This document shows positions 1 to 64,000 of a stretch of DNA of 64,000 nt, piece by piece. The notes below the pieces were generated by a model. The model saw only the letters and a program-made list of their open reading frames with translations, ran no database searches and was not told the origin of the DNA. The translations under genes were made by a program, and so were the position numbers. Within the stretch, counting starts at the first letter, position 1. Every line of letters starts with the position of its first letter. Origin of the DNA: Archangium sp. (lineage in GTDB: Bacteria > Myxococcota > Myxococcia > Myxococcales > Myxococcaceae); NCBI RefSeq assembly GCF_031412795.1, contig NZ_JANODR010000017.1, positions 64,001 through 128,000 on the forward strand, given 5' to 3'.

Positions 1-739
1 GATAACGCAGGCCGAGGAGCTCTTCCGGCTGACGAGCGCCGCCCAGGCCCAGGTGGTCTCCCTCCAGGGGGATGGAAAGCTCCGGGTGGACTCTCCCCAG
101 GGCGCCGGGACGGTGTCGACCTTCCTGGCCGTCTCCCGACCGGGCCTGCTGCGGGTGGAGATGTTCGACTTCTTCAACCGCCCTCTCGCCGTGCTGGTGA
201 CGGACGGGAAACGCTTCGGCCTCTTCCAAGCCCAGGAGAACAAGTTCTACCAGGGGCCTGCCACGCCTCGGAACCTGTCGCGCTTCCTGCCCCTGGCCCT
301 TCCGAGCGAGGAGCTCGTCTCCGTGATGCTCGGCCAGGTGCCCTTCCTGCCCGCCGAGCGCATGACGCTCACGGTGGACGAGAAGGCGCGGCTCTACGTC
401 CTCACGCTCCACCGGGGGGAGGTGTCCCAGGTGCTCGGCATCGAGCCCAAGACGCTCCGGGTGGTGCGCAGCCAGGTTCGCGGGCTCGACACCTATGGGC
501 TCGAGTACGAGAACTTCAAGGACCACGCCGGGGCGCTCCTCCCCCACGAGGTGACGCTCCGGGCCTCCTCGGCGGACACCTCCCTGGGGCTGCGCTACAC
601 CGACATCACCGTCAACGAGGCCCCGGACCTCACGCTCTTCGACCTGTCCGCGCCCGAGGACGTCCCCGTGGTGGATGTGGACGAGGGTGGTCAGGCCCTG
701 CCCCCCGTCGAGCTACCCCCCGCCCGGCCGGATGCCTGA
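1..739 (+). CDS. Partial (5' truncated at window edge) hypothetical protein, LolA/LolB-like (DUF4292-like) fold suspected
   Basis: Frame 2 is open from the window edge through the GTG at 53 to the TGA at 737-739. Coding-like codon usage. Family assignment is from weak memory only. Confidence 0.35.
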   Translation, partial: ITQAEELFRLTSAAQAQVVSLQGDGKLRVDSPQGAGTVSTFLAVSRPGLLRVEMFDFFNRPLAVLVTDGKRFGLFQAQENKFYQGPATPRNLSRFLPLALPSEELVSVMLGQVPFLPAERMTLTVDEKARLYVLTLHRGEVSQVLGIEPKTLRVVRSQVRGLDTYGLEYENFKDHAGALLPHEVTLRASSADTSLGLRYTDITVNEAPDLTLFDLSAPEDVPVVDVDEGGQALPPVELPPARPDA

Positions 740-826
740 CCTGCTCCTCAAGAATTCAGCAATGGTTGGAATCTCAGGTAGAGTGCCCGGACCGGTTGGG
801 TCCGTTCGGACTCCCGCGACTGCGAC

Positions 827-1597
827 ATGGCACAGATCAAGCTTGGCGAACTGCTGATCAAGGCGAACGTGCTCCAGGAGAGCCAGCTCAAGGCGGCGCT
901 CGCGGAGCAGGCGAAGTGGGGCGGGAAGCTGGGAGAGATCCTGGTGCGGATGAACCTCGTGTCCGAGGACATCCTGGTGAGGGCGTTGTCCAAGCAGCTC
1001 GCCATCCCCGCGGTGAACCTGGACGCCGTGAAGGAGATCCCTCCCCACGTGCTCAACCGGGTGCCCGTGCAGACGGCGCGGGACTTCTCGGTGCTGCCGT
1101 TGCAGCTGCGTGACGATGGCAAGACGCTGGTGGTGGCCATCGCGGATCCGCTCAATGTGCGGCAGCTCGATGAGCTGCGCGGCGTCACCAAGTGCCGCAT
1201 CGTGCCGAACGTGGCGGGGCGCACGGCGATCGCCCGGGCCATGGCGCGCTTCTACGAGGAGACGGCGGAGCTGGGCGATGCGGACACCAACTTCAAGGTG
1301 GTGGACTCGCAGGGCCGTACGGTCGTCAAGCACATGAGTGACGTGCCGGGCGCGGCGGCGGTCGCCGCGGCTCCGGCTCCCCCTCCCGCGCCGGCTACGA
1401 CCTCGGCTCCCCGGGGCGCCCTGTCGCGCGAGATTCCGACGGCCCGCGGCGGCGTCAACGCCAGCCCGGTGGAGCTGCTGCGCAGCGTGGAAGAGGTGCA
1501 GCGCAAGGAAGTCGCGGCCCTCAAGGCCATGGTGGAGCTGCTCATCGAGAAGGGCGTCTTCTCGCGCGAAGAGTACCTGGCGAAGGTCAAGCGTTAA
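827..1597 (+). CDS. Stand-alone T2SSE_N / MshEN-domain protein (putative c-di-GMP receptor)
   Basis: ATG at 827. N-terminus KLGELLIKANVLQESQLKAALAEQ and a second copy KLGEILVRMNLVSEDILVRALSKQ match the tandem 24-residue MshEN motif [RK]LGxxLxxxGxxxxxxLxxALxxQ. GspE_N-like region DPLNVRQLDELR. Confidence 0.6.
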   Translation: MAQIKLGELLIKANVLQESQLKAALAEQAKWGGKLGEILVRMNLVSEDILVRALSKQLAIPAVNLDAVKEIPPHVLNRVPVQTARDFSVLPLQLRDDGKTLVVAIADPLNVRQLDELRGVTKCRIVPNVAGRTAIARAMARFYEETAELGDADTNFKVVDSQGRTVVKHMSDVPGAAAVAAAPAPPPAPATTSAPRGALSREIPTARGGVNASPVELLRSVEEVQRKEVAALKAMVELLIEKGVFSREEYLAKVKR

Positions 1598-1618
1598 GCC
1601 GTTCAGCCCCGACCCCGT

Positions 1619-2752
1619 ATGCGCAAGAAGATCGGCGAGCTGCTCATCGAGTCCGGTGCCGTCAATCCGGAGCAGGTCAAAAAGGCGCTCGGCCAGCAGC
1701 GGGCCTTTGGCAGTGGTCAACGGCTGGGCTCGGTCATCATCACCCTGGGCTTTGCCTCGCCCTCGGCGGTGGCGCGGGCCCTGGCGCGCCAGGCGGATCT
1801 GCCCTTCGTGGAGCTGCCAGAGATTCCCGACGGGCTTCGTTCCATCGTCTCCCAGGACTTCCAGGCCGAGCAGCGCATCGTCCCCTTCCGGCTCGAGAAG
1901 GAAGGGCGCAGCGAGCGGCTGCACGTGGCGGTGGATGATCCCTCCGACCTGGCGGCCGTGGACGAGCTGAGCTTCCAGCTCAACAAGCCCATCCGGGTCC
2001 ACGTGGCCGCCGAGGATGACCTCGATCGCGCGCTGGGCCTCGTGCGAGGCCAGGTGGTGGAGGGCATCGCGCTGGAGGACGACACCGGCGAGCCCCTGGA
2101 GCTGGAGGGCTCCTCCGGCATGGTATCGGGCGGCTGGCACGGCCAGGACGCGCGGTCCGACTCGCCCGCCCCCTCGGACAACGCCCTGTTCGACTGGGAC
2201 CTGCCCTCCACCCCGTCGTCGACGTTGGATGACGACGACGACGAAAGTGACATCACCCTCATCACCCCGAGGTCCGCCTTGAAGCCCAAGCCGCCGGCGC
2301 CCCCGGCTCCGCCGCCTATCGACGATGACGATGAGGAGATCACCCTCATCACCCCTCGTGCGTCGGCGAAGCCCAAGGGTGCCCCCGTTCCGCCGCCGCC
2401 TCCTCCCTCGGAGAACGAGGACGTGCTGGACGAACTGCTCGGCGAGGCCGAAGCGGAGCCCGAGACTTCGCCCGCGGCGCCGGGGGGCTCCAACAACTCC
2501 GTGCCGGTGGTCATGTTCGGCGGGGCCGCCAAGGGCGTGCCGACGCCGCCACCGCCCCCCTCGCTCTCCAACATCTCCGAGGAGGACCTGAAGGTGCTCG
2601 AGGACATCGAGCGCATCGCGGATGGTGCCGAGGCGACGCTGCACACGGAGAAGGTGAAGCCCGCACGCATGGTGGCCAGCCTCATCCGCCTCCTCATCAA
2701 GAAGCGCATCATCCGCGAGGAGGAGTTCCTGGAGGAGCTGTCGAGGAAGTGA
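1619..2752 (+). CDS. Stand-alone T2SSE_N / MshEN-domain protein with acidic/Pro-rich internal repeats (paralog of 827..1597)
   Basis: ATG at 1619. N-terminus [24 protein letters not shown] matches the MshEN motif. C-terminal tail LIxKxxxxREEfL is shared with the upstream paralog. Internal direct repeat [28 protein letters not shown]. Confidence 0.6.
2231..2409 (+). repeat. Two tandem copies of an ~90-nt coding repeat ([23 protein letters not shown]) inside the second MshEN protein
   Basis: The string atcaccctcatcaccc occurs twice (about 2252 and 2341), each time flanked by gacgacga and a poly-proline-encoding stretch. Confidence 0.5.
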
Positions 2753-2790
2753 CGCCTCGGGCCGGGTGTTCTGGCCCGGCCGTGAGCCCC

Positions 2791-3783
2791 ATGTCCGAGC
2801 CCCTCCTCGATGTCCGTGGACTGAAGACCCAGCTCTCCCTGGAGGAGGGCCCGGTGCTGGCCGTGGACGACGTGTCCTTCTCCATCCCGCCTGGCGGCAC
2901 GCTGGGCGTGGTGGGGGAGAGCGGCTGCGGCAAGAGCCTCACCGCGCTCTCGGTGATGGGGCTGGTACCGGCGCCGCCTGGCCGAGTGGTGGGCGGGCAC
3001 ATCCGCTTCCGGGGCGAGGACCTGCTCGCGCTGCCCGAGGAGAAGCTGCGCCGGGTGCGCGGGCGCCACCTGTCCATGGTGTTCCAGGAGCCGATGACCT
3101 CGCTCAACCCCGTCTACACGGTGGGCGAGCAGATCGCCGAGGGGGTGCGGCTCCACCAGGGACTGTCCCGGGCCGCCGCGCGCGAGCACTCGGTGGAGAT
3201 GCTGCGGCGGGTGGGCATCCCCGCCCCCGAGCAGCGCGTGGACAGCTACCCCCACCAGCTCTCCGGAGGCATGCGTCAGCGGGTGATGATCGCCATGGCG
3301 CTCGCGTGCGGACCGGAGCTGCTCATCGCGGACGAGCCCACCACGGCGCTGGACGTCACCATCCAGGCGCAGATCCTCGAGCTGCTCAAGCGGCTCCAGG
3401 CCGAGCAACACATGGCGGTGATGCTCATCACCCACGACCTGGGCGTGGTGGCGGAGAGCTGTGACGCGGTGGTGGTGATGTACGCGGGGCGGGTGGTGGA
3501 GCGGGCGCCGGTGAAGGCGCTGTTCCGTCAGCCGGCGCACCCGTACACGGCGGGGCTGCTGCGCTCGATTCCGGCCCTGCACGAGGTGGGTGGGGCAGGG
3601 GAGCGCCCCCGACTGAGGACGATTCCCGGCATGGTGCCGAGCCTGCGCAAGCTGCCCGGGGGCTGCCGCTTCCGAGACAGGTGCGAGCGCGCTCAGGACC
3701 TCTGCGCGCGGGTGGAGCCGGTTCTGGAACTCAAGCGCGATGGCCAGGAGGCCGCGTGCCACAACCCGGTGCCCGCGCCATGA
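2791..3783 (+). CDS. oppD: Oligopeptide/dipeptide ABC transporter ATP-binding protein (OppD/DppD family)
   Basis: Walker A GESGCGKS, signature LSGGMRQR, Walker [13 protein letters not shown]-terminal oligopeptide-type extension PYTAGLL. ATG 2791 is preferred over the GTG at 2749. Confidence 0.85.
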
Positions 3784-4787
3784 CCGAGCCCCTGCTTCAG
3801 GTACGGGAGCTGAAGACGCACTTCCCGATCCGCGGAGGGCTGCTGGGGCGCGTGCGGGGCACGGTGAAGGCGGTGGACGGGGTGGGCTTCGACGTGCGGC
3901 GCGGCGAGACGCTCGGCCTGGTGGGCGAGAGCGGCTGCGGCAAGAGCACGCTGGGGCGCACGCTGCTGCGGCTCGTGGAGCCCACCTCCGGCTCCATCCG
4001 CTTCGAGGGCCGTGAGCTGACGGGCCTGTCCCAGCGCGAGCTTCGTCCGCTGCGCCGGCGGATGCAGCTCGTCTTCCAGGATCCATACGCCTCGCTCAAT
4101 CCGCGCATGTCGGTGCGGGACATCCTCGGCGAGCCCTTCGCCATCCACGGGCTGGCGCGCGGGCGCGAGCGCGAGACGAAGGTGGCCGAGCTGTTGGACC
4201 TGATGGGCCTGCCGCGCGACGCGCTGGAGCGCTATCCGCACGAGTTCTCTGGAGGGCAGCGCCAGCGCATCGGCATCGCCCGGGCGATTGCCCTGAGGCC
4301 GGACCTGGTCGTCGCCGACGAGCCAATCAGCGCGCTGGACGTCTCCATCCAGGCGCAGATCGTCAACCTGCTGGTGGACCTGCAGCGCGAGCTGGGGCTC
4401 ACCTACGTCTTCATCGCGCACGACCTCAAAATCGTGGAGTACGTGTCCACGCGCGTGGCGGTGATGTACCTGGGCCGCATCGTGGAACTGGCGGACGCGG
4501 CGGACCTCTACCGCCGGCCGCGCCACCCGTACACCCAGGCCCTGCTGTCGGCGGTGCCGGTGCCGGACCCCGAGCACAAGCGCTCGCGCATCATCCTCCA
4601 GGGGGACGTGCCCTCTCCGCTCGCGCCGCCGCCCGGGTGCACCTTCCATCCCCGGTGCCCGTACGCCATGGAGCGGTGCCGGCGCGAGACGCCGCCTCTC
4701 TACACGCTGGACAACGGGCACACCGCCGCGTGCTTCCTCGTGGAGGAGGACGCGCGGAAGGCCCCATCCCCCATTTCCGGAGGGTAG
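3780..4787 (+). CDS. oppF: Oligopeptide/dipeptide ABC transporter ATP-binding protein (OppF/DppF family)
   Basis: [29 protein letters not shown]-terminal PYTQALL..CxxxxRC motif. ATG 3780 overlaps the oppD TGA (ATGA coupling). Confidence 0.85.
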
Positions 4788-4788
4788 G

Positions 4789-5196
4789 GTGTTCTGGCTC
4801 AGTCACCACCATGAGGACGAGTACAACCGCACGTACCTGCTCGGCGGGGTGCGCGTGTGCGCGCGCTGCCTGGGGACATACCCGGTGCTGGTGGCGGTGA
4901 TGATGGGCCTCTTCGCCCTCCGCGCGCCGCTGGCGTGGCCCTGGGACGTGCCGGTGGTGCTCGGCCTCACGCTGCCGGCGCTCGTGGACTGGGCGGTGGG
5001 GCGCTTTCGTCCGGCCAGCGGCACCAACACCGTGCGCACCCTCACGGGCGTGCTGCTGGGTGCGGCGCTGGGCCGCTCGTTGTTCGTCCACCTCCAGAAG
5101 CCCCTGCCGCCGATGCTGGTGTGGCAGGGCGCCCTGGTGCTGGTGGTCGCGCTCCCCGTCCTGTTCTTGAGCTCCAGGGGCTCGCGGAACGGGTAG
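4789..5196 (+). CDS. Small polytopic membrane protein (DUF2085-like)
   Basis: GTG at 4789 lies 1 nt after the oppF stop. CxxC motif VCARCLG followed by hydrophobic helices. Confidence 0.4.
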   Translation: MFWLSHHHEDEYNRTYLLGGVRVCARCLGTYPVLVAVMMGLFALRAPLAWPWDVPVVLGLTLPALVDWAVGRFRPASGTNTVRTLTGVLLGAALGRSLFVHLQKPLPPMLVWQGALVLVVALPVLFLSSRGSRNG

Positions 5197-5205
5197 GCGG
5201 GCGCC

Positions 5206-5769
5206 TCAGTCCTCGGTGAGGTACTTCAGGATCTCGTCCGCGTCCTGGGAGACCAGCCGTTTGACGCCATCCCGTCGGGCATGACGCTGGACCTGCATCT
5301 GGCCCACGGTGCTCCGCACGAGCACGCCGATCTTCCGGAAGCCGCCGATCCAAATGGGGCGGAGGCGGGCGAGGGCTTCTTCGAACTGGGGATCGTTCCT
5401 GCCAGGGGTGGCCCGGATATCGGAGAAGAGCCCATAGCGTGGGCGGTCCAACGTATCCAGGACGCTCCCGAGCCGCGCGAAGAGGCCGTCGAGTTCCTCG
5501 ATCGCGCCAAATGGTTTGTCGCTACGAATGGTGTGGACGATGCGCTTCCGCTCGTCCACGAGCACGGTGAAGTACTCGTCCTGGAAGATCTGCCGGGTAG
5601 TCGAAGAGAGGCCCACTATCGTCCCTGTACCGCGTCGCGATGCGCCATGAACAGTGACATGGTGGGCGGCAGGGACGGAAGACGCGTCGCCCGGTTGCTC
5701 GCCCTCCCTCCGGGGGCGGGGCCTGCTGCACGGGTGACAAGCGGTGGCGCTCCCTGTCATTCTCGCCAC
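5206..5769 (-). CDS. Hypothetical protein, start uncertain
   Basis: Open minus-strand frame. The C-terminal ~135 aa (from IVGLSSTTRQIFQDEYFTVLVDERKRIV) look protein-like. There is no in-frame ATG near that core, so the start may be a GTG, or the N-terminal 50 codons may be non-coding. Confidence 0.3.
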   Translation of the reverse strand: MARMTGSATACHPCSRPRPRREGEQPGDASSVPAAHHVTVHGASRRGTGTIVGLSSTTRQIFQDEYFTVLVDERKRIVHTIRSDKPFGAIEELDGLFARLGSVLDTLDRPRYGLFSDIRATPGRNDPQFEEALARLRPIWIGGFRKIGVLVRSTVGQMQVQRHARRDGVKRLVSQDADEILKYLTED

Positions 5770-5902
5770 TTACCGAGGGCCAAAAATCGGGTAGACCCTG
5801 GCGCCCCACCGTCCGTTGTAAGGAAGCGATGGAGGGGTGAGGACAGGTACGAGGCCCTGAAACGGGGGACTGTTGGGACCGGGAACCTCAGACGAACGGC
5901 TG

Positions 5903-6502
5903 ATGCTCGCCTTCCGGGCGGGGGATGCTCGTGCGTTCGAGGTGCTGGTGCGAAGGCACCGGACGCCGGTGTTCAACTTCATCCTGCGTTTCACCGGCCA
6001 CCGTGCACGGGCGGAAGACGTGCTTCAGGAGACGTGGCTCAAGGTGGTTCGCAGCGCGTCGGAGTACGAGGCGAAGGCGAAGTTCACCACTTGGGTCTAC
6101 ACGATTGCGAGGAACCTCTGCGTGGACAGCGCGCGCAAAGAGAGCTACCGGCAGACGGCCTCGCTGGAGGCGTCCGTGACGGGTGCCGAGGGCGACGAGA
6201 GTCGTCCGCTGGGTGAGTCGCTCCCGGACGAGGGCGTGAGCCCCGAGCGTGGCGCCTACAACGCCCGGCTGCGGCCCCTGCTGGAGCGCGCGCTCGCCGG
6301 CCTGCCGGAGGAGCAGCGCGAGGTCTTCGTGCTGCGCGAGTACAGCGGCATCCCCTTCAAGGAGATCGCCGAGGTGACGGGTGTGTCCGAGAACACGGTG
6401 AAGAGTCGCATGCGCTATGCCCTCGAGGGCCTGCGTCGGCGCCTGGCCGAGCTCGGGGTGGATGGGGACCTGGCAGAGGACGGAAGGACGGTGGCGGGAT
6501 GA
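5903..6502 (+). CDS. ECF-type RNA polymerase sigma factor (sigma-70 family, group 4)
   Basis: Region 2 FNFILRFTGHRARAEDVLQETWLKV.. and region 4 EQREVFVLREYSGIPFKEIAEVTGVSENTVKSRMRYAL. ATG 5903 is preferred; TTG 5873 is possible. Confidence 0.85.
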   Translation: MLAFRAGDARAFEVLVRRHRTPVFNFILRFTGHRARAEDVLQETWLKVVRSASEYEAKAKFTTWVYTIARNLCVDSARKESYRQTASLEASVTGAEGDESRPLGESLPDEGVSPERGAYNARLRPLLERALAGLPEEQREVFVLREYSGIPFKEIAEVTGVSENTVKSRMRYALEGLRRRLAELGVDGDLAEDGRTVAG

Positions 6503-7851
6503 AGCCGCAGGGTTCCCATGCGAACGAGGATCGGCTGCTGGACTTCGCCTATGGCGAGCTGCCGCCGTCCGAGGCCCGGGTGATGGAGCAGCACGTGCTG
6601 GGGTGCTCGCGCTGCTCCGAGGCGCTCGACGGCATTCGAGGCGTGCGCACCACCATGTCGCGGCTGCCGCTGCACTCGGCGCCGGAGGCGGGACTGGAGT
6701 CGTTGCTGGCCTACGCGCAGCAGGCCGCGCGCCGGTCCGCGGCGGGCCCCGAGCCCGCGCCCCGCTGGTGGCGTCGCCTGCTGGCGCCCGCGCTGAGCAT
6801 GGCGGCGCTGGGCGTCTTCGGCATCGTGGTCGTCCAGGTGAACCGCTCGGTGGACCTCAGCCCCACGCTCACCACCAAGAAGGAAGCCCCGGCGGAGATG
6901 GCGATGCGCCCGGAGCCCGCGAAGAACGCGCCGCTGCCGATGACCCAGGCCGTGCCCGCCGCCGCGGCCCCCTCGGCCCCCTCGCCCGAAACCCAGGTGC
7001 TCCACCAGCAGATGGACAAGCGCATGCAGGCTGAAATGCGCACCCCTCCTTCGAAGAAGGCGCCCAAGGTGATGCGCCGCGGGGAGTACTCGGACTGGTC
7101 CAACGCGGGCGCGGGCAGCGCGGGTGGCTTCCCGGACAAGAAGGAGGAGGCCGCGAAGTCCAAGGACGGGCTGGCCTCCAGCGGAAGGACCCGGAACACC
7201 CTGGCCACGGCGCAACCCGAAGCCGCCCCCGCGGGCAACGTGGCTCCAGCGGATGCGGAGGAGTCCCGGGTCGCCGAGGCCGCGTCCGCGCCCATGCCCA
7301 GCGCGCCCCAGCAGGTGGCGCAGTACACGCCGCCGTCCAGCCCGGCGCCGCGGGCGAAGAGCTCCGCTTCACGTACGTCGTCGAAGGGGAGCATGGCGGA
7401 CGCTGACGACGTGGCGCTGGCCCCCGGACGCGACCAGCTGCCGATGCCCGCCGAGCCGCCACCTCCTCCCGCCGCGCAGGCACAGGGGGTGGAGCGGGAA
7501 GCCAAGGCGGACGTCGTCGCGCGCAAGTCCGAGGCGAAGCCCGCCACCGCGAGCAGTGCCCCGTCTCCGACGGAGCTGCTGCGCCAGGCGGACATCGCCA
7601 ATCGCTCGGGGGACAGGGCACAGGAGTCCGCGCTGCTGCGTGGGGCGCTGTCCGCGGGCGTGAGGGGGAGTCAGCGGGTGGAGACGCTCTCTCGGCTGTG
7701 TGAGGCGGAGCTGGCGCTGGGCCGCCGGCAGAACGCCCTGGAGTTTTGCAAGCGGGTGATGTCGGAGGCGCCCGGCTCGAGCGAGGCGCGCGTCGCGCAG
7801 CGGCTGCTGGAGCGCGAGCTGGCGTCCGAGGCGGACGCGGCCAGGCAGTAG
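6499..7851 (+). CDS. Anti-sigma factor, ZAS-like zinc-finger N-terminus, single TM, Pro/Ala-rich periplasmic region and TPR-like C-terminus
   Basis: ATGA overlap with the sigma factor stop. HVLGCSRCSEAL (H-x3-C-x2-C) anti-sigma motif. TM segment LLAPALSMAALGVFGIVVV. Confidence 0.7.
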   Translation: MKPQGSHANEDRLLDFAYGELPPSEARVMEQHVLGCSRCSEALDGIRGVRTTMSRLPLHSAPEAGLESLLAYAQQAARRSAAGPEPAPRWWRRLLAPALSMAALGVFGIVVVQVNRSVDLSPTLTTKKEAPAEMAMRPEPAKNAPLPMTQAVPAAAAPSAPSPETQVLHQQMDKRMQAEMRTPPSKKAPKVMRRGEYSDWSNAGAGSAGGFPDKKEEAAKSKDGLASSGRTRNTLATAQPEAAPAGNVAPADAEESRVAEAASAPMPSAPQQVAQYTPPSSPAPRAKSSASRTSSKGSMADADDVALAPGRDQLPMPAEPPPPPAAQAQGVEREAKADVVARKSEAKPATASSAPSPTELLRQADIANRSGDRAQESALLRGALSAGVRGSQRVETLSRLCEAELALGRRQNALEFCKRVMSEAPGSSEARVAQRLLERELASEADAARQ

Positions 7852-7854
7852 GCG

Positions 7855-8616
7855 TCAGTGCGAGCCGTGCCCCTCCGCCTCGGTAGGAGGAGGCGGCGGC
7901 AGGTCGGGGTTGTAGGCGCCGCTGAGGATGAGGAACTCTCCGCCAGGCTGCTTCAAGCGCGAGGCCTCGCCCTCGGGCGAGATGCCGACCGCGTGGATCT
8001 CATAGGCCGCGCCGCCCTCCAGCACATAGACGAGCAGGGTGCCGGGAGGAGCGTCCGCGGGGAGCGCGTCGGGCGAGGCCACCTTCTGGAGGCGGAAGGG
8101 CAGGGCGCCGAAGGAGCGTGTGTGGATGGTGGTGGGCTGGCCCTGGGTGAGCTGCGTGAGGGCCTGCCGCCAGGAGTCCTCGTCCTCGGGGATGGAGCCA
8201 TGCTTCTGCAGCTCGCTCACGGTGCGGCCGTGAAGCTCGCGAGCCACCCGGAGGACCTTCAGGTTGGCGGCATCGGAGTTGCGCCCCACGGCGGGGCCCT
8301 CCCGGTTTGCCCAGGTGGCGAGCGGGACGGCGGCGAGGATGAGCCCGGACCAGAGGAGGTGGGCGCTTCGCGCGCGCACGGCCTGCACGAGGACGACGCT
8401 CAGGCCCACCAGCGCCATGAGCGCGGCGATCACGAGCAGGAGCCGGGGCGGCGTTCCCGGACTGTAGGGCTGGAGCTGTGAGCGGGCGAGGTGCCGCAGC
8501 TCAGGCCAGGCTCCCACCAGGGTGATGGCGGCGAACCCGGCGAAGACGAGTGCGTGCAGCACACGGAGCGGCAGCGGGGAGGGCTGCCGCGAGGCGGTGG
8601 AGGACGACTTCTTCAC
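7855..8616 (-). CDS. Inner-membrane protein of unknown function, last gene of the pilin operon
   Basis: Three hydrophobic helices. Its ATG overlaps the pilin stop (ATGA on the minus strand). Its stop lies 3 nt from the convergent anti-sigma stop. Confidence 0.5.
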   Translation of the reverse strand: MKKSSSTASRQPSPLPLRVLHALVFAGFAAITLVGAWPELRHLARSQLQPYSPGTPPRLLLVIAALMALVGLSVVLVQAVRARSAHLLWSGLILAAVPLATWANREGPAVGRNSDAANLKVLRVARELHGRTVSELQKHGSIPEDEDSWRQALTQLTQGQPTTIHTRSFGALPFRLQKVASPDALPADAPPGTLLVYVLEGGAAYEIHAVGISPEGEASRLKQPGGEFLILSGAYNPDLPPPPPTEAEGHGSH

Positions 8617-8828
8617 GGGAACGGCAGGTTCAGCACCATGTAGAACGAGTCGTAATAGACCTGGTACGCCCGGAGGAACAGGTTGATGACGTTCCCCCTG
8701 CCGAACACGTCCGAGCTCAGCATCAGCACGAGCGCGAGGACGAGGATCCAGTTGATGAAGGAGTACTCCACCATGGCCTGGCCACGGGGGTGACGGCGGA
8801 GCTGCTTGAGGGTCGCGGGGCTCTTCAT
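8613..8828 (-). CDS. Flp/Fap-type (type IVb/c) prepilin, 71 aa
   Basis: MKSPATLKQLRRHPRGQAMVEYSFINWILVLALVLMLSS contains the Flp motif G/xxxxEY followed by a hydrophobic helix. GGAGGA Shine-Dalgarno (minus-strand coordinates 8840-8835) lies 6 nt before the ATG. The ATG overlaps the upstream gene stop. In the six-frame track this gene appears only as the tail of an artefactual 339-aa ORF. Confidence 0.65.
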   Translation of the reverse strand: MKSPATLKQLRRHPRGQAMVEYSFINWILVLALVLMLSSDVFGRGNVINLFLRAYQVYYDSFYMVLNLPFP

Positions 8829-9646
8829 GGGCGGTCCTCCTGCGAATCGGCTTCGGGCTCCGGCGCGGCGTCCGGATCCGGTTGCATCCAGGCCGGCAGG
8901 TTGCTGGCCGGCTCCAAGGTCATCTTCTTGTCGCCCGGGGCGGGCAACACCATGCGCGGCCTGGCGTCCACACCGTAGTCGCGCACCTCCATCGTATACC
9001 GGACGGAGGGGAATTCGATCTTCGCCAGGCGGAGCAGGGGAATCTCCCGGCTCATCCAGTAGCGCTTGAGGACGAGGTTGCCGCGGTAGATGACCTCCAT
9101 GGGCTCGGCCGTCACGGTGCCGGCGAGCGTCATGAGGCGCGCGGGCTTGCCGCGCTTGACGACGGTGTCCTTGCCGGCGGCGGTCTGCGCCGCGGACGGG
9201 GCGGCGCCGGGGCGGGTCGTCTCCGAGGGCTTCTCCTTGCCGGACTCGCTGAGGAAGTATGGCATGGCGTCCTTGTCCACCTCCTGGAGCTTCTCGAAGC
9301 CCTGGGTGACGAACAGCCGGGAGATGCCCTCGGGGCGAATGCCCGTCTCGCGGGCCACCAGCATGAGGAACTGCCCCATGGGGGCCTTCATCGCCGGGTG
9401 CAGGCCGAACTCCACCTCCAGCCACACCGCGTCGCGGTTCTGCGCGTCCTTCTGCTCGCTGACGACGGCCATGCGCATGAAGCCCTGACGGACTCCATCC
9501 ATCTGGTACGTCACCCACTCGCCCACGCGCGCGTCCAGCTGCGGGGGGGCGGCCTCGAAGAGCATCCGCCCCTCGGTCGACATCTGCGGCTGCGCCGGAG
9601 CGGCTCCCAGCAGCGTCAGGGTCAGGGCACACACCAGCGCGCTCAT
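8825..9646 (-). CDS. Secreted protein of unknown function (signal peptide) encoded between minor pilins and pilin
   Basis: Start MSALVCALTLTLLGAAPAQP is signal-peptide-like. The 5' end overlaps the preceding gene by 4 nt and the 3' end overlaps the pilin start by 4 nt. Confidence 0.55.
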   Translation of the reverse strand: MSALVCALTLTLLGAAPAQPQMSTEGRMLFEAAPPQLDARVGEWVTYQMDGVRQGFMRMAVVSEQKDAQNRDAVWLEVEFGLHPAMKAPMGQFLMLVARETGIRPEGISRLFVTQGFEKLQEVDKDAMPYFLSESGKEKPSETTRPGAAPSAAQTAAGKDTVVKRGKPARLMTLAGTVTAEPMEVIYRGNLVLKRYWMSREIPLLRLAKIEFPSVRYTMEVRDYGVDARPRMVLPAPGDKKMTLEPASNLPAWMQPDPDAAPEPEADSQEDRP

Positions 9647-10419
9647 GGCTTCTTCTCCTTCACGAGGCCCTGGCGCATGGCGGCCTCGCGCGCCTGGCGC
9701 ACCGCGTCCGCGTTGGGCATGCCATCCGGCCGATCCGTCCCCACCCACGACTGGGAGACGGCCACCCGAGCGCTCTCCAGCTCCACCAGCGTGGTCATGG
9801 ACTGCTCGGGCCCGCGCGCGTACTCGAGCACCAGGGTGCGCTGCCCATCCAGCTTGCCTCCGGACTCACGCACCGGCTTGTAGCCCGCGCTGGTGTACTT
9901 GTTGGCCAGCTCCTGGCGCACCTCATCCATCGTGCGCTCCACGATCTGCGTGCTGTGCCGCGAGCCGCCCGCCTCGTCTCGCGAGCCCACGTCCGCGCTG
10001 AAGAGCGGGCCCTCCACGCGGATCATCTTGTCCTGCCCGGCGGAGGGCGGCTTCTCGTACAGCCAGAGATCCTTGAGCACGGTGAAGCCCACCGTCTTGC
10101 CCATGTGCTTGCGCAGCACCACCGCCCGCTGCAGCCCCTCGCGGGTGAAGAAGGCGGCGACGACTCCCTCCTCCTCCAGGTCCCCGTCGACGACGACGGG
10201 GTAGCCCTGCTTGTTCCAGTACTCGGCGAAGTACTTCGCCACCTTCTCCATGGAGTCCTTCGTGGTGAAGTACGCCATGCGGTGGTACTGGCCGTTGATC
10301 AGCAGATCATTGCCGATCCGCGTGTGGGCGGTGCCCGGGTACACCGCGAGCTCCTGCTCCGCCCATGACGGAGAGGCCCACAGCGACACCAGGAGGAGCG
10401 TGAGGATCGTTACTCGCAC
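9643..10419 (-). CDS. Secreted protein of unknown function (signal peptide)
   Basis: MRVTILTLLLVSLWASPSWAEQ signal peptide. Overlaps the upstream TadE-like gene by 10 nt. Confidence 0.55.
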   Translation of the reverse strand: MRVTILTLLLVSLWASPSWAEQELAVYPGTAHTRIGNDLLINGQYHRMAYFTTKDSMEKVAKYFAEYWNKQGYPVVVDGDLEEEGVVAAFFTREGLQRAVVLRKHMGKTVGFTVLKDLWLYEKPPSAGQDKMIRVEGPLFSADVGSRDEAGGSRHSTQIVERTMDEVRQELANKYTSAGYKPVRESGGKLDGQRTLVLEYARGPEQSMTTLVELESARVAVSQSWVGTDRPDGMPNADAVRQAREAAMRQGLVKEKKP

Positions 10420-11552
10420 GTGATCTTGTTCTTGTTCTTGTCTTTGTTGGTGCTGGGATCCATGGCGGGCGTGTTGGGCATGTCCGCCATCTGGTTCTTG
10501 CAGCCCATGAAGTGCTCGCCGCGCGACTCGAACATCTTGATGTAGAGCGACGAGGCGTACGCGGCGGTGTCACGGAAGGGCGCGGTGTCGAAGCAGCGCT
10601 GCGGATCCTCGTCGAGGCCCGGGTACTTGTTCACGTTCTGCAGACCCGGGTGCGAGGGGTGCGAGGGCGTGTTGCAGTCCTGGCCGCCCGTGCCCGGCGT
10701 GTAGTTGTGCGCTACCACGAAGGTTCCCATGAAGTCCGGCAGGAAGAAGTTCGTCACCGAGCTGATGCGGTCCAGACCGATCTGGCTCAGGTAACCACTT
10801 ATACCAAGGAACTTCATCCGGCCCACCTGACGGAACATGCCGTGCTCCGAGCCACCGTCGTGCACGCCTGCTCGCTTGGGCTTCACGAGCGCGTCACCGC
10901 CGTCGGGCAGGTGCCAGCCGTTGGCGATGAGCGTGTAGCGGTTGCCGATCGGCAGGTTGCTCAGGTCTCGGCCACCCCAGTTGTCCACGGAGTAGAAGCC
11001 GCGCGACTCGCGCTGCAGGTAGCGACGGGGCAGCAGCAGCGACGCCAGGCTGCTGTTGACCTGCACCTGCACCTGGCCCTTGGTGTTGAACTTGAAGTGG
11101 TTGAGGAAGAAGTTGTAGCCCTTGCCGATCGCGCTGGACACCTCGGCGCCCGCACCGCCCGAGGGCATGACCCAGCTCAGGTCGATGCCCTGCACCGCCT
11201 GATTGGTGATGCTCACCTCCACCGGCGAGGGGCGCAGCATGATGGCGTAGCTGCCCCCGTTGGGCTCCAGGGAGTTGTAGTCCTTGTAGCGCTCGTTGGC
11301 CTCTTCCACCGTGGCCTGCATGGCGGTGGTGAAGGCCTTGTCGTGGTCGGCCTCGCCGTAGTCGCTCAGCGCGTAGCTGGTCATCTCCCAGGCCACGTAA
11401 CGCGAGGCCTCCTGGAGCTTGATCTTCGCGAGGACGATCTCCGTGAGGAAGATGCTGAACATCAGGATGGAGGTCAGCAGCGGCACCACGAGCGCGAACT
11501 CGACGGTGGCGGCACCGCGCCGGGAGCTCTTCTGTAGGCGATTGCGGAGCAT
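10410..11552 (-). CDS. TadE-like minor pilin/pseudopilin with large C-terminal domain (~380 aa)
   Basis: N-terminus MLRNRLQKSSRRGAATVEFALVVPLLTSILMFSIF is the TadE-like signature (GxAxVEFAL..P). ATG at 11552 is chosen rather than the ORF-track start at 11657. Confidence 0.7.
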   Translation of the reverse strand: MLRNRLQKSSRRGAATVEFALVVPLLTSILMFSIFLTEIVLAKIKLQEASRYVAWEMTSYALSDYGEADHDKAFTTAMQATVEEANERYKDYNSLEPNGGSYAIMLRPSPVEVSITNQAVQGIDLSWVMPSGGAGAEVSSAIGKGYNFFLNHFKFNTKGQVQVQVNSSLASLLLPRRYLQRESRGFYSVDNWGGRDLSNLPIGNRYTLIANGWHLPDGGDALVKPKRAGVHDGGSEHGMFRQVGRMKFLGISGYLSQIGLDRISSVTNFFLPDFMGTFVVAHNYTPGTGGQDCNTPSHPSHPGLQNVNKYPGLDEDPQRCFDTAPFRDTAAYASSLYIKMFESRGEHFMGCKNQMADMPNTPAMDPSTNKDKNKNKITCE

Positions 11553-11560
11553 GGCGGGCC

Positions 11561-13645
11561 TCAATGGGTGATGATCTTCGCCGGCGCGTCCTTGACGGCC
11601 GCGGGCAGCGCGTTGGCCAGCTGGTTGACGAGCGGCAACGACTCCTTGCCCTGCCACACGGCCGCCAGACGGGGCCGCCAGTAGGGGTTGAAGAAGTTGG
11701 GGTGCTCGGTCCAGTTGCCGGGCCGGTGGTAGTACGTCTGGCCGCGCGAGATGACGCTCATGCCCGAGGCCACGGAGAAGCCGGCGACCTCCAGCTTCTT
11801 GCGGTCGTTGTCCAGCTCCAGCGTCGCCGAGCCGCCGAAGTTGAAGGTGAGGCTCGAGCTGCCGTTGAGCCGGGACACGTCGTTGTGCGTGGCGCCCGTC
11901 GGATCGGCCCCCGTGTTGTGCAGCTCCTCCGAGTCCTTGTTGAGCATCACCCAGGCGGAGGGCTGGTTGAAGTCATGCTCGCGCTTGGCGGCCTGGTTGA
12001 TGCTGGCCTCGCCCTTCTTGGCCTGACCATTGTTGCAACTGCTGCACGAGCCGCCGCTGCCGCCGCCCGAGCTGTTGCCCCCCGGGTTGAGGCCCGCGCA
12101 GTCCCGCGCGTAGTCGCCCGGCTCGAAGTGGGGGAAGGGCGCCAGGCCCTCCCACGGGTGGTTGTTGTCCCGATCGTCGATGCGGACGTTGGCCGAGTAC
12201 ACATCCACCGAGAAGGGGCAGAGCCAGTCCGGCACGAAGGGGACCACGCACACCTCGTCCTTGTAGAGGCCCACGTTGGTGTCCGCCCTGCTGGCACCGC
12301 CGCTGTTCCTGAAGATGACCCGCCAGTGGATGCCGTTGCGGCGCAGATCCCTGTCGCTCATGGACCAGATGCTGGGCTTGAGCATGTCGTTGGGCTCCTC
12401 GCGCGGATCGCCCCAGCAGTGCCTGTAGTCGCGCTTGTCGTTGAGGATGCCTCCGGGCTCCTTGGGGCAGCTGAAGGGGTTGATCAGACCGATGTTGGAG
12501 GGGCCGATCTTGATGTAGTAGGTGTCGTCCGCGCCGATCACGTCACCCTGGGCCATCATGCCCATGGGGCTGCCGGGCGGATCGCGGTGCTCGCGGATCT
12601 TGTTGCGGCCCGTCCTGGGGCTCGCGGTGCCGTAGCCGAGCCGGTAGGTGAGCATGCGCGTCTGGCCCCACTTGGGGAAGCTGTTGAGCATGCTCTCCAG
12701 CGGCTGGAGCCAGCTGGGGATGGGCAGCAGGTCGCCCAGCTTGCGCGAGGTGACGAACGTCTCCGGGCAGATGCCCGAGCTGGCGTTGCAAGGGAAGCGC
12801 GTGGCGTTGCTGATGCCGCCCATCACGCGCTTGGCGCGCGAGACCTTGTCCCGCTCGTCGCGCTTGGTGGGATCCAGCGCGTCGAAGGGCTTGTACTTGC
12901 CCGTGAGCACCTGGCCGGGCGCGACGGTGGTCTCGTCGTAGTGCGTGCGGTTGAAGAGACACTGGTTGATGAGGCCCGCCAACGTCTGGGGGATGAACGA
13001 GTCCACGTGTGGATCGTTGGCCGCGATGATGGTGTTGGAGGTGCCCATCACGTAGGACGAGGAGGCCATCATCACCGCCACGGCCGCGCCTGACATGACG
13101 GCATTGAGCAGGCGATGGCCTGGGACCACCACCTTTCCGATGGCCCGGTCGATGAAGTCCATGCCCTGCTTCAGGAGGAGCAGCATCTTCTGGAGCACGG
13201 TGAAGATCGTGTTGATGACCCTCATCAGGGCTCCGATCCACGGCAAGACGTCCAGCACGGCGCAGATGATCTTCCATCTGCCCTTCCGGCTGTCCTTGGG
13301 GAAGCACGGGCCGATGGTGCGCATGAACCCGTAGATGTCCGTGAGGAAGGCCTGGACGAAGAAGATGAACGAGTTCAGCGACTGCCAGAGCATCGCCGAC
13401 ACGTAGTGCGACACCTGGGTGCGGTTGGTGAACGCGTAGAAGTTGAAGGCGCGCGCCTCCATGGCGGCCGTGGAGTAGGCCGCGGCGTCCGCCGTGTTCT
13501 GCAGGCGGATGCGCTCGTGCACGTTGTGCCCGATGTTGACGGTGGTGAGGAGCGCGATGCTCAGGATGAGCATCAGCAGACAGGCCATCACGAGCGCCTG
13601 TCCTTCCTGGCGCTGGAGGCTGCGACGAAGAGCGCGGGTCATCAT
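11561..13645 (-). CDS. TadG-like protein (Tad_N N-terminal domain), 694 aa, Cys-rich C-terminal region
   Basis: QEGQALVMACLLMLILSIALLTTVNIGHNVHERIRLQNTADAAAYSTA matches the Tad_N (TadG-like N-terminal) pattern. Gly/Ser/Cys-rich loop NSSGGGSGGSCSSCNNG. No VWA motif was recognised. Confidence 0.7.
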   Translation of the reverse strand: MMTRALRRSLQRQEGQALVMACLLMLILSIALLTTVNIGHNVHERIRLQNTADAAAYSTAAMEARAFNFYAFTNRTQVSHYVSAMLWQSLNSFIFFVQAFLTDIYGFMRTIGPCFPKDSRKGRWKIICAVLDVLPWIGALMRVINTIFTVLQKMLLLLKQGMDFIDRAIGKVVVPGHRLLNAVMSGAAVAVMMASSSYVMGTSNTIIAANDPHVDSFIPQTLAGLINQCLFNRTHYDETTVAPGQVLTGKYKPFDALDPTKRDERDKVSRAKRVMGGISNATRFPCNASSGICPETFVTSRKLGDLLPIPSWLQPLESMLNSFPKWGQTRMLTYRLGYGTASPRTGRNKIREHRDPPGSPMGMMAQGDVIGADDTYYIKIGPSNIGLINPFSCPKEPGGILNDKRDYRHCWGDPREEPNDMLKPSIWSMSDRDLRRNGIHWRVIFRNSGGASRADTNVGLYKDEVCVVPFVPDWLCPFSVDVYSANVRIDDRDNNHPWEGLAPFPHFEPGDYARDCAGLNPGGNSSGGGSGGSCSSCNNGQAKKGEASINQAAKREHDFNQPSAWVMLNKDSEELHNTGADPTGATHNDVSRLNGSSSLTFNFGGSATLELDNDRKKLEVAGFSVASGMSVISRGQTYYHRPGNWTEHPNFFNPYWRPRLAAVWQGKESLPLVNQLANALPAAVKDAPAKIITH

Positions 13646-13649
13646 GGGT

Positions 13650-14627
13650 TTACAGGCCCCAGCTGGGCTTCAGGTGCATCAGCCACTTGTAGTAGAAGTT
13701 CGACTGCATCCGCATGCTGTAGGTGGCCGTCAGCGGGATGAAGTAGCGCTTGCCGCCGATGAGGCCCGACAGGATGGGGATGTCCCCGCTGGCCACCGCC
13801 CACAGCACGGCCATCTCCACCTGGTAGAGCGTGTTGTAGCCGCGCTCGTGCCGGATGCCGCGGATGGGCACGAACTTCACCTGGCTCATGCCACCGCTGC
13901 GGTGGGTCATGCTCGTGTTGCGCTGGAGCGTGGGCCGGTCGATGGCGCCGTACAGCGACACCCCGGCGTTGGCCGCCCACCACGCGGTGAAGATGACCCA
14001 GTTGGCGAAGGGCACCTTCAGCTCGTACCAGTAGCGCAGGCGGATGCTCAGCACCGTGGCCTTGCGGTACGTCTCCTCGCCGTCGTCCGGAATCGACAGG
14101 TTGAAGAACTTGGCGATCTTCTGCTCCAGCTCCGGCACCTGCGGGTAGGCGTCCGGTCCGTCGAAGTCCAGCTCCTTCCAGTTGTAGCCCGTGCGCAGCT
14201 TCCACACGCTCCCGATGGAGTCGTACCAGGACGGGTTCACCGTATCGATGCGCACCTGGCCGAACAGGTTGGAGCCGTTGACGGTGGCCGGGATGATCCC
14301 GTTCTTGTTGGGCCACGCCAGCAGCTGCAGCGCCTCGTCATAGGCCTGGGCGATGGCCCACGTCTTTCCCAGCTCGAAGAGGGAGTCGGTGCGGCCCATG
14401 GTGGGCAGCAGCGCGATGATGGCGGCGTCCTTCATGCGCTCGTTGCTGCCGTTCCACACGATGCCCGTGCGCGCCGCGCTGTACGCCGCGTACTCGGTCA
14501 TGATCTTCGCGTGCTGCATCATCGTCAGCTGGATGATGCCCAGGCACATGAAGGTCATGAGCGGCAGCACCAAGGCGGATTCGACGGCGGCCTGACCTGA
14601 TTCCCTGGATTTGACGGGAGTAAGCAT
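13650..14627 (-). CDS. TadE-like minor pilin/pseudopilin (325 aa), first gene of the minus-strand operon
   Basis: ESGQAAVESALVLPLMTFMCLGIIQL is a TadE-like N-terminus. A 283-bp divergent intergenic region lies upstream. Confidence 0.7.
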   Translation of the reverse strand: MLTPVKSRESGQAAVESALVLPLMTFMCLGIIQLTMMQHAKIMTEYAAYSAARTGIVWNGSNERMKDAAIIALLPTMGRTDSLFELGKTWAIAQAYDEALQLLAWPNKNGIIPATVNGSNLFGQVRIDTVNPSWYDSIGSVWKLRTGYNWKELDFDGPDAYPQVPELEQKIAKFFNLSIPDDGEETYRKATVLSIRLRYWYELKVPFANWVIFTAWWAANAGVSLYGAIDRPTLQRNTSMTHRSGGMSQVKFVPIRGIRHERGYNTLYQVEMAVLWAVASGDIPILSGLIGGKRYFIPLTATYSMRMQSNFYYKWLMHLKPSWGL

Positions 14628-14774
14628 GGATGACGCTTTGTACCGACATTGTCACCTTCCAGGCATCGGTCAGGTGGACGCCACTGGAAGACGGCCGCTG
14701 AGCGGGGGACCAGGCCCGAAAAGGGGGTCCAACTCCAGGAAAACCAGAAAAGGCGTCAGGTTCGGGAAGCGCCT

Positions 14775-14802
14775 TTGACACCTGACATGACAGGTGGATA
14801 AC
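14775..14802 (+). promoter_or_regulatory. Candidate sigma-70-like promoter TTGACA-N16-GATAAC with embedded palindrome CACCTG-N6-CAGGTG, upstream of cpaB
   Basis: TTGACA at 14775-14780 and GATAAC at 14797-14802. The inverted repeat cacctgacatgacaggtg sits between them. Lies in the divergent intergenic region 14628-14910. Confidence 0.25.
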
Positions 14803-14910
14803 ATCGCACCCCGCTGGCGCCCAGGGCTCGCGCCACTCGTAACTCCGACACACCCAACGAGTTTCGCCGCCACCGCCTGGACGCCCCCCGCTTTTGGAGG
14901 TCCTCGAGAC

Positions 14911-15726
14911 ATGCTGAAGGGTAAGACTCCGCTCGTGATCGCTTTGGCGCTCGGCCTGTTGGCCGGCATCATCGCGTGGTCCGCCATCAAGAAGAAGGAG
15001 GCGGACGTGCGTCGTGGCTGGAACCTGGTGCCCGTGGTCGTGGCCTCCCAGGACATCCCCGAAGGCACCATCATCACCTTCGACATGATCAACCAGCGCT
15101 CGGTGCCCGAGCAGTTCGTCACCTCGTCGGTGGTGAAGCCGGAGTCGGCCACCTACGTGGTGGGGCAGAAGGTGCTGGTGGCGCTGCAGTCGGGAGATCC
15201 GCTGCTGTGGAGCCAGTTCGAGACCACGAAGGCCGCCGAGCGCCTGTCCACGCGCGTGCAGAAGAAGGTGCGCGCCGTCACGATCGAGGCCAAGTCCACC
15301 ACGTCGGTGGGCGGCTGGGTGCGTCCCAATGATCACGTGGACGTGGTCGGCACCTTCCGCGACCCGCAGACGGAGGAGCAGGTGGCGGTGACGCTGCTGC
15401 AGAACGTGATCGTCCTGGCCACGGGCAAGATCACCGGCACCACCAACGTCAACCTCATCCCGGAGAGCCAGCGCGAGTACAACAACATCACGCTGATGGT
15501 CATCCCGGAAGAGGCCGAAATCCTCATGCTGGCCACGGAGCTGGGCAACCTCACGCTCTCGCTGCGCAACGAGGAGGACGTGGACATGATCGAGGAGCGC
15601 GGCCGCGCCACCATCAGCACGCTGCTGTCCGGCGAGCGCACCCGCGTGCTCGAGCAGAAGCGTCGCGAGATCATCCAGATCATCAAGGGCAACGGCGAGA
15701 AGAGCGCCGGCGCGGGTCCCCAGTAG
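14911..15726 (+). CDS. cpaB: CpaB/RcpC-family Flp pilus assembly protein
   Basis: GGAGG lies 11 nt before the ATG. N-terminal TM LVIALALGLLAGIIAW, followed by a SAF-like segment and an RcpC beta-domain (GDPLLWSQF, VRPNDHVDVV). Confidence 0.8.
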   Translation: MLKGKTPLVIALALGLLAGIIAWSAIKKKEADVRRGWNLVPVVVASQDIPEGTIITFDMINQRSVPEQFVTSSVVKPESATYVVGQKVLVALQSGDPLLWSQFETTKAAERLSTRVQKKVRAVTIEAKSTTSVGGWVRPNDHVDVVGTFRDPQTEEQVAVTLLQNVIVLATGKITGTTNVNLIPESQREYNNITLMVIPEEAEILMLATELGNLTLSLRNEEDVDMIEERGRATISTLLSGERTRVLEQKRREIIQIIKGNGEKSAGAGPQ

Positions 15727-15770
15727 TAGTGGCCGTCTTCCTCCCCCGTCGCTGAAGGAAGTCCACGCGC

Positions 15771-16616
15771 ATGCTGGCCGGAATCGTTCTACTTCTCGTC
15801 ACCGGGTCGGTCTTCTTCTTCAGCCTGGTGATCTTCACCGTCCTGGCGAAGGCCTACGAGCAGTACCAGGAGCGGTACGTCGTCAAGTCGATGAACGACT
15901 TGAGCGACATGTTCCTGTTCGTGGATGCCCGGCAGTTGCTGGTGCTCAACATCGCCAGCATGTGCTTGATGGGCATCCTGTCGTACATCATCTTCAACCC
16001 CATCCTGTGCGTCATCGCCACGGTGTTCGGCTTCTTCCTGCCGATCATGCTGGTGAAGCACTACCGGGCGCGGCGCATCAAGCGCTTCAACGTGCAGCTG
16101 GTGGACGCGCTGCAGGCCATGGCCAACGCGTTCAAGGCGGGTCTGACCTTCCCGCAGGCCATCGAGCACGTGGCGCGCGAGGCGCAGCCGCCCCTGTCGC
16201 AGGAGTTCGGGCTCTTCGTGAAGGAAGTGAAGCTGGGCGTGCCGCTGGAGGAGGCCCTCATCAACATGGGCCGCCGGGTGGGCAGTGACGACCTGGAGCT
16301 GGTCGTGGTCGCCACCAACATCGCGCGCCAGCTGGGCGGCAACATGGCGGAGATGTTCGAGACCATCTCCAACGTCATCCGCGAGCGCTTCCGCCTCGAG
16401 GGGAAGATCGACGCGCTCACCTCCCAGGGCAAGCTGCAGGGGTGGGTGGTGGCGGCCATGCCGGCCATCCTCGGCATGGTGCTCAACTACATGCGGCCCG
16501 ACCTGATGGAGCCGATGATGGACCACTGGTTCGGCTACATCCTGGTGACGATCATCGCCATCATGGAAGTGCTGGGCGTGCTCATCATCCGGCGCATCGT
16601 CAACATCGATATCTGA
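15771..16616 (+). CDS. tadB: TadB-like inner-membrane platform protein (T2SS F family)
   Basis: T2SSF-type core LVDALQAMANAFKAGLTFPQAIEHVAREAQPPLSQEF flanked by N- and C-terminal TM helices. Confidence 0.8.
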   Translation: MLAGIVLLLVTGSVFFFSLVIFTVLAKAYEQYQERYVVKSMNDLSDMFLFVDARQLLVLNIASMCLMGILSYIIFNPILCVIATVFGFFLPIMLVKHYRARRIKRFNVQLVDALQAMANAFKAGLTFPQAIEHVAREAQPPLSQEFGLFVKEVKLGVPLEEALINMGRRVGSDDLELVVVATNIARQLGGNMAEMFETISNVIRERFRLEGKIDALTSQGKLQGWVVAAMPAILGMVLNYMRPDLMEPMMDHWFGYILVTIIAIMEVLGVLIIRRIVNIDI

Positions 16617-16625
16617 GGAGCTGTC

Positions 16626-17516
16626 GTGAGCGACGTCCTGACCTACATGTTGATGGGGGGCTCGGCGCTGATGTTCGCGGCGGCCGCGGGCTTCCTCGGC
16701 TTTGGCGTCTACCAGAACTACCTCGAGCGCTTCCTGTCGGAGGTGCGCGACGAGTCCGCTGGTGGCGTCAAGGGCCTGGGCTCGGTCACCATCCGCAAGC
16801 TGGGGGTGATCAACCGCAAGCTGATGTGGCCCGGCTACGAGTCCAAGGTGCGCCGCAACCTCATCAAGGCCGGCGAACCCGATGGCTTCAAGCCCGAAGA
16901 CATCATGGCGATGCAGGAGATCAGCGCCGTGGTGGGCCTGCTGGCGGGCCTCATCCTGGTCAACGGGATTGGCGAGAACCTCGGCTGGTCGCTGCTCTTC
17001 GCCCTGTTCGGCATGTACTACCCGCTCATCTGGGTGAGCGATCAGGTGAAGAAGCGCCACCTGCAGATCTCCCGGGCGCTGCCCTACAGCCTGGACCTGC
17101 TGACGCTGTCGGTGGAGGCCGGTCTGGACTTCACCGCGGCGCTGGCCAAGGTGGTGGAGAAGGGCAAGGCGGGCCCGCTGCGCGAGGAGCTTCAGATCGT
17201 CCTCAAGCAGCTCAAGATGGGCAAGACGCGCGAGGAGTGCCTCAAGGCGATGATCGCCCGGGTGGACCTGGCGCCGCTCACCACCTTCGTCACCGCGCTC
17301 ATCCAGGCGGACAAGATGGGCACCAGCCTTGGCAAGGTGCTGCGCATCCAGTCCACGCAGCTGCGCATCGACCGCACCCAGCGCGCGGAGAAGCTCGCGG
17401 GCGAAGCGCCGGTGAAGATGCTCTTCCCGCTCATCGCCTGCATCTTCCCCACGGTGTTCATGGTGCTCTTCGGCCCCATCGTGTTCCAGTTCATGTTCGG
17501 AAACGTCGGCGGGTAG
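16626..17516 (+). CDS. tadC: TadC-like inner-membrane platform protein (T2SS F family)
   Basis: GTG start with GAGGAG upstream. LPYSLDLLTLSVEAGLDFTAAL T2SSF core. C-terminal TM helices. Confidence 0.8.
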   Translation: MSDVLTYMLMGGSALMFAAAAGFLGFGVYQNYLERFLSEVRDESAGGVKGLGSVTIRKLGVINRKLMWPGYESKVRRNLIKAGEPDGFKPEDIMAMQEISAVVGLLAGLILVNGIGENLGWSLLFALFGMYYPLIWVSDQVKKRHLQISRALPYSLDLLTLSVEAGLDFTAALAKVVEKGKAGPLREELQIVLKQLKMGKTREECLKAMIARVDLAPLTTFVTALIQADKMGTSLGKVLRIQSTQLRIDRTQRAEKLAGEAPVKMLFPLIACIFPTVFMVLFGPIVFQFMFGNVGG

Positions 17517-17522
17517 TGCTCC

Positions 17523-19154
17523 GTGGGCTGCCTGCTCACCATCTCCAAGGGGCTGCAGCAGGGGAGGGAGTACACCTTCGAGCAGCCCGAGCTGCACATC
17601 GGGCGCACCCCGGAGAACGACCTGGTGCTCCAGGATACCGGGGTGTCGCGCCAGCACGTGCGCATCTCGGAGCGCATGGGGCGCTACTACGCCCAGGACA
17701 TGGGCAGCTCCAATGGCACCCGGCTCAACGACGCGCCCCTCATCGGGGAGCGCGCGCTGAATGACGGGGACCGGCTCGCGTTGGGCGCCGCGGAGCTCGT
17801 CTTCAAGGAAGTGGTGAGCGACGAGGACGCCACCCGGCCCATGATGACGGTGAGCCCGGTGGTCGAAGACGACGCCACCCGCCCCATCAAGACGATGCGC
17901 CCGGTGGTACCGGTGGAAGAAGACGACGCCACCCGCCCCATCCGACGCAACCCCACTGGCGTCTCCTCGCTCGCGGCGGTGGAGCCCTCGGGCCCCCCGG
18001 TCCTGCACCCCGTGGACAAGGCTCCGGCTTCCGGCGGAGCGGGGGGCGCCCGCAGGGCGACGATGGGGCAGATGCCGCTCCCGCCGCCAGTGCCCCCTCC
18101 CGCGGCCCTGGCCCGGCCCGAGCCTCGCGCTCCCGCCCTCGTCGATGACGAGGCCCCCACGACGGCTCCCGTTGGCAAGTCCGAGTCCGCTCCCGCGTCC
18201 CCGGGCCTGTCCGCCGCGGACAAGGCCCGGCGTCGGCGCGAGCGGGGCGCCACGCTCGCGGGCCAGTTCTCGCTCTGGTGGTCCGAGCTGTCCGGAGCGG
18301 GGAAGGGCGTGCTGCTCGCCCTGGCGTGCTGCTTCGTGCTGGGCACGGCGGTGGCGCTCGAGGTCGTCTTCCGCCCCTCGGCGGGCGAGCAGGCGACCAC
18401 GGGTCCAGAGCCCACGGTGCTGGGCCTCCAGGTGGTGCCGGACTCGTTCGGCCTGGGCAACGACGTGAAGTGGTCCCAGCCGGACCTGAAGACCTTCGAC
18501 TTCGAGTTCGTCTCGCCCACCCGCGCCGTGGTGGTGGTGCGCTACCAGGCCAGCGGCATCTCCAAGGACGAGGTCTCCGTCTCCATCAACGCGGTGCCCG
18601 TGGGCTTCATCCCCGCCGACACCATCAATGCCTCGGAGCGGGAGGTGCAGCAGATCCTCTCTCCGGCTGTGCTCAAACGAAATGAGCGCAACCAGCTCGT
18701 CTTCGACAACGTGCACAACCCCCCCGGCCGTAACGGCTGGCGGGTGTGGAACCTGAAGCTGGAGATCATCCCCGTGCCGGAGCTGCCTCCGGAGAAGCTG
18801 CTGGAGACCGCGCGCGACTACGCGGCCCAGGCCCGCGCGTACTACGATCAGCGCGAGGTGGGTGCCGAGAACCTCTTCCGCTCCTGGGAGAGCTTCCGCT
18901 CGGCGTGGATCACCCTGGAGGCCCTGGACGAGAAGCCGGACCTCTACCAGGATGTGCGCTACATGCTGGGCCAGGTGGCGGTGGACCTGGACCACAAGTG
19001 CGGGCAGTTGATGCTGGATTTCAAACGGAACATCCAGTTCAAGGACAGGAAGCGGGCAGCCGCGGCACTGGCCAACGTCAAGACGCACTTCCCTACAGCG
19101 GCGCATCGCTGCCACAATCTGGCGGTCGAAAAAGCCAACGAGTACGGGCTGTAA
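17523..19154 (+). CDS. FHA-domain bitopic membrane protein with DDATRP repeats and ~280-aa C-terminal domain of unknown function
   Basis: N-terminal FHA domain (LHIGRTPENDLVLQDTGVSRQHVRI...SSNGTRLN). TM VLLALACCFVLGTAVALEVVF. The GTG start lies 7 nt after the tadC stop. Confidence 0.75.
   Translation: MGCLLTISKGLQQGREYTFEQPELHIGRTPENDLVLQDTGVSRQHVRISERMGRYYAQDMGSSNGTRLNDAPLIGERALNDGDRLALGAAELVFKEVVSDEDATRPMMTVSPVVEDDATRPIKTMRPVVPVEEDDATRPIRRNPTGVSSLAAVEPSGPPVLHPVDKAPASGGAGGARRATMGQMPLPPPVPPPAALARPEPRAPALVDDEAPTTAPVGKSESAPASPGLSAADKARRRRERGATLAGQFSLWWSELSGAGKGVLLALACCFVLGTAVALEVVFRPSAGEQATTGPEPTVLGLQVVPDSFGLGNDVKWSQPDLKTFDFEFVSPTRAVVVVRYQASGISKDEVSVSINAVPVGFIPADTINASEREVQQILSPAVLKRNERNQLVFDNVHNPPGRNGWRVWNLKLEIIPVPELPPEKLLETARDYAAQARAYYDQREVGAENLFRSWESFRSAWITLEALDEKPDLYQDVRYMLGQVAVDLDHKCGQLMLDFKRNIQFKDRKRAAAALANVKTHFPTAAHRCHNLAVEKANEYGL
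17820..17948 (+). repeat. Three tandem coding repeats D(E/D)DATRP(M/I)xT(V/M)xPVV inside the FHA protein gene
   Basis: gacga(g/c)gacgccacccg(g/c)ccc recurs three times at about 45-nt spacing. Confidence 0.6.
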
Positions 19155-19192
19155 GGTCCGGGCTCGAGCACGAAATGAAGTGGTGATCTGCC

Positions 19193-21007
19193 ATGTCGAA
19201 CGGTTCTCCCCCCACCCGTCGTCGCCCGACCTCGACCAACAGCTCGGCCGCGGGTTCCACCGACCCGCGCCCCGCGGTGCGCAAGACGGCCGCCGCGCCG
19301 GCCGTTCGGGAGCCTGTCCCGGTGCTGGGCACCAAGCTGGTGGTGTCCGCCGGCCCTCAAGCCGGTGCGGAGTTCGGGCTGGAGGATGGCGAGTACGTCA
19401 TCGGTCGCGCCAACGACAACCCCATCTGCATCCCGGACACCTCGGTGTCGCGCAAGCACGTGCTGGTGCGCCGCGTGGGCGGGGGCTGGGCGGCCAGCGA
19501 CCTGGGCTCCGGCAACGGCACCCTCATCAACGGCGAGCCCATCACCGATGAGGTGCCGCTGTCCCACGGCGACGTGCTCACGCTGGGCGACACGGAGGTG
19601 ACGTTCAACGACACCTCCAACGCCACGATGATGATGCCGATGCCCTCGGCGCCTCCGTCGCGTCCGGCCCGGGGTGGCTCGCGTCCCTCCGCTCCCGCCG
19701 CCGCTGCCGCTGCTCCCGCCGAGGCCGAGGAGGGGGGCGAGGCCGGTGGTGCTCCGCGTCGTCCGCCGCCCCGTCCCGAGTCCCGCGTGCGCCCGGGTCG
19801 TGGGGGTCGCGGTGCCGCCGCGCCGGATCCGGCGGCGCAGCAGCGCAAGAAGCGCCTGCTCATCCTCACCGCGGCCGTCTTCGTGATGCTCGTGGGCCTG
19901 CTGGCCATCATCAAGTCCAAGCAGCAGGAGGAGGCCGCGGCCCAGCTCGCCGCGGCGAAGGTCGCCCAGGAAGCGCGTGCTCAGCTCGCCGCCCTCTTCC
20001 AGGACGCCAAGAACCTCATCCGCGAGAACAAGTGGAAGGACGCCAAGGCGAAGCTGCTGGAGCTCCAGGAGGCCGATCCCGAGTACGTGCAGCTCGAGGA
20101 CTACCTGGCGCGCGTGGACAAGGAGATTCCCAACCAGGATGCGCTCGACGAGGCCAAGGCGGCGCTGGACAAGAACCAGCTCGGCCCGGCGGCGTCCGCG
20201 GTCAACAAGGTGGCCAAGGACACCCAGCTCTTCGAGCAGGTGCGCCTCGTGAAGCTGGGCCTCAAGGAGAAGGCCGACAAGCGCGTGCGGGAGGCCCAGG
20301 CGCTGATGGATCAGAAGCAGCTGGATCAGGCCAAGCTCGTCGTGGATGACGTGCTCGTCGCCGACCCCGAGCACCGCGATGGCAAGGTCATCTCCGAGCA
20401 GGTCAATGCCGCCATCGAGCTGCGTGATCGGCCCGCGCCCGTGGACCGCGGGCCCGCGCCCGTCCATCCGTGGGATCAGGCCGTGGACCGCTTCCGGGAT
20501 GGAGATCTCCAGGGCGCGGTGGCCATCGTCAACGCCTGCGCGGGCAAGAAGCCGCAGTGCAAGACGCTCATGGGCCAGATGACGGACTTCGGCAACCTCT
20601 ACAAGAAGCTGGAGGACCTGGACGCCAAGGGCCTGGGGCGGCTGCTGGACCTGGACAAGAAGATCACCAACGGTCGCGGTAGCAGCAAGATGGCGCGCAA
20701 CGCCGGAACGCGTGCCTCCAACATCTTCTTCCGCAGCGCCTCGGCGGCCAAGGCGTCCGGCCAGTACGGGCGCGCCATGGAGAACGCCCAGCGCGCCCTC
20801 CAGGCGGACCCCAGCCACGTCGGCGCCAACAACATCGCCAACGAGCTGCGGCAGAAGGCCAAGGACATCTACCTCCAGGCCTACACCATCCGCGAGAGCG
20901 ATCCCCAGGACGCCCTGCCCAAGTTCCGCGAGGCCATGAGCATGACCACGCCGGAGGACGAGACGTACCAGAAGGCCAAGTCGTGGATCGAGAAGCTCGA
21001 GCGATGA
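19193..21007 (+). CDS. FHA-domain bitopic membrane protein with Pro/Ala-rich linker and long helical/TPR-like C-terminal domain
   Basis: FHA domain (YVIGRANDNPICIPDTSVSRKHVLV...GSGNGTLINGEPI). TM LLILTAAVFVMLVGLLAII. The C-terminus is rich in helical repeats. Confidence 0.75.
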   Translation: MSNGSPPTRRRPTSTNSSAAGSTDPRPAVRKTAAAPAVREPVPVLGTKLVVSAGPQAGAEFGLEDGEYVIGRANDNPICIPDTSVSRKHVLVRRVGGGWAASDLGSGNGTLINGEPITDEVPLSHGDVLTLGDTEVTFNDTSNATMMMPMPSAPPSRPARGGSRPSAPAAAAAAPAEAEEGGEAGGAPRRPPPRPESRVRPGRGGRGAAAPDPAAQQRKKRLLILTAAVFVMLVGLLAIIKSKQQEEAAAQLAAAKVAQEARAQLAALFQDAKNLIRENKWKDAKAKLLELQEADPEYVQLEDYLARVDKEIPNQDALDEAKAALDKNQLGPAASAVNKVAKDTQLFEQVRLVKLGLKEKADKRVREAQALMDQKQLDQAKLVVDDVLVADPEHRDGKVISEQVNAAIELRDRPAPVDRGPAPVHPWDQAVDRFRDGDLQGAVAIVNACAGKKPQCKTLMGQMTDFGNLYKKLEDLDAKGLGRLLDLDKKITNGRGSSKMARNAGTRASNIFFRSASAAKASGQYGRAMENAQRALQADPSHVGANNIANELRQKAKDIYLQAYTIRESDPQDALPKFREAMSMTTPEDETYQKAKSWIEKLER

Positions 21008-22722
21008 AGAAGCGGCGAGGCACGGGAGAGGCCCCGCCGGCACCTCCCGCCGGACAGGGAGACCTCTTCGGCGGTGTGCTCAAGGTCGTGGCGGCCTCGA
21101 AGCCGCCGCCCGAGCCTCCTCCCGCGCCGGCGCCACCCCCGGCCCCCTCGGAGCTGAAGGACGTCTCCGGGGCCCTGCCGTCGCTGCCCGGCGCCCCCCC
21201 GCGCACGGCGCCCACGCGCACGGTGCTCACCGTGGGCGAGCTCACGCAGCAGCTCAAGCAGACGATTGAGTCCCGCTTCCCGCGCGTGCTGGTGCGCGGC
21301 GAGGTGTCCGGCTTCCGCGGCGCCAACGCGCGCGGCCACCTGTACTTCACGCTCAAGGACGCGGAGGCCTCGCTCGACGTGAAGATGTGGGCCTCGCAGG
21401 CGGCGCGGCTGCGCTTCCAGCTGCGCGATGGCCTGGCCCTGGTGGCCGAGGGCAGCGTGGACGTGTACTCGCCCGCCGGCCGCTACAGCCTCATCGCCCA
21501 CCGGCTGGAGCCGGAAGGGGAGGGGGCGCTGGCCCTCGCCTTCGAGCAGCTCAAGGAGCGGCTCGCCGCCGAGGGCCTCATTGGCGACAACCGCGTCCGC
21601 CCGCCACGCCCGCTGCCCTCACTGCCCCGGCGCATCGGCGTGGTGACGAGCCGCACCGGCGCGGCCCTCCAGGACTTCCTGCGCGTGTTGCACTCGCGCC
21701 ACCCGCGCCTGTCCGTGCTGCTGTGCGACGCGCGCGTGCAGGGCGAGGGCTCCGCCGAGGAAGTGGCTCGCGGGATCGAACGCCTGTCGCGCACGGACGT
21801 GGATGTCATCGTCGTCACCCGTGGCGGTGGCTCGAAGGAAGACCTCTGGACGTTCAACGAGGAGCGGGTGGCGCGCGCCATCTTCGCCTGCCCGGTGCCG
21901 GTGGTGTCCGCCATCGGTCATGAGATCGACTTCACCATCTCGGACTTCGTGGCGGACTGGCGCGCCGCCACCCCGAGCGCCGCGGCGGAGCGGCTGGCCC
22001 CCGTGCTCCAAGATTTGGAGTACGACCTGGCCACCCAGAAGGTGCGCCTGCGCAAGGCCATCGAGCACCAGGTGCTGGAGCTGCGCGAGGAGCTGAACTC
22101 CCTCGGTGGAGAGCTGGAGGATCCGCGGCGGCGGCTGTCCACGGAGCGGCTGCGGCTGTCGGATGCCGAGGACGCGATGACGCGCGTGCTGCGTCAGGTG
22201 CTGCGCGAGCGGCGCGAGCAGCTCAAGGCGCACGCCGAGCACCTCCAGCGCCAGCGTCCCCAGGTCCGGCTGGCCGAGCAGCGGGCGCGGCTGGTGCAGC
22301 TCTCCAGCCGGCTCAAGGACGCGATGCGCGCGGACGTAGCGGCCCGGCGAGCCAAGGCGGCCCAGGCCCAGCTGGGGCTGGAGCGTGTCTCCCCGGCGGC
22401 CCGGGTGGCGGAGCTGCGCGCCCGACTGGCCGACCGGAAGGCCCGGCTGGTCGCCCGGCAGAAGGACATCCTGGCGTCCGCCCAGCGACACTTCCAGGGG
22501 CTAGAAGGGCGGCTGGACGCCTTGAGTCCCCTCAAGGTGATGTCCCGTGGCTACGCCGTCACCTTCCGCAAGCAGGACGGGGGCGTGGTGCGCTCCATCT
22601 CCGACGTGAAGCCCGGCGAGGTGCTCGGCATCAAGTTCGCCAGCAACGGGGCGAAGTCCCTCCAGGGATGCGAGGAGATCGAGGCCACTGTTACCGCCGT
22701 GAAGGGACCGGTGGATTGCTGA
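21004..22722 (+). CDS. xseA: Exodeoxyribonuclease VII large subunit
   Basis: OB-fold N-terminus and catalytic core (VVTSRTGAALQDFLRVL, VIVVTRGGGSKEDLWTFNEE, SAIGHEIDFTISDFVAD). ATG 21004 overlaps the TGA of the FHA gene (ATGA). Confidence 0.85.
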   Translation: MKKRRGTGEAPPAPPAGQGDLFGGVLKVVAASKPPPEPPPAPAPPPAPSELKDVSGALPSLPGAPPRTAPTRTVLTVGELTQQLKQTIESRFPRVLVRGEVSGFRGANARGHLYFTLKDAEASLDVKMWASQAARLRFQLRDGLALVAEGSVDVYSPAGRYSLIAHRLEPEGEGALALAFEQLKERLAAEGLIGDNRVRPPRPLPSLPRRIGVVTSRTGAALQDFLRVLHSRHPRLSVLLCDARVQGEGSAEEVARGIERLSRTDVDVIVVTRGGGSKEDLWTFNEERVARAIFACPVPVVSAIGHEIDFTISDFVADWRAATPSAAAERLAPVLQDLEYDLATQKVRLRKAIEHQVLELREELNSLGGELEDPRRRLSTERLRLSDAEDAMTRVLRQVLRERREQLKAHAEHLQRQRPQVRLAEQRARLVQLSSRLKDAMRADVAARRAKAAQAQLGLERVSPAARVAELRARLADRKARLVARQKDILASAQRHFQGLEGRLDALSPLKVMSRGYAVTFRKQDGGVVRSISDVKPGEVLGIKFASNGAKSLQGCEEIEATVTAVKGPVDC

Positions 22723-22805
22723 CGTCCGGGTGCACGTCCCCCTGGCACCCAGGCCCGCCACTCCTCTAGAGTCCCCCGGCTTTTTCTCGTCGAGGTGGAC
22801 CGGAA

Positions 22806-23159
22806 GTGGCGAAGGACAGCAAGGGCAAGGCGGCGGAGGAGGTCCCCGAGCAGTACGGGGACGTGGTGCAGCGTCTGGAGGACGTGGTGGCGCGGCTGGA
22901 GGGCGGCACCCTGACACTCGAGGAGTCACTCAAGTCATTCGAGGAGGGCATCAAGCTGGTGCGCCGGGGCGAGCAGCTCCTCAACACGGCGGAAAAGCGC
23001 ATCGAGGAACTGTTGAACGAAGACGGTCGGGACGTGGTGGTGCCACTGCAGACGGGCGTGAAAGCCCCGACGGTGCCCTCCGTTCCGGCTCCGACCGCTC
23101 GGGGGAGCTCGGGTTCGTCTCGCACCACACCTCCCCCCGAGGATGACGTGCCGTTCTAG
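22806..23159 (+). CDS. xseB: Exodeoxyribonuclease VII small subunit with Pro/Ser-rich C-terminal extension
   Basis: YGDVVQRLEDVVARLEGGTLTLEESLKSFEEGIKLVRRGEQLL is the XseB helical hairpin. GTG start. Confidence 0.7.
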   Translation: MAKDSKGKAAEEVPEQYGDVVQRLEDVVARLEGGTLTLEESLKSFEEGIKLVRRGEQLLNTAEKRIEELLNEDGRDVVVPLQTGVKAPTVPSVPAPTARGSSGSSRTTPPPEDDVPF

Positions 23160-23188
23160 CTCCTCGTGAGTAGACCTGCCGGTGCACC

Positions 23189-23578
23189 ATGCCGAAGCCC
23201 AAGGTCACCATCGTCGACGACGACCGCGATACCCGCGAGATGCTCTCTTTCGCCCTGGAGTCGGACGGGTTCGAGGTCAACGCCGCGGCCAACGGGCTGC
23301 GGTTGATCTCCTCCCTGCAGCTCCAGCGGCCGGACGTCATCCTCATGGACGTGAACATGTCCTGGATCGACGGTTTCGAACTGTGCAAGGCGGTGAAGAA
23401 GAACGAGCAGTTCCGAGACATCCCCGTCATCTTCATCAGTGGACGCGGAGATGCCGAGGACAGGCGGCGCGGGCTGGAGGCCGGCGCCGCGGACTATCTA
23501 GTGAAGCCGTTGGATCTCACCGCGCTCATCGAGCGTCTGCGAGAGCTGATTCCATCGGCCGCATCCGAGGTACCCTGA
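23189..23578 (+). CDS. Single-domain response regulator (CheY-like receiver)
   Basis: VTIVDDDRDTREM..., phospho-acceptor context ILMDVNMSWIDG, GADDYLVKP-like (AADYLVKP). Confidence 0.85.
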   Translation: MPKPKVTIVDDDRDTREMLSFALESDGFEVNAAANGLRLISSLQLQRPDVILMDVNMSWIDGFELCKAVKKNEQFRDIPVIFISGRGDAEDRRRGLEAGAADYLVKPLDLTALIERLRELIPSAASEVP

Positions 23579-23579
23579 C

Positions 23580-24470
23580 ATGGCGTCTTTCGATCTCGAG
23601 TCGTACCTGCGGACCCAGGTGGAGCGCGTGGAGGGCCTGCTGCGCTCGCGCTCCGATGAGCTGGGCACGGGCGTGCCGCCGCGCCTCTTCGAGTCCATGC
23701 GCTACTCGCTGCTGGCCGGTGGCAAGCGGCTGAGGCCAGTGCTGTGCCTGGCCTTCGGCGAGGCCGTGCTGCGCCAGAGCAGTGTCCCCCGCGTGGTGGA
23801 GGACTGCGCGTGCGCGCTCGAGTTCATCCACACCTACTCGCTCATCCATGACGACCTGCCGGCCATGGACGACGACGACATGCGCCGTGGACGGCCCACC
23901 AACCACAAGGTGTACGGCGAGGCCATGGCCATTCTGGCCGGTGACTCGCTGCTCACGGACGCCTTCGCCCTGGTGGCCGGAGGCCCGGAGCCGGTGCGCG
24001 GCATGCTCTGCCGGGAGCTGGCCGTGGCCTCGGGCTCGGCGGGCATGGTGGGGGGCCAGGTGTTGGACATCGCCGAGGACCGTCCGGCCCAGATTGACTA
24101 CCTCACGCGCATGCACCGCCTGAAGACGGGCGCCCTCATCCGCGCCGCGTGCCGCATGGGCGTCATCGCCGCCGGTGGGGACGCGGACGCGCTGGCCCGC
24201 GCGGACACCTACGGGGACGCGGTGGGGCTGGCCTTCCAGATTGCCGACGACGTGCTGGACGTGACGGGGGATGCCTCCGCCATGGGCAAGGCCGTGGGCG
24301 CGGACGCCGCCGCCGGACGCTTCACCTTCCCTGCGGTGCTGGGACTGGAGGAGTCCAAGCAGCTCGCGGCGCGCAAGGTGGCCGAGGCCATCGACGCCGT
24401 GAAGACGTTGGAGCCGAAGGACGGCCCGCTGGCGGCGCTCGCGCGCTACTCGGTGGAGCGCCGCTCGTGA
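23580..24470 (+). CDS. ispA: Polyprenyl (farnesyl/geranyl) diphosphate synthase
   Basis: First and second Asp-rich motifs LIHDDLPAMDDDDMRRG and FQIADDVLD. Confidence 0.85.
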   Translation: MASFDLESYLRTQVERVEGLLRSRSDELGTGVPPRLFESMRYSLLAGGKRLRPVLCLAFGEAVLRQSSVPRVVEDCACALEFIHTYSLIHDDLPAMDDDDMRRGRPTNHKVYGEAMAILAGDSLLTDAFALVAGGPEPVRGMLCRELAVASGSAGMVGGQVLDIAEDRPAQIDYLTRMHRLKTGALIRAACRMGVIAAGGDADALARADTYGDAVGLAFQIADDVLDVTGDASAMGKAVGADAAAGRFTFPAVLGLEESKQLAARKVAEAIDAVKTLEPKDGPLAALARYSVERRS

Positions 24471-26224
24471 TGGAGCGGCTCCTGCCGCGCATCCAATCTC
24501 CCGGCGACGTCCGGGCGCTTCCGGAGTCAGAGCTGCCTCGCCTGTGCGAGGAGCTGCGTGAGGACATCGTCTCCCTGTGTGGCCGCGTGGGCGGCCACCT
24601 GGGGGCCTCGCTGGGCGTGGTGGAGCTCGTCGTCGCCCTGCACCGCGTCTTCCACTCGCCCCAGGACGCACTCGTCTTCGACGTGGGGCACCAGGCCTAC
24701 GCGCACAAGCTGCTGACGGGCCGGCGCGAGCGCATGGGCACGCTGCGTCAGGCGGGCGGTGTGGCGCCCTTCCTGGATCCCCGCGAGAGCCCTCACGACG
24801 CGCTGGCCGCGGGCCATGCGAGCACCGCCGTCTCCGCGGCGCTGGGCATGCTCCAGGGCAAGCGGCTGCTCGGGCAGCCCGGGCACGTGGTGGCGGTGGT
24901 AGGGGATGGGGCGCTCACGGGTGGGCTCACCTTCGAGGGCCTCAACAACACCGGGGGCATGCACCTGCCGCTGGTGGTGGTGCTCAACGACAACCAGATG
25001 TCCATCTCCGCCAACGTGGGCGCCATCCCCGCGTTGCTGCGCACGCACGAGGCCCGTGCCTTCTTCGAGGCGCTGGGCTTCACCTACCTGGGGCCGGTGG
25101 AGGGGCATGACCTCGGGGCAATAACCCGGGCGTTGCGCGAGGCCCGCGCCTCCTCGCGCCCGGTGGTGGTGCACGCGCTGACGCAGAAGGGCAGGGGCTT
25201 TCCCCCGGCCGAGGCGGACATTCAGACGCGCGGCCACGCCATGGGGCCCTACGAGTGGCGGGACGGCAAGCTGGTGCGCTCGCGCGGAGGCCAGCGCACC
25301 TTCAGCGAGGCCTTCGCGGCCGTGCTGGATGACGCCATGGCCCGGGACTCGCGCGTGGTGGCGGTGACGCCGGCCATGCTGGAGGGCTCGGCGCTGGTGG
25401 GCCTCGAGCTGCGCTACCCCGAGCGCGTCTTCGACGTGGGCATCGCCGAGTCTCACGCCGTCACCTTCTGCGCGGGACTGGCCGCCGCGGGGCTGCGGCC
25501 CGTGTGCTCCATCTACTCCACCTTCCTCCAGCGCGCGTATGACCAGGTCATCCACGACGTGTGCCTGCCGGGCCTGCCGGTGATGTTCGCCGTGGACCGG
25601 GCCGGACTGGTGGGCGCGGACGGCGCCACGCACCAGGGCACCTATGACGTGGCCTCGCTGCGCCCCGTGCCGGGCCTCACGATGATGGCCCCGGTGGTGG
25701 GGGAGGACCTCCCGGCGATGTTCGCCACCGCCCTGGCGCTGCCGGGGCCCTCGCTCCTTCGCTTCCCTCGCGGCACCCTGCCGACGATGCCCGCCGAGCT
25801 GCACCCGGGCCAGGGTCCGGTGAAGGGGGCCCGCTGGTTGAAGCGCGCGGAGCAGGCGCGGATGTGCTTCATCACCCTCGGGCCGCTGGCGCTCAATGCC
25901 CTGGAGGCCGCTGCCTCGGAGCCGGACTGGAGCGTGCTGGACGCGCGCTTCGTGTCCCCGCTCGACGAGGTCGCGGTGTTGGAGGCCGCCGCGTGCGGGC
26001 GCGTGGTGGTGGTGGAGGAGGGGACGACGCATGGCGGGCTGGGCAGCGCGGTGCTGGAGCTGCTCGCCGCGCGGGGGGTGAGTGCCCGCGTGAGGCTGCT
26101 GGGCATGCCGGACACCTTCGTGCCCCACGGGGACGCGCGCGTGCAGCGGGCCGAGCTGGGCCTGGATGCCGCGGGCCTGCGGCGGACCGCCCGGGCCCTG
26201 CTCTCCGAGGGAGGGGCACCGTGA
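24470..26224 (+). CDS. dxs: 1-deoxy-D-xylulose-5-phosphate synthase
   Basis: DVGHQAYAHKLLTGRR, thiamine-diphosphate-binding GDGALTGG..NDN, transketolase-like C-terminus. The ATG overlaps the ispA stop by 1 nt. The upstream part of the 691-aa ORF in the track is rejected. Confidence 0.9.
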   Translation: MERLLPRIQSPGDVRALPESELPRLCEELREDIVSLCGRVGGHLGASLGVVELVVALHRVFHSPQDALVFDVGHQAYAHKLLTGRRERMGTLRQAGGVAPFLDPRESPHDALAAGHASTAVSAALGMLQGKRLLGQPGHVVAVVGDGALTGGLTFEGLNNTGGMHLPLVVVLNDNQMSISANVGAIPALLRTHEARAFFEALGFTYLGPVEGHDLGAITRALREARASSRPVVVHALTQKGRGFPPAEADIQTRGHAMGPYEWRDGKLVRSRGGQRTFSEAFAAVLDDAMARDSRVVAVTPAMLEGSALVGLELRYPERVFDVGIAESHAVTFCAGLAAAGLRPVCSIYSTFLQRAYDQVIHDVCLPGLPVMFAVDRAGLVGADGATHQGTYDVASLRPVPGLTMMAPVVGEDLPAMFATALALPGPSLLRFPRGTLPTMPAELHPGQGPVKGARWLKRAEQARMCFITLGPLALNALEAAASEPDWSVLDARFVSPLDEVAVLEAAACGRVVVVEEGTTHGGLGSAVLELLAARGVSARVRLLGMPDTFVPHGDARVQRAELGLDAAGLRRTARALLSEGGAP

Positions 26225-26964
26225 AGCCCCGCAAGGAGCGCCTCGACGTGCTGGTGGTGGAGCGGGGGCTCGCCGAGTCCCGGACCAAGGCCCAGGCGCT
26301 CATCCTCGCCGGACAGGTGGTGGTGGGGGACCAGCGGGTGGACAAGCCCGGCGCCCTGGTGCCCGTGGAGTCGGAGCTGCGCCTCAAGGGCGAGGTGCTG
26401 CCCTACGTGTCTCGCGGTGGGCTGAAGCTGAAGGCCGCCATGGACAAATTCGGCCTGGACGTGCGCGGCAAGGTGGCCGCGGACATCGGCGCCAGCACCG
26501 GCGGCTTCACTGACTGCCTCCTGCAAGAGGGCGCCACACACGTCCACGCCATCGACGTGGGCTACGGCCAGCTCCACGAGAAGCTGCGCACGGATCCGCG
26601 CGTCCGCTCCCGCGAGCGGGTGAATGCCCGCTACCTCACCGCCGAGGACCTCCCCGAGTCCGTGGAGGTGGTGGTCATCGACGTGAGCTTCATCTCGCTC
26701 ACGCAGGTGCTGCCGGCGGTGCTGCCCTACCTGAAGCCCGGGGGCCTGCTGATCGCGCTGGTGAAACCCCAGTTCGAGGTAGGCCCGGACAGGGTGGGCA
26801 AGGGCGGCGTGGTGCGGGACGTGGCCGCGCGCCAGGAGGCCATCGACTCCGTCTCCGCCTTCGTGCGGGAGCAGGGCCTCTCGGTGCGTGGGGTGATGGA
26901 CTCGACCGTGCCCGGCCCCGCCGGCAACGTCGAGGCGCTGCTCGTCGCGGACAAACCCGTGTAA
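26221..26964 (+). CDS. tlyA: TlyA-family rRNA 2'-O-methyltransferase (S4 domain + FtsJ-like methyltransferase)
   Basis: RLDVLVVERGLAESRTKAQALILAGQV (S4), DIGASTGGFTDCLLQEGA (SAM binding). GTGA overlap with dxs. Confidence 0.85.
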   Translation: MKPRKERLDVLVVERGLAESRTKAQALILAGQVVVGDQRVDKPGALVPVESELRLKGEVLPYVSRGGLKLKAAMDKFGLDVRGKVAADIGASTGGFTDCLLQEGATHVHAIDVGYGQLHEKLRTDPRVRSRERVNARYLTAEDLPESVEVVVIDVSFISLTQVLPAVLPYLKPGGLLIALVKPQFEVGPDRVGKGGVVRDVAARQEAIDSVSAFVREQGLSVRGVMDSTVPGPAGNVEALLVADKPV

Positions 26965-26967
26965 GCC

Positions 26968-27019
26968 CCCTCTCCCTCTGGGAGAGGGCTGGGGTGAGGG
27001 TCTGGTCGCCCCTCACCCC
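26968..27019. terminator. Two adjacent GC-rich hairpins between convergent tlyA and lipoprotein genes (bidirectional terminator candidate)
   Basis: CCCTCTCC-ctctg-GGAGAGGG (26968-26988) and GGGGTGAGGG-tctggtcgc-CCCTCACCCC (26991-27019). No T-tract. Confidence 0.4.
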
Positions 27020-27026
27020 GCGCGAC

Positions 27027-28604
27027 TCAAGGCCTGACCTGCCGGTACTGCTCCGCCGTCAGCGGCCTCACCAGCTTGCGGCCCACGCGCAGCCACAGCG
27101 TGCCCGCGTCATCCGTCGAGCCGGACAGGGAGCTTCCCGGAATCACGTAGCGGAACAGCTCGCCCCGCTCGGCCAGGTCCGTGGCGACGATCTCCACCGG
27201 GGCGGGCACCGGAACCTGGGCCTGGGGGAGCGCGCTGTTGAAGAGATAGAAGACGCTCGCCGCGCCCACGAGCACCTGGCGCGGCACCAGCGCTCCGGTC
27301 GGGGAGATCGACAGCCCCCCCTTGTTCACCACCTGCCCGGTCGCTGCGTCCAGGAACCACGTGTGGTACGCGGCGACGGCGGCCACTCGCGAGCCATTGG
27401 CATAGGGCACCAGGGCCACCATCGACCCTTGCAGCGGGGTGGCGGTGCGCCACTTCAGGTTGGCGCCATCGCACCCTGGCGTGCCTCCGCTGATGGCACA
27501 GGCCTTCAGGTTGGCGCCGGTCCCCGTCTGCACGGTGATGAAGAGCTGCGTGCCGGAGGCGTTGAACGCCACGGGCGGTACCGCCCCGGGGTTGATGTTC
27601 GAGAGCGTGTCGACGACCGAGGGCTCACCGAGCCACTGGCCGGTGGCGTAGTCCAGCGTGCGCACCTGGATCTGCCCGCTGGTGGAGCTCTCCCCGAAGC
27701 CGATGCCCAGCGGCACGACGGCGGTGGTCCCGTTCCCCGAGAACACCATCTCTCCGAGGATGGGGCCGGTTTTGTCGTTGATCCACAGCGCCGTGTTCGT
27801 GGTGGCGGTGCGCGAGATGCGCCACATGCGCCTCAGCGTGTCGTCGTAGGCGAGGGCATCCCCCTCCGGAGTCACCGTCACCCGATCCACCGCCAGGCGG
27901 AACACGGGGCCCGCCCTGAACTGGGAGTCGATGACGAAGAGCCCCTCGTTGGGCGTCCACACCCAGCGCCAGCCCGTCCCCGCGGGCTTGCGGTCCGTGA
28001 TGACCGTCTGCGCGGTGCACGGAATCTCCATGGTCACGCGCGACTCTTTGTCCGCGGGGTTCTTCGTCACCTTGTAGAGCCCCGAGCCGTTGCTCTCGCG
28101 GACGCACCCGATGAACGTCACGTTGGCGCCGCTGCCATCGGCGATGAAGTAGTCGGGCACGACCTGATCATTGGTGCCCAGCGGGGAGATGGCCTCCGCC
28201 ACGGGGAAGAACGTGGCGACTTGCGACTGGGAGACGTTGGTGCGCCCGTCGGCGCAGGTGACGCGCGCGCTGAGCGCCAGGGGCGTGGCGATGCCCCGCG
28301 TGTAGCGGAACTCGTTCATCGCCAGCTCCACCGGGGTGGGGGTGGTGGTGTACGTCACCTGCTTGAGCAACGTGTTGTCGTCCAGCAGCTCCAGGCTCCG
28401 CACCTGATCACAGCCGGAGACGGTGATGCCGAGCTTGAAGCTCGTGCTCACCGTGCTCGGCTCATCCAGGATGATGCCCACCTGGGGCAGCTCCGGAGTG
28501 GTGGGCGGCGGGGTGGGGTCGCAGGCGACGGCGAGGAGCGGTAGCAGCAGTGCCGGGCGCAGCAGCGCCCGGGTCTTAGAGGGGGTAGGCATGGTGGCGC
28601 GCAT
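27027..28604 (-). CDS. Lipoprotein of unknown function (525 aa)
   Basis: Signal peptide plus lipobox LLAVAC. Beta-rich sequence rich in Thr, Gly and Asn. Confidence 0.6.
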   Translation of the reverse strand: MRATMPTPSKTRALLRPALLLPLLAVACDPTPPPTTPELPQVGIILDEPSTVSTSFKLGITVSGCDQVRSLELLDDNTLLKQVTYTTTPTPVELAMNEFRYTRGIATPLALSARVTCADGRTNVSQSQVATFFPVAEAISPLGTNDQVVPDYFIADGSGANVTFIGCVRESNGSGLYKVTKNPADKESRVTMEIPCTAQTVITDRKPAGTGWRWVWTPNEGLFVIDSQFRAGPVFRLAVDRVTVTPEGDALAYDDTLRRMWRISRTATTNTALWINDKTGPILGEMVFSGNGTTAVVPLGIGFGESSTSGQIQVRTLDYATGQWLGEPSVVDTLSNINPGAVPPVAFNASGTQLFITVQTGTGANLKACAISGGTPGCDGANLKWRTATPLQGSMVALVPYANGSRVAAVAAYHTWFLDAATGQVVNKGGLSISPTGALVPRQVLVGAASVFYLFNSALPQAQVPVPAPVEIVATDLAERGELFRYVIPGSSLSGSTDDAGTLWLRVGRKLVRPLTAEQYRQVRP

Positions 28605-28631
28605 TCTAGCGTGGGCGCCACGCGCCGAGCA

Positions 28632-30728
28632 TCACGGCTCGGGGAGGACGAACTCCACGCGCCGGTTCAGCTCGCGACCGCGCGGGGTGAGGTTGGGGGC
28701 CACCGGGCGGGTGTCGCCGAAGCCCTCGGACTCGAGGCGCGCCGGCTCCAGGCCCGCCTTCACGAGCGCCTCCGCCACCGCGCGCGCCCGCTCCTTGGAC
28801 AGCGCCAGGTTGGCCGCCTTGTCGCCCTGGTTGTCGGTGTGGCCCTCGATGCGCAGGCGCTTGATGCCGGTGCGCACCACGAGATCCACCACCTGCGCCA
28901 GCACCGGCTGGCTGTCGGGGAGCAGCACGGCCTTGCCGTCCACGAAGCGCAGCGGCTGGGTGAGCTCCAGCTTGCCGTTGTCGCGCTTCACCAGCCACTG
29001 CTTCGGCTCGGGCTCCAGGTCGAACGCGAGGTCCAGCGTGGCGCCGTCGGTGACCTGCACGCCGCGCGTCTGGGCCAGGAATCCGGGCGCGGTGACCTCC
29101 ACCACGTAGCGGCCCGCCGGCAGTTGCAGCTTCTGGGACGCCGCGTCGCCCTGGGAGAGCGACACCTGCCGGCGCCCGGGGCCCTCGAAGGCCAGCGTGG
29201 CCGCCACCGGCTTGCGCTTGGAGGTGACGGCGAGCGCGAGCAGCGCCGGCTTCACCTCCGGCACGAGCGCCAGCTCCACGGTGGACGGCTCGCCTGCCTT
29301 CAACAGCACCTCCTGGACCAGGGGGAGGTAGCCCTCCTTCTGCACGGAGAGCTTCACCGGGCCGCTCGGCAGCGAGTACGTGAGGAAGCGGCCGTCGCGC
29401 GGCGCCGAGGCCACCGGAGGCAGCGTCGAGTCCACCACCGCCACGAGGACACCGGAGAGGGGCTGGCGCGTCTTCGCGTCCACCACCACGCCGGACACCT
29501 GGGACGTCTGGGCCACGGCGGCGGGCTGGGTGGGGGAGGGGGTGCTGGCCACCCGCATGGGCTCGCGCGCCACCGGCACCGCCGCGGGAGGCCCACCGGC
29601 CTGGACCAGCGGATCCACGTTGAGCGAGGCGGCCAGCAGCAGGTTGAAGGGGGGCACGGGCGTCACGCCCCGGCCCACCTGGCGCGTGAGGCCGAGCTCG
29701 GCCGCGGCGGTGAAGGTGAAGTTCGGCAGGGCCGTCACCTTGACGCCCAGCCCGAGCACCTGGGGCGCCACGCTGCCCGCGGGCACGAGCGTCCCGTCCG
29801 GCGCGACGAGCTGCCCGCCCTCCACGCCGAGCGGAGAGGCCAGCCCGTACTCGATGAAGGGCGTGGCCAGCGGCAGCGGCGCCTCGACGCCGAACCCCAC
29901 CGAGAGGCGCGGGTAGCGGTTGATGCCCAGGGCGTACTCCTCGGCGGCGTTGAGCCGGCTGGCATCCACCAGCGAGCCCGTGCCATCCACGAGGAGCCCC
30001 AGGTTGGCATGGGCGCGCAGCGGCAGGGGCAACACCCCGCTCGCGTCATAGGTGGCCACCGCGCGAGGCGAGAAGCCGAAGGCGACCTGGCTCTGGCTGC
30101 CCACGCCGGAGAACGTCATGACGCGCAGGTCCGCGCCCGCCCAGAGGCCCGGAAGCCACTGCTTCGTGGCCCGCGCCCCCACCGTCACGTCTCCAAAGGC
30201 TTGGATGAGGTTGGGCGAGGAGCGCGTGTTGGTGTTGGCCGAGGCGGTGTAGGCCAGCGACACCTCGAGGAAGTCCAGCGGGACGAAGGACAGGGCGAAG
30301 GTGCCGGCGGTGCGCGAGTTGTCCGCGCCCTGCACGGGGAAGTCGTCATTGGAGGCGAGATCGCCCGCGAGCGACAGGCGCAGCAGGCCCCGGCGCCCGA
30401 CGTCCGAGCCCGCCACGCGCAGCAGTCCCACCCCTCCGGTGGGGGTGGCGGTGTGGCGCAGGTTCCCCGGGGAGCGCCAGGGGTTGCCCACCGTCGAGGG
30501 GGTATGGGGCGCGGCGCCAGCGGGGGCCGTCTCGGTCACCACCACCGTCGTCCGCTCCACGGCGATGGGGGTCAATTGGGCAGGCGGGGGAGCTTCCGCC
30601 CGCTCGCCCGAGGGCTGGGCTGAGGACGCCTGGGATCCTTCCGCCCGAGCGCCACCAGCGCTCAGCAGGGCGGTCAGGACCAGGGGGCTCAGAGGGAAAA
30701 AGGGCTGCGGAACTCGCGGAAGTCGCAC
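28632..30728 (-). CDS. OmpA-family outer-membrane protein with N-terminal beta-barrel-like region and carboxypeptidase-regulatory-like domain
   Basis: C-terminal OmpA domain RIEGHTDNQGDKAANLALSKERARAVAEALV...RRVEFVL. Signal peptide. Confidence 0.75.
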   Translation of the reverse strand: MRLPRVPQPFFPLSPLVLTALLSAGGARAEGSQASSAQPSGERAEAPPPAQLTPIAVERTTVVVTETAPAGAAPHTPSTVGNPWRSPGNLRHTATPTGGVGLLRVAGSDVGRRGLLRLSLAGDLASNDDFPVQGADNSRTAGTFALSFVPLDFLEVSLAYTASANTNTRSSPNLIQAFGDVTVGARATKQWLPGLWAGADLRVMTFSGVGSQSQVAFGFSPRAVATYDASGVLPLPLRAHANLGLLVDGTGSLVDASRLNAAEEYALGINRYPRLSVGFGVEAPLPLATPFIEYGLASPLGVEGGQLVAPDGTLVPAGSVAPQVLGLGVKVTALPNFTFTAAAELGLTRQVGRGVTPVPPFNLLLAASLNVDPLVQAGGPPAAVPVAREPMRVASTPSPTQPAAVAQTSQVSGVVVDAKTRQPLSGVLVAVVDSTLPPVASAPRDGRFLTYSLPSGPVKLSVQKEGYLPLVQEVLLKAGEPSTVELALVPEVKPALLALAVTSKRKPVAATLAFEGPGRRQVSLSQGDAASQKLQLPAGRYVVEVTAPGFLAQTRGVQVTDGATLDLAFDLEPEPKQWLVKRDNGKLELTQPLRFVDGKAVLLPDSQPVLAQVVDLVVRTGIKRLRIEGHTDNQGDKAANLALSKERARAVAEALVKAGLEPARLESEGFGDTRPVAPNLTPRGRELNRRVEFVLPEP

Positions 30729-30912
30729 GGCGGCCGAGTATACGCTGGGGGATCTTCCTCACAATTCTTGCCCAGACCCGTCGAGTCCGACACGCTGGCC
30801 CCCAGCCGGCTTAGGCTGGCATGATTACTTCGCGCATGAAGGTTGACGCTTTCTTGAAAACTTTCCGGTCTCCCCATACCCCCGTCCAAGGCTCGGCAGC
30901 ACGAGGTCTCCA

Positions 30913-33414
30913 TTGAGAGCGGAGCTTGCGGGAACACGTGGTCGCATCCTGGTCATTGGTGCGCGGGCGGCGAATGAAGCCGTGCTCGAGCACCTGTCCG
31001 GCAGCGGCTACGAGTGGGCCATCACCGAGGACATGACGGAGCTGCCCACGCTGGCCGAGTCGTTGCAGCCAGACGCCGTCCTGGTGGCGGCCACCGGAAA
31101 GCGGGCCACCGAGGCACTCGCCGCCGTCCGCCAGGACGTGCGGCTGCGGGAGCTCCGGGTGCTGGCGGATCTCACCCGCTCGCGCTCGGAGGTGCTGCGC
31201 AAGCTGCCCGTGGACGAGTGGGTGCGCTCCCTGGAGGAGCTCGCCCCCCGGCTGGACTCGGTGCTGCGCGAGCGCCGGCTCCGGGATCGCACCCGCAACC
31301 GGATGGAGCGGCTGCTGGAGATCACCCAGGCGGCCACCAGCTCGCTGGAGCTGGAGCAGATCCTCCGCCTCGCGGTGGAGAAGGTGGGCGCCGTCATCAA
31401 CGCGGACCGCTGCTCCGTGGTGCTGGTGGAGGACATCAACTCCCGCACCGCCAGTGTGGTGGCCACGCTGGAGGACCCGGGCCTGTCGCTGGACGTGGAC
31501 CTGGCGCGCTACCCCGAGCTGCGCCGCGCCCTGGAGACCCGCAAGGCCGTGCTGGTGGAGGAGGCCCAGCGGGATCCGCTGATGGCCGAGGTGCGCCCCA
31601 CCATCACCTCCATCGGCGTGCGCTCCATCCTCGTGCAGCCCCTGGTGTGCCAGGACGAGCTGCTCGGAGCGCTCTTCCTGCGCATCTCGCATGGCACGGA
31701 CGGCTTCAGCCGGGACGAGCAGGAGTTCTCCCAGGCGGTGGCGGCGGCGCTCGCCAACTGCATCCGCAACGCCCGCCTGCACACCGCGCTCAAGAGGAAG
31801 CGCGACGAGCTGGAGCTGGCCTATGTGGAGCGCTACCGCGAGCTGACCGAGGCCAACCGCCGCCTCAAGGATCTCAACCGGCTCAAGGATGAGATCATCG
31901 CCGTGTGCAGCCATGACCTGCGCGCCCCGCTCCAGGTGCTGCTGGGCCATGGCCGGCTGCTGCTGGAGAGCGTGCTGGATCCGCAGCAGAAGCAGTCCAC
32001 CGAGGCGATGATCCGCCAGGGCCGGAAGATCCTCGGTCTGGTGGAGTCGCTGCTGGAGCGCGGCAAGGGCGACGTGGCGCGGCTGTCCATCGAGCCCCGC
32101 GTGCTGGACATCGCGGCGCTCTGCAAGGACAGCACCGGCGAGTTGGAGATCCTCGCCGCCGATCGTGGGGTGGTCCTGACGGCCGAGGCCCCCGAGAGCA
32201 TGATGCTCATCGGCGACGAGCTGAAGCTGCACGAGGTGCTACAGAACCTCATCACCAACGCCATCCACCACGCCAAGGACGCGGGCAAGGTGGTGGTGAA
32301 GGCCTCGCGGCTGGTGCGTCCGGACGGTGACGTGGCGCGCCTCGTGGTGCAGGACGACGGCAAGGGCATTCCCCCCGAGGAGCTGCCGCTCGTCTTCGAT
32401 CGCTACCGCAGTGGCGCGAAGGGCAGCGGCGGCACGGGCCTGGGACTCGCCATCTGCAAGGAGTTCGTGGAGCTGCACGGCGGTGAAATCTGGGCCGAGG
32501 CACCGCCCGAGGGTGGTGCCGCCTTCATCTTCACGCTGCCGCTGGCGCAGGAGATCCACCGCGCCGTGAAGAACCTCCCGGCCAAGGACACGTCCGAGCA
32601 GCCGCGCGTGCTGGTGGTGGAGGACGAGCCGGAGATCGCCGCGGTGCTGGTGGAGGTGCTGCGCTCGCGCTACCGCGTGGACGTGGCGCGCGACGGTGCC
32701 GAGGGACTGGCGCGGGCGCGCTCGTCCAGGCCGGACCTGGTGGTGATGGACGTCTTCCTGCCCAAGCTGGACGGTCTGGACGCCGCGGTGGCGCTCAAGT
32801 CCTCCTCGGACACGGCCGGCATCCCCGTCATCCTCCTGTCCGCCCACCAGGGCGTGGCCGACAAGGTCCGCGCGCTCAACCTGGGCGCGGTGGACTACAT
32901 GAGCAAGCCCTTCAACGCGATGGAGCTGCTCGCCCGCACCGAGCGGGCCCTCAAGCTGCGCAAGGCCGAGAACGAGATGGAGCGCACCTCCTCGCTCCTG
33001 CGCCGCAGCGGGAACGATCCCATCACCGGCCTCTATGACCGGCGTGGCCTCATGCTGCGGTTGGACCACGAGGTGAACCGTGGGCGGCGCTACAGCCGGC
33101 CGGTGAGCCTCGCGGTGCTCCGCCCGGATCGCCCCGTGTTGGACGAGTCGCTGCGCGGGGTGCCGGACGTGATGCGCGCCCGGCTGCGCACCCCCGACAT
33201 CATCGGCCACCTGGGCGAGGGCGTGCTCGCCGTCGTCCTGCCCGAGTGCAATGTTGAAGCGGGACGCAACGTCATCGGCCGACTGATTCCGGATGTCGAG
33301 AAGCACACAGGGACGGACTACCGCTCGGCGGTGGCGGACGTGAGCCACGACAGCGAGCCGGTGGAGCGCATCCTGGAGCGCCTGGGCGCACCGGTCCACG
33401 TGCCGAAGCTGTAG
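30913..33414 (+). CDS. Hybrid sensor histidine kinase: pseudo-receiver, GAF, HisKA, HATPase, receiver, degenerate GGDEF-like C-terminus
   Basis: H-box IAVCSHDLRAPLQ. ATP-lid DDGKGIPPEE...GLGLAI. Receiver VLVVEDEPE...VVMDVFLPKLDG. The C-terminal ITGLYDRRGL...HLGEGVLAVVLPE resembles GGDEF but has LGEGV in place of GGDEF. TTG start at 30913 is uncertain. Confidence 0.8.
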   Translation: MRAELAGTRGRILVIGARAANEAVLEHLSGSGYEWAITEDMTELPTLAESLQPDAVLVAATGKRATEALAAVRQDVRLRELRVLADLTRSRSEVLRKLPVDEWVRSLEELAPRLDSVLRERRLRDRTRNRMERLLEITQAATSSLELEQILRLAVEKVGAVINADRCSVVLVEDINSRTASVVATLEDPGLSLDVDLARYPELRRALETRKAVLVEEAQRDPLMAEVRPTITSIGVRSILVQPLVCQDELLGALFLRISHGTDGFSRDEQEFSQAVAAALANCIRNARLHTALKRKRDELELAYVERYRELTEANRRLKDLNRLKDEIIAVCSHDLRAPLQVLLGHGRLLLESVLDPQQKQSTEAMIRQGRKILGLVESLLERGKGDVARLSIEPRVLDIAALCKDSTGELEILAADRGVVLTAEAPESMMLIGDELKLHEVLQNLITNAIHHAKDAGKVVVKASRLVRPDGDVARLVVQDDGKGIPPEELPLVFDRYRSGAKGSGGTGLGLAICKEFVELHGGEIWAEAPPEGGAAFIFTLPLAQEIHRAVKNLPAKDTSEQPRVLVVEDEPEIAAVLVEVLRSRYRVDVARDGAEGLARARSSRPDLVVMDVFLPKLDGLDAAVALKSSSDTAGIPVILLSAHQGVADKVRALNLGAVDYMSKPFNAMELLARTERALKLRKAENEMERTSSLLRRSGNDPITGLYDRRGLMLRLDHEVNRGRRYSRPVSLAVLRPDRPVLDESLRGVPDVMRARLRTPDIIGHLGEGVLAVVLPECNVEAGRNVIGRLIPDVEKHTGTDYRSAVADVSHDSEPVERILERLGAPVHVPKL

Positions 33415-33436
33415 CCGCCGAGTTAGACTCGGCGGC

Positions 33437-35311
33437 GTGCGCCTCCTTCGAACCCTTACCCGAGCCGTGCCCCTCCTGGCCCTCGTCGGGCTGGGTGCGG
33501 TCGCGGCCCCCAGCTCGCGTCGGCCCCAGGTGGATCGCTCGGCCATGCGCGAGGCCATCTCCGCGGCGGCCACGGAAGAGCGCCTCGCCTCGTCCTCCAG
33601 CTACTCCTACTACCTGCGGGCGAAGCTGCTGAGCCTCGAGGGGGACCACCGGGGTGCGGTGGACGCGCTCCGGCTCGCGCTGGCCACGGACGACAACAGT
33701 CCGCACCTCCTCACGCAGCTAGGCGAGGAGTACGCGCGCCTGGGCGACCTCAAGAGCGCCGAGCGCGAGCTGCGCCGCGTGGTGCAGCGCCACCCCACGC
33801 ACTACGCCGGGCGGATGCTGCTGGGGCGGGTGCTGATGGAGGCCGGCAAGCCCGCGCGTGCCCGGGTGCACCTGCGACGCGCCATCCAGCTCAAGCCCCG
33901 GGAGACGGAGGCCTACCTCGTCCTCGCGCAGCTCCACCTGGAGGCCCGCACGCCGGATCAGGCCGTGAAGGTGGTGGAGGAGCTGGCGACGGCGTTGCCC
34001 GGGGAGGCCTCGGGTTACCGGCGCCTGGGACTGGCCCTGGCCGATCGCGGTGATGCCGCCCGGGCCGAGCCGCTGCTGGTGCGCGCCATCGAGAGGGACC
34101 CGGGGGACGTGGAGTCGCTGGTGGCGCTGGCCCAGCTCCAGGAGAAGGCCGGTCGCTTCTCCGCGGCGGAGGAGTCGCTGGCCCGGGCGCTGGAGAGGGA
34201 TCCGGACAACCAGACGGTGCTGGTGAGCGCGGGCCGGGTGGCCCTGCGGCTCGGCTCGTCGGTGCGGGCGCGCGCGTACTTCGATCGCCTCCTGTCGCTC
34301 TCGGACGACCCGGAACTCATCGTGCGGGTGGCCTTCAGCCTGCTGTCCGCGCGGGACAGTGCCTCGGCCGCCGAGGTGCTGGACGAGGCCCGGAAGGGCA
34401 GGGGGGCCTCGCCTCGCGTCTCCTTCTATGCGGGCCTGGTGCACGAGCGGCTGCGCCACTTCGACGTGGCGGCCACCGCGTATGCCGAGGTGCCCCTCTC
34501 CTCCGAGCTGTTCCCCGACGCGCGCGCCCGTCGCGCCGTCTGCCTCTCCCAGGCGGGAAAGCACGCGGCCGCGCTCGCCCTGCTGCGCGAGGCCATCTCC
34601 GAGCGCCCCGACGACACGGAGTCGCGGATTCAGCTCGCCCGGGCCCTGGAGCGCCGGGGGACGCCCGAGGAGGCCGTGGCCACCTTGAAGGAGGCGGTGA
34701 CCCGGCTGCCGTCCCCGGACGTGTACGAGGCGCTCGCCTCCACCCTTCAGCGCCAGGGGCGCGCGGCCGAGGCCGTCTCCCTGCTGAAGGACGCGGTCGC
34801 GCGCCAGCCTCGTGAGACGGCCCTGCGCTACGCCCTCGGCTCCATGTTGCTGTCCGCGGGGGACGAGGCCGGGGCCATCTCCGCGATGCGCGACGTGCTC
34901 GAGGTGGAGCCGAACCATGCCGCGGCCATGAACTTCATTGGTTACCTGCTGGCGCAGCGGGGCCGCGACTACGCCGAGGCCGAGCGGCTGGTGAAGCGGG
35001 CCCTGGAGCTGCGTCCGGACACCGGCTCCTTCCTGGACTCGCTGGGGTGGATTCAATTCCAGCGCGGGGACTATCCGCGGGCCGTGGAGACGCTGGAGCG
35101 AGCGGCGGAGCTGGAGCCCGAGGAGCCCGTCATCCTGGAGCACCTGGGAGACGCGTATCACCGTGTAGCGCGCGGAGGGGATGCGGCGGGGGCCTGGAAG
35201 CGCGCGCTGGAAGTCCTGGCCGCGCACCCGGAGGCCGCCGACCCGGCCGACCAGAAGGCGCTCATCGAGCGCAAGCTGAAGTTGCTATCAACCGGCGCGG
35301 TGGGTCGCTAA
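33437..35311 (+). CDS. Secreted TPR-repeat protein (624 aa)
   Basis: GTG start. Signal peptide. Many 34-residue TPR-like repeats. Confidence 0.7.
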   Translation: MRLLRTLTRAVPLLALVGLGAVAAPSSRRPQVDRSAMREAISAAATEERLASSSSYSYYLRAKLLSLEGDHRGAVDALRLALATDDNSPHLLTQLGEEYARLGDLKSAERELRRVVQRHPTHYAGRMLLGRVLMEAGKPARARVHLRRAIQLKPRETEAYLVLAQLHLEARTPDQAVKVVEELATALPGEASGYRRLGLALADRGDAARAEPLLVRAIERDPGDVESLVALAQLQEKAGRFSAAEESLARALERDPDNQTVLVSAGRVALRLGSSVRARAYFDRLLSLSDDPELIVRVAFSLLSARDSASAAEVLDEARKGRGASPRVSFYAGLVHERLRHFDVAATAYAEVPLSSELFPDARARRAVCLSQAGKHAAALALLREAISERPDDTESRIQLARALERRGTPEEAVATLKEAVTRLPSPDVYEALASTLQRQGRAAEAVSLLKDAVARQPRETALRYALGSMLLSAGDEAGAISAMRDVLEVEPNHAAAMNFIGYLLAQRGRDYAEAERLVKRALELRPDTGSFLDSLGWIQFQRGDYPRAVETLERAAELEPEEPVILEHLGDAYHRVARGGDAAGAWKRALEVLAAHPEAADPADQKALIERKLKLLSTGAVGR

Positions 35312-36165
35312 TGTCCTCGTCAAACACCATGGCGCGCTTCGACGAGGGTTTCTTCACTGGCAAGGACGGGCTCCGGCTCTACTGGATGTCCGAGCGACCG
35401 GAGCAGCCGCGCGCCCACGTGGCGGTGGTGCATGGCTACGGCGACCACATCGGTCGCTACCGCACCACCTTCGATGCCCTCACGGCCCAGGGGTTCGCCG
35501 TCCATGGCTTCGACTACCGCGGCCACGGTCGCGCCGACGGGCGCCGGGGCTTCTGCGCCACCTGGCCGGACTACCTCGACGACCTGGCCGGCTTCTGGGA
35601 GCGCGTGCGCCGCGACGCCGGCGATCGCAAGGTCTTCCTGCTCGCCCACAGCCATGGCGGGCTCATGGCGACGCACCTGTTGGGTCGCGGCGGCCTGGAG
35701 GGCGTGAGCGGCGTTGTGCTGACCGCGCCTTATTTCAAGCTGGCCATCACGCCACCGGCGCTGAAGGTCGTGGCCGCTCGGGCGGTGGGCAGGGTCCTCC
35801 CGTGGATGCCCATCAAGAGCGAGCTCACGCCGGAGCACCTCAGCCGGGACGTGGCGGTGCAGGAGGCGGTACGTCAGGACCCCCTCTACAATGCCCTGGT
35901 GACTCCGCGCTGGTTCATCGAGTCCACCGCGGCCCAGGGCCGGGTGATGACGCTCGCCAACGATTTCAAGGTGCCCCTCTTCCTGCTCTCCGGAGCGGAG
36001 GACGGCGTCGCGAGCGTGGATGCCGGCCGCCTCTTTTTCGAGGCCGTGGGCTCCAAGGACAAGGTGTACAAGGTCTATCCCGGGATGCGTCACGAGCCCC
36101 TCAACGAGCTCGGCAAGGAAGAGGTCCACAGGGACATCTCCAACTGGATCTCCGCGCATCTCTGA
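35311..36165 (+). CDS. Alpha/beta hydrolase (lysophospholipase / monoacylglycerol lipase-like)
   Basis: HGYGDH oxyanion region and nucleophile elbow LLAHSHGG. The ATG overlaps the stop of the TPR gene by 1 nt. Confidence 0.8.
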   Translation: MSSSNTMARFDEGFFTGKDGLRLYWMSERPEQPRAHVAVVHGYGDHIGRYRTTFDALTAQGFAVHGFDYRGHGRADGRRGFCATWPDYLDDLAGFWERVRRDAGDRKVFLLAHSHGGLMATHLLGRGGLEGVSGVVLTAPYFKLAITPPALKVVAARAVGRVLPWMPIKSELTPEHLSRDVAVQEAVRQDPLYNALVTPRWFIESTAAQGRVMTLANDFKVPLFLLSGAEDGVASVDAGRLFFEAVGSKDKVYKVYPGMRHEPLNELGKEEVHRDISNWISAHL

Positions 36166-36228
36166 CGTAGGTTCGATTTCCTTACAGAGCAAACTTCGAT
36201 TCTCGAGGGCGCTTCCGAGGGTCACCGC

Positions 36229-36573
36229 ATGGCACAGAGCGATCAAACGGGCATCATCGGCAAGGGCATCATCATTCGGGGCAACCTCACCGGCGGTGGG
36301 GACCTGGTCATCGAGGGACGGGTGGAGGGGCAGATCGCCCTGAAGAACCACCTCACCATCGAGGGCACCGGCAAGGTGCAGGCGGACATCCGGGCCGAGG
36401 AGCTGACCATCAACGGCGAGGCGAGCGGCAACATCGACGCCTCGGGCCGCGTGGCCATCAACGCCTCGGCCAAGGTCGCCGGCGACATCAAGGCGCCTCG
36501 CGTGGTCATCGAGGACGGGGCGGTCTTCAACGGGTCCATCGAGATGGACGTGAAGCTGCCGGACGACATCTGA
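36229..36573 (+). CDS. bacN: Bactofilin
   Basis: Beta-helical bactofilin repeat pattern (IEGRVEGQI..IEGTGKVQADI..INGEASGNI..). Symbol assigned from order in the bacN-bacO-bacP-padC arrangement known from M. xanthus. Confidence 0.7.
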   Translation: MAQSDQTGIIGKGIIIRGNLTGGGDLVIEGRVEGQIALKNHLTIEGTGKVQADIRAEELTINGEASGNIDASGRVAINASAKVAGDIKAPRVVIEDGAVFNGSIEMDVKLPDDI

Positions 36574-36622
36574 ACGGGCCCCGCGGCCCGCTTAAACCCT
36601 TCGGGAGGGGTGGACAACACTC

Positions 36623-36949
36623 ATGGCGAATACGGTCATTGGTTCGAGCATTGTCATCGACGGTGAGATCTCCGGCGACGAAGACCTGGTCATCCAGGGC
36701 ACGGTGAAGGGGAAGATCTCCCTCAAGGAGAGCCTCTACGTCGAGGGCAGTGGCGTCGTCGAGGCGGACATCGAGACGCAGAACGTGGAGATCGCCGGTC
36801 GCGTCACGGGCAACATCGCCGCCAGCGACAAGGTGGAGCTCAAGACGGACTGCCGCGTGGTGGGCGACATCAAGGCCCCGCGCATCCTCATCGCCGATGG
36901 TGCCTCCTTCAAGGGCAACGTCGACATGGACATCCCGAAGGAGCGCTGA
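36623..36949 (+). CDS. bacO: Bactofilin
   Basis: Bactofilin repeat pattern. GGGAGGGG lies upstream of the ATG. Confidence 0.7.
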   Translation: MANTVIGSSIVIDGEISGDEDLVIQGTVKGKISLKESLYVEGSGVVEADIETQNVEIAGRVTGNIAASDKVELKTDCRVVGDIKAPRILIADGASFKGNVDMDIPKER

Positions 36950-36952
36950 TCC

Positions 36953-37636
36953 TTGGCCACCGCGAAGGAAATCGGCCCTGGAGCCAACGTGAACAACACC
37001 GTGGTGGGTCAGTCCATCCTCATCAGCGGCAAGCTGACGGGTGACGAAGACCTGACCGTGCGTGGCCGCGTGGAGGGCGAGCTCACGCTGAGCCGCACCC
37101 TCATCGTGGAGCCCACGGGCGTGGTGAAGGCGAACGTGGCGGTGAAGAACGCCATCGTCAGTGGCGTGGTGGTGGGCAACATCAACGCCACCGAGAGCGT
37201 GGAGCTCACCCGCGAGGGCCGCATGGTGGGCGACATCCATGCCCCGCGCGTCATCATCGTTGACGGCGCGAGCTTCCGCGGTCGCGTGGACATGGGTGAG
37301 GTGGAGCCGGGCCGCGTGCCCGCGGATCGTCCGGCGCTGCCGCGTCCGACGGCCGTGCGTCCCGCGATGCGTCCGGGCACCAACGTCCCGGCCCGTCCGG
37401 CGCTGCCCGCCGCGCGTCCCACGCCTCCGGCCGCTCCCGCCCGTCCGGGCACCGGCGCTCCCGCCACCGCGCGTCCGGCGCCCCCGCCCGCTCCCGCTGC
37501 TGGCCGTCCGGCTCCACCGGCTCCGCCCGCGGCGACTCGCCCCGAGCCTCCGAAGCCGCCGGCCGCTGCGCCGGTGCCTCCGACAGTGGCCGAGGGAGCG
37601 CGCAAGAAGGTCGTCGTGAAGAAGAAGGGTCAATAG
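36953..37636 (+). CDS. bacP: Bactofilin with long Pro/Ala-rich C-terminal tail
   Basis: TTG start. Bactofilin core followed by a ~110-aa RP/AP-rich tail, as in M. xanthus BacP. Confidence 0.7.
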   Translation: MATAKEIGPGANVNNTVVGQSILISGKLTGDEDLTVRGRVEGELTLSRTLIVEPTGVVKANVAVKNAIVSGVVVGNINATESVELTREGRMVGDIHAPRVIIVDGASFRGRVDMGEVEPGRVPADRPALPRPTAVRPAMRPGTNVPARPALPAARPTPPAAPARPGTGAPATARPAPPPAPAAGRPAPPAPPAATRPEPPKPPAAAPVPPTVAEGARKKVVVKKKGQ

Positions 37637-37692
37637 TGCGTTGAGGTGGCGCGCTATCTGTCGCGCGCCACCGCACCGCCGTCCGTGACCTG

Positions 37693-38574
37693 ATGAGGGT
37701 CCATTCAGGGGTGCAGATGAACGCCATGAACGCCGAGAACCGAATCGACGAGGTGGACGCACAGCCCAGCACCCCGGGCGAGGAGCCGACCGGGGAGAGC
37801 GCCCCCGGTGCGTCCGACGCGGCTTCCGCCCAGCAGCCCGCTCAGGCAGCTCCCGAGGCGCCCCCGGAGTCCGCACCGGCCGCCGAGGCTTCTTCGGAAG
37901 GTGAGCAGCCCGCCGAGCAGCAGGCGGCCGCTCCCGCCGAGGTTCCGGAGGTCGTCGCGCCGCGCCGCCGTGGGAACGTGGCCCCCGCCCACATCCCGCT
38001 GGAGCGGATCGACGAGGACACCACCTTCCAGATCCGCCCCCTGGGAGAGCTGTCCGCGCTGGCCACGGATCTGGCCCGGCTGGGGCAGCTCTTCCCGGTG
38101 GATGTGCGCTTCAAGCCGCCGGACAGGTTCCAGATCATCTCCGGCTTCCGTCGGGTGGCGGCGCTGCGGTTCCTCAAGAGGGACCGGGTGCTGGCCCGCC
38201 TTCACACGGATCTCTCGGACGAGGACGCGCTGCTGATGGCGCTGGCCTCGGCCATCCATGACGCTCCGGTGAAGCGGGAGCACCTGGAGGCCAAGCGGGC
38301 GCAGCTCGAGACCGCGGGTCGGCTGACGCCCATCGCCCGGGACATGCTGGACAAGGCCCTGGCCGAGGACGACTCGCTCGCACCGGAGACGGTGGACGAG
38401 GAGGTCGACGCGGACGAGCTGGCCGCGGAGGCCACCCAGCGGCTGGTGGACATCAATCAGGACCTGGCGCTGCTGGCGGACGTGTTCGCCGACCTCGATG
38501 AGACGCGGAAGCAGGAGCTGCTCACCCAGCTGCGCTACTCCTCGGACCTCGTGGCCTGGCTGGAGAGCTTGTGA
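37693..38574 (+). CDS. padC: ParB/Srx-like domain protein (PadC-like bactofilin-associated ParA-binding adaptor)
   Basis: Acidic N-terminus, then a ParB-like nuclease-fold segment [16 protein letters not shown]...[25 protein letters not shown]. Lies immediately downstream of three bactofilins. Confidence 0.6.
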
Positions 38575-39141
38575 ATGGTGGACGCGCTCGCGCGTGACAG
38601 GGCTCGCCTGCTGGAGGTGCTCACCGAGCGCTCCTTCGAGCGGCGCAAGGTGGTCCTCTCGTCCGGCAAGGAGTCGGACTTCTACATCGACTGCAAGCGC
38701 ACGGCGCTGCTGGCCGAGGGGCACTTCCTCATCGGCCGGCTGCTGCTCCAGGCCGTCCTGCGCGAGGCCCCCCAGGCCATCGCGGTGGGTGGCCTGACGC
38801 TGGGCGCGGACCCCCTTGCCTCGGCCGTCAGCCTGACGAGCTACCTGTCGGGCACGCCGCTGCATGCCTTCATCGTCCGCAAGGAGCCCAAGGGCCATGG
38901 TACAGGTCAGTGGATCGAAGGCATGAAGGCCCTCGCTCCGGGCTCGTCGGTGGCCATCCTCGAGGACGTGGTCACCACGGGCGCCTCCACGCTCAAGGCC
39001 ATCGAGCGGGCGCAACTCGAGGGCCTGAAGGTGCTCGGGGCGTTCGCGCTGGTGGACCGGCTGGAGGGCGGGCGCGAGGCAGTCGAGGCCTCCGGTCACC
39101 GGCTCTTCACCCTGTACACCCGCAAGGACTTCATTCCATGA
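38575..39141 (+). CDS. pyrE: Orotate phosphoribosyltransferase
   Basis: PRPP-binding motif VAILEDVVTTGAS. The ATG abuts the padC stop. Confidence 0.85.
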   Translation: MVDALARDRARLLEVLTERSFERRKVVLSSGKESDFYIDCKRTALLAEGHFLIGRLLLQAVLREAPQAIAVGGLTLGADPLASAVSLTSYLSGTPLHAFIVRKEPKGHGTGQWIEGMKALAPGSSVAILEDVVTTGASTLKAIERAQLEGLKVLGAFALVDRLEGGREAVEASGHRLFTLYTRKDFIP

Positions 39142-39767
39142 AGAAGCAGTTGCGGCTCGCGGCGCTGGTGTTGGCGCTCGCGGGCTGTGTCTCCACGCCC
39201 CCCACCCTGGGGGAGCCGCCCCCTGCGCTCAAGGACGAGCGGCAGGAACTCGCCTACCAGGAGGTGTTGGAGCGTTATACGGCACGCGACGAGCTCTACG
39301 CCGGTTTCGACACGGTGCTCTTCGCGGCGGCCACGCTGCAGACGCCGGCCTTCCGCGAGGCCCGGGTTCAGCGCGAGGCCACCTTCAAGGCGCTCGGGAA
39401 GGATCGGGTGACGGAGATCCTCACGCGCGAGCTGGCGGAGGCGGTGAAGACGCACGAGTTCTTCCTCGGCGTCCACGTCTTCAACTACCGCTACGATGAC
39501 TTCGATCGCTCCTCGTCCATCTGGAACATGGTGCTGGTGACGCCCACGGGTGAGGTCCGGCCCGTGAGTGTGGAGCGGGTGGGCCGGGCGGACATGGAGC
39601 TGCGCGCCTTCTACCCGTACCTGGGCACCTTCTGGGTGGGCTACCGCGTGCGCTTCCCCACCACGTTCGCGGACGGCAAGGCCGTCATCCCCCCCAACAC
39701 CGAGCGCGTGGTGCTGCGCATGGCCTCCTCGCTCGGCAGGGTGGAGATGCGCGTCCACGCGCGCTAG
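39138..39767 (+). CDS. Lipoprotein of unknown function
   Basis: MKKQLRLAALVLALAGC lipobox. ATGA overlap with pyrE. Confidence 0.6.
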   Translation: MKKQLRLAALVLALAGCVSTPPTLGEPPPALKDERQELAYQEVLERYTARDELYAGFDTVLFAAATLQTPAFREARVQREATFKALGKDRVTEILTRELAEAVKTHEFFLGVHVFNYRYDDFDRSSSIWNMVLVTPTGEVRPVSVERVGRADMELRAFYPYLGTFWVGYRVRFPTTFADGKAVIPPNTERVVLRMASSLGRVEMRVHAR

Positions 39768-39773
39768 CGCGGC

Positions 39774-40367
39774 TCAGGTCTGCTCGGGGCTCAGCCTGGG
39801 CGTGGCCGGCGAGAGCGGCTGCCCGGCCTTCTGGAGGGTCTCCAGCAGCGAGGCCGGCGACGGATCGCACGCGAAGGGCTGGGCGCTGGCCTCGGCGATG
39901 AAGCCCTCGTCCACCGCGCGCTTCATCATCGCCAGCAGCGGGGCGAAGTAGTTCGCCACGTTGAGCAGGCCGATGGGCTTGTGGTGGATGCCGAGCTGGG
40001 CCCAGGTGGTCACCTCGAAGAGCTCCTCGAAGGTGCCGATGCCGCCGGGCATGGCGATGAAGGCATCCGCGCGCTCGGCCATCATCGCCTTGCGCGTGTG
40101 CATGGAGTCCACCAGGTGCAGCTCGGTGAGGCCCAGGTGGGCGATCTCCCGATCGCTCAGCACCCGGGGAAGGATGCCCACCACCTTGCCGCCTCCGAGG
40201 AGGACCTCGTCCGCCATGGCGCCCATCAGGCCCATGGTGGTGCCGCCGTAGACGAGGGTGATTCCCCGGCGCGCGAGCTCCGCGCCCAGGGCCCTGGCCC
40301 CCTTGAGGTATTCCGGACGGGCGCCCATCCGCGAGCCACAGAAGACACAGACCGACTTGAGTTCCAT
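39774..40367 (-). CDS. LOG-family nucleotide 5'-monophosphate nucleosidase (TIGR00730)
   Basis: VCVFCGS...GGxxGLMG...PGGxGTxEE motifs. Confidence 0.8.
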   Translation of the reverse strand: MELKSVCVFCGSRMGARPEYLKGARALGAELARRGITLVYGGTTMGLMGAMADEVLLGGGKVVGILPRVLSDREIAHLGLTELHLVDSMHTRKAMMAERADAFIAMPGGIGTFEELFEVTTWAQLGIHHKPIGLLNVANYFAPLLAMMKRAVDEGFIAEASAQPFACDPSPASLLETLQKAGQPLSPATPRLSPEQT

Positions 40368-41114
40368 CTACGGGACTCCCCTGAAGCGTTCCGGGTTGGC
40401 GGCGATGTAGACCACGGCCGCGGCGATGACGAGCAGCATCGGCGCCGCCCGAGCGAAGACGCGAGGCCCTCCGCGCAGGGCGATGCCCATGGGCACGCCA
40501 AAGAGGAAGCCTCCGAGGTGCCCGGCCCAGCTCACTCCCGGCAGGAGGCTGAGCACGGCCACCTGGGCCAGCCAGAAGAGGAGGCTGCGGCGGAACTCCT
40601 TCGTGGCGACGACGAACATGGCCCCGCCCCAGCCGAGGATCATCCCCGAGGCCCCCACCATGGGGATGTCGAAGTCGAAGAGGAGCGCGAAGGCCGAGGC
40701 ACCCAGGGTGGAGACGAGCGAGAGCAGCACCATGCGCCCACTGCCGATGGAGCGCTCCAGGGGCATGCCCAGCGAGTACGCCACGGACATGTTGAAGAGC
40801 AGGTGGATGGGGCCGCCGTGCGCGAGCGCGCAGGAGAGCACGCGCCAGTACTGGCCCGCCTGGACGAGGGGCCCGTAGAGGGCGATCTGCTGGAAGACGG
40901 GCCCCAGGCTCCCGCTGAGCAGCGAGCCCTGGCCTCCCCGCAGGAAAGCATCCAGCACGAAGAGGGCCACCGAGCCACCGATGACGGCCGCGCACACGGG
41001 CGGCCAGGGCTGGCGCACGGGTGGGGCAGGGGGCCCTTCGGGGCGCTCGGGCTCCCGAGGGCGCTCGGGCCCGGGTGGCTCCAGGGTGTTGCGCGGGTCG
41101 GTGGGGTAGGTCAT
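40368..41114 (-). CDS. Rhomboid-family intramembrane serine protease
   Basis: GASGMILG (GxSG) and AHLGG catalytic His. Six TM helices. Stop directly abuts the LOG start. Confidence 0.8.
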   Translation of the reverse strand: MTYPTDPRNTLEPPGPERPREPERPEGPPAPPVRQPWPPVCAAVIGGSVALFVLDAFLRGGQGSLLSGSLGPVFQQIALYGPLVQAGQYWRVLSCALAHGGPIHLLFNMSVAYSLGMPLERSIGSGRMVLLSLVSTLGASAFALLFDFDIPMVGASGMILGWGGAMFVVATKEFRRSLLFWLAQVAVLSLLPGVSWAGHLGGFLFGVPMGIALRGGPRVFARAAPMLLVIAAAVVYIAANPERFRGVP

Positions 41115-41121
41115 CCGGCGC

Positions 41122-42711
<1,590 letters not shown>

Positions 42712-42798
42712 GTGTCAGAGCCTTAATGGCTGTAAGTGCCGGAAACAAGGCGATTTCTTGAGGACTTTCGGCTGGGCGTCTAAGGTTGGGGGGCCGAT

Positions 42799-43488
42799 AT
42801 GAGACCCGCTCCCTTCCTCCTGCTCTCCGCCCTGTTGCTTGCCCCCCTGGGCGCCTCCGCGTCCGAAGGCATCTACAGGTACGAGGAGAAGGACGGGACG
42901 ATCGTCTACACCAACGTTCCGCCGCCGGGCGCGAAGAAAGCCAACAAGCTCAAGGGCACCTTCTCCGAGGCGCCCGCGCCTACCGCGCCCGTGAAGGGCC
43001 GCTCGCGCACGCCGCAGGAGCTCGAGCCGTACATCGTGAAGGCCGCCGAGCGCTACCGCATCCCCACCGCGCTGGTGCGGGCCATCATGCACACGGAGAG
43101 CAACTTCAACTCCACGGCGCTGTCTCCCAAGGGCGCCAGCGGGTTGATGCAGCTCATGCCGGGGACGGCCTCGGAGATGTACGTGAAGGACATCTTCGAC
43201 ACCCGGGAGAACATCGAGGGTGGGGTGCGCTACCTGCGGGTGCTGGCCAACCTCTTCGACGGCGACATGACGAAGATGGTGGCCGCGTACAACGCGGGCC
43301 CGGACGCCGTGCGCAAGTACAAGGGGCAGGTGCCGCCGTACCCGGAGACTCAGGCGTACGTCCGCAAGGTGCTCCAGCTCTACTTCCATTATAAAGAGCG
43401 CGAACAGCTCTCGAAGGACGAGCCTCGCGGGACGGATTCCGATGGCGACGACGCGCGTGACGGGGCGGGGGCAGAAAAGCCCCGTTGA
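42799..43488 (+). CDS. Lytic transglycosylase (SLT domain) with DUF4124-like N-terminus
   Basis: IMHTESNFNSTALSPKGASGLMQLMPGTA catalytic motif. Signal peptide. Confidence 0.8.
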   Translation: MRPAPFLLLSALLLAPLGASASEGIYRYEEKDGTIVYTNVPPPGAKKANKLKGTFSEAPAPTAPVKGRSRTPQELEPYIVKAAERYRIPTALVRAIMHTESNFNSTALSPKGASGLMQLMPGTASEMYVKDIFDTRENIEGGVRYLRVLANLFDGDMTKMVAAYNAGPDAVRKYKGQVPPYPETQAYVRKVLQLYFHYKEREQLSKDEPRGTDSDGDDARDGAGAEKPR

Positions 43489-44896
43489 CGAGGAGTTCCT
43501 CAAACACCTCTACCGGGGAGGCGAGCTGCTGGCGCAGGGCAATGCGGGCGAGGCTCGGAGCTTCCTGGAGCGCGCCCACCAGCTTCAGCCGCGCAACGAG
43601 AAGGGCCGCAACCTGCTGGGGCTGGCTTATTTCAAGCTGGGCCTGTTCGATCGGGCGGCGGAGCTCTACGAGGCGCTGGTGCGCGACAACCCGGTGGACG
43701 CCACGCTGCGCGTCAACCTGGGACTGGTGTACCTGAAGACGAACGCCCTCCAGCGCGCGATGCGCGAGTTCGAGACGGCGACGGACCTCCAGCCGGACCA
43801 CAAGAAGGCGCACAACTACCTGGGGCTCGCGCTGGCGCAGGCCGGGGAGTACGGCCGGGCCCGCCAGCACTTCCTCCAGGCCGGCAGCGAGGTCATGGCC
43901 GACAAGATGGCCCGGGCCATCGCGGGAGAGCGGTTCGCCAAACCCGCTCCCGTCCGGCCCTCGCTGACGCAGCTGCCCGCGGTCCCCGCGCGCCCGGCCA
44001 CGGGAGGCGAGAGCCAGTGGGGCACCCAGTTCGGCCTGGACGAGCGCCCCTCCGATGCCCCTCCGCCCCCTGCCGCCGAGGAGGACCAGGAGATGCGGTT
44101 CGCCGAGGACGAGGGGCCGGGGACCTACTCGGGGGAGGCCACGGACAACGCCCAGGCGTACACCGAGGCGTCGAGCGAGCCTCGGCCCGAGGTGTCGCTG
44201 GAGGAGGCCCTTCCCGAGCTGCCGGCGAGGATCGCGGCCATCCGGCCGGGCTCGGAGGTGCCGATGCTGGCCGAGCTGACCCCGGCGGTGGCGCTGGCGG
44301 GGGCGAGCCGGACCAACCCCTTCCGGGCGGGCCATGGCCACTTCTCCGCCTTCGTGGAGGGCGAGCTGCTCACCCGGCTGGAGGGGTTGGTGGCGTACTC
44401 CGGGTCCCTCCAGTTCCAGCCGGAGCCCAAGCGCGTCCGGGGCCGGGCCTCGGAGCAGCCCTTCGGGCAGGGCGCGGGGCAACTGGTGCGCGCGAGCGGC
44501 CAGGGGGTGCTCTTCCTCGAGGCGTCGCCGGCGCGTTCCTTCCTGGCGGTGGACCTGGGCGACGAGGGGGCCTACGTGCGCGAGGAGTTCCTCTTCGCCT
44601 TCGAGGAGGCGGTGGCCTTCGAGAATGGCAAGGTGCCCTCGGACGTGGCGCCGGACCTGGACCTGGTGCACCTGCGCGGGCAGGGGAGGGTGGTGCTGAG
44701 CCTCTCCGGGACGCTGCGCTCGGTGGCCGTGGCCCAGGAGGCGCCGGTGACGGTGCCGCTGTCCCACCTGGTGGGCTGGCAGGGCAAGGTCACCCCTCGG
44801 GTGGTGTCACTCCCCACGGCGGAGGGCGAGTCGCCCCGTGTCGCCGTGGAACTGAGCGGTGAAGGATTTGCCCTCATCGCGTTGCCAGTCCGGTAG
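43442..44896 (+). CDS. TPR-repeat protein fused to C-terminal AIM24-like (DUF124) domain
   Basis: N-terminal TPRs (LGLAYFKLGLFDRAAELYEALVRDNP...). C-terminal ~200 aa with an AIM24-like pattern (LRGQGRVVLSLSGTL...LVGWQGKV). Start uncertain; the chosen start overlaps the SLT gene by 47 nt. Confidence 0.55.
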   Translation: MATTRVTGRGQKSPVDEEFLKHLYRGGELLAQGNAGEARSFLERAHQLQPRNEKGRNLLGLAYFKLGLFDRAAELYEALVRDNPVDATLRVNLGLVYLKTNALQRAMREFETATDLQPDHKKAHNYLGLALAQAGEYGRARQHFLQAGSEVMADKMARAIAGERFAKPAPVRPSLTQLPAVPARPATGGESQWGTQFGLDERPSDAPPPPAAEEDQEMRFAEDEGPGTYSGEATDNAQAYTEASSEPRPEVSLEEALPELPARIAAIRPGSEVPMLAELTPAVALAGASRTNPFRAGHGHFSAFVEGELLTRLEGLVAYSGSLQFQPEPKRVRGRASEQPFGQGAGQLVRASGQGVLFLEASPARSFLAVDLGDEGAYVREEFLFAFEEAVAFENGKVPSDVAPDLDLVHLRGQGRVVLSLSGTLRSVAVAQEAPVTVPLSHLVGWQGKVTPRVVSLPTAEGESPRVAVELSGEGFALIALPVR

Positions 44897-44907
44897 AAGG
44901 CGCCTTC

Positions 44908-45597
44908 ATGGATCGAGCTGAGCGGGCTTTGCGGAAGCAGCGGAAGAAGGAGGAGCGGGCGCGGAAGCGGGCGGAGCGCCAGCCGAGCGTGCTCGTCCAG
45001 GAGTTCTGGAACCTCCCCAACATGCTGACGCTGGGGCGGATCTTCCTCATCCCCGTCTTCGTGTGGCTCACCTACGACGCGGATCCGCTCTCCTCGCTGC
45101 TGGCGGCGGCGGTGTTCGCCGTGGCCTCCATCACGGACGTGGTGGACGGCTACCTGGCGCGCCGGTGGAACCTCATCACCGTGGTGGGCAAGTTCATGGA
45201 CCCGCTGGCCGACAAGCTCATCGCCATGGCGGCCCTGGTGATGATGGTGCGGCTGGGGCGCATCGCCGCCTGGGTGGTCATCGTGCTGCTGGCGCGCGAG
45301 TTCATCGTCAGCGGCCTGCGCACCATCGCGGCGAGCGAGGGCATGGTCATCGCCGCCGGGCAGGAGGGCAAGTGGAAGACCTCGCTGCAGCTGGTGGGCA
45401 TCATCTCCCTGTGCGTGCACTACGAGCACGTCATCGACTGGGGCCTCTACGCGGCGCCCGTGGACTTCAACAAGGTGGGCCAGCTGTTGGTGTACTTGTC
45501 GGGGGCGTTCTCGGTGTGGAGTGCCGTCGTGTACTTCCGCGCCTTCCTCTCCATGCTGGCCAGACGGGGGAGCGGAGCGGACGCACAGAAGGCTTGA
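44908..45597 (+). CDS. pgsA: CDP-alcohol phosphatidyltransferase (phosphatidylglycerophosphate synthase-like)
   Basis: NMLTLGRIFLIPVF...DVVDGYLARRWN...GKFMDPLADKL CDP-OH transferase motif. Confidence 0.8.
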   Translation: MDRAERALRKQRKKEERARKRAERQPSVLVQEFWNLPNMLTLGRIFLIPVFVWLTYDADPLSSLLAAAVFAVASITDVVDGYLARRWNLITVVGKFMDPLADKLIAMAALVMMVRLGRIAAWVVIVLLAREFIVSGLRTIAASEGMVIAAGQEGKWKTSLQLVGIISLCVHYEHVIDWGLYAAPVDFNKVGQLLVYLSGAFSVWSAVVYFRAFLSMLARRGSGADAQKA

Positions 45598-45680
45598 CGC
45601 GTCTGGGACCGGACGGTATATCCCCCCTCGCTTTCGACGTCGCCGCGAGGCGGCGCCGACGGCAATCAAGAGTCGAGAGA

Positions 45681-45755
45681 CGCGGGAATAGCTCAGTGGT
45701 AGAGCATCGCCTTGCCAAGGCGAGGGTCGAGGGTTCAAATCCCTTTTCCCGCTCC
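45681..45755 (+). tRNA. tRNA-Gly (anticodon GCC), CCA encoded
   Basis: GCGGGAATAGCTCAGTGGTAGAGCATCGCCTTGCCAAGGCGAGGGTCGAGGGTTCAAATCCCTTTTCCCGCTCCA folds as a cloverleaf. Anticodon loop TTGCCAA. Confidence 0.9.
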
Positions 45756-45769
45756 AAACTCCGACCTGA

Positions 45770-45844
45770 TGCGGGAATAGCTCAGTGGTAGAGCATCGCC
45801 TTGCCAAGGCGAGGGTCGAGGGTTCAAATCCCTTTTCCCGCTCC
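45770..45844 (+). tRNA. tRNA-Gly (anticodon GCC), identical second copy
   Basis: Exact duplicate lying 14 nt downstream of the first copy. Confidence 0.9.
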
Positions 45845-45850
45845 AATCCG

Positions 45851-45886
45851 AAGGCCCTCTGGGAAACCAGGGGGCCTTTGTTTTTT
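45851..45886 (+). terminator. Rho-independent terminator after the tRNA-Gly pair
   Basis: AGGCCCTCTGG-gaaa-CCAGGGGGCCT stem (one G-U pair) followed by TTTGTTTTTT. Confidence 0.6.
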
Positions 45887-45998
45887 CCGGCTCCCCCCTC
45901 CTGACGCCTCCCTGGAGGGCGGACGGGCGAGCCCGACGGGGCGCGGCCGGTGGCTGTCCTCGCCTCGGGGCGCGGCTTTGCTGTATGGATAGCCCCGC

Positions 45999-46778
45999 AT
46001 GATTCGCCATTTCCGGGAGCTCTACCAGTACCGGGGGCTCCTGCTCAGCCTGGTCCAGCGCGAGTTGAAGGCACGCTACCGTGGCTCGGTGCTGGGGTTC
46101 TTCTGGACGTTCCTCAACCCCACGCTGCACATGCTGGTGTACTGGCTGCTGTTCGGCGTGATCTCCAAGAACCGGGTGGAGAACTACCCCTTCTTCATGT
46201 TCGTGGGGTTGCTGCCGTGGATGTGGTTCTCCACGTCCGTGAACGGCGGGGCCAGTGCCATCAGTGACCGGCGCGACCTGATGACCAAGGTGCGCTTCCC
46301 GGCCCAGGTGCTGCCGGCCACGGTGGTGACCACCAACCTGTGCAACTTCGTCTTCTCGCTGCCCCTGCTGCTGGTGATGGGCATCATCTTCGGCGTCTGG
46401 CCCACCTGGCACATCGTGGCCTTCCCGCTGGTGGTGCTCACGCAGCTCTGTTTCACCCTGGCGGTGGTGTACGTCGTCTCCGCGCTCAACGTCACCTTCA
46501 GGGACCTGCAGCACATCATCACCAACCTGATGATGATGTGGTTCTTCATCACGCCGGTGCTCTACCAGTCGTCCTCCATTCCCGAGAAGTACCGGCTGGT
46601 GATGTCGCTGGCCAACCCCATGGCCATCCTCATGACCTCGTACCAGGCCATGTTCTACGAGCACCGCCTGCCGGACGCGGTGCCGCTGCTGGGCCTGCTG
46701 GTGGCGTCCGGGGTGTTGCTCTGGGGAGCCTCGCAGCTCTTCGAGAGCCGTCGTGAGGAGTTCGCGGAGTCCATCTAG
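45999..46778 (+). CDS. wzm: ABC-2 type polysaccharide/O-antigen export permease
   Basis: Six-TM ABC-2 permease with the N-terminal ELKARYRGSVLGFFWTFLNP motif. Confidence 0.8.
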   Translation: MIRHFRELYQYRGLLLSLVQRELKARYRGSVLGFFWTFLNPTLHMLVYWLLFGVISKNRVENYPFFMFVGLLPWMWFSTSVNGGASAISDRRDLMTKVRFPAQVLPATVVTTNLCNFVFSLPLLLVMGIIFGVWPTWHIVAFPLVVLTQLCFTLAVVYVVSALNVTFRDLQHIITNLMMMWFFITPVLYQSSSIPEKYRLVMSLANPMAILMTSYQAMFYEHRLPDAVPLLGLLVASGVLLWGASQLFESRREEFAESI

Positions 46779-48125
46779 ATGTCCATCATCCACGACAGTC
46801 AGGACGCCATCGTCATCCAGGACGTGGTGAAGAGCTTCCGGAAGAAGACCATCCGGGGCGAGTACACGACGTTCAAATCGGAGCTGGTGCGCTGGCTGCG
46901 GGGTCAGCGTCAGCCCAAGCAGAAGCAGTTCATCGAGGCCCTGCGCGGCATCAACCTGCGCATCCCCAAGGGCAAGACGATGGCCATCCTCGGGCGCAAC
47001 GGCTCGGGGAAGAGCACCCTGCTCAAGCTCATCACCGGCATCTACTCGCCCACCACGGGGAAGATCGACGTCCACGGACGCATCTCCGCGCTGTTGGACC
47101 TGGGCGCCGGCTTCCACCCGGACTTCTCCGGCCGGGAGAACATCCTCATCAACGGCATCATCCTCGGCATGTCGCGCACCGAGGTGAAGGCGAAGATGGA
47201 CGACATCATCGCCTTCAGCGAGCTGGGGGAGTTCATCGACGAGCCGGTGCGCACCTACTCCAGCGGCATGTACATGCGGCTGGCCTTCTCGGTGGCCACG
47301 CACGTCGACCCGGACATCCTCATCATCGATGAGATCCTCGCCGTGGGCGACGAGCACTTCAGCAAGAAGAGCCTGGCGAAGATGCTGGAGTTCAAGCGCC
47401 AGGGGAAGACGATCGTCCTGGTGACGCACGACCTGGGCACCGTCGAGCGGTGGTGCGACATGGCGGCGTGGATCGACGGTGGGCGCATCCGCCGCGTGGG
47501 CACGCCCGCGGAGATCGCCCAGGAGTACCGCCAGGCCGTCGCCATCGCCGAGGCCAACTCCACCATCTTCACCCCGCCCGCGCTGGCCGAGGGAGACGCG
47601 GGACGTCTGCCCGAGGTGCCCGCGGCGGTGCAGGCCCCCGCGGTGCCCGCTCCGCCCGCCGCCCCCGAGCCGGTGGTGCTCTCCAGCGTCCAGCTCGTCG
47701 ACGGGACGGGCGCCGAGCCGCGCAGCCTCTCTCCGGAGCAGGCGGTGGAGGTCCGCATCGACTACACGGCGCGCGAGGGCACCGAGGGCGCGGAGCTGGA
47801 GCTGTCCATCGAGGCGGCCGACGGCAGGCCCCTCTACGTGACGAGCACCCGGACCGACGCGGTGGCCCTGCCAGCGCGGCTGCCCGAGCAGGGGCGGGTG
47901 CGCTTCCTCATCGAGCGGCTGGGACTGCTCGGCGGGGAGTACGTGCTGTCCGTCCAGGCCCGGGTCCCGGGTGCGTCGTTCACGGGCCCCAAGGCCCAGT
48001 GCCGTTTCGCGGTGGTCTCCGAGCGCGAGGACCACGGCCTCTTCCGTCCGGCGCACAAGTGGGTGGTAGAGGAAGCCCCCGCGGAGCAGCGCCTGCCGGA
48101 GCTCGCGCGCGTCTCGGCCTCCTGA
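46779..48125 (+). CDS. wzt: O-antigen/polysaccharide ABC exporter ATP-binding protein with C-terminal carbohydrate-binding (Wzt_C-like) extension
   Basis: GRNGSGKST, SSGMYMRLAF, ILIIDEILAVGD. ~200-aa C-terminal beta-rich extension. The ATG abuts the wzm stop. Confidence 0.85.
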   Translation: MSIIHDSQDAIVIQDVVKSFRKKTIRGEYTTFKSELVRWLRGQRQPKQKQFIEALRGINLRIPKGKTMAILGRNGSGKSTLLKLITGIYSPTTGKIDVHGRISALLDLGAGFHPDFSGRENILINGIILGMSRTEVKAKMDDIIAFSELGEFIDEPVRTYSSGMYMRLAFSVATHVDPDILIIDEILAVGDEHFSKKSLAKMLEFKRQGKTIVLVTHDLGTVERWCDMAAWIDGGRIRRVGTPAEIAQEYRQAVAIAEANSTIFTPPALAEGDAGRLPEVPAAVQAPAVPAPPAAPEPVVLSSVQLVDGTGAEPRSLSPEQAVEVRIDYTAREGTEGAELELSIEAADGRPLYVTSTRTDAVALPARLPEQGRVRFLIERLGLLGGEYVLSVQARVPGASFTGPKAQCRFAVVSEREDHGLFRPAHKWVVEEAPAEQRLPELARVSAS

Positions 48126-48184
48126 GCGGACGCGGCCTCCGGGCCGCTCCGGCCGGAGGCCCCCTGCCCAGAAGGTCGTTCCCC

Positions 48185-51100
48185 GTGAGCACCGTACTGC
48201 ACCAGCTTCTCGACGACTCCCGCGATCCCTCGGCCGCGCCGGACGCGGCGGCACTCGCGGAGATGATCGCCGCCCAGCGCACCCTGCTGGAGGAGCGCCG
48301 GCCCTGTCTGCCGGAGGACTGCGCGGAGCTCTCCGCGCTCGAGCGCACCCTGCGCCTGCTCACCGAGCAGCTCCAGCGCGCGCTGCCCCCGGGCAGCAGC
48401 CCCCTGTCCTCGCTCCAGATGGCGGCCCAGCTCGTCATCCCCTACGAGTTCTCCGTTCCGCCCTCGCACCGCTCCAAGGGCGGGCAGGTGGTGACGGCCA
48501 CCAAGCGCGCCTTCGTGGAGGGTCTCAAGCCCTTCCACATCGAGGCCCTGCGGCCCCAGGAGGGCTTCAACCGCAGCCTCGTGCGCGTGCTGGAGTTCCT
48601 CTCCGTCCACCGGAGCCTCGGGCTGCGCGAGGACCTGGAGACGTGGATCCGCGGGCAGTTGGAGAAGGGCGTATCGCCCACGCGCTGGCAGCAGGCGCGC
48701 TCGCACCGCACGGGCTCGCTCGCCTCCCTCGTGGGCCTGGCCAAGAAGTCCTACCTCACCGTGCTCGGGCCGGTGCTGGAGTCCGTGCTGAGCGGGCAGG
48801 CCGAGTGGAACGCCGCCATGCTCGACGTCCTCCTGGCGGCGGCCCGGCCCGGCGCCCTCACCGAGGCCGAGGCCACGCGCCGGGTGGCCCGGCTCGATGC
48901 GCTGAGCGATCCCCTGCGCCGCGACAGCCTCCCGTTGGCCGTGCGTGCCACCTCGCCCCTGTGGCGCGAGGTGCTGCGGCGTCAGGCCCGCTTCAACAGC
49001 GAGGCCGTCATCGCCCTGGCCAACACGCTCGGCGTCCGCACGCCGCCGCCCCAGCCGCCCTCGCTCGCCGACTTCGAGGTGTGGTGCGAGCGCCGGGAGC
49101 CGGCGCAGGTGGACGCGGCCCGGACGGCCGTGGCCGCGCTGGCGCACCCTCCGCTCGTCTCGTTGGTGGTGACGGTGCGCGACACCCCCGAGGCCTTCCT
49201 GCGTGAGTGCCTCGCGTCGGTGGAGGCCCAGGTGTACCCGCAGTGGGAGCTGGTGCTGGTGAATGACGCGAGCTCCGCGTCCCACGTCGCCCGGCTGCTG
49301 TCGGAGGCCGAGCACCGCACGCCGCGCATCCGCGTCCTCTCGCTGCGCACCCGTCAGGGCACCGCCCGGGCCACGAGCGCCGGCATCGAGGCCGCGCGCG
49401 GGGACTTCATCGGCTTCCTCTCGCCCGAGGACACGCTCGCCCCGCACGCGCTGGCCGAGGTGGTGCTGGCGCTCTCGACGGACAAGGAGCAGGGGCAGGA
49501 GCAGGGGCCCGACATCGTCTACGCCGACGAGGATCGGCTGGACGCCCAGGGGCACCGGAGCGCGCCCTTCTTCAAGCCGGACTGGTCGCCGGACCTGCTG
49601 CGCTCGGTGGACTACTTCGGGCCCTTCGTGGTGGTGCGCCGCGCCACGCTGCTGAAGGCCGGTGGGCCGCGCGAGGGCTACGAGGGCGCCGAGGGCTACG
49701 AGCTGCACCTGCGCCTGACGGAGGCGAGCGAGCGGATTGGCCACGTGCCCCGGCTGCTGTGCCACCGTCGGAGTGGGTCGGAGTCCGTCACGCCCGAGAC
49801 CACGATGCGCGCGGGGGGCCGTGCGCTCTCCGAGCACCTCAAGCGCCGGGGGGTGGAGGCCGAGGTGAGCAGCCCCACGCCGGGCAGCTACCGCGTGCGC
49901 TACGCCGTGCGAGGCCAGCCCAAGGTCTCCATCATCGTCCCGTTCAAGGACCGGCCGGACCTGCTCGACACGCTGGTGACGAGCATGCTCGCGCGCACCA
50001 CGTACCCGAACTACGAGGTGCTGCTCGTCTCCAACAACAGCACGAAGCCGGAGACGTTCGCGCTGCTGGAGCGGCTGACGGATCCCCGGCTGGTGAAGCT
50101 GACGTGGGACTTCCCCTTCAACTACCCGGCCATCAACAACTGGGCGGCGAAGCAGGCCACGGGCGAGCTGTTCCTCTTCCTCAACAACGACATGGAAGTG
50201 GTGGAGCCCGGCTGGCTCGACGAGCTGGTGGCGCAGGCGCAGCGGCCCGAGGTGGGCGCGGTGGGTGCCAAGCTGCTCTTCCCCGAGGGCACGGTGCAGC
50301 ACGCCGGCGTCGTGGTGGGCATCACCGGCTTCGCCGGGCACCCCTTCTGGCGTCTGCCCGAGGGCCCCATCTCCACGCCCTTCGGCCACGCCGAGTGGAC
50401 GCGCAACTGGCTGTCCGTCACCAGCGCGTGCGTGATGGTGCGCCGCCAGGTGTGGGAGTCCCTCAAGGGCTTCGACGAGCGCTTCCAGGTGTGCGGCAGC
50501 GACGTGGAGCTGGGCCTGCGGCTCAACGAGCAGGGCCTGCGCGTGGTGTGCACGCCCTTCGCGAAGCTCATCCACCACGAGTCGGCCAGCCGCCGCTCGG
50601 ACGCCATTCCCGAGGCGGATTACTGGCTCTCCTACGCGGCCTACCGCCCGTGGCTCAAGCGGGGAGACCCCTTCTACAACCCGAACCTCTCGCTGCTGTC
50701 CGTCGACTGCGACCTGCGCCGCCACGAGGAGGACGGTGAGGCGCTCGCGGTGCGCACGCTGGGCCGGGACGTGCCGAGCGCGCGCGACGTGCGGGTGGAG
50801 AAGCTCGCCCGCGAGCAGCGCCACCTCATGGAGCACCTGGGCGAGCTGGACTTCTCCGAGGCCCAGCGCCAGGAGAACCTGCGCCGGTTGCCCGAGGCCC
50901 TCACCGCGCTCCGGGCCCGGGGCCGCGTGGAGACGGCCACCTGGTTCATCCCCGCCTTCGGCCACATCTTCGGCGGCATCCAGACGATCCTCCGGTTCGC
51001 CGACCACATGCGCCGCCGCTACGGGGTGCGCAGCACCTTCATCATCTACGACAAGCCGGATACGCGAGCGGCGGACTTCGCGGCCCGGGCCCTGGTGGCC

Positions 51101-51991
51101 TTCCCCGAGGGCGTGGGGGAGTTCCGGGTGATGCGCGGCCGGGACGAGCTGGCGCAACTGCCCCCGTGTGACCTGGCCATCGCCACCTACTGGACGTCCT
51201 GCTTCCCGGTGCTGCACCACCCTCGGGCGGCGGTGCGCGCCTACTTCGTCCAGGACTACGAGCCCCAGTTCCTCGCGGCCGGCACGCAGTCCTCCCTGGC
51301 CGAGCAGACGTATGGCCTGGGCCTCTACGGCATCTTCAACACCGAGGGCCTGTACGACTACGTCGTGCGCCAGTACGGCATGCAGGGCGTCGCCTTCGAG
51401 CCGGCGGTGGACGGCAAGCTCTTCCACGACAAGCGGCCCGCTCGGAAGGGGCCCGTGCGCGTCTTCTTCTACGGGCGGCCGGGCAACGAGCGGAACGGCT
51501 TCGAGCTGGGACTGGCCGCGCTGGCGGCGCTCAAGCGCGAGCTGGGCTCCGCGGTGGAGATCCTCTCCGCCGGTGCCGAGTGGAACCCCGAGTCCTATGG
51601 GGTGCGCGGGCTGGTGACGAACCTCGGCGTGTTGCCGGCCGAGCGCACCGCGAGCCTCTACCGCGAGTGCGACGTGGGGCTGTGCTTCATGTTCACCAAG
51701 CACCCCTCGTACCTGCCGCTGGAGATGATGGCGAGCGGGGTGACGGTCATCACCAACGACAACTCCGTCAACCACTGGCTGCTCAAGCACGAGGAGAACT
51801 GCCTGCTGGCGGCCCCCACGCTCACGTGCGTGTTGGATCAGCTGCGCCGGGCCGTGCGCGAGCCGGAGCTGCGCGCGAGCATCTCCTCCCGGGCCTCGGC
51901 GCGCATGCGCCAGGGCTCCTGGGAGGCGGCCGTGGATGGTGTGATGGAGGCGCTGCTGGGCCGCGCCGCGGCGGGAAAGCTCGCCGGCTGA
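48185..51991 (+). CDS. Giant multi-module glycosyltransferase (N-terminal unknown domain + two GT2 modules + C-terminal GT4/WsaF-like module), WbgA-like
   Basis: GTG start. Two GT2 cores (LVSLVVTVRD...VLVNDASS and VSIIVPFKD...YEVLLVSNNSTK, each with DxD-like NDMEVV/EDTLAP). C-terminal domain begins TWFIPAFGHIFGGIQT. The track ORF from 47450 is an in-frame read-through over wzt and is rejected. Confidence 0.75.
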   Translation: MSTVLHQLLDDSRDPSAAPDAAALAEMIAAQRTLLEERRPCLPEDCAELSALERTLRLLTEQLQRALPPGSSPLSSLQMAAQLVIPYEFSVPPSHRSKGGQVVTATKRAFVEGLKPFHIEALRPQEGFNRSLVRVLEFLSVHRSLGLREDLETWIRGQLEKGVSPTRWQQARSHRTGSLASLVGLAKKSYLTVLGPVLESVLSGQAEWNAAMLDVLLAAARPGALTEAEATRRVARLDALSDPLRRDSLPLAVRATSPLWREVLRRQARFNSEAVIALANTLGVRTPPPQPPSLADFEVWCERREPAQVDAARTAVAALAHPPLVSLVVTVRDTPEAFLRECLASVEAQVYPQWELVLVNDASSASHVARLLSEAEHRTPRIRVLSLRTRQGTARATSAGIEAARGDFIGFLSPEDTLAPHALAEVVLALSTDKEQGQEQGPDIVYADEDRLDAQGHRSAPFFKPDWSPDLLRSVDYFGPFVVVRRATLLKAGGPREGYEGAEGYELHLRLTEASERIGHVPRLLCHRRSGSESVTPETTMRAGGRALSEHLKRRGVEAEVSSPTPGSYRVRYAVRGQPKVSIIVPFKDRPDLLDTLVTSMLARTTYPNYEVLLVSNNSTKPETFALLERLTDPRLVKLTWDFPFNYPAINNWAAKQATGELFLFLNNDMEVVEPGWLDELVAQAQRPEVGAVGAKLLFPEGTVQHAGVVVGITGFAGHPFWRLPEGPISTPFGHAEWTRNWLSVTSACVMVRRQVWESLKGFDERFQVCGSDVELGLRLNEQGLRVVCTPFAKLIHHESASRRSDAIPEADYWLSYAAYRPWLKRGDPFYNPNLSLLSVDCDLRRHEEDGEALAVRTLGRDVPSARDVRVEKLAREQRHLMEHLGELDFSEAQRQENLRRLPEALTALRARGRVETATWFIPAFGHIFGGIQTILRFADHMRRRYGVRSTFIIYDKPDTRAADFAARALVAFPEGVGEFRVMRGRDELAQLPPCDLAIATYWTSCFPVLHHPRAAVRAYFVQDYEPQFLAAGTQSSLAEQTYGLGLYGIFNTEGLYDYVVRQYGMQGVAFEPAVDGKLFHDKRPARKGPVRVFFYGRPGNERNGFELGLAALAALKRELGSAVEILSAGAEWNPESYGVRGLVTNLGVLPAERTASLYRECDVGLCFMFTKHPSYLPLEMMASGVTVITNDNSVNHWLLKHEENCLLAAPTLTCVLDQLRRAVREPELRASISSRASARMRQGSWEAAVDGVMEALLGRAAAGKLAG

Positions 51992-52002
51992 GCCGGCCGG
52001 GT

Positions 52003-52036
52003 GCGAGCGAAGCCCCCGTGCCTGGGCTCCGCTCGC
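52003..52036. terminator. GC-rich hairpin between convergent glycosyltransferase genes
   Basis: GCGAGCGAAGCCC-ccgtgcct-GGGCTCCGCTCGC (13-bp stem, one mismatch). Confidence 0.3.
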
Positions 52037-52046
52037 GATGCTCGGG

Positions 52047-54301
52047 TCAGGGCAGCCGGTTGAGGCGCTTCGACCCGCCCAGCTTCGTCAGGATGTTCTC
52101 GGTCAACGTGGCGCTCGCGCTGCGCGAGGCCCCGTTCTCCGGGCCCGAGGTGACGGCCGCCTCGGCGGTGCGGCGCAGGGCGGAGTGGATGAAGCCGAAG
52201 CGCTTCACCGTGTTGTTGGCGAAGTCGACCAGCTGGTAGCGCAGCGGCTTGTCGCCCAGGCCACCATGGGCCCCCGCCGAGGCATGCCTGATCATCTCCT
52301 GCATCCGCTCCGTCTCCGCCAGCTGGAGCCTCATCGCCCGGTTCGGATCCTGGGGCAGCTTGGGGTGCTTCTGGAGGAGGTAGGCGTGCAGCGGATGGCG
52401 CGACCGGGTCGCCACGGTGCGCGTCAGCGAGTCCGGACGCACGCGGTAGTGGAAGAGGAACTCGGGGATGACCGTCCCCTCGTAGCCACGCTCCGCCAGG
52501 CTGCAGAAGACGTCCCAGTCCTCGAAGGACGACAACCACTCGTCATAACCACCCACGTCCTCGACGAGCTTTCGCTCCATCAGGGCCGTGCAGGTGGAGG
52601 CGACGTTCTCGATCCACAGGGCATCCCGCTCCACACCCCAGGGAGCCCAGCCTCCGATCGGCGTCTCCGGGTCGTCGGTGAAGTAGGACACCAGGGACGT
52701 CGCGAAGGCGAGCTTCGAGTCACGGCTCATGACGTCCACCATCTTCTCGAGGAAGGTGGGCGCCAGCAGATCATCCGGATCCACGGGGAGGATCCACCGT
52801 CCGCGCGCCTTGCGCAGTCCGGCATTCCGGGCGGAGCTCAACCCCCCGTTGGGCTTGCGGATGATGTGGAGCTTGGGACCGTCGAGCACGTCCAGCAGCG
52901 CCTTGCTGGCGGAGTCCGTCGAGCCATCGTCGATGAGGATGATCTCGTAGTCCTCGAAGGTCTGCTGCTTCAGGGAGACGAGCGTCTCCGGCAGATAGCG
53001 CCCCATGTTGTAGTAGGGGACGAGGATGGAGACGGCCGGCGAGGCGCCCTGCGCCTTCTTGCTCCGAGGAGCGGCCTTCGCTTCACGCCGCGTCGCGGGA
53101 GCCAGGCGCTGCACCACCTTCTCCGTGCGCTCGACATACGTGGAGGGGCTGCAATAGGTGGCGATGCGCTGGGGAGCCGCCGCGCGCAGCGTCTGGCGCA
53201 GGGGCTCGTCCGTGAGCGCCCGCTCGAGCGCGGAGACGAGGCTGTCCACCTGCCCGGCGCGGAAGAGCAGTCCGTTCTTCCCGTCCTCGATGATCTCCCC
53301 CATGCCTCCCGCGTCGCTGCCGACGACCAGGGCACCGGCGGCCATGGCCTCCAGACACACGTTGGGGAAGTTCTCCCAGATGGAGGGGAAGCAGCACACC
53401 GCGGCCGAGTGGATGGCCTGGGCCAGCTCGACGCGAGGCCGGGACTTCTCGAAGACGAAGCGGGAGCGCCACTCACTGGGAATGCGCCGCTGGAGCCAGG
53501 TGAGCATCGACTGGCCGAAGGGGCCCGTGGGCGTGTCCCCGCCAATGAAGCGGAACCCCACGTTCTGCCCCCGCTTCAGCAGCTCCAGGCCCGCGTCGAT
53601 GAGCACATGGAGGCCCTTGCGGTACTCGAGCCGGCCGAAATAGAGCACCTGCGCCGGCTTCGTCTGCGCGGGCTCGGGCGCGACGGGGGCGCCGCCGAAC
53701 TCGCTCGCCTCGAAGGGGTGGGGGAGGACCTCGGCGGGTTGAGGCAGCTCCAGCCGCCGCTTCACCATGTCGAGCAGCGAGTGCGTCGGGGACAGGATCA
53801 GATCCGCCTCGCGCATCGCCGAGCTCTCCTGATGCTCCAGGGACGCGGCGTTGAGGTCGAGCGCCAGGATGCGGTTGAGCTGCTGGCACTCGTAGGTCGG
53901 CGTGTGCAGTCGCACGGCAAGCACGGCCGACTGGTAGTGGCCGAGGGTGCGCTTGGCCCGGATGGCGAAGCTTCCCTCGCCCCAGTAGTCGGGAAACTCG
54001 ATGAAGTCGAAGGGGTGCTTCGCGTGCAGCCGCAGGAGCGCCTCATGGACGCCCATGGCGTAGCGCATCATGTCGTTGCGGTAGGCCGCCGACAGGGCCG
54101 CCGTTCCGCGCTCCCGGTCGACGACATGGACCTGCACGTTGGCCTGCGGCAGGTGTCCATCCACCAGACCCGGATGGGGCGCCGTGAGGATGTGGACCTC
54201 GTGGCCCGCGGCGGCGAACGCCCGGCTGGCCAATAGGATGTAAGTACCGATTCCGCCCCCAAAAAAAGGGGCGAGTTCCCTGGACACTAGACAGATACGC
54301 A
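52047..54301 (-). CDS. Bifunctional glycosyltransferase: N-terminal GT4 (group 1) + C-terminal GT2 module, WbgB-like
   Basis: GT4 N-terminus LAPFFGGGIGTY and EAMAAGALVVGSDAGGMGEII. GT2 module SILVPYYNMGRYL...IILIDDGSTD...DPDD. Start is either the GTG at 54301 or the ATG at 54392. Confidence 0.7.
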
Positions 54302-54427
54302 CGTCGACCTCGGACTGGGCGCGCGCTGTCGGCCAATAGCGAGCGCGAGCGCGAGGGCACCCTACCAAGAAGATTCCCGCGCTTCCCAGCACTTCTCTCC
54401 CCGGCCGCCAGCCCGCCTGCTTGCTTC

Positions 54428-56722
54428 ATGCAAGCGAGCCCCATGCGCTATATACGCGAGGCTTTTTGGCCTCCCCCTGTCGCTGGAGCTCCGCACCAGA
54501 TGCTTCGATTGCCTCCCTCCATCCAAGCGCTGCTGTCGCGCGGCTCGGGGCGACACGTTGTCTCCGCTGCCCTGGCGGTCGCGCTGGCGCTCACGGTGGT
54601 CATGCGCTTCGGCCCGGAGTGGCTCCGGGAGGCCTCCGGCAGGTGGTGGGGGGTGGGTGCGCTGGCACTGCTGCTGTCCTGGCCCCTGAACCGGGGACTT
54701 GGAGTGCTGGTGGGCTGGCTCCAGTCCTACTCGCGGTGGGGCCGGGCTGGCTGGCTCCTGGGCTCGCTCGCGGGGGCCGCGCTGCTGATCATCGCCACGC
54801 CGCTCTCCCCGCCGCGCTTCCCCGAGACCTTCCGCCTGGAAGTGACGGCGACGGGCGAGAAGAGCGAGGCCAGCCAGAACACCGAGGTCTGGGTAGCGGG
54901 AATCCACGACGCGACGAGCGGACAGCGGCTCGACCTCGAGCCCAAGCGCGTGTCTGGCCAATGGCAGGAGAAGTACGGAAAGCTGCTCTCGGTGGGGCGC
55001 CCCGTGGCGACCCTTCGCTGGGAGGGCGTGCTGAAGCAGAAGTCGGTGCTGAAGCTCACCCGCCACGCCTGGTCGGGCCAGGCGCGCGTCACCCTCAACG
55101 GAGAGACCCAGACGGTGGAGCTCTTCTCGGCGAGCCAGGAGGACTGGGTCCTCCCGCTCGAGACGGCGTCCACGGCGAACGGGCTCCTGTCGGTGCTCTT
55201 CCGGCTCGCGGAGCTGGTGAGCATCGGGTTGCTGCTGTTGTCGGTGGGGACGGGGCTGGCCTCCTGGTCGGGGCCGGAGCGCGTGGCGGAGCCGAGCCGC
55301 TGGGGCTGGTTGGCTCCCGCGGGCGTGTGCGCGGCGAGCTGGAGCCTCTACCTGCTGTCGTTCTGGCCGGGCTTCATGACGGCCGACTCCATTGATCAAT
55401 GGACGCAGATGACGCGAGGGCCGCTGTCCAACCAGCACCCCGCCTACCACACCCTGACGAACTGGCTGCTGACGCGCGTGTGGGAGTCGCCCGCCGCCGT
55501 GGCGATCACCCAGATCCTGGCGCTGTCCCTGGCCTTCGCCTTCGCCCTGCGGGAGCTGGCGCGCTGGGGCGTGCCGGCATGGCTGCGCGGGGTGTTGACG
55601 GTCCTCGTCGCCCTGACGCCCGTCAACGGCGCCCTGGTGATCACCCTGTGGAAGGACATCGCCTACACCATCTCCATGCTGGTGCTCTTCACCCTGCTGT
55701 TGCAGGTGGCGCGCACCCGCGGAGAGGCGCTCCGCTCGACGCGCTTCCTGGTGGGGATGGGCGTGACGCTCACCTACACCGCGCTCATGCGCCACAACGG
55801 CGTGCTGGTGGTCTTCGCGCTGCTGGGCGGCTTCATCCTCATCAGCCCCAAGGCCCTGCGGCGCCGCGCGGCCGTGCTGGCGCTCGCGGTGGGCAGCACC
55901 TTCGTGCTCATGAGCGGCCCGCTCTACAAGCTGCTCGGGGTGCAGCCGATGAATGGGCTCTTCGCCCACATCTTCCAGATCCACCACGTGGGAGCGATCG
56001 TCCGGGCCTCGCCGGAGTCCCTGACGGCGGCGGATCGCCAGCTGCTCGAGGACATCCAGCCGTGGCAGGTCTGGCGTGACTCCTACTACTGCTATTCCAT
56101 CAACCCGTTGGTCTACAACGGGAAGATCGACGGCAAGTTCTTCGAGACGCCGCGCAAGAAGGAGTTCACCGCGCTGTGGCTGAGGCAGGCGCCCAAGCAC
56201 CTGGGGGTGCTCGCCGAGCACCAGGCGTGTGTGTCCTCGCTGGTGTGGCGGATCCTCCAGCCGACCGACGGCTACCTGTACCTCTTCAACTTCGACATGG
56301 AGCCCAACCGGCTGGGGCTGGTGCAGGAGCCGAAGCTGCCGGCGGTGAGGCAGGAGCTGGTGCGCGTGCTCAACAGCTCCTTCAAGCCGAAGCGGTTGTG
56401 GTGGGTCTGGCGGCCCGCGCCGTACCTGTACCTGACCCTCTTCCTCGCGCTGATCGCCGCGGCGCGGCTGCGCAGCGCCTGGGTGCTGCTCCCCGTCGTC
56501 CCGGTGGCGCTCAACTCGGCGGTGCTGCTTGGCATCAACCTGGCCCAGGACTTCCGCTACCAGTACCCCGTGTATGTGGTGGCGCTCTTGAGCCCGGCCT
56601 TCCTCTTCATGCGGCGAGGCGCCCTGCGGGCCCAGGAGACGGTGACACCGCCCGTGTCCCTCCAGGCGGCGAGCGAGCCTCCAGGCGAGCGGGAGGAGTC
56701 CAGGCACGCCGTTGCCTCCTGA
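54428..56722 (+). CDS. Large polytopic membrane protein, GT-C-like (ArnT/PMT/Gtr-type) candidate periplasmic glycosyltransferase or polymerase
   Basis: 764 aa. N-terminal TM, then a ~200-aa soluble beta-rich segment, then at least 10 predicted TM helices. Function inferred from architecture and neighbourhood only. Start uncertain (54428, 54443 or 54500). Confidence 0.5.
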   Translation: MQASPMRYIREAFWPPPVAGAPHQMLRLPPSIQALLSRGSGRHVVSAALAVALALTVVMRFGPEWLREASGRWWGVGALALLLSWPLNRGLGVLVGWLQSYSRWGRAGWLLGSLAGAALLIIATPLSPPRFPETFRLEVTATGEKSEASQNTEVWVAGIHDATSGQRLDLEPKRVSGQWQEKYGKLLSVGRPVATLRWEGVLKQKSVLKLTRHAWSGQARVTLNGETQTVELFSASQEDWVLPLETASTANGLLSVLFRLAELVSIGLLLLSVGTGLASWSGPERVAEPSRWGWLAPAGVCAASWSLYLLSFWPGFMTADSIDQWTQMTRGPLSNQHPAYHTLTNWLLTRVWESPAAVAITQILALSLAFAFALRELARWGVPAWLRGVLTVLVALTPVNGALVITLWKDIAYTISMLVLFTLLLQVARTRGEALRSTRFLVGMGVTLTYTALMRHNGVLVVFALLGGFILISPKALRRRAAVLALAVGSTFVLMSGPLYKLLGVQPMNGLFAHIFQIHHVGAIVRASPESLTAADRQLLEDIQPWQVWRDSYYCYSINPLVYNGKIDGKFFETPRKKEFTALWLRQAPKHLGVLAEHQACVSSLVWRILQPTDGYLYLFNFDMEPNRLGLVQEPKLPAVRQELVRVLNSSFKPKRLWWVWRPAPYLYLTLFLALIAAARLRSAWVLLPVVPVALNSAVLLGINLAQDFRYQYPVYVVALLSPAFLFMRRGALRAQETVTPPVSLQAASEPPGEREESRHAVAS

Positions 56723-56803
56723 CGAGGGCAGACGAGCAGGCGGGCTGGCTTGACGCACCCTACCGCCTGTGGTCTATGCCGCCTTTCCGACCGGATTGTG
56801 AAG

Positions 56804-64000: not shown

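Follow-up and report, generated by a model that had tools for sequence, protein, structure and literature searches.

The closest described relatives of the genes analyzed here belong to cluster II of Kil, the Tad pilus system with which Myxococcus xanthus kills prey, in which MXAN_4649 and MXAN_4648 were tabulated beside KilH, KilG and KilB as FHA proteins without an assigned function (Seef et al., 2021, eLife, PMC8460266, Supplementary file 1). The authors of that study themselves drew the analogy with the type VI secretion system (T6SS) and proposed T6SS-like phospho-signaling for the Kil FHA proteins (Seef et al., 2021, PMC8460266), and the same hypothesis was put forward for the M. xanthus orthologues in a 2025 review (PMC12428579). 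For M. xanthus, a 2026 preprint predicts that the equivalent belongs to an operon of 20 genes. In the searched literature, we found no function, mutant or phospho-site for MXAN_4649 or MXAN_4648.

Several other systems offer points of comparison. The T6SS of Pseudomonas aeruginosa, with Fha1/TagH and threonine phosphorylation through PpkA-PppA, likewise couples an FHA protein to a contact-triggered machine of the envelope. Proteins of the SctD family (YscD, PrgH) combine a cytoplasmic FHA-fold domain, a single transmembrane (TM) segment and a periplasmic domain, and in YscD and PrgH the FHA-like domain no longer has the residues of the phospho-Thr (pThr) pocket. In M. xanthus, the envelope-spanning Agl-Glt gliding machinery includes GltG, a bitopic inner-membrane protein with a cytoplasmic FHA domain and a TonB-C-like periplasmic domain. 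GarA/OdhI and DgcB of Bdellovibrio, in contrast, are soluble proteins that regulate metabolism or c-di-GMP rather than parts of a pilus machine in the membrane; they are switched by a phosphorylated tail that binds the FHA domain. FHA domains can also function without phosphate.

In the window, that is, the whole 64-kb stretch of DNA that was analyzed, two genes for FHA-domain membrane proteins had been described directly after tadB-tadC. Both open reading frames are indeed present, have a coding-type composition (GC3 of 0.90–0.91) and encode a Pfam FHA domain and one hydrophobic helix each, in the order cpaB-tadB-tadC-FHA1-FHA2 (Table 1). The tadC-FHA1 gap, given as 7 nt in the preliminary description, is 6 nt (the TAG of tadC ends at 17516, the GTG of FHA1 starts at 17523), FHA1 and FHA2 are 38 nt apart, and the reported ATGA overlap between FHA2 and xseA was confirmed (ATG at 21004, TGA at 21005–21007). 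That the two are the terminal genes of an operon is not demonstrable: the same-strand array runs on through xseA, xseB, a response regulator gene, ispA and dxs, and no terminator-like site was found from FHA2 to the end of this array. The overlap and the uninterrupted array would fit a functional tie of the FHA pair to the housekeeping block xseA-xseB-ispA-dxs, unrelated to the pilus machine. However, in two distant relatives (L051 and L052) RcpC-T2SSF-T2SSF precedes the pair and xseA is not called anywhere downstream in the locus, and xseA/xseB-ispA-dxs are widespread in bacteria without FHA genes. This interpretation is very improbable, close to refuted; xseA is a housekeeping neighbor outside the Tad machine.

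Table 1. Features of the cassette and its surroundings (positions in the window; domain boundaries, topology and phospho-sites are predictions)
Feature	Position	Strand	Description
Three TadE/TadG-like minor pilin genes	10410..14627 (10410-11657, 11561-13645, 13650-14627)	-	Pfam TadE + Tad; divergent from the cassette
cpaB/rcpC (KilB orthologue)	14794..15726	+	cassette gene 1; Pfam RcpC 84.9 bits + SAF
tadB (KilG orthologue)	15771..16616	+	inner-membrane platform protein; Pfam T2SSF 65.6 bits
tadC (KilH orthologue)	16626..17516	+	inner-membrane platform protein; Pfam T2SSF 65.3 bits
FHA1 (MXAN_4649 orthologue)	17523..19154	+	543 aa, GTG start; FHA - disordered linker - TM - periplasmic domain
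FHA1, FHA domain	17544..17813	+	aa 8-97; pocket R28, S42, R43, H45, N64, G65, T66
FHA1, [DE]-D-A-T-R-P-[IM] motif (three copies)	17823..17942	+	aa 101-107, 116-122, 134-140; disordered linker; candidate phospho-Thr sites
FHA1, basic juxtamembrane helix and TM helix	18207..18371	+	aa 229-257 (S-A-A-D-K-A-R-R-R-R-E ... L-W-W) and aa 258-283
FHA1, periplasmic domain	18405..19151	+	aa 295-543; beta-sandwich ~aa 322-417, five-helix TPR-like bundle aa 423-540
FHA2 (MXAN_4648 orthologue)	19193..21007	+	604 aa; N-terminal peptide - FHA - linker - TM - coiled-coil/TPR-like periplasmic domain
FHA2, FHA domain	19328..19612	+	aa 46-140; pocket R72, S86, R87, H89, N108, G109, T110
FHA2, N-A-T-M-M-M motif	19619..19636	+	aa 143-148; T145 invariant; candidate phospho-Thr site
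FHA2, TM segment	19847..19915	+	aa 219-241; RKKR on the cytoplasmic side
FHA2, periplasmic helical/TPR-like domain	19916..21004	+	aa 242-604; C449 and C456 invariant
xseA	21004..22722	+	Pfam Exonuc_VII_L 359 bits; ATGA overlap with FHA2
xseB	22806-23159	same as the FHA genes	

The gene order cpaB-tadB-tadC-FHA1-FHA2-xseA-RR-ispA-dxs is kept in 50 myxobacterial genome loci wherever the contig is long enough. It is shared by M. xanthus AM003 (L024), whose genes in the same position are 47% identical to FHA1 and 52% to FHA2. The pair thus stands between kilB-kilG-kilH and xseA, just as in Kil cluster II of M. xanthus, with the same domain calls (one protein with FHA, the other with FHA and TPR). 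Over 90–100% of their length, FHA1 and FHA2 are 42–91% and 50–93% identical, respectively, to proteins of Myxococcus, Corallococcus, Archangium, Stigmatella and Hyalangium. The preceding genes are also conserved: CpaB, which scores 196.6 bits with TIGR03177 (cut-off 71), is 74–91% identical in almost every related locus with a copy (71% in L014), TadB 88–98% and TadC 78–94%. The same three minor pilin genes are present in the related loci, but the block is inverted in the Archangium-like genome compared with Myxococcus. All three distant metagenomic relatives examined have RcpC-T2SSF-T2SSF-FHA-FHA, with outer-domain identities of 28–32%. FHA1 and FHA2 are orthologues of MXAN_4649 and MXAN_4648 of Kil cluster II and represent genes 4 and 5 of a cassette that encodes the inner-membrane part of a Kil-type Tad machine; by all appearances, this machine has in them a conserved pair of transmembrane accessory proteins, and a new type of system is not indicated. 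As a discovery in the window, the pair is ordinary because the orthologues are already catalogued in a published table, and the phospho-signaling interpretation is not new. The additions made here are the conservation of the cassette, the intact pThr pockets, the mobile Thr motifs and the folds of the outer domains.

The FHA assignment was corroborated by Pfam, with PF00498 scores of 59.6 bits (FHA1) and 65.9 bits (FHA2) at a cut-off of 20.7; the Pfam matches, those to Yop-YscD_cpl included, span aa 8–96 in FHA1 and aa 53–140 in FHA2. In alignments of 35 sequences, the pocket signature G-R, S-R-x-H and N-G-T is kept in both domains; all seven pocket residues of FHA2 are invariant, and those of FHA1 are mostly invariant or nearly so. 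The pocket residues align residue for residue with those of GarA (E 6e-15), and the FHA domain of FHA2 matched GarA and FhaA in PDB profile searches at 1e-16 to 1e-17. At the sequence level, the domains matched GarA/FhaA at 1e-15, whereas YscD did not appear at E<=1. Both domains resemble GarA, FhaA and DgcB more closely than YscD, and a degenerate domain of the YscD type was ruled out by the intact pocket residues together with the ranking in sequence and structure comparisons. From their sequences, both appear to be canonical FHA domains and candidate pThr binders. Membership in the OdhI family is not indicated (NCBIfam scores of 48.6 and 57.5 versus a cut-off of 200). FHA1 and FHA2 are also not full-length paralogues, as their likeness is limited to the FHA domains (40% identity).

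Exactly one strongly hydrophobic 19-residue window was detected in each protein, at aa 263–281 in FHA1 (Kyte-Doolittle 2.43) and at aa 222–240 in FHA2 (3.05). On the N-terminal side it is preceded by basic residues, KARRRRER in FHA1 and QQRKKR in FHA2, and in FHA2 four K/R occur in the 15 residues before the segment versus two after it. AF2 predicted a long helix in FHA1 that coincides with aa 258–283. The juxtamembrane region of FHA1 has a conservation of 0.73, with A231, A232, A235, R236, R239 and G247 invariant, and invariant Cys pairs are confined to the C-terminal domains of both proteins. Hydropathy, charge bias and the modeled helix point to N-in bitopic inner-membrane proteins. A periplasmic location of the FHA domains, which would have been inconsistent with the proposed signaling, is not predicted: the domains are N-terminal, a signal peptide is absent and the side of the single TM segment facing them is basic, so that they are predicted to be cytoplasmic. 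In its general layout the pair is similar to GltG; however, the NCBIfam GltG scores are 23.9 and 37.3 versus a cut-off of 650, these weak matches cover the FHA region and the adjoining linker only, and no TonB-C-like domain as in GltG was found in FHA1 or FHA2.

Both linkers appear to be long and disordered, and they contain short, conserved threonine motifs. In FHA1, the three copies lie in a region with pLDDT values below 50 (AF2). Within the FHA1 family, 37 of 63 representatives have T-[RQ]-x-[IVFLM] no more than 90 aa C-terminal of the FHA domain, compared with 2.5 expected from shuffles, and 20 of 63 have the strict form of the motif (0.7 expected). The motif of the FHA2 type, N-[AS]-T-[MV]-x-hydrophobic, was found in 105 of 116 relatives, and its position is variable: it follows the FHA domain in the window, precedes it in L051 and is present twice before it in L052. 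Judged from the sequences, such a shifting position is the behavior of a short linear motif and not of an element of the fold. Because position and copy number vary while the motif is conserved, we regard Thr-x-x-hydrophobic as a candidate phospho-site; alternatively, it could be a docking site for a partner without an FHA domain. Many FHA domains, as Durocher and colleagues reportedly found in 2000, select a hydrophobic residue at pT+3.

The preliminary description had noted that the window lacks a kinase gene. In agreement, a six-frame search of the window revealed no catalytic loop of Hanks-type kinases, and none of the window ORFs scanned had a Pkinase or PP2C Pfam match. In 53 related loci (930 kb), there was one kinase-like match, in a single locus. 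On this basis, a dedicated kinase was rejected as a member of the cassette, and a linked PP2C phosphatase was likewise not found in the window or in these 53 loci. This is one of the differences from the T6SS Fha1/TagH proteins, with kinase and phosphatase missing from the cluster here; in addition, the C-terminal domains differ. Earlier, the proteins had been likened to TagH and YscD; for TagH, TIGR03354 yielded 64.8 bits for FHA1 (cut-off 120.25), restricted to the FHA region and linker, and no match for FHA2. With this score below the cut-off and no T6SS genes among the window ORFs scanned, membership in the TagH family was rejected. The proposal that the Tad machine is gated by a kinase via the FHA pair fared better. 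The FHA HMM matches, the pThr-pocket residues, the predicted cytoplasmic location of the FHA domains and the Thr motifs of the linkers stand on its side, the missing cassette-linked kinase stands against it, and it survives because neither of the outcomes named in advance as contradicting it, a lack of FHA HMM hits or periplasmic FHA domains, was observed. Phospho-gating is plausible but unproven.

The periplasmic domains differ between the two proteins. The outer domain of FHA1, in which C493 and C530 are invariant, is strongly conserved and specific to its family, and matched no Pfam family. Its beta-sandwich gave structural matches to CBM6, CBM35, domain III of Cry toxins and the collagen-binding domain of ColG (Foldseek E 1e-3 to 1e-5), all of them partial and generic (TMq 0.24–0.31). 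An exhaustive profile search with the outer domain retrieved 355 representatives, a profile search of the word-indexed database with 12 distant outer domains yielded two matches, and an N-terminal FHA domain was present in 10 of 10 distant outer-domain relatives. As modeled, this combination of a CBM-like sandwich and a TPR-like bundle appears to be previously undescribed. For FHA2, the TPR assignment is based on precomputed TPR Pfam families in many orthologues, a weak TPR_8 match in FHA2 itself and matches to consensus-TPR PDB entries at profile positions 485–533. The conservation of the periplasmic parts of FHA1 (0.75 and 0.74) is higher than that of its FHA domain (0.67), and the TM segment reaches 0.48. 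These features would also suit an outside-in contact sensor, in which the CBM-like/TPR domain of FHA1 and the TPR domain of FHA2 detect a periplasmic cue of prey contact (such as a perturbed cell wall or envelope, or the state in which CpaB or the secretin is), the signal passes through the membrane and the FHA output recruits KilD and KilF. The resemblance of the sandwich to carbohydrate- or ligand-binding modules and the conservation of the outer domain are consistent with such a role, and contact leads to KilD clusters also when the Tad machine is not functional (Seef et al., 2021, PMC8460266), so that an upstream sensor is needed. However, the structural matches are partial and generic, no ligand-binding residues can be named, and a single, poorly conserved TM segment would be a weak conduit for signals unless oligomerization changes. 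Such a sensor is distinctly unlikely.

The likeness to SctD bears on another alternative. FHA1 and FHA2 share the domain layout of SctD proteins, and both exceed the threshold of the Pfam family Yop-YscD_cpl (PF16697; 63.4 and 68.6 bits, cut-off 33.2). In contrast to YscD and PrgH, however, they have an intact pThr pocket; both score 23.8 bits with TIGR02500 (cut-off 86), and no ring-building motifs were found in the predicted periplasmic domains, which are a beta-sandwich and a helical bundle or TPR-like instead of three such motifs. The machine that they accompany is a Tad pilus, with Tad and housekeeping genes as neighbors and no T3SS cluster. TIGR02500, ring-building motifs and gene context alike thus exclude membership in the SctD/YscD/PrgH family. 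Even so, the pair might be a phospho-independent scaffold. The two proteins would then surround TadB/TadC as a subcomplex that serves alignment or forms a ring, with a function comparable to that of SctD or of PilN/PilO in type IVa pili; the FHA domains would be no more than protein-protein modules by which the ATPase is held, and the outer domains would touch CpaB or the short, N0-less secretin. The fixed position immediately behind the platform genes at all loci, the higher conservation of the FHA1 periplasmic parts, the PF16697 scores and the missing kinase favor such a scaffold, as does the finding that several of the canonical Tad assembly proteins are missing from Kil (Seef et al., 2021, PMC8460266). 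On the other hand, a family-wide conserved pThr pocket is unexpected if phosphate is never bound, and the GarA/FhaA matches and the outer domains argue in the same direction. We consider the scaffold rather unlikely.

The best explanation as a whole, to which we assign a probability of roughly 0.55, is that the FHA pair is a phospho-regulated transmembrane adaptor of a Kil-type Tad platform. FHA1 and FHA2 would sit beside TadB and TadC as a transmembrane adaptor, and a Hanks-type kinase encoded elsewhere would phosphorylate threonines in the linkers. The resulting pThr-x-x-hydrophobic sites would be read by FHA domains, either their own, those of the partner or those of the FHA-bearing ATPase KilF or of KilD. 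Phosphorylation would then decide on the recruitment of the motor and accessory proteins to the platform, or on the release from an auto-inhibited state, and the periplasmic domains may link it with CpaB, with the secretin or with the cell wall. A wider version of this adaptor model, which we regard as unlikely, is that FHA1 and FHA2 define a deeply conserved Kil-type Tad subclass in which a pThr-FHA network nucleates assembly at the contact site. The mobile [D/N]-[A/S]-T-x-x-hydrophobic linker motifs would be the candidate phospho-sites, FHA1, FHA2, KilF, KilD and MXAN_3104 the readers, and the FHA1 periplasmic domain would sense the prey.

For the question of how Kil assembly is restricted to the contact between Myxococcus and its prey, the field has named FHA proteins as candidates. 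FHA1 and FHA2 are the only FHA proteins of the Kil system that are predicted to span the membrane, and they accompany the platform genes well outside Myxococcus. The FHA pockets, the two short, conserved Thr motifs and the separable periplasmic domain supply handles on this question.

The closest relatives of the products of the two FHA genes, FHA1 and FHA2, were FHA-domain proteins from Archangium, Cystobacter, Myxococcus, Corallococcus, Stigmatella, and Hyalangium. Scanning of one genome per species yielded 50 related loci, all with myxobacterial titles except L014 (uncultured delta proteobacterium) and L015 (Proteobacteria bacterium), both of which are generically labelled MAGs, and L012, which is labelled Comamonas but has Myxococcus-like content. 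The latter record (BNCN01000007.1, 'Comamonas sp. KCTC 72670') is collinear with the Myxococcus loci, shows percent identities to the window proteins that are nearly identical to theirs, and is probably mislabelled or contaminated. In a tblastn comparison of 12 window proteins with these loci, the order cpaB-tadB-tadC-FHA1-FHA2-xseA-RR-ispA-dxs (RR, response regulator) was kept wherever the contig was long enough, and M. xanthus AM003 is one of the genomes that show it. The locus is the counterpart of Kil cluster II of M. xanthus, which belongs to the prey-killing Tad pilus machine.

In M. xanthus, MXAN_4652, MXAN_4651, and MXAN_4650 are KilB, KilG, and KilH, respectively, whereas MXAN_4649 and MXAN_4648, the orthologues of FHA1 and FHA2, were given no name or function; Supplementary file 1 lists the former as 'FHA domain', with an HHpred match to PrgH, and the latter as 'FHA domain; tetratricopeptide repeat' (Seef et al., 2021, PMC8460266). 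For the numerous FHA proteins encoded in the kil clusters, that paper suggested a role in a phospho-signalling cascade set off by contact, with the Pseudomonas T6SS as the analogue, and a 2023 and a 2025 review put forward the same idea. A literature search for MXAN_4649 and MXAN_4648 found no reported mutant, localization, or phospho-site. The observation made in the preliminary description was correct; what was found and how it was interpreted were both already on record, and have here been rediscovered in an Archangium-like genome. The identity and architecture of FHA1 and FHA2 can be considered nearly certain.

The local gene map was built from a GC3-based gene call combined with Pfam, in a window with about 70% G+C.

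Genes and candidate ORFs at and around the FHA gene pair (window positions)
Feature	Position	Strand	Remarks
MshEN gene	782-1597	+	58.5 bits
MshEN gene	1598-2752	+	55.7 bits
Candidate ORF	7855-8616	-	no Pfam match
Candidate ORF	8613-9632	-	no Pfam or NCBIfam match
Candidate ORF	9643-10419	-	no Pfam or NCBIfam match
TadE/TadG-like minor pilin	10410-11657	-	Pfam, GC3 call
TadE/TadG-like minor pilin	11561-13645	-	Pfam, GC3 call
TadE/TadG-like minor pilin	13650-14627	-	Pfam, GC3 call
cpaB/rcpC	14794-15726	+	divergent from minor pilin genes
tadB	15771-16616	+	
tadC	16626-17516	+	
FHA1	17523-19154	+	543 aa, GTG start
FHA2	19193-21007	+	604 aa
xseA	21004-22722	+	
xseB	22806-23159	+	
RR	23189-23578	+	single-domain (stand-alone receiver, 129 aa), between xseB and ispA
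ispA	23580-24470	+	
dxs		+	after ispA
Hybrid histidine kinase	30847-33414	+	GAF-HisKA-HATPase-receiver, weak GGDEF match
Multi-TPR protein	33344-35311	+	655 aa, after hybrid histidine kinase
Bactofilin	36166-36573	+	tandem
Bactofilin	36596-36949	+	tandem

The ATGA overlap between FHA2 and xseA is real, but the gap between tadC and FHA1, previously given as 7 nt, is 6 nt; FHA1 and FHA2 are 38 nt apart. The two FHA genes, which had been called terminal, do close the pilus-related part of the array; no terminator-like site was found on the plus strand from 14500 to 26500, however, so that the pair is probably not the end of the transcript. The tadC and FHA1 genes share a reading frame and are only TAG plus two codons apart (window 17514-17525); gaps of similar length are present in orthologous loci, and there is no sign that read-through matters.

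The response regulator gene occurs in all Myxococcaceae/Archangiaceae loci of sufficient length, whereas L053, a distant locus, lacks it and has ispA directly after xseB. The minor pilin genes are divergent from cpaB in the window, Archangium, and Vitiosangium. In Myxococcus, Pyxidicoccus, and Hyalangium, they are instead on the cpaB strand and separated from cpaB by other sequence of about 2.5-4.5 kb (within the comparison of loci L011-L029); the pilin block is inverted between lineages. The three candidate ORFs downstream of this block may be further uncharacterised Kil-cluster genes, and the GC3-based call favours 9643-10569 and an alternative frame, 8825-9865, over the first two of them. 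The products of the two adjacent MshEN genes each have this domain only and lack an ATPase domain; in T2SS and T4P ATPases, MshEN is located at the N-terminus and binds c-di-GMP. As to the multi-TPR gene, a TPR protein, MXAN_4639, is listed near Kil cluster II (Seef et al., 2021, PMC8460266).

When the outer domain of FHA1 was the query of an exhaustive HMMER search, 355 cluster representatives passed E<=1e-3, of which 201 also passed E<=1e-10; identity went down to 28%. An N-terminal FHA domain was present in 10 of the 10 distant relatives tested, and the arrangement RcpC-T2SSF-T2SSF-FHA1-FHA2 in all three whose contigs were examined; in two of these three, no xseA was called downstream within the locus. 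Retention of this arrangement by distant relatives indicates that the five genes from cpaB to FHA2 are a conserved cassette, and the link to xseA is a lineage-specific neighbourhood.

The two proteins are alike in the FHA domain only (40% identity). AF2 modelled full-length FHA1 as a confident FHA sandwich (aa 1-97, pLDDT ~90), a disordered region (aa 102-227), a pair of short helices (aa 231-255), one long helix (aa 258-283) at the position of the sole strongly hydrophobic window, and a confident C-terminal domain. Modelled alone (pLDDT 85, pTM 0.80), the latter has a beta-sandwich of seven strands and, after it, a bundle of five helices. The mean majority fraction within 35 orthologues was 0.75 for the beta-sandwich, 0.74 for the helical bundle, 0.73 for the juxtamembrane helix (S-A-A-[DE]-[KR]-A-R-x-R-R), 0.67 for the FHA domain, 0.48 for the TM, and 0.35 for the linker. 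C493 and C530 of the outer domain are invariant in the orthologue alignment, which fits a periplasmic location; we infer an N-in topology for both proteins. In Corallococcus, FHA1 orthologues have 900-950 aa (loci L031-L033, L036, L038-L040, and L042; proteins P0092, P0093, and P0108), and the conserved outer domain is separated from tadC by about 1.9 kb, suggesting that the disordered linker has been greatly enlarged.

FHA2 starts with a conserved peptide, M-S-N-G-S-P-P-x-R-R-R-P, followed by the FHA domain (aa 46-140), then a linker rich in Pro, Ala, and Arg, a single segment of very high hydrophobicity (aa 222-240) preceded by RKKR, and about 360 helical residues. Many orthologues have TPR Pfam families in this C-terminal part, the family profile matches consensus TPR proteins in the PDB (profile positions 485-533), and C449 and C456 are invariant in the alignment.

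The outer domain of FHA1 belongs to no Pfam family and has no sequence relative in the PDB. In Foldseek searches, its sandwich resembled CBM6, CBM35, Cry toxin domain III, the ColG collagen-binding domain, and PPC domains, with E-values of 1e-3 to 1e-5 and low TM-scores. An outside-in sensor using this CBM-like domain ranks second among the rivals of phospho-gating. The sandwich (query residues about 12-120) also matches five times each in P0379 (929 aa) and in P0382 (1763 aa), both far larger proteins, and thus occurs in repeated form within other architectures as well.

In the main rival reading, the pair would serve for alignment or as a scaffold, independently of phosphate, in analogy with PilN/PilO or SctD. 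The order of parts in FHA1 and FHA2 is indeed similar to that in SctD, but membership in that family is ruled out: the NCBIfam SctD score was far under the cut-off, and YscD was not found at E<=1 by the profiles of either family. Foldseek detected no SctD or PrgH ring-building motif in the FHA1 outer domain. TagH is ruled out by its NCBIfam score as well, so that the YscD and TagH analogies drawn in the preliminary description do not hold as family membership; the FhaB, OdhI, and GltG models also scored far under their cut-offs.

The FHA domains themselves were borne out in both proteins by Pfam FHA and Yop-YscD_cpl matches well over threshold, and by sequence they are canonical. Gly-Arg, Ser-Arg-x-His, and Asn-Gly-Thr are present in both families, most of them invariant or nearly so; each family profile finds GarA, OdhI, FhaA (Rv0020c), EmbR, and Rv1747 at E 1e-11 to 1e-17, and in the profile alignment the pocket residues align onto those of GarA.

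The preferred ligand of many FHA domains is pT-x-x-hydrophobic, and GarA/OdhI and DgcB are switched by a tail of this kind. FHA1 carries three copies of [DE]-D-A-T-R-P-[IM] just after the FHA domain (aa 101-107, 116-122, and 134-140), in the region left disordered by AF2. Among 63 family representatives (50% identity clusters) with a recognisable N-terminal FHA domain, T-[RQ]-x-[IVFLM] occurs within 90 residues after this domain in 37, compared with 2.5 expected from shuffled linkers, and the strict form [ASGPV]-T-R-[ILPM]-[IVFLM] in 20, compared with 0.7 expected. The motif lies at a median distance of 40 residues past N-G-T, and in distant members it reads S-T-R-I-V or S-T-R-I-F. In FHA2, the motif is N-A-T-M-M-M (aa 143-148), and its T145 is invariant; this motif is found in 105 of 116 relatives, twice in two orthologues, and, in distant loci, before the FHA domain, once in L051 (N-A-T-M-V-F) and twice in L052 (N-S-T-V-L-F and E-S-T-V-L-F). 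A fixed Thr with a hydrophobic residue at +3, shifting in position and copy number, is the behaviour of a short linear motif. These candidate sites provide the strongest new argument for phospho-regulation.

The statement that no kinase lies in the window held: a Hanks-type catalytic loop is absent in all frames, and no Pkinase or PP2C domain was found with Pfam in the window ORFs scanned. Across 930 kb of related loci there was one kinase-like match, in one locus, 8 kb away. Any kinase involved would have to be encoded elsewhere; kinases are very numerous in myxobacteria (PMC2887360). Under phospho-gating, the linker Thr motifs would be phosphorylated, and FHA-pThr binding would control recruitment of KilF, the FHA-bearing ATPase, and of KilD, which also has an FHA domain, to the platform or, alternatively, relieve auto-inhibition; the periplasmic domains may contact CpaB, the secretin, or the wall. 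Gating by Ser/Thr kinase signalling, as originally suggested, is reasonable given the canonical FHA domains and the Thr motifs, but it is unproven and already published for the orthologues; we consider its chances about even (0.45 to 0.55). Beyond the prior record, the analysis shows that the five-gene cassette is conserved and that the pair belongs to neither SctD nor TagH, describes the outer domain of FHA1, and offers the two threonine motifs as sites that can be tested.

Follow-up and report, generated by a model that had tools for sequence, protein, structure and literature searches.

The FHA protein encoded at positions 17523-19154 of the forward strand belongs to cluster 2 of the Kil machine, a Tad-like apparatus for killing prey, and corresponds in Archangium to MXAN_4649 of M. 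xanthus. Directly after its FHA domain, this ortholog carries three repeats that are tandem duplications of a short linear motif, [DE][DE]-D-A-T-R-P-Φ. Judging from the sequence evidence, it is probable (roughly 0.6) that these repeats serve as phospho-acceptor and FHA-ligand sites that have been multiplied for valency. The window referred to below is the whole 64-kb (64,000 nucleotides) stretch of DNA that was analysed. The features needed for the argument are the following:

14794-15726, forward strand: RcpC/CpaB-like gene, KilB (Pfam RcpC, 84.9 bits)
15771-16616, forward strand: T2SSF/TadB-TadC-like platform gene, KilG (Pfam T2SSF, ~65 bits)
16626-17516, forward strand: T2SSF/TadB-TadC-like platform gene, KilH (Pfam T2SSF, ~65 bits)
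17523-19154, forward strand: gene for the FHA protein, 543 aa, bitopic in the inner membrane (ORF list, GC3 of 0.92, Pfam, homologs)
17523-17813, forward strand: cytoplasmic FHA domain, aa 1-97 (Pfam, AF2, pThr-binding residues)
17817-17864, forward strand: repeat 1, S-DEDATRPMMTVSPVV, with candidate phospho-acceptor T104 (codon 17832-17834)
17829-18200, forward strand: disordered Pro/Ala-rich cytoplasmic linker, aa 103-226, which contains the repeats (AF2)
17865-17918, forward strand: repeat 2, EDDATRPIKTMRPVVPVE, with T119 (codon 17877-17879)
17919-17963, forward strand: repeat 3, EDDATRPIRRNPTGV, with T137 (codon 17931-17933)
18210-18359, forward strand: basic juxtamembrane helix SAADKARRRRE, aa 230-240, followed by a single TM helix, aa 262-279 (AF2, conservation, hydrophobic run)
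18390-19151, forward strand: periplasmic domain, aa 290-543, a beta-sandwich plus a helical bundle (AF2 pLDDT ~90)
19193-21007, forward strand: adjacent gene for a second bitopic FHA protein, the MXAN_4648 ortholog (Pfam FHA, 65.9 bits)
19604-19639, forward strand: post-FHA Thr motif FNDTSNATMMMP of the MXAN_4648 ortholog, aa 138-149

Genomic Context

The product of ORF 17523-19154 matches Archangium sp. WP_309888689.1 at 100% (via the cluster listing, where it is P0506), and shares 48-50% identity with Myxococcus spp. proteins at 96-100% coverage. Its M. xanthus ortholog, MXAN_4649, is given in the supplementary table of Seef et al. (2021) as a Kil cluster 2 component without a name, and the ortholog of M. 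xanthus AM003 was found in L002. The block kilB-kilG-kilH (14794-17516) lies upstream of the FHA gene in the same direction, and the gene order of the window equals that from MXAN_4652 to MXAN_4648 (Seef et al., supplementary file 18). Pfam matches across 14794-21007 reproduce the synteny of Kil cluster 2, i.e., kilB (CpaB), kilG and kilH (TadB/C), the FHA protein and an FHA/TPR protein, and TadE/TadG pseudopilins were matched close by on the reverse strand (11561-14651). The antisense ORFs 15789-19115 and 17687-18520 were rejected as high-GC artefacts because the forward frame has a GC3 of 0.92, and an Rfam scan of 17000-19500 returned zero matches. A literature search retrieved no report of an MXAN_4649 mutant.

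Domain Organization of the FHA Protein

The FHA domain matches Pfam PF00498 (aa 25-88, 59.6 bits), above the threshold of the profile, and is predicted to adopt the 11-strand beta-sandwich fold, the strands of which extend to aa 97. The residues that bind pThr (G27-R28, S42-R43-Q-H45 and S62-S-N64-G65-T66) line up with their counterparts in GarA and OdhI, and are invariant or at least 90% conserved among 70 orthologs. By both sequence and fold, the closest solved relatives of the domain are those of GarA, OdhI and DgcB, and FHA-1 of Rv1747 is likewise a relative in both respects.

The AF2 model, computed for the full-length protein as an unphosphorylated monomer with a 70-sequence alignment, has pLDDT values below 50 and no secondary structure at residues 103-161, 166-186 and 188-226. 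The repeats are disordered in it (pLDDT 31-45) and do not dock on the FHA domain, a result that is uninformative for a phospho-dependent contact but lends it no support either. Two helices follow (231-255 and 258-283), and A231, A232, A235, R236, R238 and R239 of the juxtamembrane helix are near-invariant in the 70-sequence alignment. The periplasmic domain is the family-defining part, with 355 clusters (50% identity, E ≤ 1e-3).

The Three DATRP Repeats

In the frame of ORF 17523-19154, positions 17820-17948 translate to D100-R142, and the DATRP sites occupy aa 102-106 (17826-17840), 117-121 (17871-17885) and 135-139 (17925-17939). The original prediction had described three tandem copies of D(E/D)DATRP(I/M)xTxxPVV with conserved Thr residues. 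The tandem arrangement directly after the FHA domain was confirmed, as was the core [DE][DE]DATRP(M/I), which is the unit shared by all three copies. The extension proved narrower: copies 1 and 2 have it (MMTVSPVV and IKTMRPVV, respectively), whereas IRRNPTGV stands in its place in copy 3, and the extension is not conserved in orthologs. The Thr of DATRP is invariant in the orthologs and in every extra copy, whereas the second Thr and the 'PVV' are not conserved.

At the nucleotide level, Tandem Repeats Finder reported a 45-nt period at 17819-17908 (2.0 copies, 84% matches, score 131), and a repeat search grouped three copies, spaced by 45 and 54 nt, into one family. Copies 2 and 3 have 24 identical nucleotides in common (GAAGACGACGCCACCCGCCCCATC), with the short direct repeat CCGGTGG on their flanks. 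A six-frame search of the 64-kb window found DATRP and [DE][DE]DAT at these three sites only; therefore, the repeats are not a compositional artefact. The array starts about 3 residues past the last beta-strand of the FHA domain.

Conservation and Copy Number

The alignment of orthologs, which the original prediction had proposed as a check on repeat number, revealed from 1 to 4 copies. The majority consensus of the 70 orthologs (...VEFxFxxVxPxxDxDATRPIRRxxP..., mostly x beyond) has D-A-T-R-P-I-R-R as the sole conserved island of an otherwise unalignable linker, so that the repeats are neither unconserved nor free to vary at the Thr. The core is kept across genera at 30-50% identity. Repeat 3 is the widely conserved copy (consensus D-x-D-A-T-R-P-I-R-R), and repeat 1 is the counterpart of the first copy, DDATRPFMPV, of the Archangium orthologs, which have two copies (DDATRPFMPV and DDATRPIRRN). 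Repeat 2 is lineage-specific, being present only in the window protein and in its >90% identical relatives P0001, P0507, P0508 and P0510; in this lineage, with three copies and a unit of 15-18 aa, the relatives differ in spacer indels and all retain the three cores.

Most orthologs of Pyxidicoccus and Corallococcus have one copy. A Myxococcus group, including M. xanthus AM003 with two tandem copies, has 2-4 copies of the unit DATRPIR(R/L)xDPxPxxDP, and a distal copy is located ~180-245 aa away in Myxococcus/Corallococcus. The segment of P0087, with three copies, reads DATQPVDAATLARALAP. Remote family members have two or three copies of PNATLLKPP or QSTRIV, whereas in Stigmatella and a part of Hyalangium SST(L/R)ITRA takes the place of the acidic DATRP form. 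The expansions always contain the core; since their repeat units differ, we infer that they originated independently. With one-copy orthologs on the one hand and a lineage-specific triple array on the other, the functional unit would be the single motif. The 'oligomerisation ladder' that had been offered as another role of the array would then be an add-on.

The possibility that the repeats are neutral products of replication slippage in a low-complexity spacer between the FHA domain and the membrane, contributing length and flexibility only, draws on the disordered, Pro/Ala-rich linker, the hugely variable length of the orthologs (447 to 951 aa), the unconserved copy number and the direct repeats and 24 identical nucleotides of copies 2 and 3, typical of recent slippage, but is already disfavoured and highly unlikely given a core conserved where the remaining linker is unalignable, its ten-fold enrichment over shuffled linkers (see below), the same core in expansions of different units, and the sparing of the core by spacer indels.

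Preference for Thr over Ser

FHA domains discriminate between pThr and pSer. In close homologs, T[RQ]xΦ was counted 113 times and S[RQ]xΦ twice. The same bias was observed in 78 representatives (≤50% identity), where T[RML]ΦΦ occurred 55 times after the FHA domain, ten-fold above shuffled sequences (5.6 ± 2.3; maximum 13 of 500), with the reservation that the representatives are phylogenetically related and the regular expressions were set after the data had been seen. In this set, the Ser form of T[RML][IVLMP][IVLMFK] was found 3 times against 55 for Thr, TR[IVLP][IVLF] gave 40 with Thr and none with Ser, and the linkers as a whole contain 7.6% Ser versus 5.9% Thr. The bias could come in part from the beta-propensity of a strand-forming docking motif.

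Resemblance to Phosphorylation Sites and FHA Ligands

Among 104 motif instances selected by the pattern D.T[RQ].[ILVMF], the positions left free by the pattern had Ala at −1 in 85, Pro at +2 in 91 and Arg at +4 in 64, while those constrained by it had Arg at +1 in 98 and I/F/V/L/M at +3 in 73/17/7/4/3. The resulting profile (acidic at −2 to −4, Pro at +2, hydrophobic at +3, basic at +4) matches that of the M. tuberculosis PknA-dependent sites, in which acidic residues occupy −1 and −3 to −6, while +2, +3 and +4 are taken by Pro, a hydrophobic and a basic residue, respectively (PMC7164672); acidic residues at −2 to −5 are favoured by most M. tuberculosis kinases (PMC6030727). The self-derived tails of GarA, OdhI and DgcB are acidic at −2 and hydrophobic at +2/+3, the +3 residue entering the FHA cleft (PMC6733907). 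The motif has D at −2, P/I/L at +2 and I/V/F/M at +3, is built on Thr only and lies in a disordered segment adjoining the FHA domain. It thus matches both the site logos of Hanks-type kinases and the self-tail rule. Some lineages depart from pT-x-x-Φ, namely those with DATRIRE (+3 = R) and ATLLKPP (+3 = K).

With these indirect signatures all present, the array of phospho-acceptor or FHA-binding sites put forward in the original prediction gains partial support as a reading of the motif, while the triple array as such is a lineage-specific form of it. In the long codon-biased ORFs of the 64-kb window, Pfam detected neither a Pkinase nor a PP2C domain (Kil cluster 1 lies outside the window), and tblastn searches of the window with two kinase domains gave a best E-value of 0.15 and no Hanks kinase. 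The literature search returned no M. xanthus phosphoproteome covering MXAN_4649 and nothing specific on the phosphorylation of KilD.

The Motif in Other Proteins

A different Thr motif follows the FHA domain of the neighboring MXAN_4648 ortholog. In this type of protein, D-x-x-N-[AS]-T-M-M-[VM] is present in 114 of 116 homologs, is duplicated in some of them and has no Ser variant (0). In addition, DATRP[IL]R is conserved in the juxtamembrane linker of an unrelated family of myxobacterial Ser/Thr kinases (9 of the 12 closest members). Juxtamembrane linkers of kinases are autophosphorylated and dock FHA proteins (PMC12077195).

A DNA scan for [DE][DE]DATRPI across genomes gave at least 119 loci, and most of the non-orthologous matches were scattered and chance-like; among those listed, a linker of the Der GTPase (EDDATRPIRLALVGRPN) and RmlD (EEDATRPI) were set aside as such, and the one non-orthologous match followed up was a kinase, in L054. 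Two other readings were also rejected. A c-di-GMP-type RxxxR in 'RPIRR' is confined to the last copy, with no PilZ-like fold, and the N-[AS]-T of the MXAN_4648-type and remote motifs was not taken as an N-glycosylation sequon, as this part of the protein lies in the cytoplasm and the DATRP form has Asp in place of the Asn.

Proposed Role and Alternatives

On the phospho-acceptor and FHA-ligand reading, the most likely mechanism is that the invariant Thr would be phosphorylated by a Hanks-type Ser/Thr kinase whose gene lies in another part of the genome, and the resulting pThr-x-x-hydrophobic site would then be bound by an FHA domain. Binding would more probably occur in trans than in cis, because T104 is only about 7-10 residues from the C-terminus and last beta-strand of the FHA domain. 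Candidate readers are a second copy of the MXAN_4649-type protein, the MXAN_4648-type neighbor, KilD, KilF and MXAN_3104. With binding in trans, phosphorylation would draw Kil components to the platform in the inner membrane or cross-link them there, and more copies would provide more valency and avidity.

A tentative extension is that at least the MXAN_4649- and MXAN_4648-type proteins, both anchored in the membrane and each with Thr motifs beside its FHA domain, polymerise head-to-tail with each other and with KilD, KilF and MXAN_3104, which are cytoplasmic FHA proteins, so that a multivalent FHA-pThr network, resembling the clusters of Rv1747 or the Fha condensates of the T6SS, nucleates the Kil machine at prey contacts. 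An unlinked kinase might act as the trigger, the kinases with the juxtamembrane motif might be those upstream, and the copy number of 1-4 might tune threshold or avidity.

Alternatively, the phosphorylated motif may fold onto its own FHA domain, close the pocket and thereby release or block a partner, with the extra copies acting as redundant bait and not as a scaffold. Such a cis switch, as in GarA, OdhI and DgcB, is suggested by the similarity of the FHA domain to these three proteins, each of which binds its own tail, by the −2 acidic and +2/+3 hydrophobic rule that the motif obeys, and by its constant position beside the FHA domain (in 43 representatives, the first Thr of the motif follows the NGT loop at a median distance of 48 aa). 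However, the termini of FHA domains lie opposite to the peptide-binding loops, and with T104 this close to the last beta-strand, it is doubtful on steric grounds that copy 1, or the motif of a single-copy ortholog, could bind in cis. Self-tails known from other proteins precede the FHA domain, at a distance of 18-33 residues, the segment is undocked in the AF2 model, and the second copy that lies ~200 residues distal in some orthologs better fits use in trans or added valency. A cis switch is therefore considered unlikely.

Docking independent of phosphorylation is unlikely too. Here, [DN]-[AS]-T-R-Φ-Φ would bind a Kil component as a peptide in extended or beta-strand form, and the Thr would be kept for its shape or beta-propensity. 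Possible partners are, e.g., the KilF ATPase, the KilG/KilH platform and KilD with its cytoplasmic TPR. The family core S-T-R-I-V is rich in beta-branched residues, +3 is not hydrophobic in some variants, no kinase is encoded nearby, and TPR proteins are plentiful around the Kil genes. Yet Val, Ile and Ser almost never replace the Thr, contrary to a purely steric or beta-strand role, and the acidic −2 to −4, Pro +2 and basic +4 positions match the kinase logos. Moreover, the motif recurs in a juxtamembrane linker of kinases and is always paired with a pocket-competent FHA domain.

Comparison with Known FHA Systems

GarA (M. tuberculosis/M. smegmatis) and OdhI (C. glutamicum) combine an FHA domain with an adjacent phospho-acceptor tail, E-T-T-S-V-F. 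Both are small, soluble regulators of metabolism, and their single tail is N-terminal and bound in cis. In contrast, the motif of the window protein is C-terminal to the FHA domain, very close to it and present in 1-4 copies in the family (three here), and the protein is bitopic, with a TM helix and a 250-aa periplasmic domain, and belongs to a pilus-like machine. DgcB of Bdellovibrio bacteriovorus (FHA-GGDEF) likewise uses a self-derived phospho-tail and is needed for prey invasion; however, its tail is N-terminal and single-copy and its output is c-di-GMP synthesis, while the window protein has a TM helix and a periplasmic domain and no enzymatic domain.

Rv1747 of M. tuberculosis has FHA-1, a disordered linker with pT152 and pT210, and FHA-2, and its multisite phosphorylation leads to FHA-pThr oligomerisation and membrane clustering (PMC8339232). 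The window protein resembles it in combining an FHA domain with a disordered linker that bears several candidate phospho-acceptor Thr residues. Rv1747 differs in that one chain holds both FHA domains and its operon also encodes the cognate kinase, PknF. In the present system, each chain has a single FHA domain, the operon encodes two FHA proteins with no kinase nearby, and it is one defined motif that is repeated.

In the PpkA/Fha1/TssL-pT14 pathway of the T6SS, an inner-membrane component is phosphorylated on a cytoplasmic Thr, which is read by an FHA protein and licenses the assembly of a contact-triggered antibacterial machine (PMC3953482); this pathway was cited as a model by the Kil authors, who suspected FHA signalling (Seef et al., 2021). 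Together with Rv1747, it provides a precedent for envelope machines under the control of pThr and FHA domains, in favour of the phospho-acceptor reading. The T6SS has a contractile sheath rather than a Tad-like pilus, and PpkA and PppA are encoded in cis with the machine, while neither a kinase nor a PP2C phosphatase was detected in the window. Furthermore, candidate acceptor and reader are on one polypeptide in the present case.

The overall topology of a cytoplasmic FHA-like domain, a TM helix and periplasmic domains is shared with the T3SS proteins YscD/PrgH/PscD. The window protein matches Pfam Yop-YscD_cpl (63.4 bits), and an HHpred-type match to PrgH is listed by Seef et al. (2021). T3SS inner-ring proteins have an FHA-like domain without the pThr-binding residues together with periplasmic ring-building motifs, and the window protein does not conform to this combination.

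The Kil authors pointed to 'unknown spatial determinants' of assembly at prey contact and to a surplus of FHA proteins, and named no site or partner. The present analysis names candidate sites, i.e., the two DATRPIR Thr residues of M. xanthus MXAN_4649 and the N-[AS]-T-M-M Thr of MXAN_4648. In the event that the motif is not phosphorylated, it would still be a docking element that an uncharacterised component of the Kil machine has conserved. If the phospho-acceptor reading is true, FHA/pThr licensing, known from the T6SS, would extend to a Tad-like pilus machine, and the repeats would be a natural case of valency tuning via the expansion of a phospho-motif. The motif is searchable, and may flag the upstream kinases.

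The Repeat-Bearing Gene and Its Neighbourhood

The repeats are encoded by an ortholog of Myxococcus xanthus MXAN_4649; the protein encoded in the window is identical to WP_309888689.1 from an unclassified Archangium sp. The GC3 of this ORF is 0.92, which matches the expectation for a real gene (genome GC content, 69%), and the long antisense ORFs across 17523-19154 were therefore rejected as compositional artefacts. An RcpC/CpaB gene and two T2SSF (TadB/TadC-like) genes are found upstream on the same strand, and TadE/TadG-like pseudopilin genes are located farther upstream on the opposite strand. This gene order is that of Kil cluster 2 of M. xanthus, part of a Tad-like prey-killing machine, in which kilB (MXAN_4652), kilG (4651) and kilH (4650) are followed by MXAN_4649 ('PrgH-like, FHA') and MXAN_4648 ('FHA; TPR'), the last two being left unnamed (PMC8460266). 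No study of either MXAN_4649 or MXAN_4648 was found in the literature searched.

Features of the window
782-1597 and 1598-2752, + strand: two consecutive MshEN-domain genes (PF05157; 58.5 and 55.7 bits), a few kb upstream of the Kil genes
17523-19154, + strand: MXAN_4649-type gene (543 aa, GTG start)
19193-21007, + strand: gene for a second bitopic FHA protein (MXAN_4648-type), the downstream neighbour, followed by xseA
19604-19639, + strand: post-FHA motif of the MXAN_4648-type protein (aa 138-149), FNDTSNATMMMP, F-N-D-T-S-N-A-T-M-M-M-P
23174-23578, + strand: stand-alone receiver protein, at most 12 kb from the Kil genes
30847-33414, + strand: hybrid histidine kinase (GAF-HisKA-HATPase-receiver, weak GGDEF match), likewise at most 12 kb from the Kil genes
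36166-36573 and 36596-36949, + strand: two adjacent bactofilin genes (PF04519, ~93 bits each)

MshEN binds c-di-GMP in other systems; neither of the two MshEN proteins matched an ATPase domain. As listed, the xseA-like ORF starts with GTG at 20983 and shares its first 25 nt (20983-21007) with the 3' end of the MXAN_4648-type gene; its first ~80 residues are Pro/Ala-rich, and the true start is probably farther downstream.

Repeat Array and Its Conservation

Positions 17820-17948 encode residues D100-R142, and the sequence following the FHA domain reads ...LVFKEVVS-DEDATRPMMTVSPVV-EDDATRPIKTMRPVVPVE-EDDATRPIRRNPTGV.... The three-copy array described in the original prediction was confirmed by TRF (period, 45 nt; score, 131) and by a repeat search, which returned a family of three copies with spacings of 45 and 54 nt, as well as by the absence of any further DATRP or [DE][DE]DAT site in six frames of the 64-kb window. 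Copies 2 and 3 have 24 identical nucleotides in common. The proposed unit, D(E/D)DATRP(I/M)xTxxPVV, stood in part: [DE][DE]DATRP(M/I) is common to all three copies, while the xTxxPVV extension is limited to copies 1 and 2.

The homolog search yielded 215 proteins (447-951 aa) from Archangium, Vitiosangium, Myxococcus, Pyxidicoccus, Corallococcus, Stigmatella and Hyalangium. In a 70-sequence alignment, the linker can be aligned at one island only, with the majority consensus ...VEFxFxxVxPxxDxDATRPIRRxxP.... When 104 motif instances were chosen by the pattern D.T[RQ].[ILVMF], the positions left free by it were A(-1) in 85, P(+2) in 91 and R(+4) in 64, with D or E at -3 and -4 in most; at the positions constrained by the pattern, R(+1) was found in 98 of the 104, and +3 was I, F, V, L or M. 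The motif Thr, predicted to be conserved, does not vary freely (113 Thr vs 2 Ser among 109 close homologs). Neither the second Thr nor the PVV in the predicted consensus is conserved, Archangium having DDATRPFMPV. In 29 of the close homologs the Thr pattern is replaced by DATRIRE or, in Stigmatella/Hyalangium, by the block RSST(L/R)ITRAxTExEM.

Alignment of the orthologs revealed that copy number varies by lineage, from 1 to 4.

Motif copies by lineage
Most Pyxidicoccus and Corallococcus: one copy
Archangium: two tandem copies
Window protein and >90% identical relatives: three copies
Myxococcus group, including M. xanthus AM003: two to four copies of a different unit, GDEDATRPIRRGDPVPALDPDATRPIRL
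M. fulvus, M. stipitatus and C. terminator: one proximal and one distal copy, ~180-245 aa apart
P0087, one homolog of the window protein: three copies of DATQPVDAATLARALAP

The relatives that are >90% identical differ in spacer indels and retain all three cores. The window protein therefore gained its middle copy recently, by a duplication specific to its lineage; wide conservation is seen for the third copy, DDATRPIRRN. Archangiaceae orthologs have a second conserved island in the disordered linker, (S/A)(G/A/V)PPVLxPV (17988-18014, aa 156-164; SGPPVLHPV in the window protein), in place of which Myxococcus orthologs have (Y)LPTGxxPAxxPV.

Domain Architecture

Pfam analysis identified FHA (PF00498; aa 25-88, 59.6 bits) and Yop-YscD_cpl (63.4 bits) domains. 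An AlphaFold2 model, built from the 70-sequence alignment, comprises a confident FHA sandwich (aa 1-97, pLDDT >90), a disordered region containing the repeats (aa 103-226, pLDDT 29-48), a basic juxtamembrane helix with a single transmembrane helix (aa 231-283), and a confident periplasmic beta-sandwich with a helical bundle (aa 300-540). G27-R28, S42-R43-x-H45 and S62-x-N64-G65-T66 correspond in alignment to the residues with which GarA and OdhI bind pThr and are invariant or nearly so across orthologs; judged from these residues, the FHA pocket is competent for pThr. The periplasmic domain, which has no close solved structure, contains two invariant cysteines, C493 and C530 (18990-19001, aa 490-493; 19104-19118, aa 528-532), and, near its C-terminus, the invariant signature F-P-T-x-x-H-R-C-H-N-L, suggesting a disulfide or metal site.

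Thr over Ser in the Deeper Family and in the Adjacent Protein

The periplasmic domain alone, used as a query against 1.84 billion representatives, retrieved 355 clusters at 50% identity. An N-terminal FHA domain was present in 78 of the 145 clusters fetched, and the next 110 residues were examined. T-[RML]-[IVLMP]-[IVLMFK] occurred 55 times, compared to 5.6 ± 2.3 in shuffled linkers (maximum 13 of 500), and its Ser version 3 times, despite Ser being commoner than Thr in those linkers. For T-R-[IVLP]-[IVLF], the counts were 40 with Thr vs 0 with Ser. At least one copy was found in 43 of the 78 representatives, two or three in 10, typical forms being GSTRIVS, NATRIV, DSTRIF and PNATLLKPP. These counts and the Thr/Ser count in the close homologs are descriptive, since the patterns were defined after data inspection and the sequences are related; the Thr/Ser contrast serves as their internal control.

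The MXAN_4648-type homologs carry D-x-x-N-[AS]-T-M-M-[VM] directly after the FHA domain in 114 of 116 cases, with Ser never at the Thr position and V, M, I or L always at +3; in some, the motif is duplicated (DATMMMP...DATMMIP). The N-terminus of these proteins, MSNGSPPxRRRPT, is strongly conserved as well.

Proposed Function

The sequence data point to a Thr-centred short linear motif that would be an acceptor site for a Ser/Thr kinase and, in its phosphorylated state, a ligand of FHA domains, a reading to which we give a probability of about 0.6. A Ser/Thr kinase would phosphorylate the motif Thr, an FHA domain would bind it, and additional copies would increase valency. Binding in trans is favoured, because the first motif Thr lies only ~7-10 residues past the last FHA strand and the termini of an FHA domain are on the other side from its binding loops. 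The reader could be another copy of the same protein, the MXAN_4648-type neighbour, KilD, KilF or MXAN_3104. Precedents include TssL-pThr14/Fha of the T6SS (PMC3953482) and Rv1747, the multisite linker of which drives clustering (PMC8339232).

GarA, OdhI and DgcB each bind the phospho-Thr tail of their own chain, with an acidic residue at -2 and hydrophobic residues at +2/+3, that at +3 lying in the cleft (PMC6733907); both D-A-T-R-P-I and S-T-R-I-V conform to this rule. Copy 3, ~40 residues out, could also reach in cis; a cis-only, GarA-like switch is considered unlikely.

Several observations count against phosphorylation or FHA binding: no Ser/Thr kinase was found in the 64-kb window by Pfam scans of its long, codon-biased ORFs or by tblastn (best E-value, 0.15), beta-propensity could be a partial cause of the Thr preference, some variants carry R or K at +3, and the AlphaFold2 model does not dock the motif on the FHA domain. 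On the other side, the motif fits the logo of PknA-dependent phosphosites in M. tuberculosis (acidic residues at -1 and from -3 to -6, Pro at +2, Leu/Val at +3, Lys/Arg at +4; PMC7164672) as well as the acidic character from -2 to -5 that M. tuberculosis kinases generally prefer (PMC6030727). A docking peptide independent of phosphorylation is considered improbable. Neutral slippage, disfavoured by the motif conservation and the enrichment data, is very improbable.

FHA domains reading nearby phospho-Thr tails and pThr/FHA control of secretion machines are already known, and the phospho-acceptor reading would hardly astonish a specialist, as FHA signalling has been suspected for Kil (PMC8460266); the motif now supplies specific residues that can be mutated in a tractable model organism to follow this suspicion up. 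In the literature searched, no description was found of such a motif C-terminal to an FHA domain or in bitopic inner-membrane proteins belonging to a Tad-like predation machine, of its occurrence in each of the operon's two FHA proteins, of its amplification to 1-4 copies with units that differ between lineages, or of its recurrence in the juxtamembrane linker of a kinase.

The Same Motif in a Ser/Thr Kinase Family

A DNA scan for [DE][DE]DATRPI, with one genome per species, returned at least 119 loci; among the matches listed, ~22 are orthologs, and the majority of the rest appear to be chance occurrences. Locus L054 (5724-7574, + strand, JBEPUF010000056.1, an uncultured deltaproteobacterium) encodes a Hanks-type Ser/Thr kinase (Pkinase E-value, 1.4e-33) with DEDATRPIRK in the juxtamembrane linker that separates the kinase domain from the membrane. 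This first match is a product of the scan design; conservation within the kinase family was not built into it, and [DE]-x-D-A-T-R-[PQ]-[IL] occupies the same place in 9 of the 12 closest homologs, with drifting flanks. Bacterial kinases undergo autophosphorylation in their juxtamembrane linkers, and the linker of M. tuberculosis PknB docks the FHA protein FhaA (PMC12077195). Kinases of the L054 type are possible upstream kinases or FHA-docking kinases. A second conserved island of this family, (D/S)TEELDxIxGE, lies upstream of the DATRP[IL]R motif.

Among the matches listed, E-[DE]-D-A-T-R-P-I-[RK]-[LM]-A-L-V-G-R-P-N-[AV]-G-K-S recurs in several unrelated bacteria (loci L026, L076, L096, L109 and L116), directly ahead of the second G-domain P-loop in proteins that appear, by eye, to be Der/EngA-type GTPases, a different and probably coincidental context for the hexapeptide.
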